IMG/VR virus record: IMGVR_UViG_3300032236_000815
Coordinates: 1 to 64,000 of that record
Length of the DNA: 64,000 nt
Direction: 5' to 3' (one strand)
From: a virus
The notes below the pieces were generated by a model. It saw only the letters and a program-made list of their open reading frames with translations. It did not search any database and was not told the DNA's origin. Shown piece by piece: positions 1 to 64,000 of this stretch (within the stretch, counting starts at the first letter, position 1; every line of letters starts with the position of its first letter). Position numbers and translations under genes: made by a program.

Positions 1-1
1 A

Positions 2-238
2 TTGGTTGGATACAAAGGTTCGAGCGAGGCTGATGCAGCAGCGTTCTATTGCCCATACATTCCATTGATGAGCAGTGGCGTTGTTTTAGATCCATCAACA
101 TTTGAACCAGTCGTATCATTCATGACACGTTATGGTTATGTTGAGTTGTCAAATACTGCATCTAGCTTGGGTAACGCCGCTGACTACTTAGGTAAAGTTG
201 GTTTAGGATCAACATACCAGAACGTTAAGTTCAGCTAA
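2..238 (+). CDS. gp23: Major capsid protein, T4 gp23-like (C-terminal fragment; gene begins before the window)
   Basis: GYKG...FYCPYIPL...DPSTFEP...FMTRYG is the characteristic gp23 C-terminal signature; followed by a strong terminator. Confidence 0.95.
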   Translation: MVGYKGSSEADAAAFYCPYIPLMSSGVVLDPSTFEPVVSFMTRYGYVELSNTASSLGNAADYLGKVGLGSTYQNVKFS

Positions 239-265
239 ATCGAACCTACTAGGTTTATTAGTAAC

Positions 266-298
266 AAACAAAGGGATCTTCGGATCCCTTTTGTTTTG
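266..298 (+). terminator. Rho-independent terminator after the capsid gene
   Basis: AAGGGATC-TTCG-GATCCCTT (271-290), cUUCGg tetraloop, followed by TTGTTTT. Confidence 0.9.
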
Positions 299-300
299 AT

Positions 301-306
301 TAAATA
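301..306 (+). promoter_or_regulatory. Late promoter core TAAATA (T4 gp55-type)
   Basis: TAAATA 4 nt upstream of ATG 311; the same motif recurs ahead of many structural genes in the window. Confidence 0.65.
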
Positions 307-310
307 CTAG

Positions 311-892
311 ATGACAACAACTTCTTTTATTTTTCCAGCTACAGTTAATCAAGTTTCGATCCCTAACGAAATAACTGGATGGAATTCTATCCCGTGGCAC
401 AACTTAGATTTAGTAGTATCAACTGATTCTTATGCATCTACTACAGAAGGATTGTATACTATTAGCGGCTTGTGGATGGAAAAGTTTTTAACTAACACTA
501 ATCAAATATGGTTAACTAATTTTCATATTCCTAACACTGGCCGCACTATTGCTGGCATAGAATTTCAGTTAAATGTAAAACGTCTTGCTAGAATAGAAGA
601 TTTAATTGTACAGTTAACTTATGATGGAGATTTAATAGGAGATAATCGTGCAAGTACTATAAATCCTGTGCAAAGCAACATGTACACAGGCGACTTTGAC
701 GCTCCACCAGTACCACTTGCAGATTATAATATCTACGGAAGCCCTACCGATTTATGGGGAGCAACTATAACAAATGCAATGCTATCGGACCCGTCGTTTG
801 GTGTTGTAGTAAGCCTTAAAAGTAATCAGATTTACCCGCACAGAGATTTAGCACTGGTTAACCAAGTTGCATTAAGAATCACCTACGCATAA
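311..892 (+). CDS. Hypothetical protein, probably virion-associated (beta-rich)
   Basis: 193-aa ORF with its own late promoter, directly after the capsid gene; no family recognised. Confidence 0.75.
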   Translation: MTTTSFIFPATVNQVSIPNEITGWNSIPWHNLDLVVSTDSYASTTEGLYTISGLWMEKFLTNTNQIWLTNFHIPNTGRTIAGIEFQLNVKRLARIEDLIVQLTYDGDLIGDNRASTINPVQSNMYTGDFDAPPVPLADYNIYGSPTDLWGATITNAMLSDPSFGVVVSLKSNQIYPHRDLALVNQVALRITYA

Positions 893-895
893 ATA
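890..895 (+). promoter_or_regulatory. Late promoter core TAAATA
   Basis: ATAAATA overlapping the stop codon of the previous ORF, upstream of a structured leader. Confidence 0.6.
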
Positions 896-903
896 CATAG
901 TAC

Positions 904-966
904 GACTCACATGGGGTGAGTTTTATGCAGAAATCCAACTGCGTACGGCCTAGAACGCCGTTTTTC
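904..966 (+). ncRNA. Candidate structured 5' leader with three tandem hairpins
   Basis: GACTCAC/GTGAGTT (904-922), TATGCAG/CTGCGTA (924-945), CGGC/GCCG (946-960), then TTTTT; lies between the late promoter and the AGGAG RBS. Confidence 0.5.
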
Positions 967-983
967 TATTAGGAGAAAACAAA

Positions 984-2033
984 ATGGGACGTCCCTTAAA
1001 TAAAAAATATTTTGGTAACCGTAATATTGGTACCAATCGCCCAACTGATGATATGATCGGTGGTCAAGGCGTAGGAAGTGTTAGCCAACCAAGTGGCGGC
1101 GCTGGTAGCTTTGTTGTTAACCAGACATATCAAAACTTTCCAACACTAACAGCATCAGCACCAACTATTGCTAACGGTACAACAGCAGTTCTATCGCCAG
1201 TGTTTGAAATTGAAACAGTTACATACGCATCAGGTGGTGCAACAGGCTACGCTAACGGTCTATCAACCAGCATCTCAGGTATGGGTGGTGGCGCTGTGGT
1301 CAACATCGTGCTAACAACTGGTGCAGTATCATCTGTTAACTTGACTGGTGGCAACCGTGGCGAATTCCGTCGTGGTGATATTACTGGTGTTGGTCTTACT
1401 ACATTTAACGTAAGACAAACTCCTAATGCTGGTACAGACTTGCAAATCAACGTAACTTTCCGTGTTAAGCGTATTGAAGTTACTAATAGCGGTTCAGGTT
1501 ATGTTACAGCTCCATCATTGTCATGGGGTGGACATACATTTACTGGTCAAACAGCTCCATCGTTGAACGTTGTAACAATGGCAACAGACACTGGTGCAGT
1601 TGGTTCTGCAACATATGAAGAAAATGCTATTATAGCATGGGCATATACTGGCGGCCAGTTTGTTGAAGTTGACTTACAAAAACAAATTTCAACAAAACGT
1701 TATCGTTTCAACAAGACAGGCGAAGTAAGTCGTGTTGGTGTTGAAATTGGTCGTATTCGTTATGACCACGTTGCGGACGGTACTGGCGGATATACAGCGG
1801 CTCAAGGTAAAGAACTAAACATTTTTGCTACTGACGCTTCTGGCGGAACATACTTAGTTCGTAAGTTGTACAACCGTACATGTACTTTGTATCCATTTGC
1901 AGTTGGTAGTTCTCTTGCTACTGCTACTGGTTTACCACAAAGTTCAGCAGGTACATTGTACACACGTGGCGAACAAGTTAAATGGTCTTTCGCGGCAGCT
2001 TCAGCTGGCGTTGTACAGATTCAAAACGCTTAA
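984..2033 (+). CDS. Putative virion structural protein (Gly/Thr-rich)
   Basis: 349 aa, AGGAG RBS, GSGYVTAPSL motif typical of phage fibre/decoration proteins. Confidence 0.75.
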   Translation: MGRPLNKKYFGNRNIGTNRPTDDMIGGQGVGSVSQPSGGAGSFVVNQTYQNFPTLTASAPTIANGTTAVLSPVFEIETVTYASGGATGYANGLSTSISGMGGGAVVNIVLTTGAVSSVNLTGGNRGEFRRGDITGVGLTTFNVRQTPNAGTDLQINVTFRVKRIEVTNSGSGYVTAPSLSWGGHTFTGQTAPSLNVVTMATDTGAVGSATYEENAIIAWAYTGGQFVEVDLQKQISTKRYRFNKTGEVSRVGVEIGRIRYDHVADGTGGYTAAQGKELNIFATDASGGTYLVRKLYNRTCTLYPFAVGSSLATATGLPQSSAGTLYTRGEQVKWSFAAASAGVVQIQNA

Positions 2034-2042
2034 TATAAAAAT

Positions 2043-2060
2043 CGGGGACTTCAGTCCCCG
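2043..2060 (+). other. GC-rich intergenic hairpin (mRNA stabiliser or partial terminator)
   Basis: CGGGGAC-TTCA-GTCCCCG; no U-tract on the + strand. Confidence 0.6.
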
Positions 2061-2072
2061 TAAGGATTATTC

Positions 2073-3071
2073 ATGTCAAGAATTTTAAAAGTTAGTGGTG
2101 GTGATTACAGACTACAAGTACAAACAAGTGGCAATATTATATTGGACACACAAAGTACTTCAGGTACAGTCACGGTCATTGGCAATCTTGATGTAAAAGG
2201 AAATGTTTCGTACATTGAAAGTACAAACACACAAATTACTGATAATATAATTCAACTTAACATTGGACAAACAGGCAACGGTATCGGTGCCGCCAACAGT
2301 TATGTATCAGGTATTGAGGTAGAGCGCGGCAATTATAGTCCAGCTCAAATTATTTTTAACGAACAAGTAACACACTACGATTCGTTCACTAGTTCTAATG
2401 TAAGCGGAACTTGGAGTGCAAGAACTGCTGATGGTAAGTTAAACGGAATTCAACTAAGAACAATTACTAGCGATGGACTTTCTGATATCATTTTTGATAT
2501 GCAAAATCAAAATCCGGTATTAAGAATTGCCAATACTAACAACTATTACTTGCGTATGCAAGATCCAAACGATATTCCAAACTTACAGTACATACAGAAC
2601 TATGTTTTAAGTACATATACAACTGGAGTACCGGGTGTTGCGATTGTTGACAGAGTAATGTATCCAGCACAAACTGGAACAACTTTAGCAAATGCACAAA
2701 GTTCTTTGGAAGTAAACGCTACAAATATTGTATTTCAAGTAGCACAAGCAAACGTAGCTGTAATAAGTACATCAGGTGTAGCATCTGGTAATGTACAAGT
2801 AGGCGGTAACAGCACACCTAACACAATTACAAACACAAGCTCAAACAATTTAATTTTAACTGCAACCAATGGTAACGTTGAAGTAAACGCGGTAGTAAAT
2901 TTAGATAATCAATCTAGTGATCCAACATACGCTTCGGGCAAAACAAAGTTATATTCAAGTGCCACAGTTGGCCCTGCTAATACTGGAATTTACTTTACAA
3001 ATTCTGCCAATCAAATACCTGATGAATTGATAAGTAGACGTAGAGCAGTTCTGTTGAGCATATTATTATAA
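2073..3071 (+). CDS. Putative fibre/structural protein
   Basis: 332 aa; VIGNLDVKG..I.DNIIQLN...SGIEVERG fibre-type motif; hydrophobic C-terminus AVLLSILL. Confidence 0.7.
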   Translation: MSRILKVSGGDYRLQVQTSGNIILDTQSTSGTVTVIGNLDVKGNVSYIESTNTQITDNIIQLNIGQTGNGIGAANSYVSGIEVERGNYSPAQIIFNEQVTHYDSFTSSNVSGTWSARTADGKLNGIQLRTITSDGLSDIIFDMQNQNPVLRIANTNNYYLRMQDPNDIPNLQYIQNYVLSTYTTGVPGVAIVDRVMYPAQTGTTLANAQSSLEVNATNIVFQVAQANVAVISTSGVASGNVQVGGNSTPNTITNTSSNNLILTATNGNVEVNAVVNLDNQSSDPTYASGKTKLYSSATVGPANTGIYFTNSANQIPDELISRRRAVLLSILL

Positions 3072-3080
3072 GGAACAAAC

Positions 3081-3413
3081 ATGGCAATTCAATCGTATCA
3101 GATAGGTAGTGCAAACACAAACTATACAGTTTACACCAGTACAACTAGTGGAAGCCAGATTGGTAATGCTCTTACAACAATGATCATTTGCAATACAAGT
3201 AGTAGTACAACAGCAACAGTAACTATGTATGCAGTTACAAACGGTAGTTCTGCTTCTACAACCAACATGATTATCAATGCCTTGAGTATTCCAGGCGGAG
3301 AAACTGTAAGTTTAGATCAAGAAAAGTTAGTTTTAGGTTCTGGCGACTTTATTGTTGCATCGTGTAACCAAGCTAATCTTTTATCAATAACAGTGAGCAC
3401 AATTCCAGTATAA
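3081..3413 (+). CDS. Small virion protein, paralogue 1 of a ~110-aa family
   Basis: ICN...IPGGETV...EKLVL pattern shared with 7190..7522 and more loosely 28844..29164. Confidence 0.7.
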   Translation: MAIQSYQIGSANTNYTVYTSTTSGSQIGNALTTMIICNTSSSTTATVTMYAVTNGSSASTTNMIINALSIPGGETVSLDQEKLVLGSGDFIVASCNQANLLSITVSTIPV

Positions 3414-4441
3414 TGAGATACTTAAAACGTCAAACTCTTAATCGCAGAATTGCAAACGATCCATCTTTGTATGTTGATACTAAAGATGTTAATGTTATTA
3501 TGGGTGTTACAAACAGTCTAGTATTACCTAAAGGCGGCACTGCACAACAACCTGGCTATGCTGGAAATACAGATACAGCAACTCCTATTAACGGAATGAT
3601 TCGCTATAATAGCGACACTGATCAGTTTGAAGGATATCAAAATAACGCATGGCGTACATTTAGATTTAAAGAGTCTGTTGGCATTGTACAGCAGAATTTA
3701 GGTGCCGGCGACAGTAATAACTTATACTTTGGACCATTAAATCCTGCACCGCCTAGCACAGTTCAAAGTGGTAGCTCGTGGGGTGGTCAAAACATTTTAG
3801 TTGTAGTTGAAAACGTTCTTCAGTTGAATAACATCAACTATACAGTTGTACAAAACCCAACACTTCCAGCAGAAACATACACTCCAACTACAAGTTTTGC
3901 GGCAACAACTGGCTCTACAGTCTTGTACTTTAATACTAGTCTAAATGCTACAAGTGCTAGCTGGACCGGCAACGTAGCAACAATTACTTTTGCTACACAA
4001 TTACAAACTCCGTTTGCTGTTGGGTCAAGTATTATTGTAACAGGTTTTAGTCCTAGTGGTTATAACGGTACATTTACTGTCACTGGCGGCACAACCAGTA
4101 CAGTAACTTATGCGTTATTATCAAACCCAGGATCATTTCAGTATGCTGGTGCTGTAACAAGTAGTGCGGCTGTATTCCCAGCAGTAAACATTACTGGTGC
4201 CACAGTAACTGGTACAAATATTCAGTCAAGTACAACAGTTGTAAGCTATACAACTGATCCAAATACCGATGCTTTAACCAGTATTACACTGAATAAAGCA
4301 ACTGTAACATCTACTATTGCTGTCAATACTACAATTACTATTGCTGAAAGCACACAATCTGGTTCAGGCTATTACTTGAAGTTCAGTACTCCGGTTCCTT
4401 ATGGAAAAGTTGTTATAGCACTGATCGGCTTCGATCAATAA
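3413..4441 (+). CDS. Putative fibre/structural protein
   Basis: LVLPKG...GMIRYNSDTDQFEGY fibre motif; Thr-rich inserted modules; TAATG stop/start coupling with the previous gene. Confidence 0.75.
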   Translation: MRYLKRQTLNRRIANDPSLYVDTKDVNVIMGVTNSLVLPKGGTAQQPGYAGNTDTATPINGMIRYNSDTDQFEGYQNNAWRTFRFKESVGIVQQNLGAGDSNNLYFGPLNPAPPSTVQSGSSWGGQNILVVVENVLQLNNINYTVVQNPTLPAETYTPTTSFAATTGSTVLYFNTSLNATSASWTGNVATITFATQLQTPFAVGSSIIVTGFSPSGYNGTFTVTGGTTSTVTYALLSNPGSFQYAGAVTSSAAVFPAVNITGATVTGTNIQSSTTVVSYTTDPNTDALTSITLNKATVTSTIAVNTTITIAESTQSGSGYYLKFSTPVPYGKVVIALIGFDQ

Positions 4442-4453
4442 TCGGAGTAATTT

Positions 4454-5551
4454 ATGGCCCAAATAGGTAGAATTGGCGGCCCACTACTAGCAGATAACTT
4501 ACTACGCAATGGTTCTAATATTGCGTTTGAAACCAGTCTCTTATACGTAGACGTTGTTAATAATCGAATAGGTATTAACACTTCTAGCCCAGGTGTTGAC
4601 CTGTATGTTGCCAATACTATGGATACTGATATCATGTCGGTAGCTTCATTTATTGAGGTTAATGGCAATAGTATCCTGGCTGGAAACATCTTCTATCATT
4701 ACTTTGGTAACTTAGTATTACAACCAGATCAAACTACTAATCCTACAATTACAACGCCAGCACTAGCAACCGACGGACTGTACATTGCAGGAAATGCAAT
4801 CTTAAACGGACTAAATTTAACAGGTACTATTCCTGATGATTTAGTATTAACTCCAAACGGAACTGGCCAACTTATATCAAACAGCGATGTTTTAGTTAAT
4901 GCAAACTTACACGCAACTGGAGATATAACATTTGACGGCAATGTTACACTAGGTGATGCAAGTACTGATAGAATTACTATTACCGCTGAAGTTAAGAGTG
5001 ATATTTTACCAAGTGCAAACAATACATATAAATTGGGTTCATCTAGTTTAAAGTGGAATTCTTTAAATGCTAACGCTTTAAATGTTAATTCTATTAGTCC
5101 TAGTTCGCTTACTGTTACAACATTAAATGCCGGTAATTTATCAATCACTGGCACCACAATTACTAATACATTAACAAATACTAACTTAAACTTTACACCC
5201 AACGGCACTGGTCAAGTATTAGTTAACGGCAGTCCTGTACAGTATGTTAATGGGAATAATCTTGTAAATCCGTACCCCGGAACTGATTTAATTTTTGGAT
5301 CTATTAATACAGGTGTTAGTTCTGGGCACTTTAAATTTAGTGGAACATCGGGTGTTGTAATACCTAACGGTACTTCTACACAATATCCAAGCAATCCTGA
5401 AACTGGTGCAATACGATATAATACTCAGGTCGGTTATGCTGAGATTTTTAGTGGAACACAGTGGCAAGCCGCCGCAGGTGTTGCAAACAATGCCACGGTC
5501 AACGATGTGACCGATGTGTCAGTATTATACTCCATCCTCTTTGGGTTTTAA
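4454..5551 (+). CDS. Putative tail fibre protein (paralogue of 5690..7186)
   Basis: N-terminus GRIGGPLLADNLLRNG...LYVDVVNNRIGINT; SDILPSANNTYKLGSSSLKW; GAIRYNT motif. Confidence 0.75.
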   Translation: MAQIGRIGGPLLADNLLRNGSNIAFETSLLYVDVVNNRIGINTSSPGVDLYVANTMDTDIMSVASFIEVNGNSILAGNIFYHYFGNLVLQPDQTTNPTITTPALATDGLYIAGNAILNGLNLTGTIPDDLVLTPNGTGQLISNSDVLVNANLHATGDITFDGNVTLGDASTDRITITAEVKSDILPSANNTYKLGSSSLKWNSLNANALNVNSISPSSLTVTTLNAGNLSITGTTITNTLTNTNLNFTPNGTGQVLVNGSPVQYVNGNNLVNPYPGTDLIFGSINTGVSSGHFKFSGTSGVVIPNGTSTQYPSNPETGAIRYNTQVGYAEIFSGTQWQAAAGVANNATVNDVTDVSVLYSILFGF

Positions 5552-5561
5552 ACCAATTAGC

Positions 5562-5567
5562 TAAATA
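5562..5567 (+). promoter_or_regulatory. Late promoter core TAAATA
   Basis: CTAAATA at the start of the 138-bp intergenic region. Confidence 0.6.
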
Positions 5568-5575
5568 CTATTACT

Positions 5576-5672
5576 GTAAGATTTGACCAAAATCTTACGA
5601 TATCCGACTGTGGTAAACCCGCAAAGAGCCCTTAGAGCAAGGGATGAAAATGAGGTTATCCGTGAAACGCGG
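5576..5672 (+). ncRNA. Candidate structured 5' leader with four hairpins
   Basis: GTAAGATTT/AAATCTTAC (5576-5598, 9 bp perfect), TGTGG/CCGCA (5609-5623), CCCTT/AAGGG (5629-5643), CCGTG/CGCGG (5660-5672), then AAGGAG RBS. Confidence 0.55.
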
Positions 5673-5689
5673 TGTACTAAGGAGCGTAA

Positions 5690-7186
5690 ATGGCTGTTGG
5701 TCGTATTTCGGGTCCGCTCTTAAAGGATAACCTCCTTCGCAACGGGGTTAACTTAGCCTTTGAGACGAACTTACTTTACCTAGATGTTGTAAACGGCCGC
5801 GTGGGCATCAATACAGCAACGCCTTCAAACGATCTTAGTGTTAATGGTACCACAACAACCAACAATTTATTTGCTAGAACATCAGCAACAGTCGGAACAT
5901 TCACACTTACTGGAAATACATTATCCAGCACCAGCAGTCAAATTAATTTATTACCTCAAGGTAGCTATCCTGTAGTATATCAAGGTACAATTAATGTTGG
6001 CAATTTAGCAATCACAGCTAACAGTATTACAGCTACAAATGCTAACGGCAACCTTATTTTAGCAGGATATGGTGCTGGACAAGTTCAAATTGCATCAAAT
6101 ACTTTAATTAACGGTAACTTACACGCTACTGGTAATATTACTGCTGACGGAAATATTCAACTTGGTAATCAAACATCTGATACAATTAGCTTCACAGGCG
6201 AAGTTAATAGCGATATTTTACCAAGTGCAAACAACACATACAATTTAGGTTCAAATAGTCTAAATTGGAACAATGTATATGCTACAACAGCAACAGTTAG
6301 TTCTGTATCAGCAACAACTGTAACAGCAACAGATTTCCAAACTGCTGGTATTGATATCAGCGGAACTACAATTAGTACGCTAGCGGCTAATAGTAACCTT
6401 AATTTTGTTACTACTGGTACTGGCGGTATCGTTTTAAATAATTTAAAATTTTATCAAAATACAATTACAAATATATCGCCCGGCGCAGTAACTAGCTTTA
6501 CAGAAACAGCTAAAGTAGTTACATTTACGGGAAGTATTGCTAATGGTACAGCCGTTACATTTACAGGAAGCATTAGCGGATCAACACTGACAGTTACATC
6601 AACTCCGTCAGGAACAGGACTAGCAGTTGGATTAGTTATTGGCGGTACAAGTGTATTAGCTGGCACATATATTACAGCAAATCTTACAGGAACTGGCACA
6701 AGTTCTAGTAGCACTTGGACTGTAAGCAACAGTCAAGTAGTTGGATCGGAAGCAATGACTGCGGTTCAAGTTACACTAACTGTTACAGGATCTCCATCTG
6801 GAACGATACAAAACGGTATGTTAATTACTGGTGGAACTGTTGCAACTAACACTAATATTATTGGATTAGGTAGCGGTTCAGGTAGCGCAGGAACATATTA
6901 CTTGGGAGTCGCGCAGACTGTTGTATCTTCTAGTTTAACTGGTACAATTACTGGATTTGTAAACTTTTCAGGAACTTACGGTGTTGTAATTCCAACAGGT
7001 AACGGCACAACAGATAGACCAAGTTTAGCAACAACTGAAGTTGGTATGATTCGTTTTAATACAGACCAACAATATGTTGAAGTTTACAACGGAATTGTAT
7101 GGACAAGTATTGCTGGAGCCACTAGTGGTGTAAGTATTAATTCAGCTACTGATATCGCATTAGGTATCGTCTTGAGTTTAGGATAA
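5690..7186 (+). CDS. Putative tail fibre protein (paralogue of 4454..5551)
   Basis: GRISGPLLKDNLLRNG N-terminus, SDILPSANNTYNLG, GMIRFNTD motif, hydrophobic C-terminus IALGIVLSLG. Confidence 0.75.
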   Translation: MAVGRISGPLLKDNLLRNGVNLAFETNLLYLDVVNGRVGINTATPSNDLSVNGTTTTNNLFARTSATVGTFTLTGNTLSSTSSQINLLPQGSYPVVYQGTINVGNLAITANSITATNANGNLILAGYGAGQVQIASNTLINGNLHATGNITADGNIQLGNQTSDTISFTGEVNSDILPSANNTYNLGSNSLNWNNVYATTATVSSVSATTVTATDFQTAGIDISGTTISTLAANSNLNFVTTGTGGIVLNNLKFYQNTITNISPGAVTSFTETAKVVTFTGSIANGTAVTFTGSISGSTLTVTSTPSGTGLAVGLVIGGTSVLAGTYITANLTGTGTSSSSTWTVSNSQVVGSEAMTAVQVTLTVTGSPSGTIQNGMLITGGTVATNTNIIGLGSGSGSAGTYYLGVAQTVVSSSLTGTITGFVNFSGTYGVVIPTGNGTTDRPSLATTEVGMIRFNTDQQYVEVYNGIVWTSIAGATSGVSINSATDIALGIVLSLG

Positions 7187-7189
7187 ACA

Positions 7190-7522
7190 ATGACTACAGC
7201 ATTTAAGAATAAATTAACAACAAGTCTAGGCGCAGGCCCAGCAACAGTTATGACTAGTAACGCTAGTGCTAATACTACAGTTATTGGTTTTAGTTTGACT
7301 AATACTACAGCGTATTTTGTCACAGTTACAGTACAGTTACAAGATACAATCGCAGGAACTTCATCATACTATATTAGTAATGTAGTAGTTCCAGCTAACC
7401 AAAGTTTAAGAATAGTTACAGGCGGCGAAAAATTAATCTTAGGGCCAAGCACTAATGTTATAATAACCACAAGTATGGCTAATAGTCTCGATTTAGTAAT
7501 GAGCTACGTTGAGATCAGTTAA
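7190..7522 (+). CDS. Small virion protein, paralogue 2 of the ~110-aa family
   Basis: TVIGFSLTN...VPANQSL...GEKLIL...SYVEIS. Confidence 0.7.
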   Translation: MTTAFKNKLTTSLGAGPATVMTSNASANTTVIGFSLTNTTAYFVTVTVQLQDTIAGTSSYYISNVVVPANQSLRIVTGGEKLILGPSTNVIITTSMANSLDLVMSYVEIS

Positions 7523-7533
7523 GGAGCAAGATA

Positions 7534-7920
7534 ATGGGACCACAGTATGTCGGAGCAGTTGCTGAACAAGGATTGTTTGGTGATAACAAAAGATTTTTCT
7601 ACGCATTATACAGAGATGACGTTGGAAACTTGTACTATTGGAAAATTGATCAACTAACAGACACCGCAGGTTACATTGTAAATAACCCCGGGCTTGCTCA
7701 AAACGACTTCCAAGAGTTTGAATACGGCGTTGACTTTTTTGACGGACGTTTAGCAACGGACCACAGTCGCCCATACACTAACTTGGCATTTGATCAATAT
7801 CGTTGGGATAATCAGAACATCAATTATTATATTAGTACAGCATCAGGTGCAAACAAAGGACAGTTTGTAGCTAGAGTAAATCAACCATATACTTACGCTG
7901 CCGGACAACAAATATCATAA
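7534..7920 (+). CDS. Hypothetical protein (aromatic-rich, probably structural)
   Basis: 128 aa with AAGGAG RBS within the structural operon. Confidence 0.7.
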   Translation: MGPQYVGAVAEQGLFGDNKRFFYALYRDDVGNLYYWKIDQLTDTAGYIVNNPGLAQNDFQEFEYGVDFFDGRLATDHSRPYTNLAFDQYRWDNQNINYYISTASGANKGQFVARVNQPYTYAAGQQIS

Positions 7921-7942
7921 TTAAAGAATAGAGGAATAAAAC

Positions 7943-10900
7943 ATGGCAGAGTTTAAACTAGCTAGATTGCGTTTTACATGGAATGGTACATGGTTACCAG
8001 GCACTGTGTATAACCGAGACGCGATCGTTCAGTATAACGGTAAGAGTTACGTATGTCTAGTACCAAACACTTCTAGTACAGTATTTGAAACAGACTTAAA
8101 TGCACCAATCCCAATTTGGAGTTTATTGATTGATGGTAAACAATGGAATGGTGCTTGGGTAACTGGAACAGCATACGGTGTAGGCGATATCGTTACATAC
8201 GGCGGAGCAGTTTATATCTGTAGTACTAAAAATGTCAGCACTACATTCACAGCAGATCAAGCAAACTGGACTATCTTAGTTCAAAATGACAAATGGGAAG
8301 GCGCCTGGACAAACAATACAGCATATGGTATTGGTGATATTGTTAGTTACGGCGGCATTGTTTATCGTTGTTTAGTTGACCATACTTCTTTAAATCAGTT
8401 AGATGCTAATCCTTCATACTGGGCAGTATACGATAACGGTTTAAATTACAAAGGCAATTTTACTTCAGCTACAAATTATAAGTTAAATGATATTGTTAAA
8501 GTAAACGCAGAATTGTTTATTTGTACAACTGCACATACATCAGCTGGCGGATTTAATCCTGCAAACTGGACATTATGGATGCCTGGCGAAGACTGGAAAG
8601 GCAGCTGGGATACTGCTGTCATGTATCAGATTGGCGATATTGTCAGTTATGGCGGCTACGATTATGTTGCGGTTACTGCTAACAATATAGCAAACAACCC
8701 TGCCGCTTCAGTAGGTGTTAACTGGAATACCATTGCTACTGGCTATAGTTTCCAAGCTGAGTGGCAATCTAGCACAACCTATAGAGTTGGTGCAGTAGTT
8801 ACTAGACACGGTCAAGTGTTTGATGCGACAGCAGATAACACTAATCAAGACCCTACTGGCGGTTTAGCAGTTGCGGCCACTTATAACCCAACTGGTAGTA
8901 GCGGTACAACTCTCAACGTTACTGGTGTTTACTTAATTCAAATTGTTCCTGGTATGACTGTCACCGGTCCTGGTTTTACTAGCGGTCAAACAGTAATTAG
9001 TAATACTGGAACTGCTTATGCGGCAACTATTGTACTAAGTGCGCCTCCTGAAGGCACACCAAGCTCAATGAGCTTTGTAGGTATCAACCAAGGATTCTGG
9101 AAACTAGTAACACCTGGTGTATTCTGGAAAGGATTCTGGGCACAAAACATTAACTATGTATTTGGTGATTTAAGTGTATGGCAAAATGCAACATATCGTT
9201 GTATTCAAGGACATACAAGTATTCCAGCATTGCGACCTGATTTAGATACTAATAATCAATATTGGGTAGTTTATTTGTACCATGCACGTCGTAACGCTGG
9301 ACAAACAACCGGTGACTTGACAACAAATAGTAACGGTTCAAACATTGCACTACCGATTGGTCCAAGTACTTACAGCTTAAGAGCTACAAACAATCTTCCA
9401 GGCTGGAGATATATTACTCCATTAGCTAACGTATATTATGTAGATACTGCAATTGGTCAGGATATTAGCACTTGCGGAACAACTTATGACCAACCTTGGA
9501 AAACAATCGCATACGCTTGCCAAGTTTTATTAGCAGGAACACAAAATAAAAACGCTGAAAGTTTCTTAATAGCAAATAAGAGTTTTATTATTGCAGAAAT
9601 GTATCAGTGGATGTTGTACCAAGTGGCACAACAAATTTCTCCGTTCACTTCTTCATCAGTATTTGATGCTACTAAAACTCAACGCGATGCTGGATTTGTT
9701 TTAGATGCAATTATCTATGACCTAGCCCGCGGTGGAAATAGTCAAACAGTTGCGGCAACATTAGCTTATTTTAACACAGCCGGTACATACTATAACTCAG
9801 CAGTCACAACAGAAATTTCTTATTTCACAGCATCGTTAACTTATTTAGGCACGCTAGTTCAAAACGTATTGAACAATACTGCGCCAGCTGTAAGCTATCA
9901 ATTGGTTAATAATGTGGCTGCAGGAAATAGAATCAGTCAAGTAATCAATAATAGCACAGCAGTTTCTGAAACAGGATCGACTACGCCAGCAACTGGAAGC
10001 ACTATTAACGTAGGTAACTATGCTAACATTGCATGGACATTAAATGGTATTCAAAATCAACAATTAAATTTAGTAAGAGGCGCAACATATTATTTCTATC
10101 TAAGTCTTGCAGGTCAAACATTTAATATTCAAACTACAAGCGGTGGTTATGTTTCTGCTAATCAATGGACACAAGGTGTAACTGGTAACGGTTCAACTAC
10201 TGGTACTGTTACATTTACAGTTCCATTCAGTGCTCCAAATAGATTATATATTCAAGATTCATCACAGCCAACGTTGTTTACACAACTAAACATTTATGAT
10301 TCTAGTGCTACAATCACTAATCAACCAAGTGCAGTTTCAGCGGCCTCTACTCTTGTAAGTATATTAACTACAGCGTTGAGTACACAAACTACTGCGGCAG
10401 TTCCAGCACCTAACACAGGTATTAGTGCAACAATTTTTGTTAAGACAGGTACATATAACGAGTCATTACCAATTGTAGTTCCAGCTAACGTTGCAATTTA
10501 TGGCGATGAATTGAGAGGTGTAGTAGTACAACCTAAAGTTATTGTCAACACATATACAACTCAGAATACATCAACTAAATTTATAGTAACTACTACTGCA
10601 AGTATGTATGATCAGTGCCCAGTTCAATTTGCCGGTACTGTGTTTGGTGGAATTACCATTGGCCAAACATATTATGTTGTTGGATCATCTATAACTCCAA
10701 CTACATTTAGTATTAGTGCAACACCTGGCGGATCAGTAATAGGATTAAGTACTGGTAGTCTTGGAGCAATGTATGTATATGGAGGCGATGCATTAAAGAA
10801 TATGTTCTTAATGCGTAATGGTACAGGTTTACGTAATTTAACATTAAATGGTTTACTAGGTACGCTATCGGCTGTAAATGCATATCAAACAGCACGACCA

Positions 10901-13900
10901 ACAGGTGGTGCATACGTTTCATTTGATCCGGGTACTGGCCCAAGCGACACTAGCACTTGGATTTATCGCAGAAGTCCATACATTCAAAACGTTACTACGT
11001 TTGGTCAAGGCTGTGTAGGTATGAAGATTGACGGTACATTACACAATGGCGGATTTAAATCAATGGTGTCTAACGATTTTACACAAATTGTTAGCGATGG
11101 TATCGGTATCTGGTGTTATGGTCCTGACTCTAAAACAGAAGCAGTTAGCGTGTTCTCTTATTATGCGTATGCTAGTTATTTTGCAGAAGCAGGCGGGCGT
11201 ATTCGTGCAACCAACGGTAACAGCTCATACGGTACATACGGTGTAATTGCTGAAGGATACGACACTACAGAATCTCCAGCATCCGGAGTAGTATTCAATC
11301 GTTCAAGTCAAGTTCAAGCTAACGTTCAAAGTAGTTTAGGTTTAAATGCTACATTACTAAAATTAGCTTATGCCAACGCAGGTAGTGCATACAATACAAC
11401 TACAACTAACATGTTGTATTATAGTAATAACCTAGTGAACCCAGTATGGTCACAAGATGGAACATTATCAATATTCCAAAATAGTATCGCACCAACTGGA
11501 AATGCAGAAGCATGGACACTAACTAGTACAACAGGAACAGCTGGACAAGGATACATTTATGAAAACGTTCCAATTCAACCAGCGGCTGCAATTTATAACG
11601 GGTTAACAGGTATTAACTTATCTGGCTCAGGTGTTAACGCAACCTTTAACATTACTGTAACAAGTACATCGTATGTAGTTACTGTGAACAACGGTGGTTC
11701 AGGTTATGTTGTTACTAACCAAATTTTAATCTTAGGATCTACACTTGGCGGCGTCAATGGAACAAACGATTTAACTATAACAGTTTCAAGCGTGGCAGGT
11801 AGTACAATTCTTACTGTAACACAAAGCGGTACAGTTCCAGCTGGCGCAAGTAAAACTTATTTTATCAGCACTTATATTAAACAAGGTAATGCACCGAGTG
11901 TTGATGTATACGCATTGTTTAGTGGTAGCATAGGTAACAGTGTAGGTAGTCATATGACATTTACATTCTCTACCGGGGTACTTACAGTTTCAAATACAAA
12001 CAATCCATCAGGATATGCTAGCGGTGTGATTCCACTAGCGTTTGGCGCTATTCCTCAGACAACAGCTGGCTGGTATAGAATTTGGATGAGTGTTTACGAT
12101 AGCACAGCCCAGAATAACATCTTACAGTACAGAATTTATCCAAGAGGATTTAACGGTAGTGCTGGTAATACTGTTGTTTACGGAAATCAAGTACAAACTG
12201 ATAACAATACACTAAGCTATTATCTAGAAACACAAGGAACACAATGGACTGCCTATGCTAACTATCAAGTTACTGGATCTGGAGTTGGCGCAGTAGTAGT
12301 AGGAGACGAAATCCGCGGTGGTGGCGTATTCCAATCGTTTGTTAATACTGGTGGCTCAGGTTATCTAACATCAAGTAATAATGCTCAAGGTGGTACAGTT
12401 AATTCAATCATCTTATCACAATCTGATACAAATGCCGCAAGTAATTATATTGGTATGCGTATTTTCCTTAATTCAGGTACTGGTGTAGGACAATACGGTT
12501 ATATTTCAACATACAATCCTACTACTAAAGTAGCTCAAGTGTTGCAAGAATCTTTTAACAACATAAACATTACTGCAACTAGTTCGAGCAATAATCAATT
12601 TACTCTAGCAGGCGGGTACGACACTACACAATTATATACTGGACAACTTGTACAATTTATTCCAACATATAATACTGCCGCTATTACGCAGACTAGTTAT
12701 GGTACAACTGGTATTACAGCAATTACTGGCGGAATTACAAACGTATTGAGTATTGCAAGTACAGCAATTTTACAACTTAATATGCCAATTACATTTAGTG
12801 GCGCAGGCTTGCCATCGGCTAACTTGACAACTAATTACACATATTATGTTGCTAGCATTGCTCCTAACGGAACAGATTTTAGTATTACTACAAGCATTTA
12901 CGGAGCTACATGGCCATTACAAACTCCTGCTAGTTATACTTCAGGCACAATTACAATGACATATCCAACTAATACTGGATACTTGTACGGTACAAATGCT
13001 ACAGCAAACATGTCAGTTAATCAGCCAGTAGTATTTTCTGGATCATTAATTGGCGGTGTAAGTTCTGCTACTACATACTACATTAATGATATTTTTGATT
13101 CTAATACATTTACAATTAGTAATACACTAGTGACATTAACATGTACTGCTACAAGTAGTGCAACAAACGGCATAACTGTTGGATCGACAGCAAGTTTATC
13201 AACATTTAACCCAATTTATTTTACTGGTAATACATTAGGCGGATTAATTTCTGGAACAAAATATTATGTTGCTAGAATTTTAAATAGCACTGCATTTACA
13301 GTCACTACTAACTTAGTAGTAACTACTGCTACAGCAAGCGCATTAACTAGTAACTTGATTACTGTTGCAAGCACATCTGGATTCATTGCAAACCAACCAA
13401 TTGTGTTTACAGGTCAGACTTTTGGTAATATTTCTGTTGAAACAACTTACTATATTCTAGCGATTAATAATGCTACTACATTTACAATTAGTACACAGCC
13501 TAATGGAAGTGCTGTTACATTGACTAACGGTAGTGGTAGTTTAATTGTAAGAACTAGTTCAGGAGATTCAATATTAAGCACAGGCGGCCCTGGCTCGTTT
13601 ACTGGAACAACTACAAGTGTAAAACGTTTAGTTACATTTGGTTCAGGTACCATGAATGCTACACTATCTACTAGTTTATTTGGCGGAGTAACAGCAGGTA
13701 CAAACTATTATATTGCAACTATTGGATCTAATTATTTTACAGTTAGTGCAAACGTTGGATTAAGTCCAGTACTTACATTAACATCTGCAACTGGTACTAT
13801 GAGTATTGGTAGTCCAGGTTGGGACCATGTAATACCTGGAACTCCGGTTCCAACATCATTAGATACAACAACTATCTACTTTATTGAACCAAGACCAGTA

Positions 13901-15898
13901 TTTGCTGATCCTCCGTTTACTCAAACTAGTGCAACATTAGTAGCACAAAGTATTGGTGTTAATTACATAGCAGTTGCATACGGAAATAATTATTGGATTG
14001 CGTTGCCAAGTGCTAATAGCACTGCGGCAGGTTCTAGTAACGGTTCAACATGGACAACTATTTCATTACCTATCAGCGGAACATGGACTGGCATTGCATA
14101 CGGTAATAGCTATTGGGTTGCAATTAGTTCAGGATCTAATCAAGCATTGTATTCTGCGGCAGCTGGAGCAGGTTGGAAGACAAGTACACTACCGCAAACC
14201 ACAGCATGGAGTCAAATTGCATACGGTTTTGGTATATTTGTAGCTATTGCAACAGGCACATCATTCTCAGCATATAGTACAAACTATGGCGCAACTTGGA
14301 GTGCAGGTACAGGCATGCCAAGCGGCACATGGTCTGGTTTAACATATGGTGCAGGCACGTTTGTGGCAATATCAAGTGCATCTGGAACTACTGCTTATAG
14401 TACAGATGGCAAAACATGGACACAAGGTTCTTTACCAAGTTCAACAACTTGGTCAAGTGTTACTTACGGTGCTGGAAGATTTGTAGCAGTTTCAAGCACA
14501 AGTAGTGTAACTGCATATAGTTTTAACGGTATCACATGGTATTCATCAAACTTACAAATTGCCGCAACTAGTGTGACATACGGTCAAGGAGCATTCTTAG
14601 CTGTAACATCAGGTGCAACAGGTGCGTATGTCAGCGATGACGGATTTACTTGGAAGTTAAAAACTGTTACAAACAATACTGTTGGTGCAGTGGCATTTGG
14701 TTATACAGCTAGTTCATACAACGGAGTATTTGTAACAGTTGGCGGACAAAGTACAGGAAGTAATATTTCAGCAGGTATTAGACCAAAAGGTCGTCCAGCG
14801 ATTGTAAGTAATACAATTCAGACAATTAGCGAATGGGAGCCAGGATCTGGTTATACTAGTGCTCCATCACTACAATTTATTGATCCTAATGCTACAAGTA
14901 TTGCAAGTGTAACACCTAGATTCAGTAACGGTGTTTTAGGAAATCCGACAATTGTTGTACGTGGTATTGGTTATAGTGTTAACTCAACTTATATTGCTAT
15001 CAGTGGTAACGGTTATGCTAATTCATACCAAACTGGTTATACTTTAATTGTTAACGGATTAACATCCTTACCTAGCCCAGGTGCAAACTTAACGATTGCA
15101 GGCAATCCAAACGTATATAAGATTTCAAGTGCAACTGCAATTTTTGGAACAACTGCTCCAAACATTGAAGCAAACTTGCAGATAAATCCTAATATTACTA
15201 CAACCTACAGTCCAGCAGACGGAACTGTAATTAGTATTAGAAGTAAGTATAGTCAAGCACGTTTAACAAATCACGATTTCTTAAATATTGGCTACGGAAA
15301 TTTTGTTAACTCAAATTATCCAAATACACCACTTCAGGTAACTAACGCTATTGCGTCTAATCAAACTGTAGAAAACAACTTCGGTCGTGTGTTCTACACC
15401 AGTACTGACCAGGACGGTAACTTTAAAGTTGGTAGTTTGTTTGGTGTTCAACAGTCAACAGGTATTGTAACACTGAGCGCCGCAAACTTTGGATTAAATG
15501 GATTAAGCTCATTGAGTTTAGGCGGTATTGCAGTTGGTGGATCAAGTACTATTATTACACAATTTAGTACAGACGGTACTTTTGCGGCCAACAGCGATAG
15601 CGTAATTCCAACACAAAAGGCAGTTAAAACTTATTTGGCAAGTCGTTTAAGTCAAGGTGGTAGTAATACATTTACCAACCAGTTGGTTGCAGGTGTTGTA
15701 AGTTTTGGTAATCCAAACATAATCGGCGACCAAATTCCAAAAGGTTTACCATATTCAGCATTACAAGTTAATCGAAGAATGAAAATTCTTAGCGTAGACG
15801 GTAATTTAACCGCCCTAAATTACTTTATGTCGCACTCTTGGAACGTGGCAAACCAGGCACAGATACTTGGGCAGACTTTCACCCAGAATCAATCATAA
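7943..15898 (+). CDS. Giant fibre/spike protein (2651 aa): N-terminal W-x-G-x-W carbohydrate-binding-like repeats, beta-helix-like core, beta-propeller repeats
   Basis: Repeats WxGxW...YxxGDIVxYGG.xYxC; RSPYIQN...[13 protein letters not shown] core; AYGNG.FVA...S.DG.TW blades; C-terminal HDFL.IG.G...[16 protein letters not shown]. Confidence 0.85.
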   Translation: MAEFKLARLRFTWNGTWLPGTVYNRDAIVQYNGKSYVCLVPNTSSTVFETDLNAPIPIWSLLIDGKQWNGAWVTGTAYGVGDIVTYGGAVYICSTKNVSTTFTADQANWTILVQNDKWEGAWTNNTAYGIGDIVSYGGIVYRCLVDHTSLNQLDANPSYWAVYDNGLNYKGNFTSATNYKLNDIVKVNAELFICTTAHTSAGGFNPANWTLWMPGEDWKGSWDTAVMYQIGDIVSYGGYDYVAVTANNIANNPAASVGVNWNTIATGYSFQAEWQSSTTYRVGAVVTRHGQVFDATADNTNQDPTGGLAVAATYNPTGSSGTTLNVTGVYLIQIVPGMTVTGPGFTSGQTVISNTGTAYAATIVLSAPPEGTPSSMSFVGINQGFWKLVTPGVFWKGFWAQNINYVFGDLSVWQNATYRCIQGHTSIPALRPDLDTNNQYWVVYLYHARRNAGQTTGDLTTNSNGSNIALPIGPSTYSLRATNNLPGWRYITPLANVYYVDTAIGQDISTCGTTYDQPWKTIAYACQVLLAGTQNKNAESFLIANKSFIIAEMYQWMLYQVAQQISPFTSSSVFDATKTQRDAGFVLDAIIYDLARGGNSQTVAATLAYFNTAGTYYNSAVTTEISYFTASLTYLGTLVQNVLNNTAPAVSYQLVNNVAAGNRISQVINNSTAVSETGSTTPATGSTINVGNYANIAWTLNGIQNQQLNLVRGATYYFYLSLAGQTFNIQTTSGGYVSANQWTQGVTGNGSTTGTVTFTVPFSAPNRLYIQDSSQPTLFTQLNIYDSSATITNQPSAVSAASTLVSILTTALSTQTTAAVPAPNTGISATIFVKTGTYNESLPIVVPANVAIYGDELRGVVVQPKVIVNTYTTQNTSTKFIVTTTASMYDQCPVQFAGTVFGGITIGQTYYVVGSSITPTTFSISATPGGSVIGLSTGSLGAMYVYGGDALKNMFLMRNGTGLRNLTLNGLLGTLSAVNAYQTARPTGGAYVSFDPGTGPSDTSTWIYRRSPYIQNVTTFGQGCVGMKIDGTLHNGGFKSMVSNDFTQIVSDGIGIWCYGPDSKTEAVSVFSYYAYASYFAEAGGRIRATNGNSSYGTYGVIAEGYDTTESPASGVVFNRSSQVQANVQSSLGLNATLLKLAYANAGSAYNTTTTNMLYYSNNLVNPVWSQDGTLSIFQNSIAPTGNAEAWTLTSTTGTAGQGYIYENVPIQPAAAIYNGLTGINLSGSGVNATFNITVTSTSYVVTVNNGGSGYVVTNQILILGSTLGGVNGTNDLTITVSSVAGSTILTVTQSGTVPAGASKTYFISTYIKQGNAPSVDVYALFSGSIGNSVGSHMTFTFSTGVLTVSNTNNPSGYASGVIPLAFGAIPQTTAGWYRIWMSVYDSTAQNNILQYRIYPRGFNGSAGNTVVYGNQVQTDNNTLSYYLETQGTQWTAYANYQVTGSGVGAVVVGDEIRGGGVFQSFVNTGGSGYLTSSNNAQGGTVNSIILSQSDTNAASNYIGMRIFLNSGTGVGQYGYISTYNPTTKVAQVLQESFNNINITATSSSNNQFTLAGGYDTTQLYTGQLVQFIPTYNTAAITQTSYGTTGITAITGGITNVLSIASTAILQLNMPITFSGAGLPSANLTTNYTYYVASIAPNGTDFSITTSIYGATWPLQTPASYTSGTITMTYPTNTGYLYGTNATANMSVNQPVVFSGSLIGGVSSATTYYINDIFDSNTFTISNTLVTLTCTATSSATNGITVGSTASLSTFNPIYFTGNTLGGLISGTKYYVARILNSTAFTVTTNLVVTTATASALTSNLITVASTSGFIANQPIVFTGQTFGNISVETTYYILAINNATTFTISTQPNGSAVTLTNGSGSLIVRTSSGDSILSTGGPGSFTGTTTSVKRLVTFGSGTMNATLSTSLFGGVTAGTNYYIATIGSNYFTVSANVGLSPVLTLTSATGTMSIGSPGWDHVIPGTPVPTSLDTTTIYFIEPRPVFADPPFTQTSATLVAQSIGVNYIAVAYGNNYWIALPSANSTAAGSSNGSTWTTISLPISGTWTGIAYGNSYWVAISSGSNQALYSAAAGAGWKTSTLPQTTAWSQIAYGFGIFVAIATGTSFSAYSTNYGATWSAGTGMPSGTWSGLTYGAGTFVAISSASGTTAYSTDGKTWTQGSLPSSTTWSSVTYGAGRFVAVSSTSSVTAYSFNGITWYSSNLQIAATSVTYGQGAFLAVTSGATGAYVSDDGFTWKLKTVTNNTVGAVAFGYTASSYNGVFVTVGGQSTGSNISAGIRPKGRPAIVSNTIQTISEWEPGSGYTSAPSLQFIDPNATSIASVTPRFSNGVLGNPTIVVRGIGYSVNSTYIAISGNGYANSYQTGYTLIVNGLTSLPSPGANLTIAGNPNVYKISSATAIFGTTAPNIEANLQINPNITTTYSPADGTVISIRSKYSQARLTNHDFLNIGYGNFVNSNYPNTPLQVTNAIASNQTVENNFGRVFYTSTDQDGNFKVGSLFGVQQSTGIVTLSAANFGLNGLSSLSLGGIAVGGSSTIITQFSTDGTFAANSDSVIPTQKAVKTYLASRLSQGGSNTFTNQLVAGVVSFGNPNIIGDQIPKGLPYSALQVNRRMKILSVDGNLTALNYFMSHSWNVANQAQILGQTFTQNQS

Positions 15899-15900
15899 GA

Positions 15901-15906
15901 TAAATA
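15901..15906 (+). promoter_or_regulatory. Late promoter core TAAATA
   Basis: GATAAATA followed by GAGG RBS and ATG 15926. Confidence 0.6.
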
Positions 15907-15925
15907 TTATCAGAGGATATAAAAA

Positions 15926-18900
15926 ATGGCAGAATATTTACTAGGTAGAATTAAATTTGTATGGCAAGGTGCATGGACTAACGGTACTGGTTACCTAGTC
16001 GATGACGTAGTTAGCTATAACGGAAAAACATATATTTGCGTTGTAGCACATACGGCTTCAACTTTGTTTGATACAGATTTCCTAAACGTAGTTCCAAAAT
16101 GGAACTTAATGTCCGATGGTATTACATGGGGCGGGTCTTGGGCAAATGCTACATATTACGATCAAGGGAGTTTGATCAAATACGGCGGTGTTGTATATGT
16201 TTGTACAACAGGTCATACTAGTGCGGCAAGTACCGCATCATTAGCTACCACTTCTGCTAGCTCAACTGGCGGAACAGCAACCTTAACATTTGCCAGTCAA
16301 GTAGTTCAGCCATTCTTAGTAGGTGCAACTATTACAGTTTCTGGAGTATCTCCAAATAACTTTAATGGAACATTTACTGTAACTTCATGCTCTACAACTC
16401 AAGTACAATATGCACTTGTTGGAACATACGGTCCACAATCACAAGCAGGTACAGTTGCAGGTACAAGTCAATTAGGTTTAGAATTAAACCAAAGCAGTTG
16501 GAATGCATTTGCTACAGCATTCAACTGGGCAGGTCCTTGGGCCGCGAATACTCGTTATAAGACAAGCGACTTAGTTAGCTACGGCGGGTACACATACATC
16601 TGTACAACAGGACATGTTAGTGCATCAACTGCTACACTAGGTTTAGAAGCTAACTCTGGTAACTGGCAAGTATTCAATGCCGGTATTTCATATATCGGTT
16701 CATGGAACACTGGCGGCGGTGTACGTTACAAATTAAATGACGTTGTAAAATACGGCGCTGACTTATGGATTTGTACAACTGCACACACATCTACTACAAC
16801 ATTCGATACTGCTAAATTTGCAATATTTATAAACGGATTTGAATTCGTAAACAGCTGGTCAAGCAGTGCAGTTTACGAAATTGGTGATACAGTAACTTAC
16901 GGTGGTTATACATACGTAGCTATTCAAAACGGAACAAATCAAGTTCCAAGTACAGCCAGTACATACTGGCAACCATTCACTACTGGCTTCAGTTTCCAAG
17001 GAGATTGGTTAGTAGGAACTAGCTATCAAATTGGTAGTGTTGTTCGTTTAAATGGTTACACATATCTTGCTAAGGCTGACAACGTAGGACAACAACCTCC
17101 TAACAGCACTTACTGGTATCAATTAAACAGTGGTTTAAAATGGAGCAACGTACAACAGACTTATACTAACGTTGGTGGTACTAACGTAATTGGTACAGGT
17201 TCTGGTGCAACATTTAACATTGTTAGAAATTCTACAACATATTCTGTAACAGTAAATGCCGCAGGTACTGGCTATGCTGTTAACAACACAATTAAAGTTT
17301 TAGGTACAGCATTAGGCGGCCTAAGCCCAGTTAACGACTTAGTAATCACCGTAGCATCATTAACTTCCACGCCAACAACTAGCGGTGTTGCAACTATCAC
17401 TACAAGTGGTATTGCTGTAAGCTGGACTAGTGGTACAGGTTATGTACTAGGTGACGTTGTACTGTACGGTGCAAACAGTTATATTTGCGTATTAGCTCAC
17501 ACAGCTGGAAGTGGAAATACACCAGTTGCAGACACAACTGGTACTTACTGGAACTTGTTATCGGCTGGTGCAGAATCTGCACAGTTAAGTGTAACAGGTG
17601 ACATGTTCTATTATAGTGCTACAGGTCCTGCACGTTTACCAATTGGTAAAGAAGGACAAGTATTACGTGTACAAAACGGATTGCCAGCATGGCAATATTT
17701 TGGCCTAATCAACAACGTAGTTTATGTGTCTAATACACAAGGTACAGACCGTCCAGATTTTGGTATCACTCCTGAAAATCCATGGGCAAGTGTTCGTTAT
17801 GCATGTCAACAAATTGAAGCAGGTTACTTAAACACTAACGCTGGCACATTGTTAACATTGAACAAACAGTTCATGATGAAAGAAGTTAACAATTATATTA
17901 AAGTTCAATATAGTGTTAACGTAACAGGTACATCAGGTACAACAATTACTGTTGGCGGGTCAAGTACTACTTCACAAGTAACTACTGCTAACTTAACTGC
18001 TGGCATGCCAATTATATTTGCCAACAGCTCAGGTAATATTGTTGCAGGTACAACTTACTATGTTGCTCAAGTAATTTCTGCAACAACATTTAACATTGCA
18101 ACAAGTGCCGCAAATGCATTAGTTCCAACATTGTATACTGTTGGTACTGGTACAGCAAATACAGGTACATACGTTTACGATCCAGCTAAAGCAGAAAGAG
18201 ATTCTGGTTTAGTAATTGAAGGCGCAATTTTTGACTTAACACACAGCGGTAATTTAAAAACAATTACTAATGCTAAATCATTCTTTACAGCAACTGGTAA
18301 TAATTTAATCAGCGGTGTTAACAGTTATGATATTGCACCGTTTGTTAGTTCTTTAAGCTATCTAAATGGAACATTAATTCCTAATGTATTAGCTAATACT
18401 GCTCCATCTACTAATTATCAATTGGTATTGAATCCAACTATTGCAACAACTGGTACAAGTGCTACTGGTGGTGTTGCTACTATCACTTATACTGGTGCGG
18501 CATTTACTGTTGGTAGTTTTATTACAGTTTCAGGCGTAACACCTACAGCATATAACGGAACTTGGCAAGTTACTGCAAGTAGTTCTGGTAGTGTAAGTTT
18601 CCTAAGTTCAGCTACTGGTAGTCAAACTGTTGCTGGTACTGTACAAACACAAAAAGCTATACAGCAGATTAATGCTAGTTACCCAGCTGAGTCTGGAGCC
18701 GCAACTACTGTACAAAGTTTAGTAACAGTTGTTACTAGTGCATTGTCAGCAGGAACAACAGCAGGATTACCAAACCTTGCTACACCAAACACAACAATCA
18801 GTATCAAGACTGGAACATATAACGAAGTATTACCTATCAACGTTCCAGCTTATACTGCTCTAGTAGGTGATGAACTACGTAGTACAGTGGTACAACCGTT

Positions 18901-21900
18901 CCAAGCTGATCCGCAGTTGGCAACCGTTGTTCCAAAAGCTCAAGTAGCATTGAATCGTATTAAAACTTTAGTTCCAAACTTGATGAGTAATACTGCAATT
19001 ACTCCGTCAAGCGGCAATACTGTTGCACAAGTTACATCGTTACCAGCGGCAAGCATAGGTAGTACAACTGCCGTGAGCAATGTACAAAGCAGTATTTCTA
19101 TTCTTTATAACTTAGTTGCAAGTGGACTTACAAACGAGCCGGCTATCATAATGCCAACTCCAACTGGATTTAATACATCTACGTTGACTAATACTGCTTA
19201 TGCTAGTACAACTGGTAGCAATTCAACAGGCGATACAACTGGTTTTGGATACGCTATTACACAAATTCGTCAAAACTATCAGTACTTGATATCAGATACA
19301 TTACAATATTTGATTAACAATCCAGGTACTTCTGGTTATACTGGCCAATCTACACAAATAGGTTTAGGTTATCGTGATATTCAATATATTTTAGATAGTA
19401 TTATCTATGATATGACTTATGGTGGAAACACACAAAGTTTAATAGCAGGTTCTGCATATTATTCATTGAATACACTACAGATTACACAACCACAATTAAC
19501 ACCATATGTTAATGCGTTGACAAATCGTTTGAAATTATTAATTAGTAACGTTATTACTAAAACTACAGCTGGTTCACTATCAGGTAACAACATTGTACAA
19601 GTTACAACAGGTACTGCTGGTAGTGCAGGCGCCGCAGGCTTTGCACAAGACCGTGTACAAAACGTTATTAACTGGATTAGCAACGGCGCTGCCGATGCAA
19701 CTATTAGTCCGTACTACGGTTGGGTAAGCCAGTCTTTACAAACTGCTTTTAATAATGTTATTGCAACTAAAGCAGAAATTGCCAGCGATGCAACTGTATG
19801 GGTAAACAAATTCTATCAATCCGTTTCATTTGCTAATAGTAGTTTAATCAACAGAGATGCAGGTTTAATTACCAACGCAGTTGCCTACGATATGATGTTT
19901 GGTAGCAACTTTAATGCTATTCAAGCAGGCCGTGCATTCAACAGAGCAAACACTAGTGCTACAACTTTACGTACTACAACAGAGCTTGCTCCAAGCCTTG
20001 GCGCAATTAATTTCTTATCTTATAAGATTAAAAATATTGCCGCAAGTGGTGCAAGTGCTCAAATACAAACAACTATTGATGATTTAAATGCTTACCTACA
20101 ATGCGGTACCGCAAACACAGGAACAACATTTACAACTCCTCCGCAACAAATTACTTGGCCACAACCAGCATTGCCAATTGCAACTTACACAAACGTAAGC
20201 GGTCTTACACTAACTGGTTCTGGTGGTTCAGCAACATTTACCATCACACGTAATACAAACGGAAATGGATATTACACTTATACTGTCCAACCAACTGGCG
20301 GCAGCGTAGGTACTGGTTGGGCGGTTGGAAACACTATCAGAATTTACGGTGACACAATTGGCGGACAACGTTCTACTAACGATTTTGTTATCAACATTAC
20401 TCAAGTAAGTGGTGGCGCAATCACAGCCGTAACATATTCTGATGCTCCAGCTACAATTGGATTATTAGAATCTAACCGTGCATTCTTATTAGCTGAAGTT
20501 ATTGCTTATATCAATGCAAACTACTCAAGCATTACAACCAACCCTAACTACACAGTTGCTAAGACACAACGTGATGCTGGATTTGTACTTGATGCTATCC
20601 ACTATGACATGCAATACGGTGGTAACTGGGCAAGTCAAAATGCTGGTATGGCATATTACTCAGCATTGTATGGCACACAAATTGCTTCAGGATTGACTAC
20701 AGCATTTTCTGCCGCACTTGGTTATGTAAGTACACTTGCTCAACAAGTTGTAGTAGGTACTACTGTTGCAACACCATTGCAAGCAACTGTTACACAAGTA
20801 TTACCAACAGCTACTTCATATGTTGGCAGTGCTCGCGATGCAGGCCGTATTGGTACATTGATGACACTAGTTACAAACTTTGTAACTAACGGTTTAACAA
20901 GCGGCGCACCAACAGCAACCATTACAACTATTGCTAGTGGTACAACATTTACAACCGGTTCTGCACATGGTTTACTTGTAGGTGATATTGTTATTCCACA
21001 AACAAGTTCAAACGGTTTAGTATCGACAATTATCGGTTCTGGTACACCGTACTATGTTGTTAGCGTTCCAAGCACAACTCAATTTACATTAAGTTTAAGC
21101 TACAACGGCGCCGCAATAACATCATTTACAAACGGTACTGGATTATCAATCGCTGTACAAACTATCAGTATGCCATATCTAAGCTGGGCAAGTTCTGCCG
21201 CGTTAAGTGCATACGCAACAGTTAGTGCAAGTATACCAACATATCAAACTGGTGCTACTGCATCATTTACTGCTAACCTTGCTGGTACAACAACTATCAA
21301 CGTTACAGCAGTTGCATCAGGTACAATCGCACTAGGTATGGTAATCAGCGGTGCTGGTATCGTAGGCGGTTCAACTATTACAGGTTATGGAACAGGTTCA
21401 GGCGGCACTGGTACTTACACTATCAGCAATGCAAACACAACTGGTACAGTGACTGGCGTGACTATAACAGCAGTTTCTTCTGGTGTAATTGCATACTTGA
21501 ATACAAATTATCCAGCATTGACATATAATCAAACTTATGCAAACCGTGATACATTTAACGTAACGCTAGCCGCAATGTTAGATATGGTAACTGGTAGCAC
21601 ATTTGCTAGTATCCAAGCAGGTCGTGCATACAACAGAACACAAGATTATCAAGTTCAAGGTTACGAAAAGACAGCAACTATTGCTTCTCTAAATTACTTA
21701 CAAACATTAATTGCAAGTACTTTGAGTAGTGCAACATATAGTTCACAACTATCTTCAGCAACTAACAACATCTATCTAATTATTGCCATGTTGACAAACG
21801 GACAATATGTTCGTCCAGAAGTTACTGGTACAGTAACATACAACAATACTTTAGGTATTATTAACGGTGCAGAAATATTACGTGCTAATATTCCATTCTT

Positions 21901-24900
21901 GGCAGCAGAAGTTGTAGCATACTATAACACCACTTACACATATACTGTAAGCAGTTTAGCAAGTTCAGGTAATTTAATTACAACAAGCTCTGCTCATAGT
22001 TTAACAGTTAACGATCCAATTGTGTTTGCTGGAACTAGTGCAGGTGGAATCACTGCTGGTACTGTATATTATGTTGCTAGTGTTCCAAGCACAACAACAT
22101 TTACAATTACAACAGCTGAAGGATATTTAAACAGCAATGCAGGAAGTACATATCCAACAGTTACTTTATCAACTGTAGGAAGTCCAACACTAACTGTTGC
22201 TTACTACTTTAACGTTGCACAAACACAAAGTGATATTACATATTACTTGAATGCAATCATTTACGACTTACAATACACTGGTAACTACAGAAGTTTACGT
22301 TACGCTCGTGTATTACTAAATTCAGTAAACGGTTCTGCTGGTGATAACATGTGGTTAGTTCGTAATGCTTGCGGTGTTCGCAACATGACTATGAACGGAT
22401 TGACTGGTTCATTAACTAATCCAAACAGTTATGGTACAAAACGTATCACAGGCGGTGCGTACACAAGTTTAGATCCAGGATTTGGTCCTAACGATAGTAA
22501 TGCATGGGTTAACACACGTTCAACATACGTACAAAACTGTACAATGTTTGGATATGGTGTATCAGGTGCTAAAGTCGATGCGGCTTTACACGCTGGCGGC
22601 AACAAGTCTATGGTTGCTAACGACTATACATGTATTATTGGTGACGGTATTGGTTGGTGGACAACTGGATCTGGTGCATTGGCCGAACTTGTTTCAGTGT
22701 TCAACTACTATTGCTGGGCAGGTTACCTAAGTGAATTAGGTGGCAAGATGCGAGCAACCAACGGTAACAGCTCATATGGTACATATGGTGTTGTAGCTGA
22801 AGGCACTGATACATACGAAGTTCCGTTATATGGAACAGTAAACAACCGTTATAACGCGGCACAGATTACTAATACTATAACAGACGGTACTAATCAAATT
22901 TTACGTTTAGAATTTGCAAATGCTGGTATAGCATACACTAACGCAACTACAACAATTAGCGGCAGCGGATATAATGCTACAGCATTGCAAGATGAATTCC
23001 GTGATGCAAGTATTTTTGAAACACGCCTAATTGACTTAAACAACGGCCAAGGTGTTGGTGGCACTAGCTACGTTTCAATATCTAACACTGGCCAAGGTAA
23101 CGCTACTTCTGGTATCGGTACATTTGTAATTGCCGCAACTGATACAGCATTGAGTACAGCATACGTTGGTATGAGAATTCAACTTACAGCTGGTACAGGT
23201 GTTGGACAATATGCAAACATCTTAACATATCAAAACGCAAGTAAGATTGCTCAAATTGTTAAAGATAGTTTTGTTCCATTACAAGTTGCATCAACAAGTT
23301 CAACTAACAACTTGATTACAGTGCCAAGCACAGCAACATTGTATGCAGGTCAACCAATTTATTTTGGAACAGCTATCAGTAACCTTACAGCTGGAACATT
23401 ATATTATGTAATCAGTGCAAACTTCTCTGCAACACAATTTGCAGTAAGTACTACACTAAACGGTGGCGCAGTTACATTAACTAACGTCAGTCAAGCAACA
23501 GTTACAGTTACCGCAACAGCAACAACTAATAACTTAATCACAGCAACTAACACATTAGTTGCAGGACAAGGTATTGTGTTTAGCTCTAGCTTTAACGGTA
23601 TTAATGCTGGACAAGTTTACTATGTACTATCAAATAACTTATCAACAAGTGCATTTGCAGTTAGCGTAAGTCCATTTGTAACAACTCCTGTTACAATTAC
23701 AGCAACTGGTTCAGCAAGCTCAACAGGTACAGTAAGTACAGCATTGTATGCCGCTGGTTGGGATCATGTAGTTCCAGGTACAACTATTCAGAACACATTA
23801 GATGTAACTTCATACTACATTATTGAACCACGCTTACAGTATACTGGTCCTGGATTCACAAGTACTGCTAGAACATTAGCTACAGCCGCAACATATTCTA
23901 ACGTTGCATATGGAGCTGGCAACTATGTTGCAGTAGCAACTGGTTCTACTAATACTCAATACAGTACTAACGGTAAGACTTGGGCAAGTGCTGGCGCATT
24001 ACCAAGTAGTTCAAACTGGGTTGATGTTGTATACGGTGGCGGTTACGGCGCAACAGCAACAGCAATCGTTGGCGGGTTAGGCGGATCTGGTGCAGTATTA
24101 ACAGCAGTATTAGGTACTGGATTAACAGCTGGTCAAGTTGTTGCGGTTAACGTTGTTAACGGCGGCATCAATTACAGCAGTCCTCCAACAATTACATTCA
24201 CTGGTGGTAACGGTGCAAATGCAACAGCAATAGCAACAGTATTGAATGGTGTTATCCAAACAGTTACTATGAGTGTAACCGGTTCTGGTTATACATCTGC
24301 TCCAAGTGTTGCCGCAATTACATCAGTTGTAACCGGATTTACAGTTACAAGTTATGGACAAAATTACTTCACAGCACCAACAGTAACAGTTACTGGTGGC
24401 GGCGCAAGTGTTCAAGCAACTGGTGTAGCAACATTGAACAATAACGGTGTTTATACTATTGCATTGTCAACTGGTGGTACTGGTTACACATCTCAACCAA
24501 CTGTAACAATTACAGATTCATTGGCTAAATTTGTAACAATCGCAAGTGGTACAAATAATACTGCTTATAGTACAGTTGCTAACTTAGGTAGTTCATGGAC
24601 AGCAGGTAACGCATTACCTAACACAAACTTCTTAGCATTAACATACGGTAACGGTGTTTATGTTGCAGTTGGTGGTACAACTACTACTCCAGCTATTGCA
24701 TCAAGTACAGACGGTGTAACATGGGTTAACAGAACCGCAGTTGGTTCAGTGACTTATACATCGGTTGCATACGGCAACGGATATTTCATTGCAATTGCAA
24801 GCGGAAGTAACGTAACTGCTCTAAGTACAAACGGTGTTTCATGGTCGTTAGGCGGTGTATTGCCAAGTTCAACAACTTGGTCAAGTATTACATACGGTAA

Positions 24901-27900
24901 CGGACGTTTTGTTGCTATTGCAAGCAACGGTGTTGCGGTAGCTTACAGTTATAACCAAGGTACAACATGGTATTCAAGTACTAACGTTGGTAGCCCAGGT
25001 TTACCATATACACAAAACTGGACTAAAGTTCGTTACGGTGCAGGACAATTTATGGCGGTTGCCGCAAGTCCAAACGTAACATTAACTGCTACTGCCGCAA
25101 GTACTAACTTGATTACATTAAGCAGTACTGCTAACGTTAACGTTGGTAATACTTTAATTCCAACAAGTGTGACAGAAGCTACAACAGCTACAGCTACTAC
25201 TCACGCAACAGCAACTTCAGCATCTGGAGCAATTATTACTAACGGTGTATTGACAGCTAGCAATAGTACAGGCACATTAACAAACGGTATGTTGTTGACA
25301 AGCTCTGGTACAATCGTAGCAGGTACATACATTCAAAGTACAAATACTGCATCATTTAACAGTATGATTAATACTACATTGATGACAGTGTTCAGTGGAA
25401 CTGCGCCAAGTGTAGGTATGACAGTTACTGGTGCTGGTTATGCATCTGGTACATACGTAACTAACGTAAACGTTGCTACATTTACTGGATTTATCAGCAA
25501 CGGTAACTCGGGCGTGGCTGGTACACAGCTAACAGCCGCAACTATAACATCTGGTACACTAAACACATTCCAGTTAATTACTGGCGGTACTGTAAGTGCT
25601 AACACTTATATTAGTGGTAATACACAGTTTAACACAAACAACGGTAGCTTAACTGGTAGCACACTAACATTAGGCACTGTATCTGGTTCAGTTGCTTTAG
25701 GTCAAGCAGTTGCAGGTACTGGTATTCCAACTGGTACATATATAACTGCGTTTGGTTCAGGCGGCGCAGGCGGTAACGGTACATATACTGTAGCAGGTCC
25801 TGGTATTCCAGCAGCCGCAACAGGCACAATTTCTGTAGTTGGTATTGTTTATACATTAAACAACAGCCAAGCAGTTGGTACAGGTGCAAGCCAAACATCG
25901 TTTACAGCAACTAGCTATAACGTAACTAACAGTCAATCGGTTGGTTCTGCCGCATCGCAAATTACATCAACTGGTACTAGCTATGTATTAGCTGGCCCAG
26001 GTACTGCATCGACACAAACTCAAACATCTGCAACTATTACTGGTACTAACGATTTAGTAACTGTTGGTAGTACAGCAGGTATGACAGTTGGCGAACCAAT
26101 TGCGTTTACATACTTTACAATTAGTACAACGTTAACTGCTACAAACAGTTCAGGTAACCTGTTAACAGTTGCATCAACTAGCGGCTTTACAGTTGGCGGA
26201 AGTATTATATTCACAGCAGTAACACAAAGTGGTTTATTAACTGCAAGTGCAAGTACAGGTAACTTGTTAACATTGAGCAGTACTAGTGGTTTAGTTAACG
26301 GTGAGACAATTGTATTCACCAGCGTAACACAAGCTACTACATTAACAGCAACTACTCCAAGTGCATCAACATTTACTGGTTACATTGCAGGTACAACATT
26401 GACTGTTGGTACTGTTGGTTCTGGTACGATTGCAATTGGTCAAGTATTAACTGGATCAACAACAGTTGCTGGTACTTACATTGTTGCTAACATCAGTGGT
26501 TCTGGTAACGGTTCTACATGGCAAGTAAGCGTAAGTCAAACAGTTGGTAGCTCAGGTTCACTACAAGCATTGACTGGTACAGGTAACTTGATTACATTGA
26601 ACACATCAACTGGTATGGTTGTTGGTGAATCATTTGTAGTAGGTACAAACGTCGGTAACTTGTTAACATCAAGCACATACTACATTACTAAGATTATTGG
26701 TAACCAAATTGCAGTTGGTACAAGTTCAGGCGCAACTAGCGACTTTACAGTTTCTAATACAACTGGACAAAGCGTATCTGTAACTGCTGGTACAGTATTT
26801 GGCGGCATCACAAGTGGTACAACTTATTATGTAACAAGCATAAGTGGTAGCCAAATCACTATCAGTGCATCTTACTCTGGTGCTAACTTGACATTGACCA
26901 ACGCCGCTGGAGCATGGACTTATGCATCAGGCGCCGCTTTTGGTGGTATTACAAGTGGTACAACATACTATATCTTAAGTATTCCAACACCAGGTACAAA
27001 CGGTACAATTACTGTAAGTACAAGTTATGGTGGTAGCGTACAAGCTGTAACAAGTGCCAACGGTGCTTGGACAGCAGTTGAAGGTAGTGTGTTTGGTAAC
27101 TTAGTATCAGGTACAACTTATTACATTAGCGAGGTTATTGGTAGCACACAAATTGCGCTTTCAACATCTTACGGAGCAACTACTAACTTTACACTAGCAA
27201 GCCAAAACGGTAGCTGGAGTACAACAGCTGGTAGTATATTAGGTAACTTAGTATCTGGTAACACATACTACATTACAAGTATTAGCGGTAACAACGTAAC
27301 TGTAAGTACAAGTTTAGGCGGATCAACATTCAGCTTAATTAGCGATACAGGTGCATGGACTGCCGTAATTGGTAATGCGTATGCCGCTACAAGTTGGGAC
27401 GGTATTAACTGGAGTACACAACTATTAGGCACAAGCAATAGTTGGAGTGCATTGACATACGGTAACCCAATCAGTGCTACTTTAGGCGCTCAACCAACTT
27501 GGGTAACATTAAGTAATGCGGCCGGTACAACTACCGCAGTAAGTACAAGAGCAGGTGCTACACCATTAGGCCGTGTAACTGCTAAGAGTGGTGTAATTAC
27601 TGAAATCCGTATGATTGAACCAGGTAGCGGTTATGCAAAAGGTAACGTTTCTGCAACTACAATTACAACTAACGTGATTACAGTTGATGATACTACTAAC
27701 TTACAAAACAATCAACCAGTTACATTTAATCAAAGTTCAGGTGGTATTGTAGCTGGTACAGTATACTATGTTCTATACGGTAGTATTACAGTTAGTAGCT
27801 TCCAGATTACAACAGCCTCTGGTGGTACAACAGCAATATCGTTAACAACTAGTGCGCCAACTGGTATGATTTATCGTGCAGGTGCAATTGTCACACAGAT

Positions 27901-28831
27901 TGATCCTAACAAGGTATTGACTGCGGCAATTAACCCACGTCAAGGTGACGGTGCATTAGGTAACCCAAGCTTCGGTAATAGAGGTACAGGTAACTCTACT
28001 GCTACAGCAAGTACATCAGGTGACGGATATGCTGATTTATTCCAAACTGGCGGATACTTAAACGTGGCTAATTTGTTTAGTTTACCAACACCGGGATCAA
28101 ACGTACAGTTTGCAAGTATTCCAGGTGTATGGTATAAACTGGTTACAGTTACAAACGTATTAGGTATTGCTGGCGCATACACAGCACAGATTCAAATTAA
28201 TCCAAACATGAGTGCATTGTTGGCACCCCCACACAATGATATCATTACAACAAGATTAAAATACTCACAAGTACGTTTAACAGGACATGACTTCTTGTAT
28301 ATTGGTACAGGTAACCAAGTACAGACGAATTATCCAAACGTAATTACAACTAATGCAATCCAAGCTAACCAAACTTACAGTTTAGGCGGTGGTCGTGTGT
28401 TCTACACCAGTACTGACCAAGACGGTAACTTTAACGTTGGTGGATTGTTTGGAGTTCAACAAGCAACTGGTACAGCTAGTTTGAACGCTACAGCGTTTAA
28501 CTTAGCAGGTTTACAATCATTGCAGTTGGGCGCAGTTAGTTTAGGTGTTGGTTCAGCTACAGTTACTCAATTCAGTACTGACCCATACTTTACTGCTAAC
28601 AGCGATAATATTGTTCCAACCCAAAAGGCTATTAAGTCTTACATTACCAGCCAAATTGGTGGCGGAGCAAGTACATTGAACGTAAATACTTTGACAGCGG
28701 GTGTAATTTACTTGAGTGGTAATACAATTACAACTACATCAGGCGGACAAATCATTGTATCGGCAAAAATGAACTTTACAGGTGGCGTAGACGGAAGTCC
28801 AGTGTCGCTTGCATACTTTATGACAAAATAA
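15926..28831 (+). CDS. Giant fibre/spike protein (4301 aa), paralogue of 7943..15898 with many inserted modules
   Basis: Same scaffold order as the 2651-aa protein (MAEY/F.L.R.RF.W start, WxGxW repeats, [45 protein letters not shown]). Confidence 0.85.
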
Positions 28832-28843
28832 CGGAGAAATAAC

Positions 28844-29164
28844 ATGGCATCAGGACGAGTCGCATCGGTTGCACCAAACGCAACATCAATCACAACAATT
28901 TACCCAGTACCAACTGGGTACTATGGCATCTATAATGTTAGTATCACAAATACTAACACTACGCCAGTAACCATTCGTTTAGCAGTAGCCGCAGGCGCTA
29001 CACCAAACGCTAACGAATACATCGAGTACAATGCAACTATTGTACCTAACGGTGTACTAGAGCGTACAGGTATTGTTGCTGCCGCTGGTACATACATTGT
29101 TGGTTATGCAAGTGCTTCACTTGTAAACTTTAATGTATGGGGCATTGAGACATCAACATCATAA
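28844..29164 (+). CDS. Small virion protein, paralogue 3 of the ~110-aa family
   Basis: YPVP...NVSITN...IRLA...EYIEY...GVLERTGIV...VWGIE; GGAG RBS. Confidence 0.7.
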   Translation: MASGRVASVAPNATSITTIYPVPTGYYGIYNVSITNTNTTPVTIRLAVAAGATPNANEYIEYNATIVPNGVLERTGIVAAAGTYIVGYASASLVNFNVWGIETSTS

Positions 29165-29176
29165 GAGAGAATTTAA

Positions 29177-30049
29177 ATGGCAAGATATAATACCCAACTA
29201 GGTATGGCAACAAGTCCAACTACTGGACTTATACAGTACGTAACTAGTGCAACTACAATAACTACACCGTATCAAGGTCTGTATACAGAAATTGGATCAA
29301 CTACTGCGGCAATATTTACTATTAACTTGCCAACGCCAGCGAGTTTCCCAGGAACTACGCAGACATTTTTTAATAACTCTGCTTACGCAGTTACTTTATC
29401 TATTACTGGTGGTATTTTTACAGGTAGTATCGGCTCAGCTGGTACAAATTTTATTTTAAATCCAACTGCTACAGTTACAATATTTTCAGACGGTACAAAC
29501 TATGTTTGTATGAGCGGTACTGGCGGCGCCCAAGCTGTAAGTACGTTGTCTGCTAGTTCAACTGTAAACTTGAGCCCATCTAATGCTAACGTAACACTTA
29601 GCCCAACTGGTTCAGGACAAGTGTTTATTAGTCCAGCAACAACTGGTTCTATCAGTAACATGACATTTACTGCTGGCGGTTTAACAACATTACAACAAAC
29701 TACTGAAGTTCTTGCTACTATTGCAAGCCCAGGCGGCACAGCTACACTAAACTATAACACTACTGACATTTGGTATTTGACTGGTTTAAGTGCAAACTTT
29801 ACAGCCGCATTTACTAACGTGCCAACAACATTGCTAAGAACTGTTACTATGACATTGATTTTAGTGCAAGGTGGTACAGCGTATATTCCAAACGCGGTAA
29901 CAATTAACGGTACAAGTTATAGTATTACATGGCCAGCTGGTATTGTTCCAACTGGAACAGCTAACAGGGTTAACATTGCAACATTCTTTATTGTCAATGC
30001 TACAGCCGCACCTAACTATGTGTTAGGACAAATCAGTGAATACGGTTAA
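29177..30049 (+). CDS. Putative fibre/structural protein
   Basis: FTINLP...SDGTNY fibre motif; C-terminal TLILVQGG...ITWPAG..PT module. Confidence 0.7.
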   Translation: MARYNTQLGMATSPTTGLIQYVTSATTITTPYQGLYTEIGSTTAAIFTINLPTPASFPGTTQTFFNNSAYAVTLSITGGIFTGSIGSAGTNFILNPTATVTIFSDGTNYVCMSGTGGAQAVSTLSASSTVNLSPSNANVTLSPTGSGQVFISPATTGSISNMTFTAGGLTTLQQTTEVLATIASPGGTATLNYNTTDIWYLTGLSANFTAAFTNVPTTLLRTVTMTLILVQGGTAYIPNAVTINGTSYSITWPAGIVPTGTANRVNIATFFIVNATAAPNYVLGQISEYG

Positions 30050-30071
30050 TCAATAATTTAGGAGAATAAGA

Positions 30072-31742
30072 ATGCCAATTACAAGTACCGTTGGAGGAAC
30101 AGTTGAGTTAAAAGGACTTGGCGGCGCCCACCCAGGAGTTGCACCAGTAGATACTTCGGCTAGTACAGCCGCAGGCTCTATCGGAACTATGACAGTAACC
30201 GCAGGCGGCTGGGTAAGTTCAGGAACTACACCACCAGGCTATCCGTCAGGATATTATCCACTCAGCATTTCAAGTGTATCTGGAAGCCGTGTAGCATTTG
30301 ATCCGTTTGGTCAAGGCGCTATCACTTATACACTTCCAAACGCACTTAGCGGTACTATAACATCTGTTAGTGGCGCAACTGTAACCATCAGCGGATCTAC
30401 ATCCGGTATGGCTCAAGGTAGCGACTTTACAGTATATTTTTCAGGTGGTGGTACAAACGCTCAACAGTCTACATATGGTGGAGTATGGCCAGGAACATGG
30501 TATGTTGCCAGTGTTGTTAGCGGAAACCAAGTTACACTAGCAACTACTTACGGTAATGCTATTGCAAATAGTCCAACTACATTCCAAAGTTATAACACTA
30601 GCTATACAGTAAGCGGTTTGAATTATGTTAGCGGAGCATTACCTAGCGGATTGTCGTTTAACTCAAGTACAGGAACTGTAAGCGGAGCCATTTCTATTAA
30701 CTCAACTAGTAACCCAGGTTATAATAATGGAATGCTTTTAAACTATCCACCTAGCGGCGGCCTATACGACGGAAGAACTGTTCCAACAACCTCATACCAA
30801 TTTAAAGTACGTGCTACTGATGCGTTAGGTATTAATCAAACAGATCGTCAATATAGTATTAACTTGAGTGTGCCATATGCATATCGTCAAGTTATCACAA
30901 CAACTTACTTGCAAGCTGGTTATGCAAACAGCTCATGTTGGCAAACTACTTGCCGTACAACAAACTCGACAGACACTACTATCGACTTGGGTTCAAGTGG
31001 TTACCAGGAAGTTGCTCATAACTACCAGATGAGTGCTCACAACTTAACTCGTTCGTTCACATTTGGTGCAGGATCGGCTCACTGTGCCGCGGCAAGTAAC
31101 GTTATTGCATTTAATATGCGTACTGAAACTGCTAATACTGCGGGTTATTCACGTGGTTATCCAGTAAGTCAAAATAACTGTTCTACACTACGTCAAGAAT
31201 ATTACTATGCATGGTGTACAAGCCCAGCGGCAACTACAGTATATGAAATGAATTTGACAACCGAACAAGGTTATACTGCTCCTACTTCATGCCCAGGCCC
31301 TAATGCATTAACTGGAAATAGCTGGGACGGTTATGGTGTTTGGATGAGTCAAAACTACAACATGACTTACTCTAATCGAACAGTTACCAGCCGTGGCGGT
31401 ACTACTGTTACTGGTGATGCTCAAGGTAAAGTAATGGAAGGTAAGATTAACGCTTACGGTGGCCGTGAAGGTTGCCCAAGCACAAACTGGCGTAGAACTG
31501 TTCAAAGTACTAACACCAGTGTTGATGCGGCTGGCGCAAAACCTTACAACTCAGGCGAAGAAAACAACATGACTGGCCAAGATTGGGGATATTGTATCGG
31601 ATTCTACGGACCTGCAGGACACGTTAATACATCATTTAAATTTATCTATGCTACAGAAGCAGGGTATGGAACTAATGCTAGTTTGGAAGCTAAAGGCGGA
31701 CACGCAGGTAACAGTTCAGGAACCACATGTTGGCGAGATTAA
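30072..31742 (+). CDS. Putative receptor-binding/fibre-tip protein: Ig-like domain plus Cys-containing Kelch-like propeller
   Basis: SGALPSGLSFNSSTGTVSG...YQFKVRATD putative-Ig motif; C-terminal ~280 aa of aromatic-Gly repeats (YLQAGY, FTFGAG, AYGGREG, GYCIGFYG) with several Cys. Confidence 0.6.
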   Translation: MPITSTVGGTVELKGLGGAHPGVAPVDTSASTAAGSIGTMTVTAGGWVSSGTTPPGYPSGYYPLSISSVSGSRVAFDPFGQGAITYTLPNALSGTITSVSGATVTISGSTSGMAQGSDFTVYFSGGGTNAQQSTYGGVWPGTWYVASVVSGNQVTLATTYGNAIANSPTTFQSYNTSYTVSGLNYVSGALPSGLSFNSSTGTVSGAISINSTSNPGYNNGMLLNYPPSGGLYDGRTVPTTSYQFKVRATDALGINQTDRQYSINLSVPYAYRQVITTTYLQAGYANSSCWQTTCRTTNSTDTTIDLGSSGYQEVAHNYQMSAHNLTRSFTFGAGSAHCAAASNVIAFNMRTETANTAGYSRGYPVSQNNCSTLRQEYYYAWCTSPAATTVYEMNLTTEQGYTAPTSCPGPNALTGNSWDGYGVWMSQNYNMTYSNRTVTSRGGTTVTGDAQGKVMEGKINAYGGREGCPSTNWRRTVQSTNTSVDAAGAKPYNSGEENNMTGQDWGYCIGFYGPAGHVNTSFKFIYATEAGYGTNASLEAKGGHAGNSSGTTCWRD

Positions 31743-31747
31743 CCTGC

Positions 31748-31753
31748 TAAATA
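31748..31753 (+). promoter_or_regulatory. Late promoter core TAAATA
   Basis: CTAAATA followed by GAGG RBS before ATG 31781. Confidence 0.55.
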
Positions 31754-31780
31754 TTCAACAATTTTTAGCAAGAGGAATTT

Positions 31781-32644
31781 ATGATAGATAGAATTAAACA
31801 ATTTAATGATCGAAGTGTTGACGTTGATTTGCATTCAGATACTAGTATGATGTCTGATTCGGACAAACAGCATATTATTAAAGCGTTGAATAAAGAATGG
31901 ACTAACCCAAAATTTAAAATGCGTTGGTTCGTTGGGCAAGCCCAGGTAACTATCTATGCAAAATATCGTCAATTCTTAATGGAACTAAAAAGCCGCGAAG
32001 AAGGTATTGAAGATCTTGAGTATAAAATGGAACAATGGTCCATTGATATTGCTCGCCACGAGATGATTGCATCTGAAGCAGTTGACGATTTAGACAAAAG
32101 AATGGCAAAACTTGAAATTAAAAAGTTAAGTCGTGATTTAAGTCGTAGTCGTCGAATTGTAGAAGGTTGGTATTTAGAGCGTCAATTATATTGTGATTTA
32201 ATTAACGAATTTTTGGCAAGCCCCGAAGCACTACTTCCCGATAATAGTGGTAGAACTTATGCAGATATCATTAATACAGATGAAGAAGATGTATACGAAG
32301 AATTGCTATGGACTCATAGACTAGCAAAGCAAGCCGCTTGTGATTTAATGTTTTACGGAAAGATCAATAGCGGTAACATGGATGCTATTCTTAGTATGCA
32401 TCCAGACCAGCAAGCACAAACGTTTGCACTAGCAACAAATTTTAGTATGCAAGTTCAAAGCTATTTGCTAGAGTTACAAGATCAAGCACAAACACATGCT
32501 AGCCTAGGCAAACCATTTAACAACGGTGATCTAGCATTGCCCAGAGCATTTAACAGAGCTCCTCCAGCAGAAGACATTACTAAAATAGATAATCCTCAGC
32601 AATCAACAGAAATTAAGGATATGTTAAATGTATATAATATTTGA
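31781..32644 (+). CDS. Hypothetical helical/coiled-coil protein (possible fibre chaperone)
   Basis: 287 aa, charged and helical, immediately after the fibre-tip gene; chaperone role is inference. Confidence 0.7.
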   Translation: MIDRIKQFNDRSVDVDLHSDTSMMSDSDKQHIIKALNKEWTNPKFKMRWFVGQAQVTIYAKYRQFLMELKSREEGIEDLEYKMEQWSIDIARHEMIASEAVDDLDKRMAKLEIKKLSRDLSRSRRIVEGWYLERQLYCDLINEFLASPEALLPDNSGRTYADIINTDEEDVYEELLWTHRLAKQAACDLMFYGKINSGNMDAILSMHPDQQAQTFALATNFSMQVQSYLLELQDQAQTHASLGKPFNNGDLALPRAFNRAPPAEDITKIDNPQQSTEIKDMLNVYNI

Positions 32645-33182
32645 ATCTAGACGACACGACGAACCTAAAATTAAAGATTACGGTAAGTTTTGGTTTTATC
32701 TCATAGGCTATATTGCTCCAGAAGATGAAGCAAGTGTCGATTTATCAGATTTTAGTTATACTGAAATTTCCGAAGCTGTAGCAAATGCTGATTTATTAGC
32801 ACCATCGAATGACGGTGTTGCAGTTGTTAGACAGCTTAAAGAAAATATGACTCGTGCTGATTTTGTTGGTCCAACTGGTTTGAACTACGGCGACAATCAA
32901 GGTAAGAAAGAATATTACGTTTTAACAGACGAAGATAAAACTAATTGCTGTACTTTGTTAAGAGAAATAATGAAGTTACAAATTGCCAATCACGGCCATC
33001 GTAAAGATCCTATAGAATTAGAAGCACTAAAAACGGCTATTGATCAGTTGCCAACTAGCGATTTAAATTCTACTCAAATGTTTATGAGTACATATTTTGA
33101 ATTTGAAACTGCATATACTCAGTTTAAAACCAAACAACCAGTTATTAATATCAAATTCAAGTTTGATGGCGACGGTTTTTAA
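32628..33182 (+). CDS. Hypothetical protein
   Basis: 184 aa, overlaps the previous gene by 17 nt, AAGGA RBS. Confidence 0.7.
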   Translation: MYIIFESRRHDEPKIKDYGKFWFYLIGYIAPEDEASVDLSDFSYTEISEAVANADLLAPSNDGVAVVRQLKENMTRADFVGPTGLNYGDNQGKKEYYVLTDEDKTNCCTLLREIMKLQIANHGHRKDPIELEALKTAIDQLPTSDLNSTQMFMSTYFEFETAYTQFKTKQPVINIKFKFDGDGF

Positions 33183-33204
33183 ACCAATCCACTTCTAAAA
33201 TTTT

Positions 33205-33243
33205 AAAAGAGATGCTAAACTAAGTAAGTTAGCATCTTTTTTT
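33205..33243 (+). terminator. Rho-independent terminator with a TAAGTA promoter-like motif in its loop
   Basis: AGATGCTAA (33210-33218)/TTAGCATCT (33229-33237) plus T-run; loop ACTAAGTAAG. Confidence 0.75.
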
Positions 33244-33253
33244 ACGGCGGCGT

Positions 33254-34936
33254 ATGTCTAAAATCTTTAGTATTCCAATTAATCCAAAATTAAACGCTGA
33301 TCAATTCAATCAGTTTTATAAATTCTTAGCAGAATACAAAGACTATATCCGCGACATTTATTTCACCAGTAGAATCGCACCATTTATGCAAGACGCAATG
33401 GGCGATGTATTTGTTATCCACGAAGATCATTCTTATCTAATTGAAACAGCCTTGCATATTCAACGCACATTAGGGATTCCCGTTAGTGCTACATTTAACA
33501 ATATACAAGTTGCACCAACACAAAAGAATTTAGACATTTTCATTAGTAATTTTAAACCATTATATGATGCAGGAGTACGTAGTGCTACAATTCCTCATAC
33601 ACATTGGATGGCAACGGGACAGATTAAAGCGGCCTTTCCTGAATTATATGTTAAGAACACTATCCTAAGAGAAGTACATACTGCACAGGAAGTAGTTAAT
33701 TTAGCACAATACGGATTTGATTACATAAACTTAGACCGAGATCTAATGCGTGACCATGATAAATTACGAGAAATAAAACGAGCAAAAGAATATATTAAAA
33801 AAACATTAGGTAAGGATATTGCAATTAGTTTGCTTGCCAACGAAGGGTGTGCAGGCGGATGCAGTATGATGGAGGAACATTATCATTTTAACAATATACG
33901 TGAAGGTGTAAACAGTCCTCAATACTTCAATGATACAATCAGCCGTGTAAGTTGCCCTAATTGGAATGTACAAGATTCATCTATATTTCTTAAACAAGCT
34001 AATTTTACTCCTTGGAAAGCAGACTGGGACGAGTTTGTTAATGACCTTGGAATAGATAGCATTAAAATGCATGGAAGAGAAGGTATAACTAGGCTATTTG
34101 AAACTATGGAAATTGTTCGTAGATACGCTGCCGGGGAAGAATTTCTATATCCAGGATTTGAAAGATATTTAGAAGAAACTAATCTTGTTGAAAAACCTAT
34201 TAACATATGGCGCAACAAGATTAAAACATGTCGGTTTGAATGCTGGGATTGTAACTATTGCGACAAAGTATATGAAAAGAAATCTGATATAGAATTTTCA
34301 GAGTTGGTAAAACATGCCGCAGATTGTGTATTAAAATCAGGTGTACCCACTGTAAGAGTTGATGCTCCAGGATTGACTAGTGTTAGAGTACAAACGCTAT
34401 TGAACTTACTAGCGCAAGGTGTTAATACATACTTAGAAATAGGTGCCGCTCAAGGAGCAACATTCTGTGCAGTATTAAAAGACAATCCGATTCGTGCTAT
34501 TGCTGTTGATAACTGGAAACAAAATATCCAACCAGCAAATGGTCAAGTTACAATGCCGGCAAACTCTTTAAATACTTTTATTAAAAACTTTGAAAAATAT
34601 AAAGGCAATTCAAATATTAGCATTATTGATCAAGATTTATTTGAAGTAGATGTAACACCGTTTGCTGGAACAATTAAAATGATGTTCTATGACGGCCCGC
34701 ACGAAGAAGAAGTAACTAAACGTGCTATGATGCATTATGCTCCAGCATTAGAAAACGAGGCAATTGTAGTATTTGATGATGCAAACTGGCCGACAGTTGT
34801 TGCAGGTGCAAAAGCAGGTATTAAAGAAGCTGGGTTTGAAGTAGCATACGAAAAGTTAATGTTAAACGACTTAGAAGATCCTAATGCTTGGTGGAACGGA
34901 GTATATGTAACAGTTATTAGGAAAATAAATGATTAA
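33254..34936 (+). CDS. U32-family-like (TIM-barrel, Cys-rich Fe-S) domain fused to a class I SAM methyltransferase
   Basis: INLDRDLMRD, LLANEGCAGGC, SC, IKMHGRE, CRFECWDCNYC in the N-terminal part; YLEIG..QGATF, VDNW, FYDGPH, VFDD in the C-terminal part. Confidence 0.65.
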   Translation: MSKIFSIPINPKLNADQFNQFYKFLAEYKDYIRDIYFTSRIAPFMQDAMGDVFVIHEDHSYLIETALHIQRTLGIPVSATFNNIQVAPTQKNLDIFISNFKPLYDAGVRSATIPHTHWMATGQIKAAFPELYVKNTILREVHTAQEVVNLAQYGFDYINLDRDLMRDHDKLREIKRAKEYIKKTLGKDIAISLLANEGCAGGCSMMEEHYHFNNIREGVNSPQYFNDTISRVSCPNWNVQDSSIFLKQANFTPWKADWDEFVNDLGIDSIKMHGREGITRLFETMEIVRRYAAGEEFLYPGFERYLEETNLVEKPINIWRNKIKTCRFECWDCNYCDKVYEKKSDIEFSELVKHAADCVLKSGVPTVRVDAPGLTSVRVQTLLNLLAQGVNTYLEIGAAQGATFCAVLKDNPIRAIAVDNWKQNIQPANGQVTMPANSLNTFIKNFEKYKGNSNISIIDQDLFEVDVTPFAGTIKMMFYDGPHEEEVTKRAMMHYAPALENEAIVVFDDANWPTVVAGAKAGIKEAGFEVAYEKLMLNDLEDPNAWWNGVYVTVIRKIND

Positions 34937-36455
34937 AAAAGTTAAAAAAATTATAGTATTTGGTGGCGGAACTAGCGGTTGGCTAACAGCCGCCTACTTA
35001 GTTAAAAACTTAACTATACCTGCAGAAGTTGTTCTTATCGAAGATGCAAGTGCAGGCCCTATTGGAGTAGGTGAAGGTACACAACCATTTACTGCTAGAT
35101 TTTTATACGAAGCTGGAATACCGCCTAAGGCATGGATGAAGTCTAGTCAAGCGGTATTTAAATACGGTGTAGAAATTACAGGATTTAACGAAGAACCATA
35201 TTTTGTCGATAACGATGTGCCAACAAATTGCATGATTGGTCAAGGGTTATTTGTCAGCGATTATTTTGTCGACAGACCATACAGCGAAGTACGAGATTGG
35301 CACCCAGCATATCAGCTTGCTAAAAATAATATTAGTAGCAAATACGACGATTACCTAGATGCTAATCACGGTTCGGGTCCTGATAGCTACGGTGCAGTAC
35401 ATTTTAATGCATTTGATATTATTAAAACAATCAAAGAAATCATACTAGATAAAATTACATACGTCGACACACGCATTTCAGATGTAAAACAAGATAAAGA
35501 TGGCATAACAAAACTAGTAGCACAGGACGGTAGCGAATATATTGCAGATTTATATTTGGATTGTACAGGTTTTTCTAGTTTACTATTAGAAAAGACACTA
35601 GGATCTCCGTTTACCAACTATTCGCCTTGGCTCCCATGCGATAGTGCTGTAGCAATGCCTACTGAATTTAAAGATAAGCGAGCAGAAATGCATCCTTATA
35701 CAAAATCAACAGCTATGACTTCTGGGTGGAGATGGACTATTCCTACCTTCACGCGAATAGGCAATGGTTACGTTTACAGTAGTAAACACATTACGCCCGA
35801 GCAAGCTGAGAAAGAGCTACGTGAAAGTATTGGCGAATTTAATGCTCCTGCAAAACATCTTAAAATGAAATGCGGAGTACACAAAGAAATCGCAGTTAAA
35901 AATGTGTGTGCTGTTGGACTAAGTGCTGGATTCATTGAGCCTTTAGAAGCGACTGGCATTACGTTTACAACAGCAACAGTACAAAGCATTGCAGAAATAT
36001 TAAACATCAACGGCAACGTGTGGAATGACTATGCAAGAACAAATCTAAATGCTGGATTTTACGAAATGACTACTGAAATTTTTGCATTTGTATGGGCACA
36101 CTATTATTTTAGTAGTAAAAATGATACACCATTCTGGCAAGATATTAGAAATATGAAAATTTCTGACTTACCACAAGAAGTACAAGACATATTAAATGTA
36201 TTTTTAGAAAGACCACTGCCGTTTATTTTCTTAAAACCAAACAGCATGTTCTGTACATTCCAATGGTTTACGATGTTACATGCTGGAGGCGCATATAAAA
36301 ATGTTACTAGTAGCTTAACTCCTAAGCAAAAAGAATACAGTAAATATTTCTTAGATTCTCACTCGGCTCGAGTCGAGCTGGCGAAGAAGATGTTTCCTAA
36401 TCAATACGAATATTTACAATCTTGGTACAGCGACTGGGAATCAGAGGAGATATAA
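34929..36455 (+). CDS. Flavin-dependent halogenase, tryptophan-halogenase (PrnA-like) family
   Basis: GGGTSG FAD motif, IGVGEGT, conserved Lys in VFKYG, YLDCTGF, GWRWTIP (WxWxIP), GLSAGFIEPLEATG. Confidence 0.85.
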   Translation: MIKKVKKIIVFGGGTSGWLTAAYLVKNLTIPAEVVLIEDASAGPIGVGEGTQPFTARFLYEAGIPPKAWMKSSQAVFKYGVEITGFNEEPYFVDNDVPTNCMIGQGLFVSDYFVDRPYSEVRDWHPAYQLAKNNISSKYDDYLDANHGSGPDSYGAVHFNAFDIIKTIKEIILDKITYVDTRISDVKQDKDGITKLVAQDGSEYIADLYLDCTGFSSLLLEKTLGSPFTNYSPWLPCDSAVAMPTEFKDKRAEMHPYTKSTAMTSGWRWTIPTFTRIGNGYVYSSKHITPEQAEKELRESIGEFNAPAKHLKMKCGVHKEIAVKNVCAVGLSAGFIEPLEATGITFTTATVQSIAEILNINGNVWNDYARTNLNAGFYEMTTEIFAFVWAHYYFSSKNDTPFWQDIRNMKISDLPQEVQDILNVFLERPLPFIFLKPNSMFCTFQWFTMLHAGGAYKNVTSSLTPKQKEYSKYFLDSHSARVELAKKMFPNQYEYLQSWYSDWESEEI

Positions 36456-36886
36456 TGTTAAACCAATTAAATTCAAATCAATATACAATATACACAGTAC
36501 AAACTCGAGGCAAGAAAAACGATGCTTATGAAGATTCAAAAATTGACAGAGATCGTTTTAAATTACGTCGATGGGTTGAAGCATTGTTAGCAGATAGGGA
36601 AGTTATCATGTTCTGGACTGAAGAGGATACAGATTACATGATGGTTGGAACTACAAAAGTTAATCCTGGTGAAGGATTTGCTGAGTTGCCAAAAGATTTG
36701 CCAACAATAAAATGTAACGTAAACGGCAAAGAAGTTGACGAGCCGCAATTTATTACTTTTCACTGCGTACCTGGAAGGGAAATTGCTACAGTCGATGTTG
36801 ATCACATAACAAAGTTCATAGTTAGTATTGAAGGTCTTGTAGAATTAACACAAAAAGTACTAAGGGAAGAAGCAAATGGTTCGTGA
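36455..36886 (+). CDS. Hypothetical protein (143 aa; start moved to ATG 36455)
   Basis: GAGGAG RBS and TAATG coupling with the halogenase stop support this start over 36422. Confidence 0.65.
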   Translation: MLNQLNSNQYTIYTVQTRGKKNDAYEDSKIDRDRFKLRRWVEALLADREVIMFWTEEDTDYMMVGTTKVNPGEGFAELPKDLPTIKCNVNGKEVDEPQFITFHCVPGREIATVDVDHITKFIVSIEGLVELTQKVLREEANGS

Positions 36887-37448
36887 TGATTTTATTGGTA
36901 TCTTTGACAATGTACTCACTCCTGCCGAATGTGGTGAGTTAATTGATTATTTTGTAAAAATGCGAAAACTAAATTTAGTTTACAAACGTCCAGATGCTCC
37001 TCATGAAAAGAAGGACGAAACAGTATATCCGTTCGAACCAGATTCTTTACATTTTGTTGGCACAAATCCAGTAGTACAAAGTATTATGGAAAAAGTCTGG
37101 AAGTGTTATAACGAATATTGTGATAATTTCAGTATCCTGACACTAAAAAATGAACAGGGTGTAACTGGTATGCGTGTACAACGTACCCAGCCAGGCGGTG
37201 GATACCATCAGTGGCATTATGAAAATCAAGGAATAATGCATTCAAATAGATTTTTAGTTTTTCAAATCTATCTTAATACAGTTACAGAAGGCGGCGAGAC
37301 TGAATTCTTGTATCAAAAAACTAGAGTAAATGCACAGCAAGGCAGGGTGTTGCTATGGCCAGCGGCATTTACACATACACATAGAGGAAATCAACCATTA
37401 AGCGGCGACAAATATATTGTTACCGGATGGATTGAATACTTAAACTAA
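36876..37448 (+). CDS. 2OG-Fe(II) oxygenase (prolyl-hydroxylase-like, H-x-E type)
   Basis: GGGYHQWHYE, YLN...GGETEF, WPA.FTH.HRG, KY..TGW. Confidence 0.85.
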   Translation: MVRDDFIGIFDNVLTPAECGELIDYFVKMRKLNLVYKRPDAPHEKKDETVYPFEPDSLHFVGTNPVVQSIMEKVWKCYNEYCDNFSILTLKNEQGVTGMRVQRTQPGGGYHQWHYENQGIMHSNRFLVFQIYLNTVTEGGETEFLYQKTRVNAQQGRVLLWPAAFTHTHRGNQPLSGDKYIVTGWIEYLN

Positions 37449-37449
37449 C

Positions 37450-38631
37450 ATGAAAAAACGTCTCGGAATTATCGGAGTAGGATCAGCAGGTATACTAAGT
37501 CTAAGTTACTTCTGTGCCCACTTGGATAATACATGGGAAGTTGTTAGTATTAACGATCCTAACGGTAAAATATTAGGAATTGGAGAAAGTTCTAACCCGA
37601 GTTTTGTTTCAGCATTAGAAGCAGGGCTTGGATTTAATATGTATGACGATATTAAAGAGCTAGATGCTACATATAAATTTGGCACAATGTGGAAAACTTG
37701 GAGAGACAAAGAGTTTATATCTCCACTGCTAGGTGGTAATACTGCTATACATTTTAACAATTTTAAATTAAAAGAATTTGCTATTCCTAGGTTACATCAA
37801 CGTTGGCCGCATAAGTTTAGCGAGCTATCGGGTAAGGTAGAAGAACTTATCGGCCACGCTTCTCATGTTGATGTTGTTGTAGACGGCGTTAATCATCAGT
37901 ACAATTATATTATAGATTGCAGAGGTTTCCCTACAGAATGGGACGATTATAATATTTGTGAAAATATGCCAGTTAATCATGCACTAGTACACAACAAAGA
38001 TCTACCCGGCGATTGGATGTACACAGGACACCGTGCCCACAAAAATGGTTGGATGTTTGAAATCCCGTTAACTAACAGACAAAGCTATGGATATTTGTTT
38101 AACAATAACATAACTACAGTAGAAGATGCTAAGAAAGATTTTAGTCAAGAAATCGATGTGCCAGTTGATCAGCTACAAAATATAGAATATAAGTTTCAAA
38201 GTTTTTATACTACTAAACTTTTAGATGGTAGAATTTTAAAAAATGGAAATAGAGCTATTTTCTTTGAACCTATTAGTGCTACTAGTTTGTTTATGTATGA
38301 TCAAGCTAATCGAATATTCCTTAGCTACTTAAATCACAGTATTGAAACTCCTGAAAGAGTTAATAAAGAATTTATAAATGTAGCAAGTGCATTGCGCGAG
38401 TTAATTTGCTGGTTCTATCACGGTGGCAGTACATATGATACACCGTTTTGGCAAGCAACGAAAGAAAAAACTCGACCAGTAGTAGAAAATAGTCAGATGA
38501 TGAAAATGTTAAAACATAGTTATGCTGAGTGGATTGCTAAAGATAGTCCTATGTATGCTGACAAATTTTTCTTCGAACCGCATTTAATGTTACAACTAGA
38601 CAAAAACTTTCAATATAATTATTTCAAATGA
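37450..38631 (+). CDS. Second, shorter tryptophan-halogenase-family flavoprotein
   Basis: GVGSAG, LGIGES, ATYKFG, IIDCRGF, GWMFEIP (variant of WxWxIP), GNRAIFFEP. Confidence 0.75.
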   Translation: MKKRLGIIGVGSAGILSLSYFCAHLDNTWEVVSINDPNGKILGIGESSNPSFVSALEAGLGFNMYDDIKELDATYKFGTMWKTWRDKEFISPLLGGNTAIHFNNFKLKEFAIPRLHQRWPHKFSELSGKVEELIGHASHVDVVVDGVNHQYNYIIDCRGFPTEWDDYNICENMPVNHALVHNKDLPGDWMYTGHRAHKNGWMFEIPLTNRQSYGYLFNNNITTVEDAKKDFSQEIDVPVDQLQNIEYKFQSFYTTKLLDGRILKNGNRAIFFEPISATSLFMYDQANRIFLSYLNHSIETPERVNKEFINVASALRELICWFYHGGSTYDTPFWQATKEKTRPVVENSQMMKMLKHSYAEWIAKDSPMYADKFFFEPHLMLQLDKNFQYNYFK

Positions 38632-39245
38632 CATATAAATTATCAAATGACCCATTCGTAACTGCCGCAACTATGCCGCCTTTTGCTAAACTAGGGCAAG
38701 TGTTTACACCTGAAGAGATGAATCGCATGTGTGCATATTTTACAAGCAAAGGTACGGAGCCTGGACTAATCGGAAAAACTGACGGTGATACCATGGATAC
38801 TGGGTTACGTAAGTCGGGTATTAAAATGCACGAATATACTGCTGATACTGCTTGGATTTTTGAAAGATTGAATACTGCAATATCCGATGGCAACAGTCAT
38901 TTTTTCAGATTTAATATTGTAGGATACGACTACTTACAATATACAGAATATAATGCACCAGACGAACGCTATGGATATCACACAGATATGCCTTATGGTC
39001 CTAATCATAATTTAGAAAAACACTTAATGCGTAAACTGTCTTTTAGTTTAATCTTAAGTGACCCATCAGAGTACGATGGCGGCCAATTTGAGTTTATGAT
39101 CGAGTCCGATAAGCCCTGGGCCGTGCCACAAAATAAAGGAGATTTGATTATATTTCCTAGTTGGTTACTACATGAAGTTACACCGGTAACAAGAGGTCTG
39201 AGAAAAAGTCTTGTTGGTTGGTGCTTAGGACCTAAATTTGTATGA
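38628..39245 (+). CDS. 2OG-Fe(II) oxygenase (PKHD-type, H-x-D)
   Basis: YGYHTD, RKLS...LSDPSEYDGG, FPS..LHEVTPVTRGLRKSLVGW. Confidence 0.9.
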   Translation: MTYKLSNDPFVTAATMPPFAKLGQVFTPEEMNRMCAYFTSKGTEPGLIGKTDGDTMDTGLRKSGIKMHEYTADTAWIFERLNTAISDGNSHFFRFNIVGYDYLQYTEYNAPDERYGYHTDMPYGPNHNLEKHLMRKLSFSLILSDPSEYDGGQFEFMIESDKPWAVPQNKGDLIIFPSWLLHEVTPVTRGLRKSLVGWCLGPKFV

Positions 39246-39820
39246 TAAAAAGATTTCCACTTTATCATAGTGATTTATTTGTTATAGAAAATGTTGGATC
39301 TGACGAACAGGTAGACGCATTAGTTAAACAAATTGCTATTGAAAAGCAAACAACACCTTCGGATGAGTTTACAAACAGAGGATGCTGGCGAAGTACAAAA
39401 TGGTGGAACGATGTTGACTGGTTATGCCAAGCAGTTTGTACGTTAGCCGAAACAGCATCTACCCATTATAAAGAAATTGATTCTAATTTTGAAAAAGGAT
39501 CTAAATTTAAACTAGGCATGTGGACTAATGTTAACGATCCTGGTAGCAAAAATGTCATGCACAATCATGTAAGAGATGTTTTTGCCGCTTGCTATTATAT
39601 ACAATCAGAAGATACTGGCGATTTAAGACTAGTAAATGGAAGTAATCTAATGCAAGATCTAAATCCATCTGCTCCTTTTAGTAGAGATTTCAGATTTGCT
39701 CCAAAAAATCGCACACTTGTATTATGGCCTAGTTGGGTTCCACATGAAGTAGAAACCAATTTAAGTAATAAACAACGTATCAATATAGCGTTCAATGTAA
39801 ATTTCGACACCGACTCCTAG
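39242..39820 (+). CDS. Putative 2OG-Fe(II) oxygenase (H-x-H type)
   Basis: W.NVN.PG..N..HNH...YY...G.L...WPSWVPHEV..N....RINIAFN. Confidence 0.8.
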   Translation: MIKRFPLYHSDLFVIENVGSDEQVDALVKQIAIEKQTTPSDEFTNRGCWRSTKWWNDVDWLCQAVCTLAETASTHYKEIDSNFEKGSKFKLGMWTNVNDPGSKNVMHNHVRDVFAACYYIQSEDTGDLRLVNGSNLMQDLNPSAPFSRDFRFAPKNRTLVLWPSWVPHEVETNLSNKQRINIAFNVNFDTDS

Positions 39821-39825
39821 CCCCA

Positions 39826-39859
39826 TAAATAAACGGCACTATAATTATAGTGCTTTTTT
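39826..39859 (+). promoter_or_regulatory. Late promoter TAAATA followed by a perfect 18-bp palindrome
   Basis: TAAATA at 39826-39831; GCACTATAATTATAGTGC at 39836-39853 is its own reverse complement; then TTTTTT and AAGGAG RBS. Confidence 0.6.
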
Positions 39860-39870
39860 AAGGAGAAACG

Positions 39871-40917
39871 ATGGAGTTTATAACTTCGGTCCTGTTAAAG
39901 GACATTACATACTTGTGGATGATCTTCTTCATTATGATCACCGCTGGACTAGCTAAAGAGTACGCTCTATTTGCCCCAGCGTTTGCCTATGTTAGAAATA
40001 CTTTCCGCAGTAACAAGTTCGTAGTTGTTATCCTAAGTGCGATTGGTGGTATTTTACCAATCGAAGGTCGAGTTACAGTCTCAGCAGGTTTGCTGGATAC
40101 TGTAGCACCTAAAGAAGGTCCTGGTCGTGAGAAACTAGGCATTGTAGACTATCTAGCCAACCATCACTATTACATGTGGTCACCGTTAGAGAAAACTGTA
40201 ATCCTACCTATCGCGGCATTTGGATTGACTTATGGTGCTTTCCTCGGTCTAGTTGCTCCGTTGCTAATCACTAGTTTGTTGTTTATCAGCATCTACATCT
40301 GGACACAAGTCAAAGATGAAGAGCTAGTTATTACACCGGGAAACTTTAAATTGAGTGCTGTTCTACGTAACGTGCTTCCAATGTTTATTGCCCTCGGCGT
40401 TTACATTTGGGGCGGCGGCGAAGAGCATGTATTTCCAATTTTTGGTTTACTAACTTTATACTATGTAATCATCACACAACAATGGAACTACAAGAAATTG
40501 TTGGGCTATGTTCGTTGGGATGTACTAGTATGGGTAGGTGCAGTTATTATCTTAGGTAACTATTTCAAATCACATAACGGAGCATTTCTAGAGCTAATCA
40601 AGAGCGTAGGGTTGAACCCTCATACTTTTGCTGGTATGCTAGCGATATCAGTTATTGGATTTGTCATTAGCTTCTTAATGGGTAGTTCAGGTAAGTTTAT
40701 TGCTGTTGCTGTTTTAATGGCACAAGTATTTGGCGTAGAATATTTCTTATGGTTCTTTGCTATTGACTTTACTGGATATCTGTTAAGCCCTACGCATAAA
40801 TGTGTTATGATTGGTAACCGTTATTTCGGCACACCAGTTGGCACTTATTATAAAGCCCTAGGTTTATGGGGCGCACTACTTCTGCTTGTAAGCGGAGTAG
40901 TAACATTTTTGATTTAA
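39871..40917 (+). CDS. Polytopic inner-membrane protein, DUF401-like / ion-transporter superfamily
   Basis: Many hydrophobic segments; GYLLSPTHKC resembles the SPxHxC motif of DUF401-type proteins; NHHYY..SPLE motif. Confidence 0.6.
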   Translation: MEFITSVLLKDITYLWMIFFIMITAGLAKEYALFAPAFAYVRNTFRSNKFVVVILSAIGGILPIEGRVTVSAGLLDTVAPKEGPGREKLGIVDYLANHHYYMWSPLEKTVILPIAAFGLTYGAFLGLVAPLLITSLLFISIYIWTQVKDEELVITPGNFKLSAVLRNVLPMFIALGVYIWGGGEEHVFPIFGLLTLYYVIITQQWNYKKLLGYVRWDVLVWVGAVIILGNYFKSHNGAFLELIKSVGLNPHTFAGMLAISVIGFVISFLMGSSGKFIAVAVLMAQVFGVEYFLWFFAIDFTGYLLSPTHKCVMIGNRYFGTPVGTYYKALGLWGALLLLVSGVVTFLI

Positions 40918-40928
40918 AGGAATCACAT

Positions 40929-41519
40929 ATGAAGAAAATCTTCGCAATCTTGGCCTTGGCCGCAACAACATCTGCATTTGCAGACAGTGGTGTTAGTTTT
41001 GAATTTGAACGCGAGCGCGGTACAGCATCTCCAAACACAATGTCAAACACTATTAAAGTAGCACCATATGTTAAACTAGATAACGGTGTTAAACTTGATT
41101 TGCAATTCGGCGGTAGCCGTGATGATGGTCAAGTATCTGGTAACAACAATGCGCTTGAAAACACAATTGAAGCTCGTGCTCAAAGAATGTATGAAGTGTA
41201 CCCAGGCTTGAAGCTTGGTGCCCGTGTTGGTATCGGCCAAGTAGTTAACGGCACAAACTCAGCAGGCAAGACTGTTGACTTTGGATACTATACAATTACA
41301 CCGAAGGCTGAATATGCCTTCAATGATAAGTTGAGCGCATTGGCTAGCTTCCGTTTCCGTAATGGTTTTAGCGATAGTGACAACTATCTAACACGTACAG
41401 CTAAAGCTGGTCTAGGTTACAATGTAACTAAGAAAGACACAGTTGAAGTTCAATACTTCCAAAAACGTGGCGATCAAAGCGTTAACGGTGTTGAATTAGC
41501 TTACTCACGTAGTTTCTAA
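40929..41519 (+). CDS. Outer-membrane beta-barrel protein with signal peptide (196 aa; start moved to ATG 40929)
   Basis: AAGGA RBS, MKKIFAILALAATTSAFA signal peptide, alternating amphipathic strands, C-terminal Y-x-x-x-F (ELAYSRSF) BAM-type signal. Confidence 0.8.
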   Translation: MKKIFAILALAATTSAFADSGVSFEFERERGTASPNTMSNTIKVAPYVKLDNGVKLDLQFGGSRDDGQVSGNNNALENTIEARAQRMYEVYPGLKLGARVGIGQVVNGTNSAGKTVDFGYYTITPKAEYAFNDKLSALASFRFRNGFSDSDNYLTRTAKAGLGYNVTKKDTVEVQYFQKRGDQSVNGVELAYSRSF

Positions 41520-41535
41520 TTATTTAGAAATCAAT

Positions 41536-41561
41536 AAAAAAGGACCCAAAGGTCCTTTTTT
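41536..41561. terminator. Bidirectional terminator between convergent operons
   Basis: AAAAAAGGACC-CAAA-GGTCCTTTTTT. Confidence 0.9.
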
Positions 41562-42009
41562 ATATTAAGTCTACTAAATCAAATACTGTTTGAAGTTTAG
41601 TACGTATTGTCTTAGAACTAAAACTATTACGCAACCCCTGATGCAACGGTTTAGGAGCTCTATCTATCGTAGCCCATGCCCATGCGATATGTTCGTCGCT
41701 TAATTCAGGTATAAATTCTTTATCTACTACACACAAGTATGTGTGAAAACTAAACACTTTATCATTACTAACAAAAGTTTCTAGTGGAAGTGTTTTAATT
41801 ATTGTTGGAAGTGGCCCTATTTCTTCAACCATTTCTCTTTGAAGACCCTGCCACGGAGTTTCGCCTTGTATGTTTGTACCGCCTACAAGCCCCCATGTTC
41901 CTTCATGCTTACCATGGGCTTTTTGTAATAACAAGAAACGTCGTGTAGACTTAGCGTAGAACAATGCTCCGCTACACACAATACGATCTGTTATAGTTCT
42001 ATTCTCCAT
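41560..42009 (-). CDS. NUDIX hydrolase
   Basis: Nudix box G-x5-E-x7-REMVEEIG. Confidence 0.9.
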   Translation of the reverse strand: MENRTITDRIVCSGALFYAKSTRRFLLLQKAHGKHEGTWGLVGGTNIQGETPWQGLQREMVEEIGPLPTIIKTLPLETFVSNDKVFSFHTYLCVVDKEFIPELSDEHIAWAWATIDRAPKPLHQGLRNSFSSKTIRTKLQTVFDLVDLI

Positions 42010-43505
42010 TGGCCTATTTCGTACACTCCGTCAAAGCTCTTGTTCCATGAAATACCATTCCACAAATACTGAACTCCTGTGTATATATTCGTTTGCCATA
42101 TCATTGTGTCTGGATACTGGCTAGCATTGAAGATAATATTCCATGCAGAGCCTGACCATTCTATAATATCGTTTGCACGAGCTATTAAGTCTTCACCGCC
42201 TGTAGATTTCCATCCGTCTGCGCCATCTACATTACCAGTATCTCCAATGTCTTCTACTAACAAAAATCTTGTTCCAACAGCTGGAGTTGTCGTAGTTCCG
42301 TGATTTTGAGGATCTAATGGATTGTATGTTTGCGGATTAATGATAGCATCGATTGTGCCAGTACTGTTTGGGCGATAACTACCAGCGGCATTGTAATGAA
42401 TACTATTATCTAGATTTCCTTGACTGTCTATACCTGTGTTTGAAACTAGTGTATCAGGATTCCAGTTAACATGTAATACACTACTATCTACTGGGTCTAT
42501 GGCAATAGTACCGATTACTTGGGATCCGTTCGGTTGTGTCAGATAAATTCTACTTGATCCAGCCATGTATTTTCCAGGATAATTAGAAAATGCTGTTTCC
42601 CAATCAACTACAGAACCGATCTTTGCAGGTGCTGGATCTAAATTTGGTTCTCTTGGATATGTTGTGCCACCAGCACTTAACAAAACTACAGTCCCTTGAT
42701 TAGCAGTTGGGCTAGCATACACTTCTATTTTATAATTAGTAATAGTTGTTACAACCACATCTATGAAATCGCCCATACTTGTAGTTTCAGGCATAGGATC
42801 TTGACCTAGCCCTTCAATATAAGTTCCGCTAGTAACAGATGTACTGTTAAGACTGGTAATAATTTTTGTAATAACACCAAGATGCTTAACCTTAACTGGA
42901 GGATTAATGTAAATCGGTGTTTTTAAAGTTAGTGTTGCAATTTCATTTGGGGTATCATTACCTACCGGTACTTGTCTACTAGACCAATTTATATCATTAA
43001 GTTCTAAAACAGTTAAACTTGTCCAGTCGATATAGTTGTCAGTAGTTTGTAATTCTAAACTTGGATTGAACAATACTAAGATTTGTTCAAGTATTTGTAA
43101 TTTTTGTTCAGTGCTAGAACTCCAGATATCAACTTTAAGGGTCAAATCAAATGGTGTTGGCATTAGACGTTCAATAGTATAATTTTTACCTTCACTAAAA
43201 TCGTAAGAATTTGTATTAAGGTCAATTCCTCTTTCGCGTACATGTACTTTACCAACAAAACTTTGATCGCTTAGTCTGTCTCTACTAAGTGCTAAACTTG
43301 TTACATACACAGCAATACGAGGCACGCTATTAACTTTGTTTTCGCTATTTTGTCTAATAATGCTAGCTACTTGTCTATCAGGATCTCCATACATTACTGG
43401 AATACGATGTAATGTTCCGTCGCCGTATTTTACCACAAAGTTACTAAACACACGCACAACTTGTGTAATATATCTTCTAATTTGTCCATCGTAAAAAAAT
43501 TGCAT
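41991..43505 (-). CDS. gp15: Tail sheath stabiliser / tail completion protein, gp15-like, with C-terminal extension
   Basis: FFYD.QIRRY...F...IPVMYG...PRI...P.PFDL...QILEQIL..FNP. Confidence 0.75.
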   Translation of the reverse strand: MQFFYDGQIRRYITQVVRVFSNFVVKYGDGTLHRIPVMYGDPDRQVASIIRQNSENKVNSVPRIAVYVTSLALSRDRLSDQSFVGKVHVRERGIDLNTNSYDFSEGKNYTIERLMPTPFDLTLKVDIWSSSTEQKLQILEQILVLFNPSLELQTTDNYIDWTSLTVLELNDINWSSRQVPVGNDTPNEIATLTLKTPIYINPPVKVKHLGVITKIITSLNSTSVTSGTYIEGLGQDPMPETTSMGDFIDVVVTTITNYKIEVYASPTANQGTVVLLSAGGTTYPREPNLDPAPAKIGSVVDWETAFSNYPGKYMAGSSRIYLTQPNGSQVIGTIAIDPVDSSVLHVNWNPDTLVSNTGIDSQGNLDNSIHYNAAGSYRPNSTGTIDAIINPQTYNPLDPQNHGTTTTPAVGTRFLLVEDIGDTGNVDGADGWKSTGGEDLIARANDIIEWSGSAWNIIFNASQYPDTMIWQTNIYTGVQYLWNGISWNKSFDGVYEIGQWRIEL

Positions 43506-45082
43506 TAGAAATCCGCCTTAGGTCTAAGTACTTTAGAAATGCTCTGTCTTTGAGCTTCTCTAATATTGTATAATGTTACACTCCATTGACCTGCTAGTGG
43601 TATAACTTGTTGTCCGCCTGCAATATCTACTAAATTGCCTTGTCGTTGTACATCAGATACTGGATTGGCAGCAGGAGTATCAGGTACTGGATTACTTGAC
43701 AATGGAGGTATAGTTCCTGCACCTGTAGTTGAGGTTGGACTGGTAATTATAGGTAAATTAATTTGAATACAATTAGTAGTTATACCAGCCGGACTAACAT
43801 ACGTGTAACTAGTTAATAATCCTGTATGCTCACTAACAACATAATCAAGCATAGTTGTATCTTGTTTTAATACCACATATAATCCAGTAGTATTGAAAGG
43901 AATCTTTGTACGAACGACAGTCGCATTTGCTGTCAACGTAACAACATCACTAGCAACAGCATCGTTATAAGTCCAGTTAGTATTGTTAATGAATCCAGTT
44001 TTTAATGTAGCTCTAGAATCGTTATTAGTCATACTCATGCGTACAGCATCTTCAACAGCAATCCATGCATTAGACGTACCATCAAATCTAAAAAGTCTGT
44101 TAGGTAAAAAATCTGTTCTTAAGAAAAAATCATCTGCTTGCGGACTCATGGGAAATTGTATTCCAAATCCAAAATCGTAACCGTTTGATGGATAACCGTC
44201 GCCTAACAAATAACCAGTGTATCCAGTGCGTTGTGGGACAGCATTAACACTACTTGCATGTAATTTATTAGAAACATTACTGGCTAATAAATCAGTTTCA
44301 TCAGCAGTTTTAAGTAAAGGTTTACCTGTATTTGGATCTGCTGCCAAGGTATAAAACTGACGTGTTTCATAACCACTATAAGGTGCATCAGCTTCTGCTT
44401 GTGCTACTACTTGATCATTAATAGTCAATTCTTGATTATATGTACTCAATAAATCTTTAAGTGTTGTGCCATCTGTCATTGGATCGCCATTCGCATCCAA
44501 TGCAGGTTTATTAAAGATATCGGCAAACTGTTGATTGTCAGTTACCTTCTTAAGTTTTAATCTATACAAGTGTGGAAACCATGTTACACTAAAACCTTCG
44601 CTAGCACGACCCACATCCTCAATTACATAATATCGCGGTAATGCCATGTCAAAGTCGTTAAGTGCAAAGTCGTCGCGTAAATGCGGCAACTCTAATACAT
44701 CGCCGCTTATAGGTTTACGGCCTATATATTTTATAAAATCATTAATATGTACAGTCATGTACAATGTATCGTTATCAATAAACAATCCAAATTGACTTAG
44801 ATTAAAATCAATATTTTGTACATTATACATTCCACGAATACGGTAAATTTCTTGGTCGTATTTTCTATCTCTATTTTCAAGAAATAACAAATCTTGGATA
44901 TTTGTAGGACTTAAGGTTTGATGAGGCTGATCTGCTGTTGCGTTTGCAGAAGCCGTAGTAGCACCTAGATACTTGTGTACATACACATCAGTACCGCCCG
45001 CTTGGAACATCTCGCTGGCTTGACGATCTATGAATTTATAGTCGTTGCCTTTTTCTGGTTTGTATAAGGATAATCGTGGCAT
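43505..45082 (-). CDS. gp14: Neck protein, gp14-like, with long extension
   Basis: GGTDVYVHKY, LSQFGLF, P..GDVLELPH motifs; lies between gp15-like and gp13-like genes. Confidence 0.65.
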   Translation of the reverse strand: MPRLSLYKPEKGNDYKFIDRQASEMFQAGGTDVYVHKYLGATTASANATADQPHQTLSPTNIQDLLFLENRDRKYDQEIYRIRGMYNVQNIDFNLSQFGLFIDNDTLYMTVHINDFIKYIGRKPISGDVLELPHLRDDFALNDFDMALPRYYVIEDVGRASEGFSVTWFPHLYRLKLKKVTDNQQFADIFNKPALDANGDPMTDGTTLKDLLSTYNQELTINDQVVAQAEADAPYSGYETRQFYTLAADPNTGKPLLKTADETDLLASNVSNKLHASSVNAVPQRTGYTGYLLGDGYPSNGYDFGFGIQFPMSPQADDFFLRTDFLPNRLFRFDGTSNAWIAVEDAVRMSMTNNDSRATLKTGFINNTNWTYNDAVASDVVTLTANATVVRTKIPFNTTGLYVVLKQDTTMLDYVVSEHTGLLTSYTYVSPAGITTNCIQINLPIITSPTSTTGAGTIPPLSSNPVPDTPAANPVSDVQRQGNLVDIAGGQQVIPLAGQWSVTLYNIREAQRQSISKVLRPKADF

Positions 45083-45087
45083 AATGA

Positions 45088-45107
45088 TATTTATCGTTAG
45101 CTAAATA
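45088..45107. promoter_or_regulatory. Back-to-back divergent late promoters
   Basis: TATTTA (45088-45093, i.e. TAAATA on the - strand) and TAAATA (45102-45107, + strand) in the 42-bp gap. Confidence 0.7.
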
Positions 45108-45124
45108 TGTAAGGAGAGTAAAAA

Positions 45125-45910
45125 ATGGATGATCTAGCACCTTCAAATCAGTCAAATTCAACAACAGAACGTAACAAAGTCTTTGACTATGTTCGCGATA
45201 TGCTGGGCAACGGCATGGTAGATGTTGAACTAGATCCTAACCACTACGAAACAGCCCTTGATAGAGCACTAAATCGCTACCGTCAAAAGAGCCCAAATGC
45301 TGTTGAAGAAAGTTACTTATTTTTGGAATTAATCCAGGATCAAAATGAATACAGATTGCCAGATGAAGTTATCACAGTCCGTCAAGTTTTTCGTAGAGCT
45401 ATTGGCTCAAGAAGTGGTATGGGTGCGGGCGGTACTTTATTTGAACCGTTTAACTTAGCCTATACTAACACTTATATGATGTCGGGTAGCATGATGGGCG
45501 GGTTGGCAACATACGATGCGTTTGCTGGATATCAAAAATTAGTAGGACGTATGTTCGGTAGTTATATTGAATTTTTATGGAAACCTACTAGCCACTTGCT
45601 AGATATTTTACAACGTCCATTTGCTCAGGGCGAGCAGATTCTTGTACAAAGTTATAACTATCGTCCGGACTGGGTATTGCTACAAGATTACCAAGCTAAA
45701 CAATGGTTACGTGACTACACTCTAGCAGTTTGTAAATCAATGTTGGCACAAGCACGTAGCAAATTTGGCTCTATCGCAGGCCCTGGATCACCTATAACAT
45801 TAAACGGTGACAAATTGGCAGCTGAAGCTAAAGAAGAATTTGAGCGTCTTGATAAAGAAATCGACACTTACGTTGCTGGCGGCACCGGTTATTACTTTAT
45901 AACTGGCTAA
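45125..45910 (+). CDS. gp13: Neck protein, gp13-like
   Basis: LG..MVDVEL, WLRDYTLA..K..L..ARSKF, LNGD.L..EA. Confidence 0.85.
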   Translation: MDDLAPSNQSNSTTERNKVFDYVRDMLGNGMVDVELDPNHYETALDRALNRYRQKSPNAVEESYLFLELIQDQNEYRLPDEVITVRQVFRRAIGSRSGMGAGGTLFEPFNLAYTNTYMMSGSMMGGLATYDAFAGYQKLVGRMFGSYIEFLWKPTSHLLDILQRPFAQGEQILVQSYNYRPDWVLLQDYQAKQWLRDYTLAVCKSMLAQARSKFGSIAGPGSPITLNGDKLAAEAKEEFERLDKEIDTYVAGGTGYYFITG

Positions 45911-45918
45911 GAAAAGTC

Positions 45919-45947
45919 TTGCTCTTGTAATAAAACTGTTATATACT
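45919..45947 (+). promoter_or_regulatory. Sigma70-like early/middle promoter
   Basis: TTGCTC-17 nt-TATACT; near-identical upstream motif at 60308-60337. Confidence 0.65.
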
Positions 45948-45968
45948 AGCGTTACTTACGGAGGCGCT

Positions 45969-46673
45969 ATGATTATAGGTGTGTGCGGTTTTATTGGTTC
46001 TGGCAAAGATACTATTGCCGATTACTTAACTAACTTTCACGGATTTCGACGAGAATCTTTTGCTAACAGTTTGAAAGATGCTGTAGCGCAAGTGTTTGGT
46101 TGGGACAGAGTTATGTTAGAAGGGCGTACAAAAGAAGCTCGAGAATGGCGTGAACAGGTAGATCCGTGGTGGTCAGAGCGTTTAGATATGCCTAATTTAA
46201 CTCCTAGATGGATCTTACAGTACTGGGGCACAGAAGTATGTCGTAAGGCATTCCATGATGATATATGGATTGCTAGTTTAGAAAATAAACTCCGTAATAG
46301 TAAAGACGATATTGTTATTAGCGATTGCCGTTTTCCTAACGAAATTAAATCAATCAAATCTGCCGGTGGCATGGTAATTCGTGTAGTACGTGGCCCTGAA
46401 CCCGCATGGTACAAAGACGCCGCTGATATGAATGCCGGCGATCGCTGTTTAAATTACGCATTGGCTAAAAGCCGTATGTCTGCTCTAGGAATTCATGCTA
46501 GTGAAACAGCATGGGTTGGAACTAAGTTTGATGCTATCATGGATAATAATAGCACTATTGACGATTTATACAAACAAGTGCAAGCACTTATAAGTCTGGA
46601 ACAAGATCCCCTTGACGCCATGTCACGCCATCTTTGTGAAGAATCCGCTGACAGTTTGAACACACAGTCTTAA
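45969..46673 (+). CDS. gp1: Deoxynucleoside monophosphate kinase, T4 gp1-like
   Basis: GFIGSGKDT P-loop, FA..LKD, TPR.ILQ..GTE..R, ISDCRFPNE, HASE. Confidence 0.9.
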   Translation: MIIGVCGFIGSGKDTIADYLTNFHGFRRESFANSLKDAVAQVFGWDRVMLEGRTKEAREWREQVDPWWSERLDMPNLTPRWILQYWGTEVCRKAFHDDIWIASLENKLRNSKDDIVISDCRFPNEIKSIKSAGGMVIRVVRGPEPAWYKDAADMNAGDRCLNYALAKSRMSALGIHASETAWVGTKFDAIMDNNSTIDDLYKQVQALISLEQDPLDAMSRHLCEESADSLNTQS

Positions 46674-46914
46674 GATTAGTATGGCGGCAGTTATTTAAAT
46701 TGCCGTCCATATGAAACACATTAAACACTTCTTTATGCGGGCTTCTAAACCCGCATTTATCGCATGTGTTTTTCATTTTATAACCTGCACTAGCCCATCG
46801 CGGCTCTTTTACACCGCGAATACATAGCCCACACTGACTTCTATAGTAAGGTTTTCCTTCTTTATAGTAATTTACAGCAACGGGCCCACGTCCGCATAAA
46901 CACAAAGGTCTCAT
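46588..46914 (-). CDS. Zn-binding HNH-like protein
   Basis: CxC...CxxC...CxxC...FHMDGNLNN...NLKTVCSNC; TAAATA 4 nt upstream of the start on the - strand. Confidence 0.7.
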   Translation of the reverse strand: MRPLCLCGRGPVAVNYYKEGKPYYRSQCGLCIRGVKEPRWASAGYKMKNTCDKCGFRSPHKEVFNVFHMDGNLNNCRHTNLKTVCSNCQRILHKDGVTWRQGDLVPDL

Positions 46915-46980
46915 ATTTTATTTAAGCCTTTTTAGAGCCTTTTCGGATGCTTATATAAGCGTTGTTTTTCCAAAATACCA

Positions 46981-46986
46981 TAAATA
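46981..46986 (+). promoter_or_regulatory. Late promoter core TAAATA for sheath and tube genes
   Basis: ATAAATA upstream of GGAG RBS and ATG 47019. Confidence 0.65.
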
Positions 46987-47018
46987 CATTAAGAACATGT
47001 ACTCATGGAGATAACACA

Positions 47019-50000
47019 ATGGCTCAATTAAGTTCACCAGGAATTAGCGTAACAGTCGTAGACGAATCGTTCTACACACCGGCAGCTCCTGGAACCGTAC
47101 CCCTTATTATAGTTGCTTCTCAAGAAAATAAGAGCAACAGTGCTGGAACAGGAACAGCACCAGGAACACTAAAAGCAAACGCTGGTAAAGTATATCTACT
47201 AACTAGCCAAGCAGATTTAGGCGCAACATTTGGAGTTCCATACTTCCAAACTGATGCAGAAAATAACCCAGTACACGCTGGCGAATTAAACGAATATGGT
47301 CTAGAGGCGGCTTACAGCTTCTTAGGAGTAAGCAATCGTGCATACGTTGTACGTGCTGACTTAGATACTAAGCAACTTATTGCTAGAACAAGTGCTCCAA
47401 CAAGTCCTCCAGCAGATGGTACTTTCTGGTTTGATACAGCAGATACACATTTTGGTGTATTTGAATGGAATAGTGCATCAGCAACTACAACAGGCGGTCA
47501 AATTTTTACTGACCAAGGAACAGCTGGTAGCCTAAACGTTATTACAAATATTGCGTATGTCAATAACAGTACATACGCTCCGTTACCAAGTTACGGAAAA
47601 ATTGGCGACTATGCAGTTGTTTCAGTAACTAACTGGAACAAGTTATGGTTCAAGAAATATCAAACTAATACATCTGCAGGTACATGGGTTGAAGTAGGTA
47701 CTTCAAACTGGGCCGCAAGTTGGCCAACAATCACAGCCGCTGCCGCTCCAAGTAGCATTAGCACTGGCGACACATTGATTATTAATGGTACAACAGTTAC
47801 TGGTGTAAACACAGTTAGCGCATTAGCAACTGCTATTACTACAGCATTGTCAAGCAGTGGTATTACTGCCGCAGTTATTAACGGTTACTTACAGATTTAT
47901 TCAAACGGTACTGCTAGCTACAATTCACACGTAGCAGGTAGCTTAACTGTTTCTGGTACTTTAACAGGAACTGTAAATGCTCCAGGTGTACTAGGTCTTG
48001 TATCTGGTTCATATCTATGCCCAGCACTAACAGTTAGTCCACACTATCAAGTTCCGTTGTACGGCTACTACGACCAAAGTGGTTACATCGGTGGCAACCC
48101 AACTGGTTCAATTTGGGTTAAGACTACAAGTATTAACTTGGGTGCAAACTGGTTTATTAAGAAATACAATGCGGCTTCTAGCACATGGATTTTACAATCA
48201 GCTCAGTTATTTGCAAACAACCAATCAGCATTAGCTGTATTAGACCCAACAGGCGGCGGACAAAACTTGCCAGTTGGTGCAGTTTATGTAAAATACAATG
48301 ATGCAGAAAGTGCAACTCCATTGGCTAACTTTAAGATTTATGGACGTACTGGAACTGGTGCTACTAATATTGTATCTAATATTATTGGTGCAAGCACCTT
48401 TGGTACTGCTACTAACACATTTACAATTAGCCAAAGCGTTCCAGGGTCAAGTACATTAACTAGTCCAATAACTGTAACATTTAATACAACTGGCGTAGCT
48501 TTAAGCGATGCTCAAGCACTATTAACTGCGTTCACATCTGTAGTAACTGACCCAAATGTTACTGCTAGTCTAAACACAGTATCAAATACAATCACAATCA
48601 CACACGTGGGCGGTGGAGATATTCGTTTAGTAGACGGTACAAATACTCCGTTGAGCAAGATTTTCTCAACAAGTACAACAGCTAACTACTACTTAGATCC
48701 AACTGGTGTATCTAATCACTACATTGCTACTCAGTGGGCCGCAACAGTTAATGGTTCAGGCTTTGCAGTTGCTAGCTTAACACCTCCAACTAATACTCCA
48801 ACAGATGGTACATTATGGTATGACAACAATTTAGAAGATGTTGATATCATGGTACACAACGGCACACACTGGGTTGGTTATTTAAACTATACTCAGAACC
48901 AAGCAGGTGGCACAACAACAGATCCAATGGGTCCAATTACTAGTGCTACACAACCAACAACACAAAGCGATGGTACTCCATTAGCTAACGGTGACTTATG
49001 GATCGACACTAGCGATATTGAAAACTATCCAATCATCCACAAGTACAACTACTTGACTAAGAAGTGGGTTGTAATTGATAACACTGACCAAGTAACAGGT
49101 AACGGTGTTTTATTTGCGGATGCTCGCTGGTCTAATAACAGTACAAGCAATCAGATTCAAACTGGTGCAGGTACTCCTGATTCTATCGTGTCATTGCTTT
49201 CAAGCGATTACTTAGACTTTGATGCTCCAGATCCTGCACTATATCCAAAAGGTATGTTGCTATGGAACTTACGCCGTTCAGGATTTAACGTTAAGCGTTA
49301 TGTAGTTAACCATGTTGATACAACAGCATTTAACGTTCGCAAGAGCAACGAAATTCAAACTAACTACTATCCAGATCGTTGGGTAACAGATGCTCCTAAC
49401 GATGTTATGGGTGTTGGACAATTTGGACGTAAAGCTCAACGTGCTGTAGTATTAAAAGCACTAAACGCATTGATCCAAGGTAATCAAAATATTCGTCAAC
49501 CTGACACAGTTATCTATAACTTGTTAAGTTGCCCAGGATACTTAGAAACAGTTAGCGAACTAATTGGTCTAAACACTGACAACGGACAAACAGCGTTTAT
49601 CGTTGCAGACAGTCCAGCTCGTTTAACACCAGATGCTACAACATTAAGCAACTGGGGTAATAACACAATGGGCGCGGCAGTTGACGGTCAAGACGGTTTA
49701 ATTGCTACAGATCCATACACAGCAGTTTACTATCCATGGGGTTATACAACAGACTTGTTAGGTAATAACATTGTTGTTCCTCCAAGTCACATTATGTTAC
49801 GTACAATCGCTCTAAGCGATAACGTTTCTTATCCATGGTTTGCACCAGCTGGTGTACGTCGTGGCGGTGTAACAAATGCAAGTAGCGTAGGTTATGTAGA
49901 CGGACAAACTGGCGAGTTCCGAACAGTTGCATTGAACGTTGGACAACGTGACACTTTAGCCGCAATCCATGTAAACCCAATTACATACATTGCAGGTACA

Positions 50001-50375
50001 GGTTTAGTATGCTACGGACAGAAGACACGTCAGTTAATTGCTAGCTCATTGGATCGTATCAACGTTGCACGTCTAGTAATTTACTTACGTTATCAATTGA
50101 ATCAATTGGCTAAACCATTTGTGTTTGAACCAAACGATACAATTACACGTAACGAAATGAAACAACAAGTTGAAAAACTATTGTTAGAATTGACGGCAGA
50201 ACGTGCATTGTATGACTACCTTGTAGTTTGTGATACAAGCAACAATACACCAAGCAGAATCGACAGAAATGAACTTTATGTTGACATTGCTATTGAACCA
50301 GTTAAAGCAGTTGAATTCATTTACATTCCACTACGCTTAGAAAATACTGGCGCAATCAAAGGCCTTGGAAAATAA
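47019..50375 (+). CDS. gp18: Tail sheath protein, gp18-like (1118 aa; start moved to ATG 47019)
   Basis: LSSPGISVTVVDES.Y N-terminus; PWFAPAG..RG, NPI, GQKT, LDRINVARL, FEPND..TR, VCD.SNNTP..ID.NEL.VDI.I.P.KA.EFIYI. Confidence 0.95.
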   Translation: MAQLSSPGISVTVVDESFYTPAAPGTVPLIIVASQENKSNSAGTGTAPGTLKANAGKVYLLTSQADLGATFGVPYFQTDAENNPVHAGELNEYGLEAAYSFLGVSNRAYVVRADLDTKQLIARTSAPTSPPADGTFWFDTADTHFGVFEWNSASATTTGGQIFTDQGTAGSLNVITNIAYVNNSTYAPLPSYGKIGDYAVVSVTNWNKLWFKKYQTNTSAGTWVEVGTSNWAASWPTITAAAAPSSISTGDTLIINGTTVTGVNTVSALATAITTALSSSGITAAVINGYLQIYSNGTASYNSHVAGSLTVSGTLTGTVNAPGVLGLVSGSYLCPALTVSPHYQVPLYGYYDQSGYIGGNPTGSIWVKTTSINLGANWFIKKYNAASSTWILQSAQLFANNQSALAVLDPTGGGQNLPVGAVYVKYNDAESATPLANFKIYGRTGTGATNIVSNIIGASTFGTATNTFTISQSVPGSSTLTSPITVTFNTTGVALSDAQALLTAFTSVVTDPNVTASLNTVSNTITITHVGGGDIRLVDGTNTPLSKIFSTSTTANYYLDPTGVSNHYIATQWAATVNGSGFAVASLTPPTNTPTDGTLWYDNNLEDVDIMVHNGTHWVGYLNYTQNQAGGTTTDPMGPITSATQPTTQSDGTPLANGDLWIDTSDIENYPIIHKYNYLTKKWVVIDNTDQVTGNGVLFADARWSNNSTSNQIQTGAGTPDSIVSLLSSDYLDFDAPDPALYPKGMLLWNLRRSGFNVKRYVVNHVDTTAFNVRKSNEIQTNYYPDRWVTDAPNDVMGVGQFGRKAQRAVVLKALNALIQGNQNIRQPDTVIYNLLSCPGYLETVSELIGLNTDNGQTAFIVADSPARLTPDATTLSNWGNNTMGAAVDGQDGLIATDPYTAVYYPWGYTTDLLGNNIVVPPSHIMLRTIALSDNVSYPWFAPAGVRRGGVTNASSVGYVDGQTGEFRTVALNVGQRDTLAAIHVNPITYIAGTGLVCYGQKTRQLIASSLDRINVARLVIYLRYQLNQLAKPFVFEPNDTITRNEMKQQVEKLLLELTAERALYDYLVVCDTSNNTPSRIDRNELYVDIAIEPVKAVEFIYIPLRLENTGAIKGLGK

Positions 50376-50388
50376 TTAGGAGAATACA

Positions 50389-51012
50389 ATGGCAATCGCA
50401 GCCTTATCAAACTTTACAGTACCTCTAGCATCAGACCAAAGTGCAAGTTCACAAGGTCTTTTGATGCCAAAACTAAAGTACAGATTCCGTCTGAACTTTG
50501 AAAATTTTGGTGTAAGTACTCCAACAACAGAACTAACTAAACAAGTTTCAGATTGTGCTCGTCCAAACGTTAAGTTTGCTGACCAAGTTATTGAAATTTA
50601 TAACAGTAAAATTCACTATGCTGGTAAACCAGCTTGGGAAGCAATCGCTGTTAAACTACGTGACGATGTCACCGGTCAAGTTAGCAAGCTAGTTGGTGAA
50701 CAAAACCAGAAACAATTCGACTTCTTTGAACAAAGTAGTGCGGCTAGTGCAGGTGACTATAAGTTTACACTACGCATTGAAATGTTAGACGGTGGAAATG
50801 GATCTAATGCTCCTAATGTTCTAGAAACATGGGAATGTTATGGTTGCTACTTAGAGTCAACAAACTGGCAGACATTGGACTACAAAGAACAAGGTCCTGC
50901 TATGATTGACCTAAGCATTCGTTTTGACAACGCTGTTCAAACAACTGGTGGCGCAATTGGTTCACCAACAAGTGTACAGACAAAACGTGGTACAAGTACT
51001 TTAGGTTCATAA
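50389..51012 (+). CDS. gp19: Tail tube protein, gp19-like
   Basis: Follows the sheath gene; YRFR.F, RP, YAGK..W..I...RDD, W...GC, IRFD. Confidence 0.85.
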   Translation: MAIAALSNFTVPLASDQSASSQGLLMPKLKYRFRLNFENFGVSTPTTELTKQVSDCARPNVKFADQVIEIYNSKIHYAGKPAWEAIAVKLRDDVTGQVSKLVGEQNQKQFDFFEQSSAASAGDYKFTLRIEMLDGGNGSNAPNVLETWECYGCYLESTNWQTLDYKEQGPAMIDLSIRFDNAVQTTGGAIGSPTSVQTKRGTSTLGS

Positions 51013-51018
51013 TAAAAC

Positions 51019-51041
51019 AGCCTACGAAAGTAGGCTTTTTA
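51019..51041 (+). terminator. Rho-independent terminator
   Basis: AGCCTAC-GAAA-GTAGGCT followed by TTTT. Confidence 0.9.
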
Positions 51042-51088
51042 TTGACTATTCATTAACTACGTATATTATTTTCTAAATAAATAATAGC

Positions 51089-52333
51089 ATGGCCTTCACA
51101 AAAACTTCTAATTTACACTCCGATCAGTCAGTAATTCTAGCTGACTATGCACACGCGGCACGAGTATTTGGTGATCAAGGATTTAGACTTGCACCTAAAT
51201 TTGATTTTTTATTCCACTGTAGTTTTAAAATTAATACTGCCGCACTAAAAAATGCAAATATTGTACAACGATACGGACAAGAAATTAACCTGATGGTGAA
51301 GAGTATTGATTTACCTAATTTTACAATACAAACAGAAACACTAAATCAGTATAATAGAAAAAAGAACATACAGTATCAACATAGTTTCGGAGAAGTTACA
51401 GTTAAATTCCATGACGATAATATGGGATTAATTAATCAACTCTGGCAAAACTATTATAGCTATTACTACGCCGATAGTACCAGTGCTCAGAATTTAGGAG
51501 CATACACTAGGAATGCCACGCAGAATAGTGACCATATTCCTACACCTTACGGATTAGATAATAAAAGCACTAATCCTTTCTTTAGTCAAATTAAGGTATA
51601 TCAAATGGCAAGACACGAATATGTCTGCTACACTTTAATTAATCCTATTATAACTAGCTTTGATCATGCAAGAGTAGATTACAGTTCTAATAAGACTCGA
51701 GAATTTTCAATGAAGTTTAAATTTGAAGCAGTGACTTATAGTGTAGGAGCAGTCGGCGCTGGAGACCCAGAAGGGTTTGAATTATCTCACTATGATACTG
51801 CACCTAGTCCTTTACAAGGTGTTAATCCAGATCCTACAGTAATCGATCCAAGTTTTGTGCAGGCCCTCGATACTGCGGCACTTGCTCCAGGTATACTTAA
51901 CAATGCAATAAGTCAGATCAATGCTAACCAGAACGCACAAGCAAATGGTGCCGCATCAAACGGCGGTAGTAGTGGAATAAATGTTGGATCCATACTAGGT
52001 GGATTAGCCGCAGGTGCCGCGGCAATTGGTATCGGTGGTCGACTTATTAGTAGCATTGGGAATCTTGCTAGCGGAATTGGCCTGCCTGATATATCATTCC
52101 CAGGCTTAGGAGGAAGTAGTACTGCTACTACCGAAGCAACTCCTAGTGCAGTTAATACAGATACTGCTGCCGCACAAGCTGACGCAGGTGGACAGGGTGC
52201 CGCACCTAACGATCAAACAACTACAACTGATCCTAACGCAGACACCGGCGGTGGTGGTGGTGATGGAACAAGTCAAGATCCAGCAGCCGACTACGGCGGA
52301 TCAAGTAGCATGGACGAACAATCAGGAACATAA
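51089..52333 (+). CDS. Tail-tube-fold baseplate protein (gp54/gp19-like) with low-complexity C-terminal tail
   Basis: VKSIDLP.F.I.T...NQYNRK, V.VKFHDD, L.NP.I.SF.H, F.FEAV.Y; tandem TAAATA just upstream. Confidence 0.6.
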   Translation: MAFTKTSNLHSDQSVILADYAHAARVFGDQGFRLAPKFDFLFHCSFKINTAALKNANIVQRYGQEINLMVKSIDLPNFTIQTETLNQYNRKKNIQYQHSFGEVTVKFHDDNMGLINQLWQNYYSYYYADSTSAQNLGAYTRNATQNSDHIPTPYGLDNKSTNPFFSQIKVYQMARHEYVCYTLINPIITSFDHARVDYSSNKTREFSMKFKFEAVTYSVGAVGAGDPEGFELSHYDTAPSPLQGVNPDPTVIDPSFVQALDTAALAPGILNNAISQINANQNAQANGAASNGGSSGINVGSILGGLAAGAAAIGIGGRLISSIGNLASGIGLPDISFPGLGGSSTATTEATPSAVNTDTAAAQADAGGQGAAPNDQTTTTDPNADTGGGGGDGTSQDPAADYGGSSSMDEQSGT

Positions 52334-52335
52334 TT

Positions 52336-52704
52336 ATGGCAGCAGGAAATTTACCAGCAAAACAACAAACATCTGTACAATCAGTTAGATCATTCTTTGA
52401 CAATTATTTTATAAAACAAAATAGTTTTCCGGCCGCTGAGATAGATGCAGTTATTGGTTTCTTTACTAAACGTGGTTTTGATCAACCTAGTGCTCGTAGT
52501 GTAAGCATAATAATGCTAAATCAAGCTCGTACAGAAAACGTAAGTGTATTTCAATTTTTAGATACACTAAAAGGTTTAACAGATGTTCAACTAGGACAAT
52601 TGGTTGCTCAAGTGTTAAACACCTATAGAGAAAATACAAGTTATCTAGGTTATAGAATACAACCAGTAACCGATACGTACGAAAGTAGAAATATTTTAGT
52701 ATAA
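52336..52704 (+). CDS. Hypothetical protein
   Basis: 122-aa ORF tightly packed in the operon. Confidence 0.7.
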   Translation: MAAGNLPAKQQTSVQSVRSFFDNYFIKQNSFPAAEIDAVIGFFTKRGFDQPSARSVSIIMLNQARTENVSVFQFLDTLKGLTDVQLGQLVAQVLNTYRENTSYLGYRIQPVTDTYESRNILV

Positions 52705-52705
52705 T

Positions 52706-53134
52706 ATGGCCAAATTTGCTCGTGGAAAGTATGTAATGAAACACCCAGAGAAGTATGTAGGAACTAAACAGCCTACATACCGTTCGAGCTGGGAATGGAG
52801 TTTCATGAACTTTTGCGACAACAATAAAAGCATAATGAAGTGGGCAAGCGAAGCTGTACAGATACCCTACCGCGATCCACTTACTAATCGCCAAACAGTT
52901 TATGTTCCAGATTTTTTCATACAGTATCAAGATAAATTTGGAAGAATACTTACTGAACTAATTGAAATAAAACCTGCTAGTCAGACTATTTTGGAACGTG
53001 TGGGTAAGAACAAATATAATCAAGCACAGTATGTTAAGAATCAAGCTAAATGGGCTAGTGCTAAACTTTGGTGTAATCAACAAGGTATAAAGTTTAGGAT
53101 TCTAAACGAAAATGATATATTCAGTCAGACATAA
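52706..53134 (+). CDS. gp4: Head completion nuclease, gp4-like (TnsA-type fold)
   Basis: P.KY.G...YRSSWE..FM..CD....WASE...IPY...YVPDF...EIKP..Q...N.AKW..A. Confidence 0.9.
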   Translation: MAKFARGKYVMKHPEKYVGTKQPTYRSSWEWSFMNFCDNNKSIMKWASEAVQIPYRDPLTNRQTVYVPDFFIQYQDKFGRILTELIEIKPASQTILERVGKNKYNQAQYVKNQAKWASAKLWCNQQGIKFRILNENDIFSQT

Positions 53135-53148
53135 GCATAAGTAATATT

Positions 53149-53631
53149 ATGACTAAAAAACTTGAAGAAATCCTCAACTTACCTGAAAGCAAAAAGATTG
53201 TAAAACAGGAAGAAAAGAAACAAGCAAAGGCAGAGCTTGCTCAACCGTTTTTGCGTGACATGTCAGAATATGACAAAATTTCTGCGGCGCTTCCACAAGT
53301 AAAAGGGCTAGGTGATGCAGGCGATGCCGAGCTAGATGCACTAGCTCAAAAAGCACAAGATGCGTATGACGATATCATGGACTTGGGCATGAACGTTGAA
53401 GCTAGATATAGCGGCCGTTTGTTTGAAGTAGCCGCAAGTATGTTAGGACATGCTATCAGTGCTAAGAGTGCCAAGTTAGACAAAAAGCTGAAAATGATCG
53501 ATTTACAGCTTAAGAAACAGAAATTAGACCAGGATACAGTAGCCGCAGATGAAGGAATTAATATCCAAGGTGAAGGCTTTATTGTTACAGATCGTAATAG
53601 TTTGCTGGAAAAATTAAAGAATATGAAATAA
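53149..53631 (+). CDS. gp16: Terminase small subunit, gp16-like
   Basis: Helical, R.FEVA..ML..A..A..K motif, C-terminal DRN.LL; upstream of the large terminase. Confidence 0.65.
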   Translation: MTKKLEEILNLPESKKIVKQEEKKQAKAELAQPFLRDMSEYDKISAALPQVKGLGDAGDAELDALAQKAQDAYDDIMDLGMNVEARYSGRLFEVAASMLGHAISAKSAKLDKKLKMIDLQLKKQKLDQDTVAADEGINIQGEGFIVTDRNSLLEKLKNMK

Positions 53632-53652
53632 ATATAGTACTAGGACTATAAC

Positions 53653-54276
53653 ATGAAATCATTTAAAGAATATTTAACCGAGAGCAAAAAAGTTTACGAA
53701 TTTAAAGTAAAAGTTGCTGGTGACTGCCCAAAAGACTGCACAAGTCTAGTTAAAGCGGCTCTATCAGAATTTAACGTAAGTTCAGTAAGTGCTCCTCGTC
53801 GTACGCCAATCCAGGAACATCACAGCGAGTTCCCTGAGCATAAAAACATCCATATGACTATTATCGATGTTACCACAGATTATCCAGCAACTAGTTTACA
53901 AATTCGTGAAAGAGTTGCAAGCGGCCTTGGCTTGGCACAGTCTTCTGTTAAAGTTAAATCTATGTTTGAAGAACGCGAACATGCAATTAATCATGCAAAT
54001 GATGAAACAACCGGCGAAGCCATTCTTGGTGTTGATTACGAAGCAAGCGATAATCAAGATTTAGTTGGTGAAAAGCGTAAGTTAAATTTCCTACAAGAAT
54101 TAAACAAAGAAAAACATCAAGGTACCGAGTATACAGGAGTTAATGACCAACTTCTTGCAAAAGGTCAACCTAAACATGTTAAAGAAACCCCGGCTAAACA
54201 AGTAGAGTCAAAAACAAAATTCGTTAATTTGTTTACTAAGACTAAACACGTAGATCCAGTTAAAGGAGTCAAATAA
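53653..54276 (+). CDS. Probable internal head / prohead core protein
   Basis: N-terminus MKSFKEYLTE resembles the T4 capsid-targeting sequence (MKTYQEFIAE); TAAATA at 53629. Confidence 0.55.
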   Translation: MKSFKEYLTESKKVYEFKVKVAGDCPKDCTSLVKAALSEFNVSSVSAPRRTPIQEHHSEFPEHKNIHMTIIDVTTDYPATSLQIRERVASGLGLAQSSVKVKSMFEEREHAINHANDETTGEAILGVDYEASDNQDLVGEKRKLNFLQELNKEKHQGTEYTGVNDQLLAKGQPKHVKETPAKQVESKTKFVNLFTKTKHVDPVKGVK

Positions 54277-55082
54277 TGAATTTTCAAGAATTGGCAGCAA
54301 AATTAAAAGCAATAGAAGAAAACGCAACTGCTGGCGCTACCGGTAGCGGAAACGTTGCATCAGCCGCAATTGGTGCTAGTACACCAGAGATAGATGACGG
54401 TATGGAAGAAGCAATTACTAGTGCTCCTCCAGTTGCACCGACAAAAGATGATGGTCCTGATACAGCAGAATGCGGAATGATGCCTATGCCTCCAATGATG
54501 CCTCATCCAGAAAAACAACAAGACAATGTTACAATGAATGTAAGTATGAATGGATCAGGCGAAGGCGGAATTCGTAGCTTGATGGATATTTTACGTAACA
54601 TTGAAAAAGGTGCAGACACTGCACACCCACATGATGTTAGTGCATTGTTTGGCGAACCAAGTAGCGACCACGAACACGAAGAGCCAATCATGGGCGGCAA
54701 AGTGGATATTATGTCTTTAGAACAAGACATGGAAGAAAATATTGAAGACGGAAAGACTTGGGGCAATAGTACCCACGGTGATTCAGGCGCACACACAATG
54801 GGCATTAAATCAGTTACTCCAAAAGGTAATGATTTGTCCAGCACCGGCGGAACTGAATTTCCAAAAGTAAACGGCGGCGGCAACCCGATGAGCGAATCAT
54901 TAGTTGGACGTTTACAAGCAATGTACCAACAAATCAAAGAAGCAGACGACAATAAAACTATGAGTCGTGCGGCTAAAGGTGTAATGAAATACGGTAAAGA
55001 CGGTATGCAAGCACTTGCCAAAGCTGGTAAAGAAGGCAAGAACTTAGACAAAGTTAGAGACAAATACAACAAATACGATTAA
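54276..55082 (+). CDS. Acidic low-complexity protein, probable internal head protein
   Basis: MNFQEL..KLKAIEE start, several (I/L/M)xE sites, basic C-terminal module. Confidence 0.55.
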   Translation: MNFQELAAKLKAIEENATAGATGSGNVASAAIGASTPEIDDGMEEAITSAPPVAPTKDDGPDTAECGMMPMPPMMPHPEKQQDNVTMNVSMNGSGEGGIRSLMDILRNIEKGADTAHPHDVSALFGEPSSDHEHEEPIMGGKVDIMSLEQDMEENIEDGKTWGNSTHGDSGAHTMGIKSVTPKGNDLSSTGGTEFPKVNGGGNPMSESLVGRLQAMYQQIKEADDNKTMSRAAKGVMKYGKDGMQALAKAGKEGKNLDKVRDKYNKYD

Positions 55083-55118
55083 TAAATTCGTCGCAGTTAG
55101 CACTCTGTCCGATAGTGC

Positions 55119-55147
55119 CAAATAGACTCTTCGGAGTCTATTTTTTT
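55119..55147 (+). terminator. Rho-independent terminator
   Basis: AATAGACTC-TTCG-GAGTCTATT followed by a T-run. Confidence 0.92.
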
Positions 55148-55161
55148 CGGTAAATAAATTT

Positions 55162-56763
55162 ATGGCAAAATCATTAGATGGCGTTCTAACCAAAAAGGCG
55201 CATACAAGAGAAAAGTTTTCAGAACAAGAGATTCTGGACATGGCCACCTGCATGGATCCAGAGTCTGGGTATTTGCATTTTGCTAAGAACTTTTTTCACA
55301 TTCAGCATCCTGTTAAAGGTAAAGTAAAATTTGAACCTTTTGAATATCAGGAAAGATTACTAAGCGCATATCACGGATATCGTTTTAATATCAATATGCT
55401 ACCACGCCAAAGTGGTAAAACTACTTGTGCATCGGCTTACTTGTTATGGTATGCTATGTTTCATCCAGATCAAACGATTCTAATTGCCGCACACAAATAC
55501 ACAGGCGCACAGGAAATTATGCAACGTATCCGCTATGGATACGAACTATGCCCGGATCACATACGTGCGGGTGTGGTAAACTACAACAAAGGGAGTATCG
55601 AATTTGATAACGGCTCAAGAATTGTATCAGCTACTACTACCGGCAATACTGGTCGTGGTATGTCAATATCCTTATTATACTGTGACGAGTTTGCATTCTT
55701 GCAACCTAATATTGCAGAAGAGTTCTGGACATCTATCAGCCCAACACTAGCAACTGGTGGTAGAGCAATTATTACTTCAACACCTAATAGTGACGAAGAC
55801 ACATTTGCTATCATCTGGAAAGAAAGTCAAGACCAATTTGACTTACACGGTAATACTCGTGAAGACGGTCTAGGTCGTAACGGCTTCCACGGATTTAAAG
55901 CAGAGTGGTGGGAACATCCAGATCGCGGAGAAGAATGGAAAGCAACTGAAATGGGACGCATCGGCGAAGAACGTTTCCGTCGTGAGTATGGTTGCGAGTT
56001 CTTGGTATTTGACGAAACACTAGTTAACTCGCTTAAACTTGCAGAACTTGTTGGTAGAGAACCTATACTAAAAATGGGGCAAGTTCGTTGGTATAAGAAA
56101 CCAACAAAAGGTCATGTTTACCTTGTAGCATTAGATCCTAGTTTAGGAACTGGCGGAGACTATGGTGCTATTGAAGTGTTTGAAATGCCCAGTATGACAC
56201 AAGTTGCTGAATGGCAACACAACATTACACCTATTCAGCAACAAGTTAAAATCTTACGAGACGTGCTGAAATATATCGCAGATGAGCTAGAAGGCGAATC
56301 CTACGATCAAATCTACTGGAGTGTAGAAAATAACACCGTGGGTGAAAGTGCGTTAGTTGTTATAGATAACTTAGGGGAAGAAACATTCCCAGGACTGTTC
56401 TTAAGCGAACCTATACGCAAAGGACATGTTAAAAAATTCCGCAAGGGATTTAATACTACATTTGGTACTAAAATTAGCACTTGTGCTAAGGTTAAGTATC
56501 TGATTGAAGAAGACAAAATGGTGCTTAATAGCCGCCCCTTAATTAGCGAACTTAAAACTTACATTGCCAAAGGCACTAGTTTTGCGGCTAAAGAAGGGCA
56601 ACACGATGACTTAGTATCCTCATTATTGCTAATAGTCCGTATGGGATTATTGCTAGCAGAATGGGATCCTACTGTGCTAGACCGCTTGAGCGTAACTAGC
56701 GACTGGGTAACTGAAGAAGACTTCGAACCGCCCTTACCGATATTCATATCAACCGGTATGTGA
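55162..56763 (+). CDS. gp17: Terminase large subunit, gp17-like
   Basis: Walker A PRQSGKT, GRG.S, Walker B LLYCDEFAF, TSTPN, nuclease ALDPS.G.GGD, HDDLV; TAAATA at 55151. Confidence 0.97.
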   Translation: MAKSLDGVLTKKAHTREKFSEQEILDMATCMDPESGYLHFAKNFFHIQHPVKGKVKFEPFEYQERLLSAYHGYRFNINMLPRQSGKTTCASAYLLWYAMFHPDQTILIAAHKYTGAQEIMQRIRYGYELCPDHIRAGVVNYNKGSIEFDNGSRIVSATTTGNTGRGMSISLLYCDEFAFLQPNIAEEFWTSISPTLATGGRAIITSTPNSDEDTFAIIWKESQDQFDLHGNTREDGLGRNGFHGFKAEWWEHPDRGEEWKATEMGRIGEERFRREYGCEFLVFDETLVNSLKLAELVGREPILKMGQVRWYKKPTKGHVYLVALDPSLGTGGDYGAIEVFEMPSMTQVAEWQHNITPIQQQVKILRDVLKYIADELEGESYDQIYWSVENNTVGESALVVIDNLGEETFPGLFLSEPIRKGHVKKFRKGFNTTFGTKISTCAKVKYLIEEDKMVLNSRPLISELKTYIAKGTSFAAKEGQHDDLVSSLLLIVRMGLLLAEWDPTVLDRLSVTSDWVTEEDFEPPLPIFISTGM

Positions 56764-56773
56764 TAAATATAAC

Positions 56774-59287
56774 ATGAACACGAATTTAGATAAAATAGCA
56801 TTGGACTTGTATGGAAAGATTGAAACACGCTTTCCTAACATTAAAATTGGTGACGAAAACGCCAAAGTTCTAAGCAAAAAAAGCGATATTCCAAACGCTC
56901 GCTTCTTTGAGTTTGAATACAAAGAAAACGGCAAAGGCTTTGGAACTGTTGCTATTACATTAGATGAAGACGACGGAATAGTTGTACAAATCAGCGGAGA
57001 CCTAGCAGATAGCCAACACCATGGTGCTTTTAGATTCATCCGTAGTTTTAGACAATTTGCTAAAGATCGTTTGTTAAATTTTGATGTGCAAAATATCGGC
57101 AAAGATAATTTAGATAAACGTGATTACGAATTTAGAGCAAAACCCAAGGAAGAACCGATGGAACCTATAATGGAAAACAAAATGTTTGGTACAGCTAAAA
57201 TGAGCTACCAAGATTTAGGCGAAGCAAGGTTGGTTGTTAAACATAGCCAGCCAGTTAATACAGATATTGCCGCTGGACGTACAATGCATATTGAAAGCAT
57301 TTACATCGAAAACGCAGAAGGTGAGCGTTTTAAATATCCATACAAACATTTAAATGGTGCTCGTGCTTTAGCAGAACACATTAAAGCAGGCGGCAATCCA
57401 TATGATCCGATCGGACAACACATTGCTAGTTTAAGCGAAGAATTAGCTCAACTACGCAAGTTTAAAAATTATGTAGGACGCAACGATACATTATCAGAGG
57501 CCATGGATGATATTAATCAGCAGGTTGCTGAACGAATCGAAGCCGTGAAAAAAGAAGTTCATAATCTACAACGTCCTACATACTATGCTCAGTTTGCAGA
57601 ATCGTTTACTGCAAATGAAAATCAAGAAATCCCAGAAGAAATTCTTAATGACTGGATTGATCGTTTAACAGTTCGTTCTTTCAATGAAGAATTAAAAACA
57701 GCATTTCCTTATATCTATCGACTAGTAGGAGAACAAGCCGCTCCGATTAAAGAGCTAGCACCTGACGATATCTTAAGTGAATTACGCTCAGAAGAAAAAG
57801 ATGAAAAGGGCAACGTAGTTCGTTGGAAAGAAGAAGGCGAGTGGAAAAAAGCTGAAAAGAAAGATGGCCGCGGCAAAGTTACTAATTTAAGTGATAAAGC
57901 TCGTCGTGAAACAGAAAAAATGACTAAAGAAGAAATCGAATTAGAGAATTTTTTCAATAGTATAGTTGAAGACGAAGAAAGTCAAGATGGTGAAAATACA
58001 TTGTTTAGTCCTAATAAGGCTACACAACAAGCCGCAATTGACAAGTTTAATGAAATCATGAAGACTGAATTAAAAGGCGGTCCTAATGGTATTAATATCA
58101 TTGACAGTTTGAAAGGCCTTATTGACGATCCAGAGTTCTTGGAAAAGATGAAAAATATCGATCCAGATTTAGATGCACGTGGTGCAATTCAACAAGAACT
58201 AAATGGCATGGCTAAAGATGATTCAGAACTTGCTAGAATTATTCCACAGTTAGATTTTAAAGGCGATGGCGGCGAAGCACCGACAGGCGGAGAGCAAGCT
58301 CCTCCACCAGAGGCTCCATTAGCACCAAGTCCAGCACCAGAAGCAGGCGCAGTTCCTCCAGGTGCTCCGGCGGCTCCTCCAGCACCGGGCGCAGAAGCGG
58401 GCGCAGTTCCTCCAGAAGGTGCTCCTCCAGCACCAGCACCAGTTGCTGAAAGTATGAACACATCAAGACTAAAAGCTAAGTTCATTAAAGCTCGTGAATG
58501 CGGTGCTGAGTTAGATCACAAAATGGATTTTGGTCACAAAACAATGACATTGCACGATGCTATTCGTGAATGCGGACTAACTCCAATGGAATGCGGTTTT
58601 GCATCCGAAGAAGATCTTGGACAAGATGCAAGCGGTATTGACCAAATGCTTAAGAGTGTTTCAGGTTTTTGGAATCGTGAAGAAAAGAATTTTACAATCG
58701 GCGGAACTCGTGCCAAAACTAGAATTGCTAAAGGATTCAAAGACGGTGAATTCCCTAATGCTACCGAGCAAGAACTACAGCATGTATTCCATATGATTGA
58801 TAAAATGGATCCTAGCGAAGAGCATGGACACCATGACGAACTAAGTCGAATTAAACAACTAGCACACGGACACGATAGCGAAGTAGATGAAGGTAGTGAC
58901 GATCAAGAATTTGCTAGTATGATGCAACAGTTTATAGACAAACATCAAGGAGCAGATGTTGATGGTATGTTAGATCAATATCTAAAAAGCCATCCAGATG
59001 CTAAAGTAACACGCAACCATACCAGTAGTGGAACAATTAATGGTAAGTCTGCAAGTTACGATGATGCTATGAAACAAATGCCTAAAATTAGTTTTGGAGG
59101 ACAAGACTTTGATATGAATAATCCAGATCAAATGGGTAAAAACATTCAAGGCATGATGGGAAATATGATGGGCAAGGCACAAGGTCAAATGCCTAATCAG
59201 AACGTACAATTTCCAGGTGGGCAGATGAATCCATCTGACATGATGAAGGGCATCATGAGCAAAATTAATTTTGGAGATCAAAAATGA
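56774..59287 (+). CDS. Large acidic hypothetical protein, probably head-associated
   Basis: 837 aa; TAAATA at 56764; Pro/Ala-rich linker; many xxE sites; ELSRIKQLAH motif. Confidence 0.7.
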   Translation: MNTNLDKIALDLYGKIETRFPNIKIGDENAKVLSKKSDIPNARFFEFEYKENGKGFGTVAITLDEDDGIVVQISGDLADSQHHGAFRFIRSFRQFAKDRLLNFDVQNIGKDNLDKRDYEFRAKPKEEPMEPIMENKMFGTAKMSYQDLGEARLVVKHSQPVNTDIAAGRTMHIESIYIENAEGERFKYPYKHLNGARALAEHIKAGGNPYDPIGQHIASLSEELAQLRKFKNYVGRNDTLSEAMDDINQQVAERIEAVKKEVHNLQRPTYYAQFAESFTANENQEIPEEILNDWIDRLTVRSFNEELKTAFPYIYRLVGEQAAPIKELAPDDILSELRSEEKDEKGNVVRWKEEGEWKKAEKKDGRGKVTNLSDKARRETEKMTKEEIELENFFNSIVEDEESQDGENTLFSPNKATQQAAIDKFNEIMKTELKGGPNGINIIDSLKGLIDDPEFLEKMKNIDPDLDARGAIQQELNGMAKDDSELARIIPQLDFKGDGGEAPTGGEQAPPPEAPLAPSPAPEAGAVPPGAPAAPPAPGAEAGAVPPEGAPPAPAPVAESMNTSRLKAKFIKARECGAELDHKMDFGHKTMTLHDAIRECGLTPMECGFASEEDLGQDASGIDQMLKSVSGFWNREEKNFTIGGTRAKTRIAKGFKDGEFPNATEQELQHVFHMIDKMDPSEEHGHHDELSRIKQLAHGHDSEVDEGSDDQEFASMMQQFIDKHQGADVDGMLDQYLKSHPDAKVTRNHTSSGTINGKSASYDDAMKQMPKISFGGQDFDMNNPDQMGKNIQGMMGNMMGKAQGQMPNQNVQFPGGQMNPSDMMKGIMSKINFGDQK

Positions 59288-60270
59288 AAAGAATAGATGA
59301 ATCACAACTATCAGCACGAGTAGCACAACTACGTGAAAAGATGGTTGCTTTAGAAGGTGACACTGCTTCACAAGTTGGCAATGTTATTGGACAAGCCGCA
59401 AGAACAGGAGCAAACGTTGTAACTGCACCTGTACGCGGAGCATGGGACATGGCTAAATCAATAGCTGGCGGTGCAGCCGATGCAGCCAAAGGAGCATGGA
59501 ACGGTTTTACTGGCGGTGGACTAGATCCGTTGCATCCAATTGATTCTGCAACTAATGCCGCAAATAATTTTTCTCAAGCTGGGAAACCTGCGGCGGGCGG
59601 TGCGGCAGCTCCAGCTGGCGCAACAGCACCTGGTACTAAACCTGCGGCACCGGCAGCTCCTGCGGCTAAGCCAGCCGCTGGCAAATCAGATCCTGCTGTT
59701 CTAAAACTTCAACAAGATTTAATTGCTAAAGGTGCAAAAATTAAAGCTGACGGTATTATGGGACCAGCTACACAAGCGGCACAAAAACAATTTGGTGGAG
59801 CACCTGCGGCGGCAACTCCAGCGGCAACTCCAGCGGCAACTCCAGCGGCAACTCCAGCGGCACCAGCGGCAACTCCAGCGGCAACTCCAGCGGCACCAGC
59901 AGGCATGCAAGCAGTCGGCGATGACGAAGGCAACACAACTATTACTCGTCCAGACGGAAGCACAATGGTTGTCGGACCAGATGGTAAACAAATTATGCCT
60001 GGTTCAAATCCTAACTTGCCACAGAATAAAGGTGTTATGAACACTATCAGTAACAAGCTACAAGGTAAAGGCGAATTCCAAAAACCAACAGGATTTATTC
60101 CACCAACTCCTGCGCCTGCGGCAGCACCTGCGGCAGCACCTGCGGCAGCACCTGCGGTACAAGCCCCAACAGCAGATAACAAACCTCAACCACAAGGCGC
60201 AACCGTTTGGACAGAATCTACTGGATTCGATGAAGTTCAACGTTTGGTAAGTTTAGTTCACTATCGTTAA
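59284..60270 (+). CDS. Ala/Pro-rich protein with a peptidoglycan-binding (PG_binding_1-like) domain
   Basis: V.KLQQDL..KG..I.ADGIMGP.T.AA matches the DG..G..T..A motif. Confidence 0.75.
   Translation: MKRIDESQLSARVAQLREKMVALEGDTASQVGNVIGQAARTGANVVTAPVRGAWDMAKSIAGGAADAAKGAWNGFTGGGLDPLHPIDSATNAANNFSQAGKPAAGGAAAPAGATAPGTKPAAPAAPAAKPAAGKSDPAVLKLQQDLIAKGAKIKADGIMGPATQAAQKQFGGAPAAATPAATPAATPAATPAAPAATPAATPAAPAGMQAVGDDEGNTTITRPDGSTMVVGPDGKQIMPGSNPNLPQNKGVMNTISNKLQGKGEFQKPTGFIPPTPAPAAAPAAAPAAAPAVQAPTADNKPQPQGATVWTESTGFDEVQRLVSLVHYR
59809..59898 (+). repeat. Coding tandem repeat (GCGGCAACTCCA) x6 with two 9-nt variants, encoding AATP
   Basis: 4 perfect units, GCGGCACCA, 2 units, GCGGCACCA. Confidence 0.95.
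60115..60157 (+). repeat. Coding tandem repeat (CCTGCGGCAGCA) x3.5, encoding PAAA
   Basis: Read directly from the sequence. Confidence 0.9.
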
Positions 60271-60308
60271 AACGAATAAAAAATACCACATTTAGGGCAA
60301 GATTTTAC

Positions 60309-60354
60309 TTGCTCTTATAAATAAAAGCGTATACAATAACATGTATGCGCTTTT
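60309..60354 (+). promoter_or_regulatory. Composite gp32 control region: sigma70-like promoter, canonical late promoter and hairpin
   Basis: TTGCTC-17 nt-TACAAT (60309-60337); TATAAATA (60316-60323); AAAAGCGTATACA/TGTATGCGCTTTT stem (60323-60354). Confidence 0.65.
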
Positions 60355-60425
60355 GTTTTATGTAGATCATATAACAATACTAGGCAAATAAAAAGCACAT
60401 AAAGGCTAACAATAGGAGATATATT

Positions 60426-61418
60426 ATGGCAACTTTAGCTGAAATTAGAGCAAAACTAAAAGCATCTGAGCAAAAAGGTTCAGACAACAATCGTTCAGGC
60501 GGTGACAAATCAATTTACCCGTTCTGGAATCTTAAAGAAGGTGGCGAATCTACACTTAGATTTTTACCAGATGGTAACACCGACAACACTTTTTTCTGGG
60601 TAGAACGTGCAATGATCAAATTGCCATTCGCTGGAATCAAAGGTGAATCAGAAAGCAAACCCGTTACAGTACAAGTACCATGCGTAGAAATGTATGGCGA
60701 TTCTTGCCCAATCTTGGCAGAAGTACGTGGCTGGTTCAAAGACCCTTCATTAGAAGACATGGGTCGTAAATACTGGAAGAAGCGTTCTTATATTTTCCAA
60801 GGTTTCGTTGTTGAAGACGGACTAGGCGAAAAATCAGAAGACCAACCAGAAAATCCAATCCGCCGTTTCATTATCGGTCCACAAATTTTCCAATCAATTC
60901 GTTCAGCACTTGTTGATCCAGAGTTGGAAGACTTGCCAACTGACTACGTACATGGGTTGGACTATCGCATGAAGAAGACTTCAAAAGGTGGCTATGCTGA
61001 CTACTCAACATCTAGTTGGGCACGTCGTGAGCGTCCACTAAGCGATGCTGAACAAGCGGCTATTGAAACAAACGGCTTGTATAACTTGTCAGACTTTTTG
61101 CCTAAGAAACCAGGCGAAGTAGAATTGAAAGTTATGAAAGAAATGTTTGAAGCTTCAGTAGACGGCGAGCCATATGATATGGAACGTTGGGGTCAATACT
61201 TCAAGCCAGCAGGCATGAGCCAACAAACTGGCGATCCTGTAAAGCAAACTCCTAAAGCCTCTGCTCCAGTAGCAGAAGACAGCTACGAAGACGAAGCACC
61301 TGCTCCAGTAGCAAAGGCAGCACCTGCACCATCAGCACCAAAAGCTGATGCAACAGCAGGCGGCGATTCACGTGCTCAAGACATCTTGGCAATGATTCGC
61401 AATCGTCAAAAGCAATAA
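60426..61418 (+). CDS. gp32: Single-stranded DNA-binding protein, gp32-like
   Basis: LRFLPD, C.E..G..CP, YWKKRSY, K..KGGYADY..S.W, acidic/Ala-rich C-terminal region. Confidence 0.9.
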   Translation: MATLAEIRAKLKASEQKGSDNNRSGGDKSIYPFWNLKEGGESTLRFLPDGNTDNTFFWVERAMIKLPFAGIKGESESKPVTVQVPCVEMYGDSCPILAEVRGWFKDPSLEDMGRKYWKKRSYIFQGFVVEDGLGEKSEDQPENPIRRFIIGPQIFQSIRSALVDPELEDLPTDYVHGLDYRMKKTSKGGYADYSTSSWARRERPLSDAEQAAIETNGLYNLSDFLPKKPGEVELKVMKEMFEASVDGEPYDMERWGQYFKPAGMSQQTGDPVKQTPKASAPVAEDSYEDEAPAPVAKAAPAPSAPKADATAGGDSRAQDILAMIRNRQKQ

Positions 61419-61426
61419 AAAGTACA

Positions 61427-61467
61427 GCTCCCGGTCTTGTTCCTATAAGGTCCTCCGGGGGCGTTTT
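61427..61467 (+). terminator. GC-rich hairpin with U-tract between gp32 and uvsX (partial terminator or attenuator)
   Basis: GCTCCCGG/CCGGGGGC stem followed by GTTTT. Confidence 0.55.
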
Positions 61468-61486
61468 CATTTAGGAGAATTAATTT

Positions 61487-62542
61487 ATGGCCACAAAAGC
61501 CTTCGATTTATCGAAATTTAGAAAGACCTTGACTAAGTCTATTGACGGTCTAGGCATCGGGTTTAATGACCCGACAGATTGGGTTAGTACAGGCAACTTT
61601 GCTTTGAACTACTTAATCAGTGGTGACTTTAACAAAGGCATTCCTTTGGGCAAGGTTACTGTATTTGCCGGCGAGTCAGGTGCTGGTAAGTCATACATTT
61701 GTTCAGGCAACATTGTTAAGAACGCACAAGAGCAAGGCATTTATGTTATCCTAGTTGATAGCGAAAACGCCTTGGATGAAAAATGGTTACACGCACTAGG
61801 TGTAGACACAAGCGAAGACAAGCTATTGAAACTTAACATGGCTATGATCGATGACGTTGCTAAAACTATTCATGAATTTATGTCAGAGTACAAGGCAATG
61901 GAAAACCGTCCTAAGGTCTTGTTTGTTATCGACTCATTGGGCATGTTGTTGACTCCAACAGACATTAACCAGTTTGAAGCAGGTGATTTGAAAGGTGATA
62001 TGGGTCGTAAACCTAAAGCACTTACAGCACTTGTTCGTAACTGTGTAAACATGTTTGGTAACTATAATGTAGGTATGGTATGTACTAATCACACATACGC
62101 AAGTCAAGACATGTTCGATCCAGATGACAAAATTTCAGGCGGACAAGGATTTGTTTACGCAAGTTCTATCGTAGTTGCTATGAAGAAGTTGAAGTTGAAA
62201 GAAGACGAAGACGGTAACAAAGTTTCAGAAGTCAACGGTATTCGTGCCGCTTGTAAGATTATGAAAACTCGTTACGCAAAGCCTTTTGAAACATTACAAG
62301 TTAAAATTCCATACGAAACAGGTATGAATCCTTACAGCGGTTTGGTTGACTTGTGCGAGAAAGCCGGCTTGTTAAAACAAGAAGGTAACAGACTCAAGTG
62401 GGTTGATCCGGAAACAGGTGAAGAGTTCAAATTCTACCGAAAAGAATGGAAAGATGATAAATTAGATATGTTAATGAATAAATTTCATATAGCATATAAT
62501 ACAACTACCATTCCCGAGGAGAACGAAGAAAATGTTGAATGA
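61487..62542 (+). CDS. uvsX: RecA-like recombinase UvsX
   Basis: GESGAGKS Walker A, DSENA, IDSLG, GDMG, NHTY, SGG.GF.YASS, KTRY.KP. Confidence 0.95.
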   Translation: MATKAFDLSKFRKTLTKSIDGLGIGFNDPTDWVSTGNFALNYLISGDFNKGIPLGKVTVFAGESGAGKSYICSGNIVKNAQEQGIYVILVDSENALDEKWLHALGVDTSEDKLLKLNMAMIDDVAKTIHEFMSEYKAMENRPKVLFVIDSLGMLLTPTDINQFEAGDLKGDMGRKPKALTALVRNCVNMFGNYNVGMVCTNHTYASQDMFDPDDKISGGQGFVYASSIVVAMKKLKLKEDEDGNKVSEVNGIRAACKIMKTRYAKPFETLQVKIPYETGMNPYSGLVDLCEKAGLLKQEGNRLKWVDPETGEEFKFYRKEWKDDKLDMLMNKFHIAYNTTTIPEENEENVE

Positions 62543-62777
62543 AACACAAATTGGTGACATCTGGTTGCTATTCGCAGATTATATTGATAAGAAAGTTATC
62601 GACAGCGTAGCAGAGCGTTATGTAGATTTACTAGCCGATTTCGGAACTAGTGACCGTGTAATGCAAAATGCAACAGGTGTTGACAGTGTTTTAGATGCCG
62701 CAATCGACTACTACTTAGATGAAGAAGATGACGGCGAAGAAGACGACAACTACAACGAAGAAGACGAGGATTATTAA
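62532..62777 (+). CDS. Small acidic hypothetical protein
   Basis: 81 aa, overlaps the uvsX stop and couples to uvsY through TAATG. Confidence 0.7.
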   Translation: MLNETQIGDIWLLFADYIDKKVIDSVAERYVDLLADFGTSDRVMQNATGVDSVLDAAIDYYLDEEDDGEEDDNYNEEDEDY

Positions 62778-63232
62778 TGGGTTGGTATACCGATATTGCT
62801 AAAGACATCAGTAACATCCCTGATGCTGTGCTATACTTTGAAGCAGAACTAGTGGAAGCTCGTAAAGAGGTTAAACTCACTGGTAATGTTGAACGAGCAA
62901 GTGCGGCCATGCCAGGAATTGTTGAGCATCGCTTCGGCCAGTTACAAGAAATCGAAGCAATATTGGAATACCTTAACATTGAACTTCGTAGACTTAAGAG
63001 CAGTTTTTTCCGTAAGTATTTGGAAAGCTATCAACGTGCTCTTAGTAGTCGAGATTGCGAAAGATTTGTTGAAGGTGAGGCAGACGTTGTTGATATGGAA
63101 AAAATTATCAACGAATTTGCCTTGCTACGCAACAAATGGCTAGGAATTACAAAAGCACTAGACCAAAAACAATGGCAAATTACAAATATTGTAAAATTAC
63201 GTGTTGCTGGTATGGAAGATGCAAGTATCTAA
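62777..63232 (+). CDS. uvsY: Recombination mediator UvsY
   Basis: Helical; K.L..KQWQI.NIVKLR.AG C-terminus; adjacent to uvsX. Confidence 0.85.
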   Translation: MGWYTDIAKDISNIPDAVLYFEAELVEARKEVKLTGNVERASAAMPGIVEHRFGQLQEIEAILEYLNIELRRLKSSFFRKYLESYQRALSSRDCERFVEGEADVVDMEKIINEFALLRNKWLGITKALDQKQWQITNIVKLRVAGMEDASI

Positions 63233-64000
63233 GAAAATATTGTTTAACGGGTGTAGTTTTGTTCACGGTGACGACTTAATGTGGCCGTATACAATGGTCG
63301 AACACTACGATAAAACAAACCCAGACTATTTAAAAATATTAAAACAATTTAATATATCAGGTCTTACTGAAAAAACAGAAATTTTTGAAAATGTTGAAAA
63401 TATTGCACGATATGGAGCAACTAACGACCTGATTACATTTTCAACAATTGAATTTTTTAATAATATCCCCCAAGAAGAGCGATCAAACTATGTAGCATGT
63501 ATAGGTTGGTCAGATCCTTGTAGAATTATGGTGCCTAACACATGGGCAGATCCAGCTGAGGATTTTTCTAAAGATAATAACATAGAAAATCTCCAAAAAA
63601 TGTGGTTCCATTTGAATTTATACACAATGAATGGTAACGACAGTGACGTGCAACAAAAATATAAATCTTTGGCAGACGAATATGTACGTCAGTTCGACGA
63701 TGCATACTGGTTTAAAGAACATATTAAAAATATTCTAATTCTTGAGAACTACTTTAAGGCAAACAACATAGAATTTGTCTTTTGGAACAGTATTGGCTTT
63801 CCTTTAAAAGCAGTTGACCAGTACACAAAAGATATTTTCCTAAATTTAGTTGATTGGTCACATTGGATCAATTGGGTGGACCTTAAAGTTCAATACATGG
63901 TCACAGGAACACAAATTCCTCCAGGGTTCAGTCACCCTTATGACCAAAAATTAGGAGTTTTTTGCTCTATGCTTGAAGTAATAGGCGAACCACAAGCATG
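63219..64000 (+). CDS. SGNH-hydrolase-like hypothetical protein (runs off the window end; absent from the ORF track)
   Basis: Manual translation of the 5' part gives MQVSKKILFNGCSFVHGDDL...NIARYGATN...IGWSDPCR, with GxS and N.A..G..N blocks. Confidence 0.65.
   Translation, partial: MQVSKKILFNGCSFVHGDDLMWPYTMVEHYDKTNPDYLKILKQFNISGLTEKTEIFENVENIARYGATNDLITFSTIEFFNNIPQEERSNYVACIGWSDPCRIMVPNTWADPAEDFSKDNNIENLQKMWFHLNLYTMNGNDSDVQQKYKSLADEYVRQFDDAYWFKEHIKNILILENYFKANNIEFVFWNSIGFPLKAVDQYTKDIFLNLVDWSHWINWVDLKVQYMVTGTQIPPGFSHPYDQKLGVFCSMLEVIGEPQA

Follow-up and report, generated by a model that had tools for sequence, protein, structure and literature searches.

A 768-aa segment lodged in one blade of a giant phage fibre protein is probably a recursive in-frame domain-insertion array, in which copies of a small module sit inside one another. 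The splitting of its modules, the single point at which they are opened, the balance of the resulting parts among relatives and the status of the segment as a loop insert are all evident at the level of sequence. An initial annotation of the window, the whole 64,000-nt stretch analysed here (positions 1 to 64,000 of IMG/VR record IMGVR_UViG_3300032236_000815), had suggested recursive in-frame self-insertion. This suggestion is supported by an uninterrupted orthologous blade in the relative P0004, by a nest at another site in that protein and by mutual information between parts paired in mirror order.

The host gene (15926–28831, on the plus strand, as are all features described below) is an open reading frame that runs unbroken across 4,301 aa. 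At its N terminus, the encoded fibre protein, P0001, carries seven CBM_5_12-type repeats (Pfam PF02839, E = 9.1e-29, 7 stretches). The C terminus matches the tail fiber family phrog_9851 (E = 7.4e-142, 6 stretches, best at aa 4107–4243), a significant profile match on which we base membership of that family. A neighbouring protein of 2,651 aa also matches phrog_9851 (E = 3e-135), and two further fibre genes on the same contig show the same nesting grammar as P0001. Searches of GenBank phages with the insert region by blastn or tblastn returned no match. The sheath protein has just 41–46% identity to jumbo phages PA5oct and Atu_ph07.

From a repeated blade motif (W..xYGxGxFVA...S.DG..W), present at aa 2662, 2907, 2949, 2990 and 3037, we infer a beta-propeller fold for the host domain. 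The insert falls between two strands of one blade of this series. The first strand occupies aa 3037–3048 (25034–25069), the insert fills the blade hairpin at aa 3049–3816 (25070–27373), and the blade resumes at aa 3817–3830 (27374–27415); the blade parts were assigned from the blade series and the insert from motif reading, in each case together with the comparison with P0004. The initial annotation had described one blade split by about 770 aa at 25070–27373, coordinates that proved exact. In P0004, the orthologous blade has the continuous sequence KYGAGLFVAIASSTAVCATSPDGLVW, which marks the 768-aa region as a genuine insertion into a loop, with two ends that must come together. At another site (aa ~800–1900), P0004 carries a 13-level nest of its own; the flanks of that nest map to P0001 aa 1768–1959 and 1957–2108, and the corresponding junction is unbroken in the window. 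We rejected an assembly or tandem-amplification artefact because only one DNA tandem repeat was found in 24900–27600, a 9-nt unit present 2.4 times, so that the pattern does not reflect recent amplification. The repeat units of the insert are old and have diverged.

Module A is represented in the insert by four N-only halves, one complete copy and four C-only halves. Its N motif occurs at 8 sites in P0001, 5 of them in the insert (aa 3061, 3376, 3411, 3446 and 3554), and the motif xTYY[IV] at 6 sites, of which the insert holds 5 (aa 3582, 3631, 3678, 3729 and 3778). The A profile was made solely from complete A modules, six in number and all outside the insert region, and strict half-profiles were derived from the same six modules, with 20 shuffles and the reversed sequence as controls. 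The outermost N-only half, A1 (aa 3060–3080; 25103–25165), was recognized by its motif and by family-trained profiles and is divergent (TNLITL...LIPT, with the end LIPT in place of IVFT). The strict half-profile detected A2, A3 and A4 (aa 3375–3395, 3410–3430 and 3445–3465; 26048–26320), each of these three being followed by a linker of about 13 aa of the type xVTQxxxLTAT. Three of the five N-halves thus beat every control, with 13.1, 7.0 and 11.3 bits at aa 3376, 3410 and 3445 and control maxima of 2.9 bits (20 shuffles) and 0.6 bits (reversed).

The innermost A module, A5 (aa 3553–3621; 26582–26788), covers positions 1–71 of the full-length A profile and is a complete module (i-E = 5.9e-4). 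After it come the C-only halves A4C, A3C, A2C and A1C (aa 3622–3668, 3669–3719, 3720–3768 and 3769–3816; 26789–27373), found with full-length and strict profiles. Their matches (aa 3619–3663, 3670–3714, 3721–3767 and 3772–3810) extend only from profile position 18/24 to 65/67, with i-E values of 3e-7, 5e-5, 4e-6 and 0.012 in turn, and four of the five C-halves exceeded every control (20.1, 9.5, 17.6 and 7.4 bits versus a maximum of 6.3). The strict half-profiles missed the outermost N-half (aa 3060) and both halves of the innermost module, which are too divergent for them; these were detected by family-trained profiles and the full-length profile. All A units match one profile made from complete A modules, which places host and insert copies in the same domain family, and the N-only and C-only matches cover complementary stretches of it without overlap. 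The A array keeps strictly to a 35-aa/49-aa period and to one insertion point. A comparison of the A profile with the PDB gave nothing significant, the best matches, to the C-1027 and macromomycin apoproteins (E 0.5–1.7), offering a lead only.

For module B, we used a profile of 65 positions built from 466 family sequences; it matches all B units of the insert, which comprise three N-only parts, one complete copy and three closing strands, as well as one extra complete B. The N-only parts (aa 3102–3142, 3142–3185 and 3193–3239; 25229–25642) run from profile position 1/5 to 45/49 of 65, with scores of 9.3, 17.6 and 20.8. The innermost complete module (aa 3238–3293, profile match 3238–3290; 25637–25804) covers positions 3–55 with a score of 41.5. 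Two of the three closing strands (aa 3306–3318, 3328–3340 and 3350–3359; 25841–26002) were found with a position-specific scoring matrix, at 3308 (15.4) and 3330 (10.7); against the controls (mean shuffled maximum 8.8, highest 13.8; reversed maximum 8.9), the closer at 3330 is only marginal. The third, TSYVLAGPG (about aa 3351), was read by eye and resembles GTYTVAGPG of the complete copy, as an AGPG variant. The extra complete B (aa 3481–3545; 26366–26560) lies between A4N and A5, near the putative tip, and matches profile positions 1–65 with a score of 85.5. A relationship between A and B was considered and rejected (hhalign probability 0.35%). The B profile found nothing significant among PDB sequences; the insert region itself gave no Pfam match and nothing significant in a PDB sequence search.

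In both modules, the domain parts are discontinuous, partial-profile matches yielding N-only parts, a complete copy and C-only parts in sequence. With round brackets for A and square brackets for B, the insert reads ( [ [ [ [] ] ] ] ( ( ( [] () ) ) ) ), a well-formed two-bracket word with no crossing. The five N-halves and five C-halves of A that had been counted initially are right when the complete innermost copy is taken as one of each; the four N-halves and four closers of B stand on the same reckoning, but the extra complete copy at aa 3481–3545 had not been listed. Such order could conceivably arise by chance in a low-complexity sequence rich in Thr, Ser, Gly and Val, or from faulty assembly, and both the biased composition and short closers such as that at 3330, barely above shuffled maxima, point in this direction. 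However, profile scores lie well above those of reversed and shuffled controls, the nested architecture is conserved in orthologues of 76–82% identity and in more distant relatives, the DNA lacks a repeat and the reading frame is intact over its full length, making chance or artefact a very improbable explanation.

We then compared N-only and C-only counts around the deepest complete copy in 46 relatives, using two automatic tokenisers. Counts were equal in 18 of the 46 with the first and in 13 with the second; their union comprised 22 linear nests and the branched P0020, so that 23 of 46 relatives were balanced automatically, at 3/3, 4/4, 5/5 or 6/6. The other 23 were off by 1–3 tokens. When one member from each of five off-balance groups was read (P0004, P0011, P0016, P0029 and P0031), all balanced, the apparent imbalance having been caused by N-halves below threshold, a stray match or a branch; P0004 has 12/12 around one complete copy (13 levels). 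Nests range from 4 to 13 levels, with N-only/C-only counts of 3, 4, 5, 6 and 12; the initial annotation had proposed a comparison of nesting depth among homologues. These counts are consistent with relatives that differ by whole domains, N and C parts staying equal in number. As identities are 30–70% all round, the levels of relatives of different depth are not matchable one-to-one, and the evidence for matched gain or loss of a given level is indirect. Unequal numbers of halves had been named as evidence against nesting; no clear case emerged among the 46 relatives, with P0030 and P0046 retaining 1–2 unmatched C-halves after reading. The innermost unit of the relatives' nests is always a complete module, and branched balanced forms, for example ( ( ( ( () ) ( () ) ) ) ), were seen among the relatives that were read.

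These regularities bear on a reading of the insert as two tandem arrays, one of 35-aa N-type and one of 49-aa C-type units, each unit a self-sufficient small fold; equal counts would then be due to chance or to both arrays spanning the same distance back to the blade. In the more distant relatives P0055 and P0064, the 'C-only' units are complete modules with a shortened N part in plain tandem, which demonstrates that reduced modules can exist, and the N-only units bear an extra linker strand and are thus not bare halves. Yet N-only and C-only units match complementary parts of one complete-module profile, counts are equal at five depths, branched patterns are well formed in ways that simple length matching does not predict, the innermost unit is invariably complete and mutual information is specific to mirror order. 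We consider tandem arrays unlikely.

For recursive insertion, the order of pairing was assessed by mutual information over 50 N/C pairs from 9 nests. Against within-nest shuffles, the summed mutual information gave z = 3.78 for mirror pairing (reached by 0 of 1,000) and z = 0.77 for parallel pairing; under a stricter null, with one permutation for all nests of equal depth, the values were 2.71 (2 of 1,000) and −0.54. P0004 alone gave a mirror z of 1.79 (p = 0.031). Removal of the outermost and innermost levels left z = 1.40 (p = 0.074), and part of the signal may be an end effect. Mutual information thus favours mirror over parallel pairing. Partner-matching log-odds, trained on 198 complete modules (Meff 174), showed no consistent preference: for mirror order, z lay between −1.60 and +1.52 in the 18 nests scored. 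In P0004, a Mantel test gave r = 0.57 (p = 0.0006) for mirror and r = 0.42 (p = 0.015) for parallel order, but it carries little weight, as three N units were out of register and the ends show divergence on both sides.

Phage fibres are often trimeric. Each N-array might be completed by the C-array of a neighbouring chain, in an oligomeric domain swap that demands matching counts without requiring the chain to fold back. For Si3, an insertion of RNA polymerase, strands are reported to be exchanged among its recursively inserted domains (PMC11515920). Nonetheless, the insert lies inside a single blade that resumes directly afterwards, so that the chain must return, and the complete innermost module supplies the turn. 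Branched, well-formed nests and nests at different sites are natural for nesting within one chain, and parallel pairing shows no excess of mutual information. Pairing between chains is accordingly a quite unlikely reading of the insert.

In the recursive arrangement that we favour, the beta module A, of about 70 aa, would be interrupted at a single loop, the one that follows its second strand (...IVF-T / xxxFGG...). This loop would hold another copy of A, five levels deep. The chain would run out via A1N–A4N, turn in the complete A5 and come back via A4C–A1C, each level forming one discontinuous domain from N-half k and C-half k in mirror order, a three-dimensional pairing that we infer. Module B, of about 60 aa and unrelated to A, would be self-nested four levels deep inside A level 1, with one more complete B just ahead of the A5 turn. 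As the array would begin and end in one and the same domain, a blade hairpin can accommodate all 768 aa. The insert would project as a side arm, perhaps a stiff one as the initial annotation proposed, with its length altered solely by matched N+C steps. A likely role of the arm would be that of a virion-fibre spacer that holds B-type modules out from the body of the fibre so that they can touch the surface of the host, and nest depth and branching would be evolvable variables.

An out-and-back stalk occurs in streptococcal antigen I/II adhesins, whose N-terminal series of A-repeats pairs in mirror order with a C-terminal series of P-repeats; the resulting stalk is long and carries a head at its far end. 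That stalk is a pair of an alpha-helix and a polyproline helix, with no split globular domains and no domain insertion. The closest published precedent for the P0001 insert is Si3 of the RNA polymerase beta' subunit (RpoC2). The initial annotation knew of no serial self-nesting in a phage fibre, and our search of the phage fibre literature likewise found no precedent; outside that literature, however, it is published for cyanobacterial Si3, whose SBHM/HABAS domains are described as recursively inserted (PMC11515920, PMC13114784, PMC10895346). According to the cited report, this class of architecture is experimentally established by crystal and cryo-EM structures (PMC10895346).

As these sources present it, Si3 has a small beta domain inserted into copies of itself, several domains assembled from distant parts of the chain, and branching nodes, and its array is an elongated body (150 Å) accommodated by the trigger loop of the host domain; on the favoured reading, the fibre insert would resemble it in having such domains, branching and an elongated array within a host loop. 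The SBHM/HABAS fold (CATH 2.40.50.100) is not assigned to A or B, whose sequences show no recognizable similarity to Pfam families or PDB chains. Unlike Si3, the fibre array is hosted by a virion fibre propeller rather than a polymerase, contains two unrelated module types that are each self-nested, and keeps to one insertion point and a fixed period. Fibre nests vary among relatives from 4 to 13 levels and so reach greater depths than the six levels of Si3 highlighted in a survey from 2026 that covered 2.7 million domains (PMC13114784); P0004, with 13, would exceed that figure, although the supplementary tables of the survey may list deeper cases. Nested domains in phage structural proteins are known as 'Russian dolls' from contractile sheath proteins (T4 gp18 and relatives), described as having domain II within I, and III and IV inserted in turn (PMC6088184). 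By that description, sheath proteins nest 2–4 different folds to a depth fixed within the family and without a length-variable arm, whereas the fibre nests repeat one module.

We see about an even chance that uncultured jumbo and T4-like phages build the side arms of their giant fibres by a general grammar, in which small beta modules are nested in themselves. Any scaffold loop would then accept an array with coinciding ends; the arms would change in length by matched N+C steps, spanning 4 to at least 13 levels, and would branch and carry binding modules, and modules would be exchanged between the fibre genes of one genome. If so, no known recursive domain insertion would be deeper or more regular than that of these fibres, and the folds involved would be new to the set of solved structures. 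For annotation and modelling of giant phage fibres, parsers that assume contiguous domains will miss such nests, as illustrated by the silence of Pfam in the insert, and for protein design such arrays could serve as extendable struts. The equal numbers of two repeat types represent a clear selective constraint, visible from sequence alone. If mirror pairing holds, self-insertion of domains would not be a one-off of RNA polymerase, but a reusable means to build long arms of tunable length, able to branch and to be fitted into any surface loop. This would bear on the evolution of fibre reach and host recognition and, were the grammar general, would give phages a way to evolve their host range other than by swapping tip domains.

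The 4301-aa fibre protein (P0001) is encoded at 15926-28831 in the window, and nucleotides 25070-27373 correspond to its residues 3049-3816. This 768-aa stretch (the region) splits one blade of a propeller whose blades share one pattern. Pfam recognised only seven CBM_5_12-type repeats in P0001, at the N terminus (E 9.1e-29), and PHROGs placed the protein in the tail fibre family phrog_9851 (E 7.4e-142). The adjoining genes on the 88,584-nt contig encode a 2651-aa paralogue, also of the phrog_9851 family, a 1137-aa tail sheath with 41-46% identity to those of the jumbo myoviruses PA5oct and Atu_ph07, and other virion proteins. Window 33254-38631, directly downstream of the fibre genes, encodes two proteins of the tryptophan-halogenase family (E 2.6e-99 and 8.7e-69) and a phrog_1458 protein that weakly matches a DNA-methyltransferase family. 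Neither blastn nor tblastn matched the region to any of 50,697 GenBank phage records.

Two repeated beta modules, A (~70 aa) and B (~60 aa), make up the region in the order A1N [B1N B2N B3N B4 B3c B2c B1c] A2N A3N A4N [B5] A5 A4C A3C A2C A1C, where N and C denote lone half-modules. This is a well-formed word with two kinds of bracket and zero crossings. The two modules are not related to each other by hhalign (probability 0.35%).

For module A, a profile from six complete modules outside the region (aa 680, 1672, 2015, 2461, 2535 and 3915) detected one complete copy in it (3553-3621, profile positions 1-71), followed by four units with the C part only (3619-3663, 3670-3714, 3721-3767 and 3772-3810; profile positions 18/24 to 65/67). 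In a stricter test, the same six modules were divided into N-half and C-half profiles. N-only units at 3376, 3410 and 3445 scored 13.1, 7.0 and 11.3 bits, against control maxima of 2.9 bits in 20 shuffles and 0.6 in the reversed sequence, and the four C-only units reached 20.1, 9.5, 17.6 and 7.4 bits where controls peaked at 6.3. The strict test missed the outermost N-half (3060) and both halves of the innermost module, which were picked up by motif, by the full-length profile and by family-trained profiles. N-only units finish in ...IVF-T and continue into a ~13-aa linker, xVTQxxxLTAT, which complete modules lack, and C-only units start at the loop xxxFGGI that follows the IVF strand in complete modules. 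At the sequence level, these boundaries show a single insertion point in module A of the region. Non-significant matches (E 0.5 and 1.7) link the first half of module A to the N-terminal strands of two enediyne chromoprotein apoproteins, C-1027 and macromomycin, a possible hint at an Ig-like sandwich fold.

A 65-position profile of module B, built from 466 family sequences, gave N-only matches at 3102, 3142 and 3193 (profile positions 1/5 to 45/49) and complete matches at 3238-3290 and 3481-3545 in the region and at 1779-1842 outside it. A closing-strand PSSM scored 15.4 at 3308 and 10.7 at 3330 (mean shuffled maximum 8.8); the closer at 3330 is marginal, because its score lies below the highest shuffled value of 13.8. 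The third closer, TSYVLAGPG, shares by eye the AGPG variant with the complete copy. The matched pattern of N- and C-halves proposed in the initial annotation was thus confirmed, by outside-module and family-trained profiles for A and by the family profile, the PSSM and reading by eye for B. The B module also matched P0071, a 228-aa protein from an exhaustive search that is annotated as a minor capsid or cement protein (PF23982, E 1e-18; PF22758, E 2e-16) and in which 216 residues are covered for a 149-position profile. Since further phage structural proteins, this one among them, contain inserted B, it appears to be a portable surface module, for which a binding role might be guessed.

The position of the region in the blade was compared with P0004, a long relative. 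Its counterpart blade is unbroken: KYGAGLFVAIASSTAVCATSPDGLVW is followed by the GNPISSTLGAQP continuation as in P0001, and by this comparison we consider the region to be a true loop insert. P0004 has its own nest at aa 828-1900, with 12 N-only units (period ~35 aa), one complete unit and 12 C-only units (period ~49 aa). The flanks of this nest map to P0001 aa 1768-1959 and 1957-2108, at a junction that has no interruption in the window; this placement of the nest is probable but not certain, because a paralogous match at 1217-1400 scores better for the upstream flank. Another blade of the same propeller (aa ~2720-2900, window ~24083-24625) contains a ~200-aa insert of repeated units; at aa 2800-2885 there is a match to phrog_460, 'head closure Hc2'.

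Relatives were collected by a word-indexed search (44 proteins, query included) and by exhaustively comparing aa 3375-3816 with 1.84 billion representatives, which yielded 194 proteins at E<=0.001, 13 of them at E<=1e-30. Half-profiles, at thresholds that gave zero matches on reversed sequences, were used to tokenise 46 long relatives (P0001-P0046), and N-only and C-only units were counted around the deepest complete copy. Counts were equal in 18/46 proteins with one tokeniser and 13/46 with the other (values of 3/3, 4/4, 5/5 and 6/6); their union gave 22, or 23/46 with P0020, which is branched and well formed. The other 23 were off by 1-3 tokens and fell into seven groups, in five of which one member was read. 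All five were balanced on reading: P0004 has a stray N match 235 aa upstream and is otherwise 12/12; the imbalance came from a branch module whose N is weak in P0011 and from two sub-threshold N-halves plus a branch in P0029; the surplus 'N' of P0016 is a divergent complete module; and P0031 balanced once an outermost N found by another profile scan was added. The expectation that relatives keep equal numbers of halves therefore held for these automatic and read cases; P0030 and P0046 retained one and two unmatched C-halves, respectively, after reading. No grossly unequal array was found among the 46. Tokens are unreliable in distant proteins, because the 'C-only' units of P0055 and P0064 are whole modules that have a reduced N part and follow one another in simple tandem.

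Whether N-half k covaries with C-half k of the same level (mirror) or in parallel order was assessed on 50 pairs of extended units from 9 non-redundant nests. Summed mutual information favoured mirror pairing (z=3.78, 0/1000 within-nest shuffles as high) over parallel pairing (z=0.77), also under a stricter null with one permutation for all nests of equal depth, which retains the orthology effect (z=2.71, 2/1000, versus -0.54). P0004 by itself gave z=1.79 (p 0.031). Part of the mirror signal is positional, as it weakened when outermost and innermost levels were removed (z=1.40, p 0.074); by eye, the outermost N ends in IPT (others VFT) and its mirror C starts with ILG (others VFG). A partner score trained on 198 complete modules gave no signal, and no level-by-level match could be made between relatives that differ in depth. 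The mutual information suggests a modest mirror-specific coupling. In P0004, N-unit linkers are of two kinds (levels 5, 8 and 11 have xxxVNTTxTxT, and most levels have xVTQTPTLTAT), and the 5th and 9th C units in sequence order carry an IPTPG insert; no relation between the two features was found.

Nests also occur in the other fibre genes. In the 2651-aa paralogue (aa ~1540-1957, window 12560-13815), a differently built nest has an outer N-only half, complete modules and then two A modules interrupted at a later loop, following ...TFTIS and ...AFTVT; short returning strands close these two, and a full C-only half comes next, STSLFGGVTAGTNYY... It seems, therefore, that module A takes inserts at two loops. 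A third fibre gene lies beyond the window, at contig 78738-83444, with an open frame of 1569 residues from stop to stop; it has an A nest of two levels, ( () ), and then a complete module. No DNA tandem repeat was found in the region, and only one exact word of at least 20 nt, a 30-mer, recurs elsewhere on the contig; it links the A3 C-half (26978-27007) to this third gene (79944), suggesting that fibre genes have exchanged modules. Another small module, TVVTVTY...F..GQ.I.I.G..P..YNGTW.VT, is complete near the N terminus of P0001 (sites at aa ~118-165 and ~850-890) and recurs in P0029 (aa 1400-1500 and 2100-2170), where it lies within a B module, so that nesting involves three or more types of module.

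Sequence grammar, an uninterrupted orthologous blade and modest mirror-specific coupling together lend good support to nesting, and we regard the nest topology of the region as likely. Each level would form one domain from N-half k and C-half k, the ~13-aa linker would lead the chain into the level that follows, and the complete innermost copy would be its turn. The outcome would be an arm of five A levels that runs out from the propeller and back, with a B arm of four levels at the base and a single B domain close to the tip.

The initial annotation knew of no serial self-nesting in a phage fibre. Our literature searches likewise found no fibre case; outside phages, it is described for Si3, an insertion in the trigger loop of cyanobacterial RNA polymerase, where eight SBHM domains, of which four are discontinuous, build a body of 150 A (PMC10895346). 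A six-level recursive architecture is highlighted in a survey covering 2.7 million domains (PMC13114784), and contractile sheath proteins are described as 'Russian dolls' of different folds (PMC6088184). Apparently new here are the folds, the host protein, the use of two module types and the greater depth in relatives. The array seems to fit different loops of a folded scaffold, which would require its two ends to lie together, as nesting provides.
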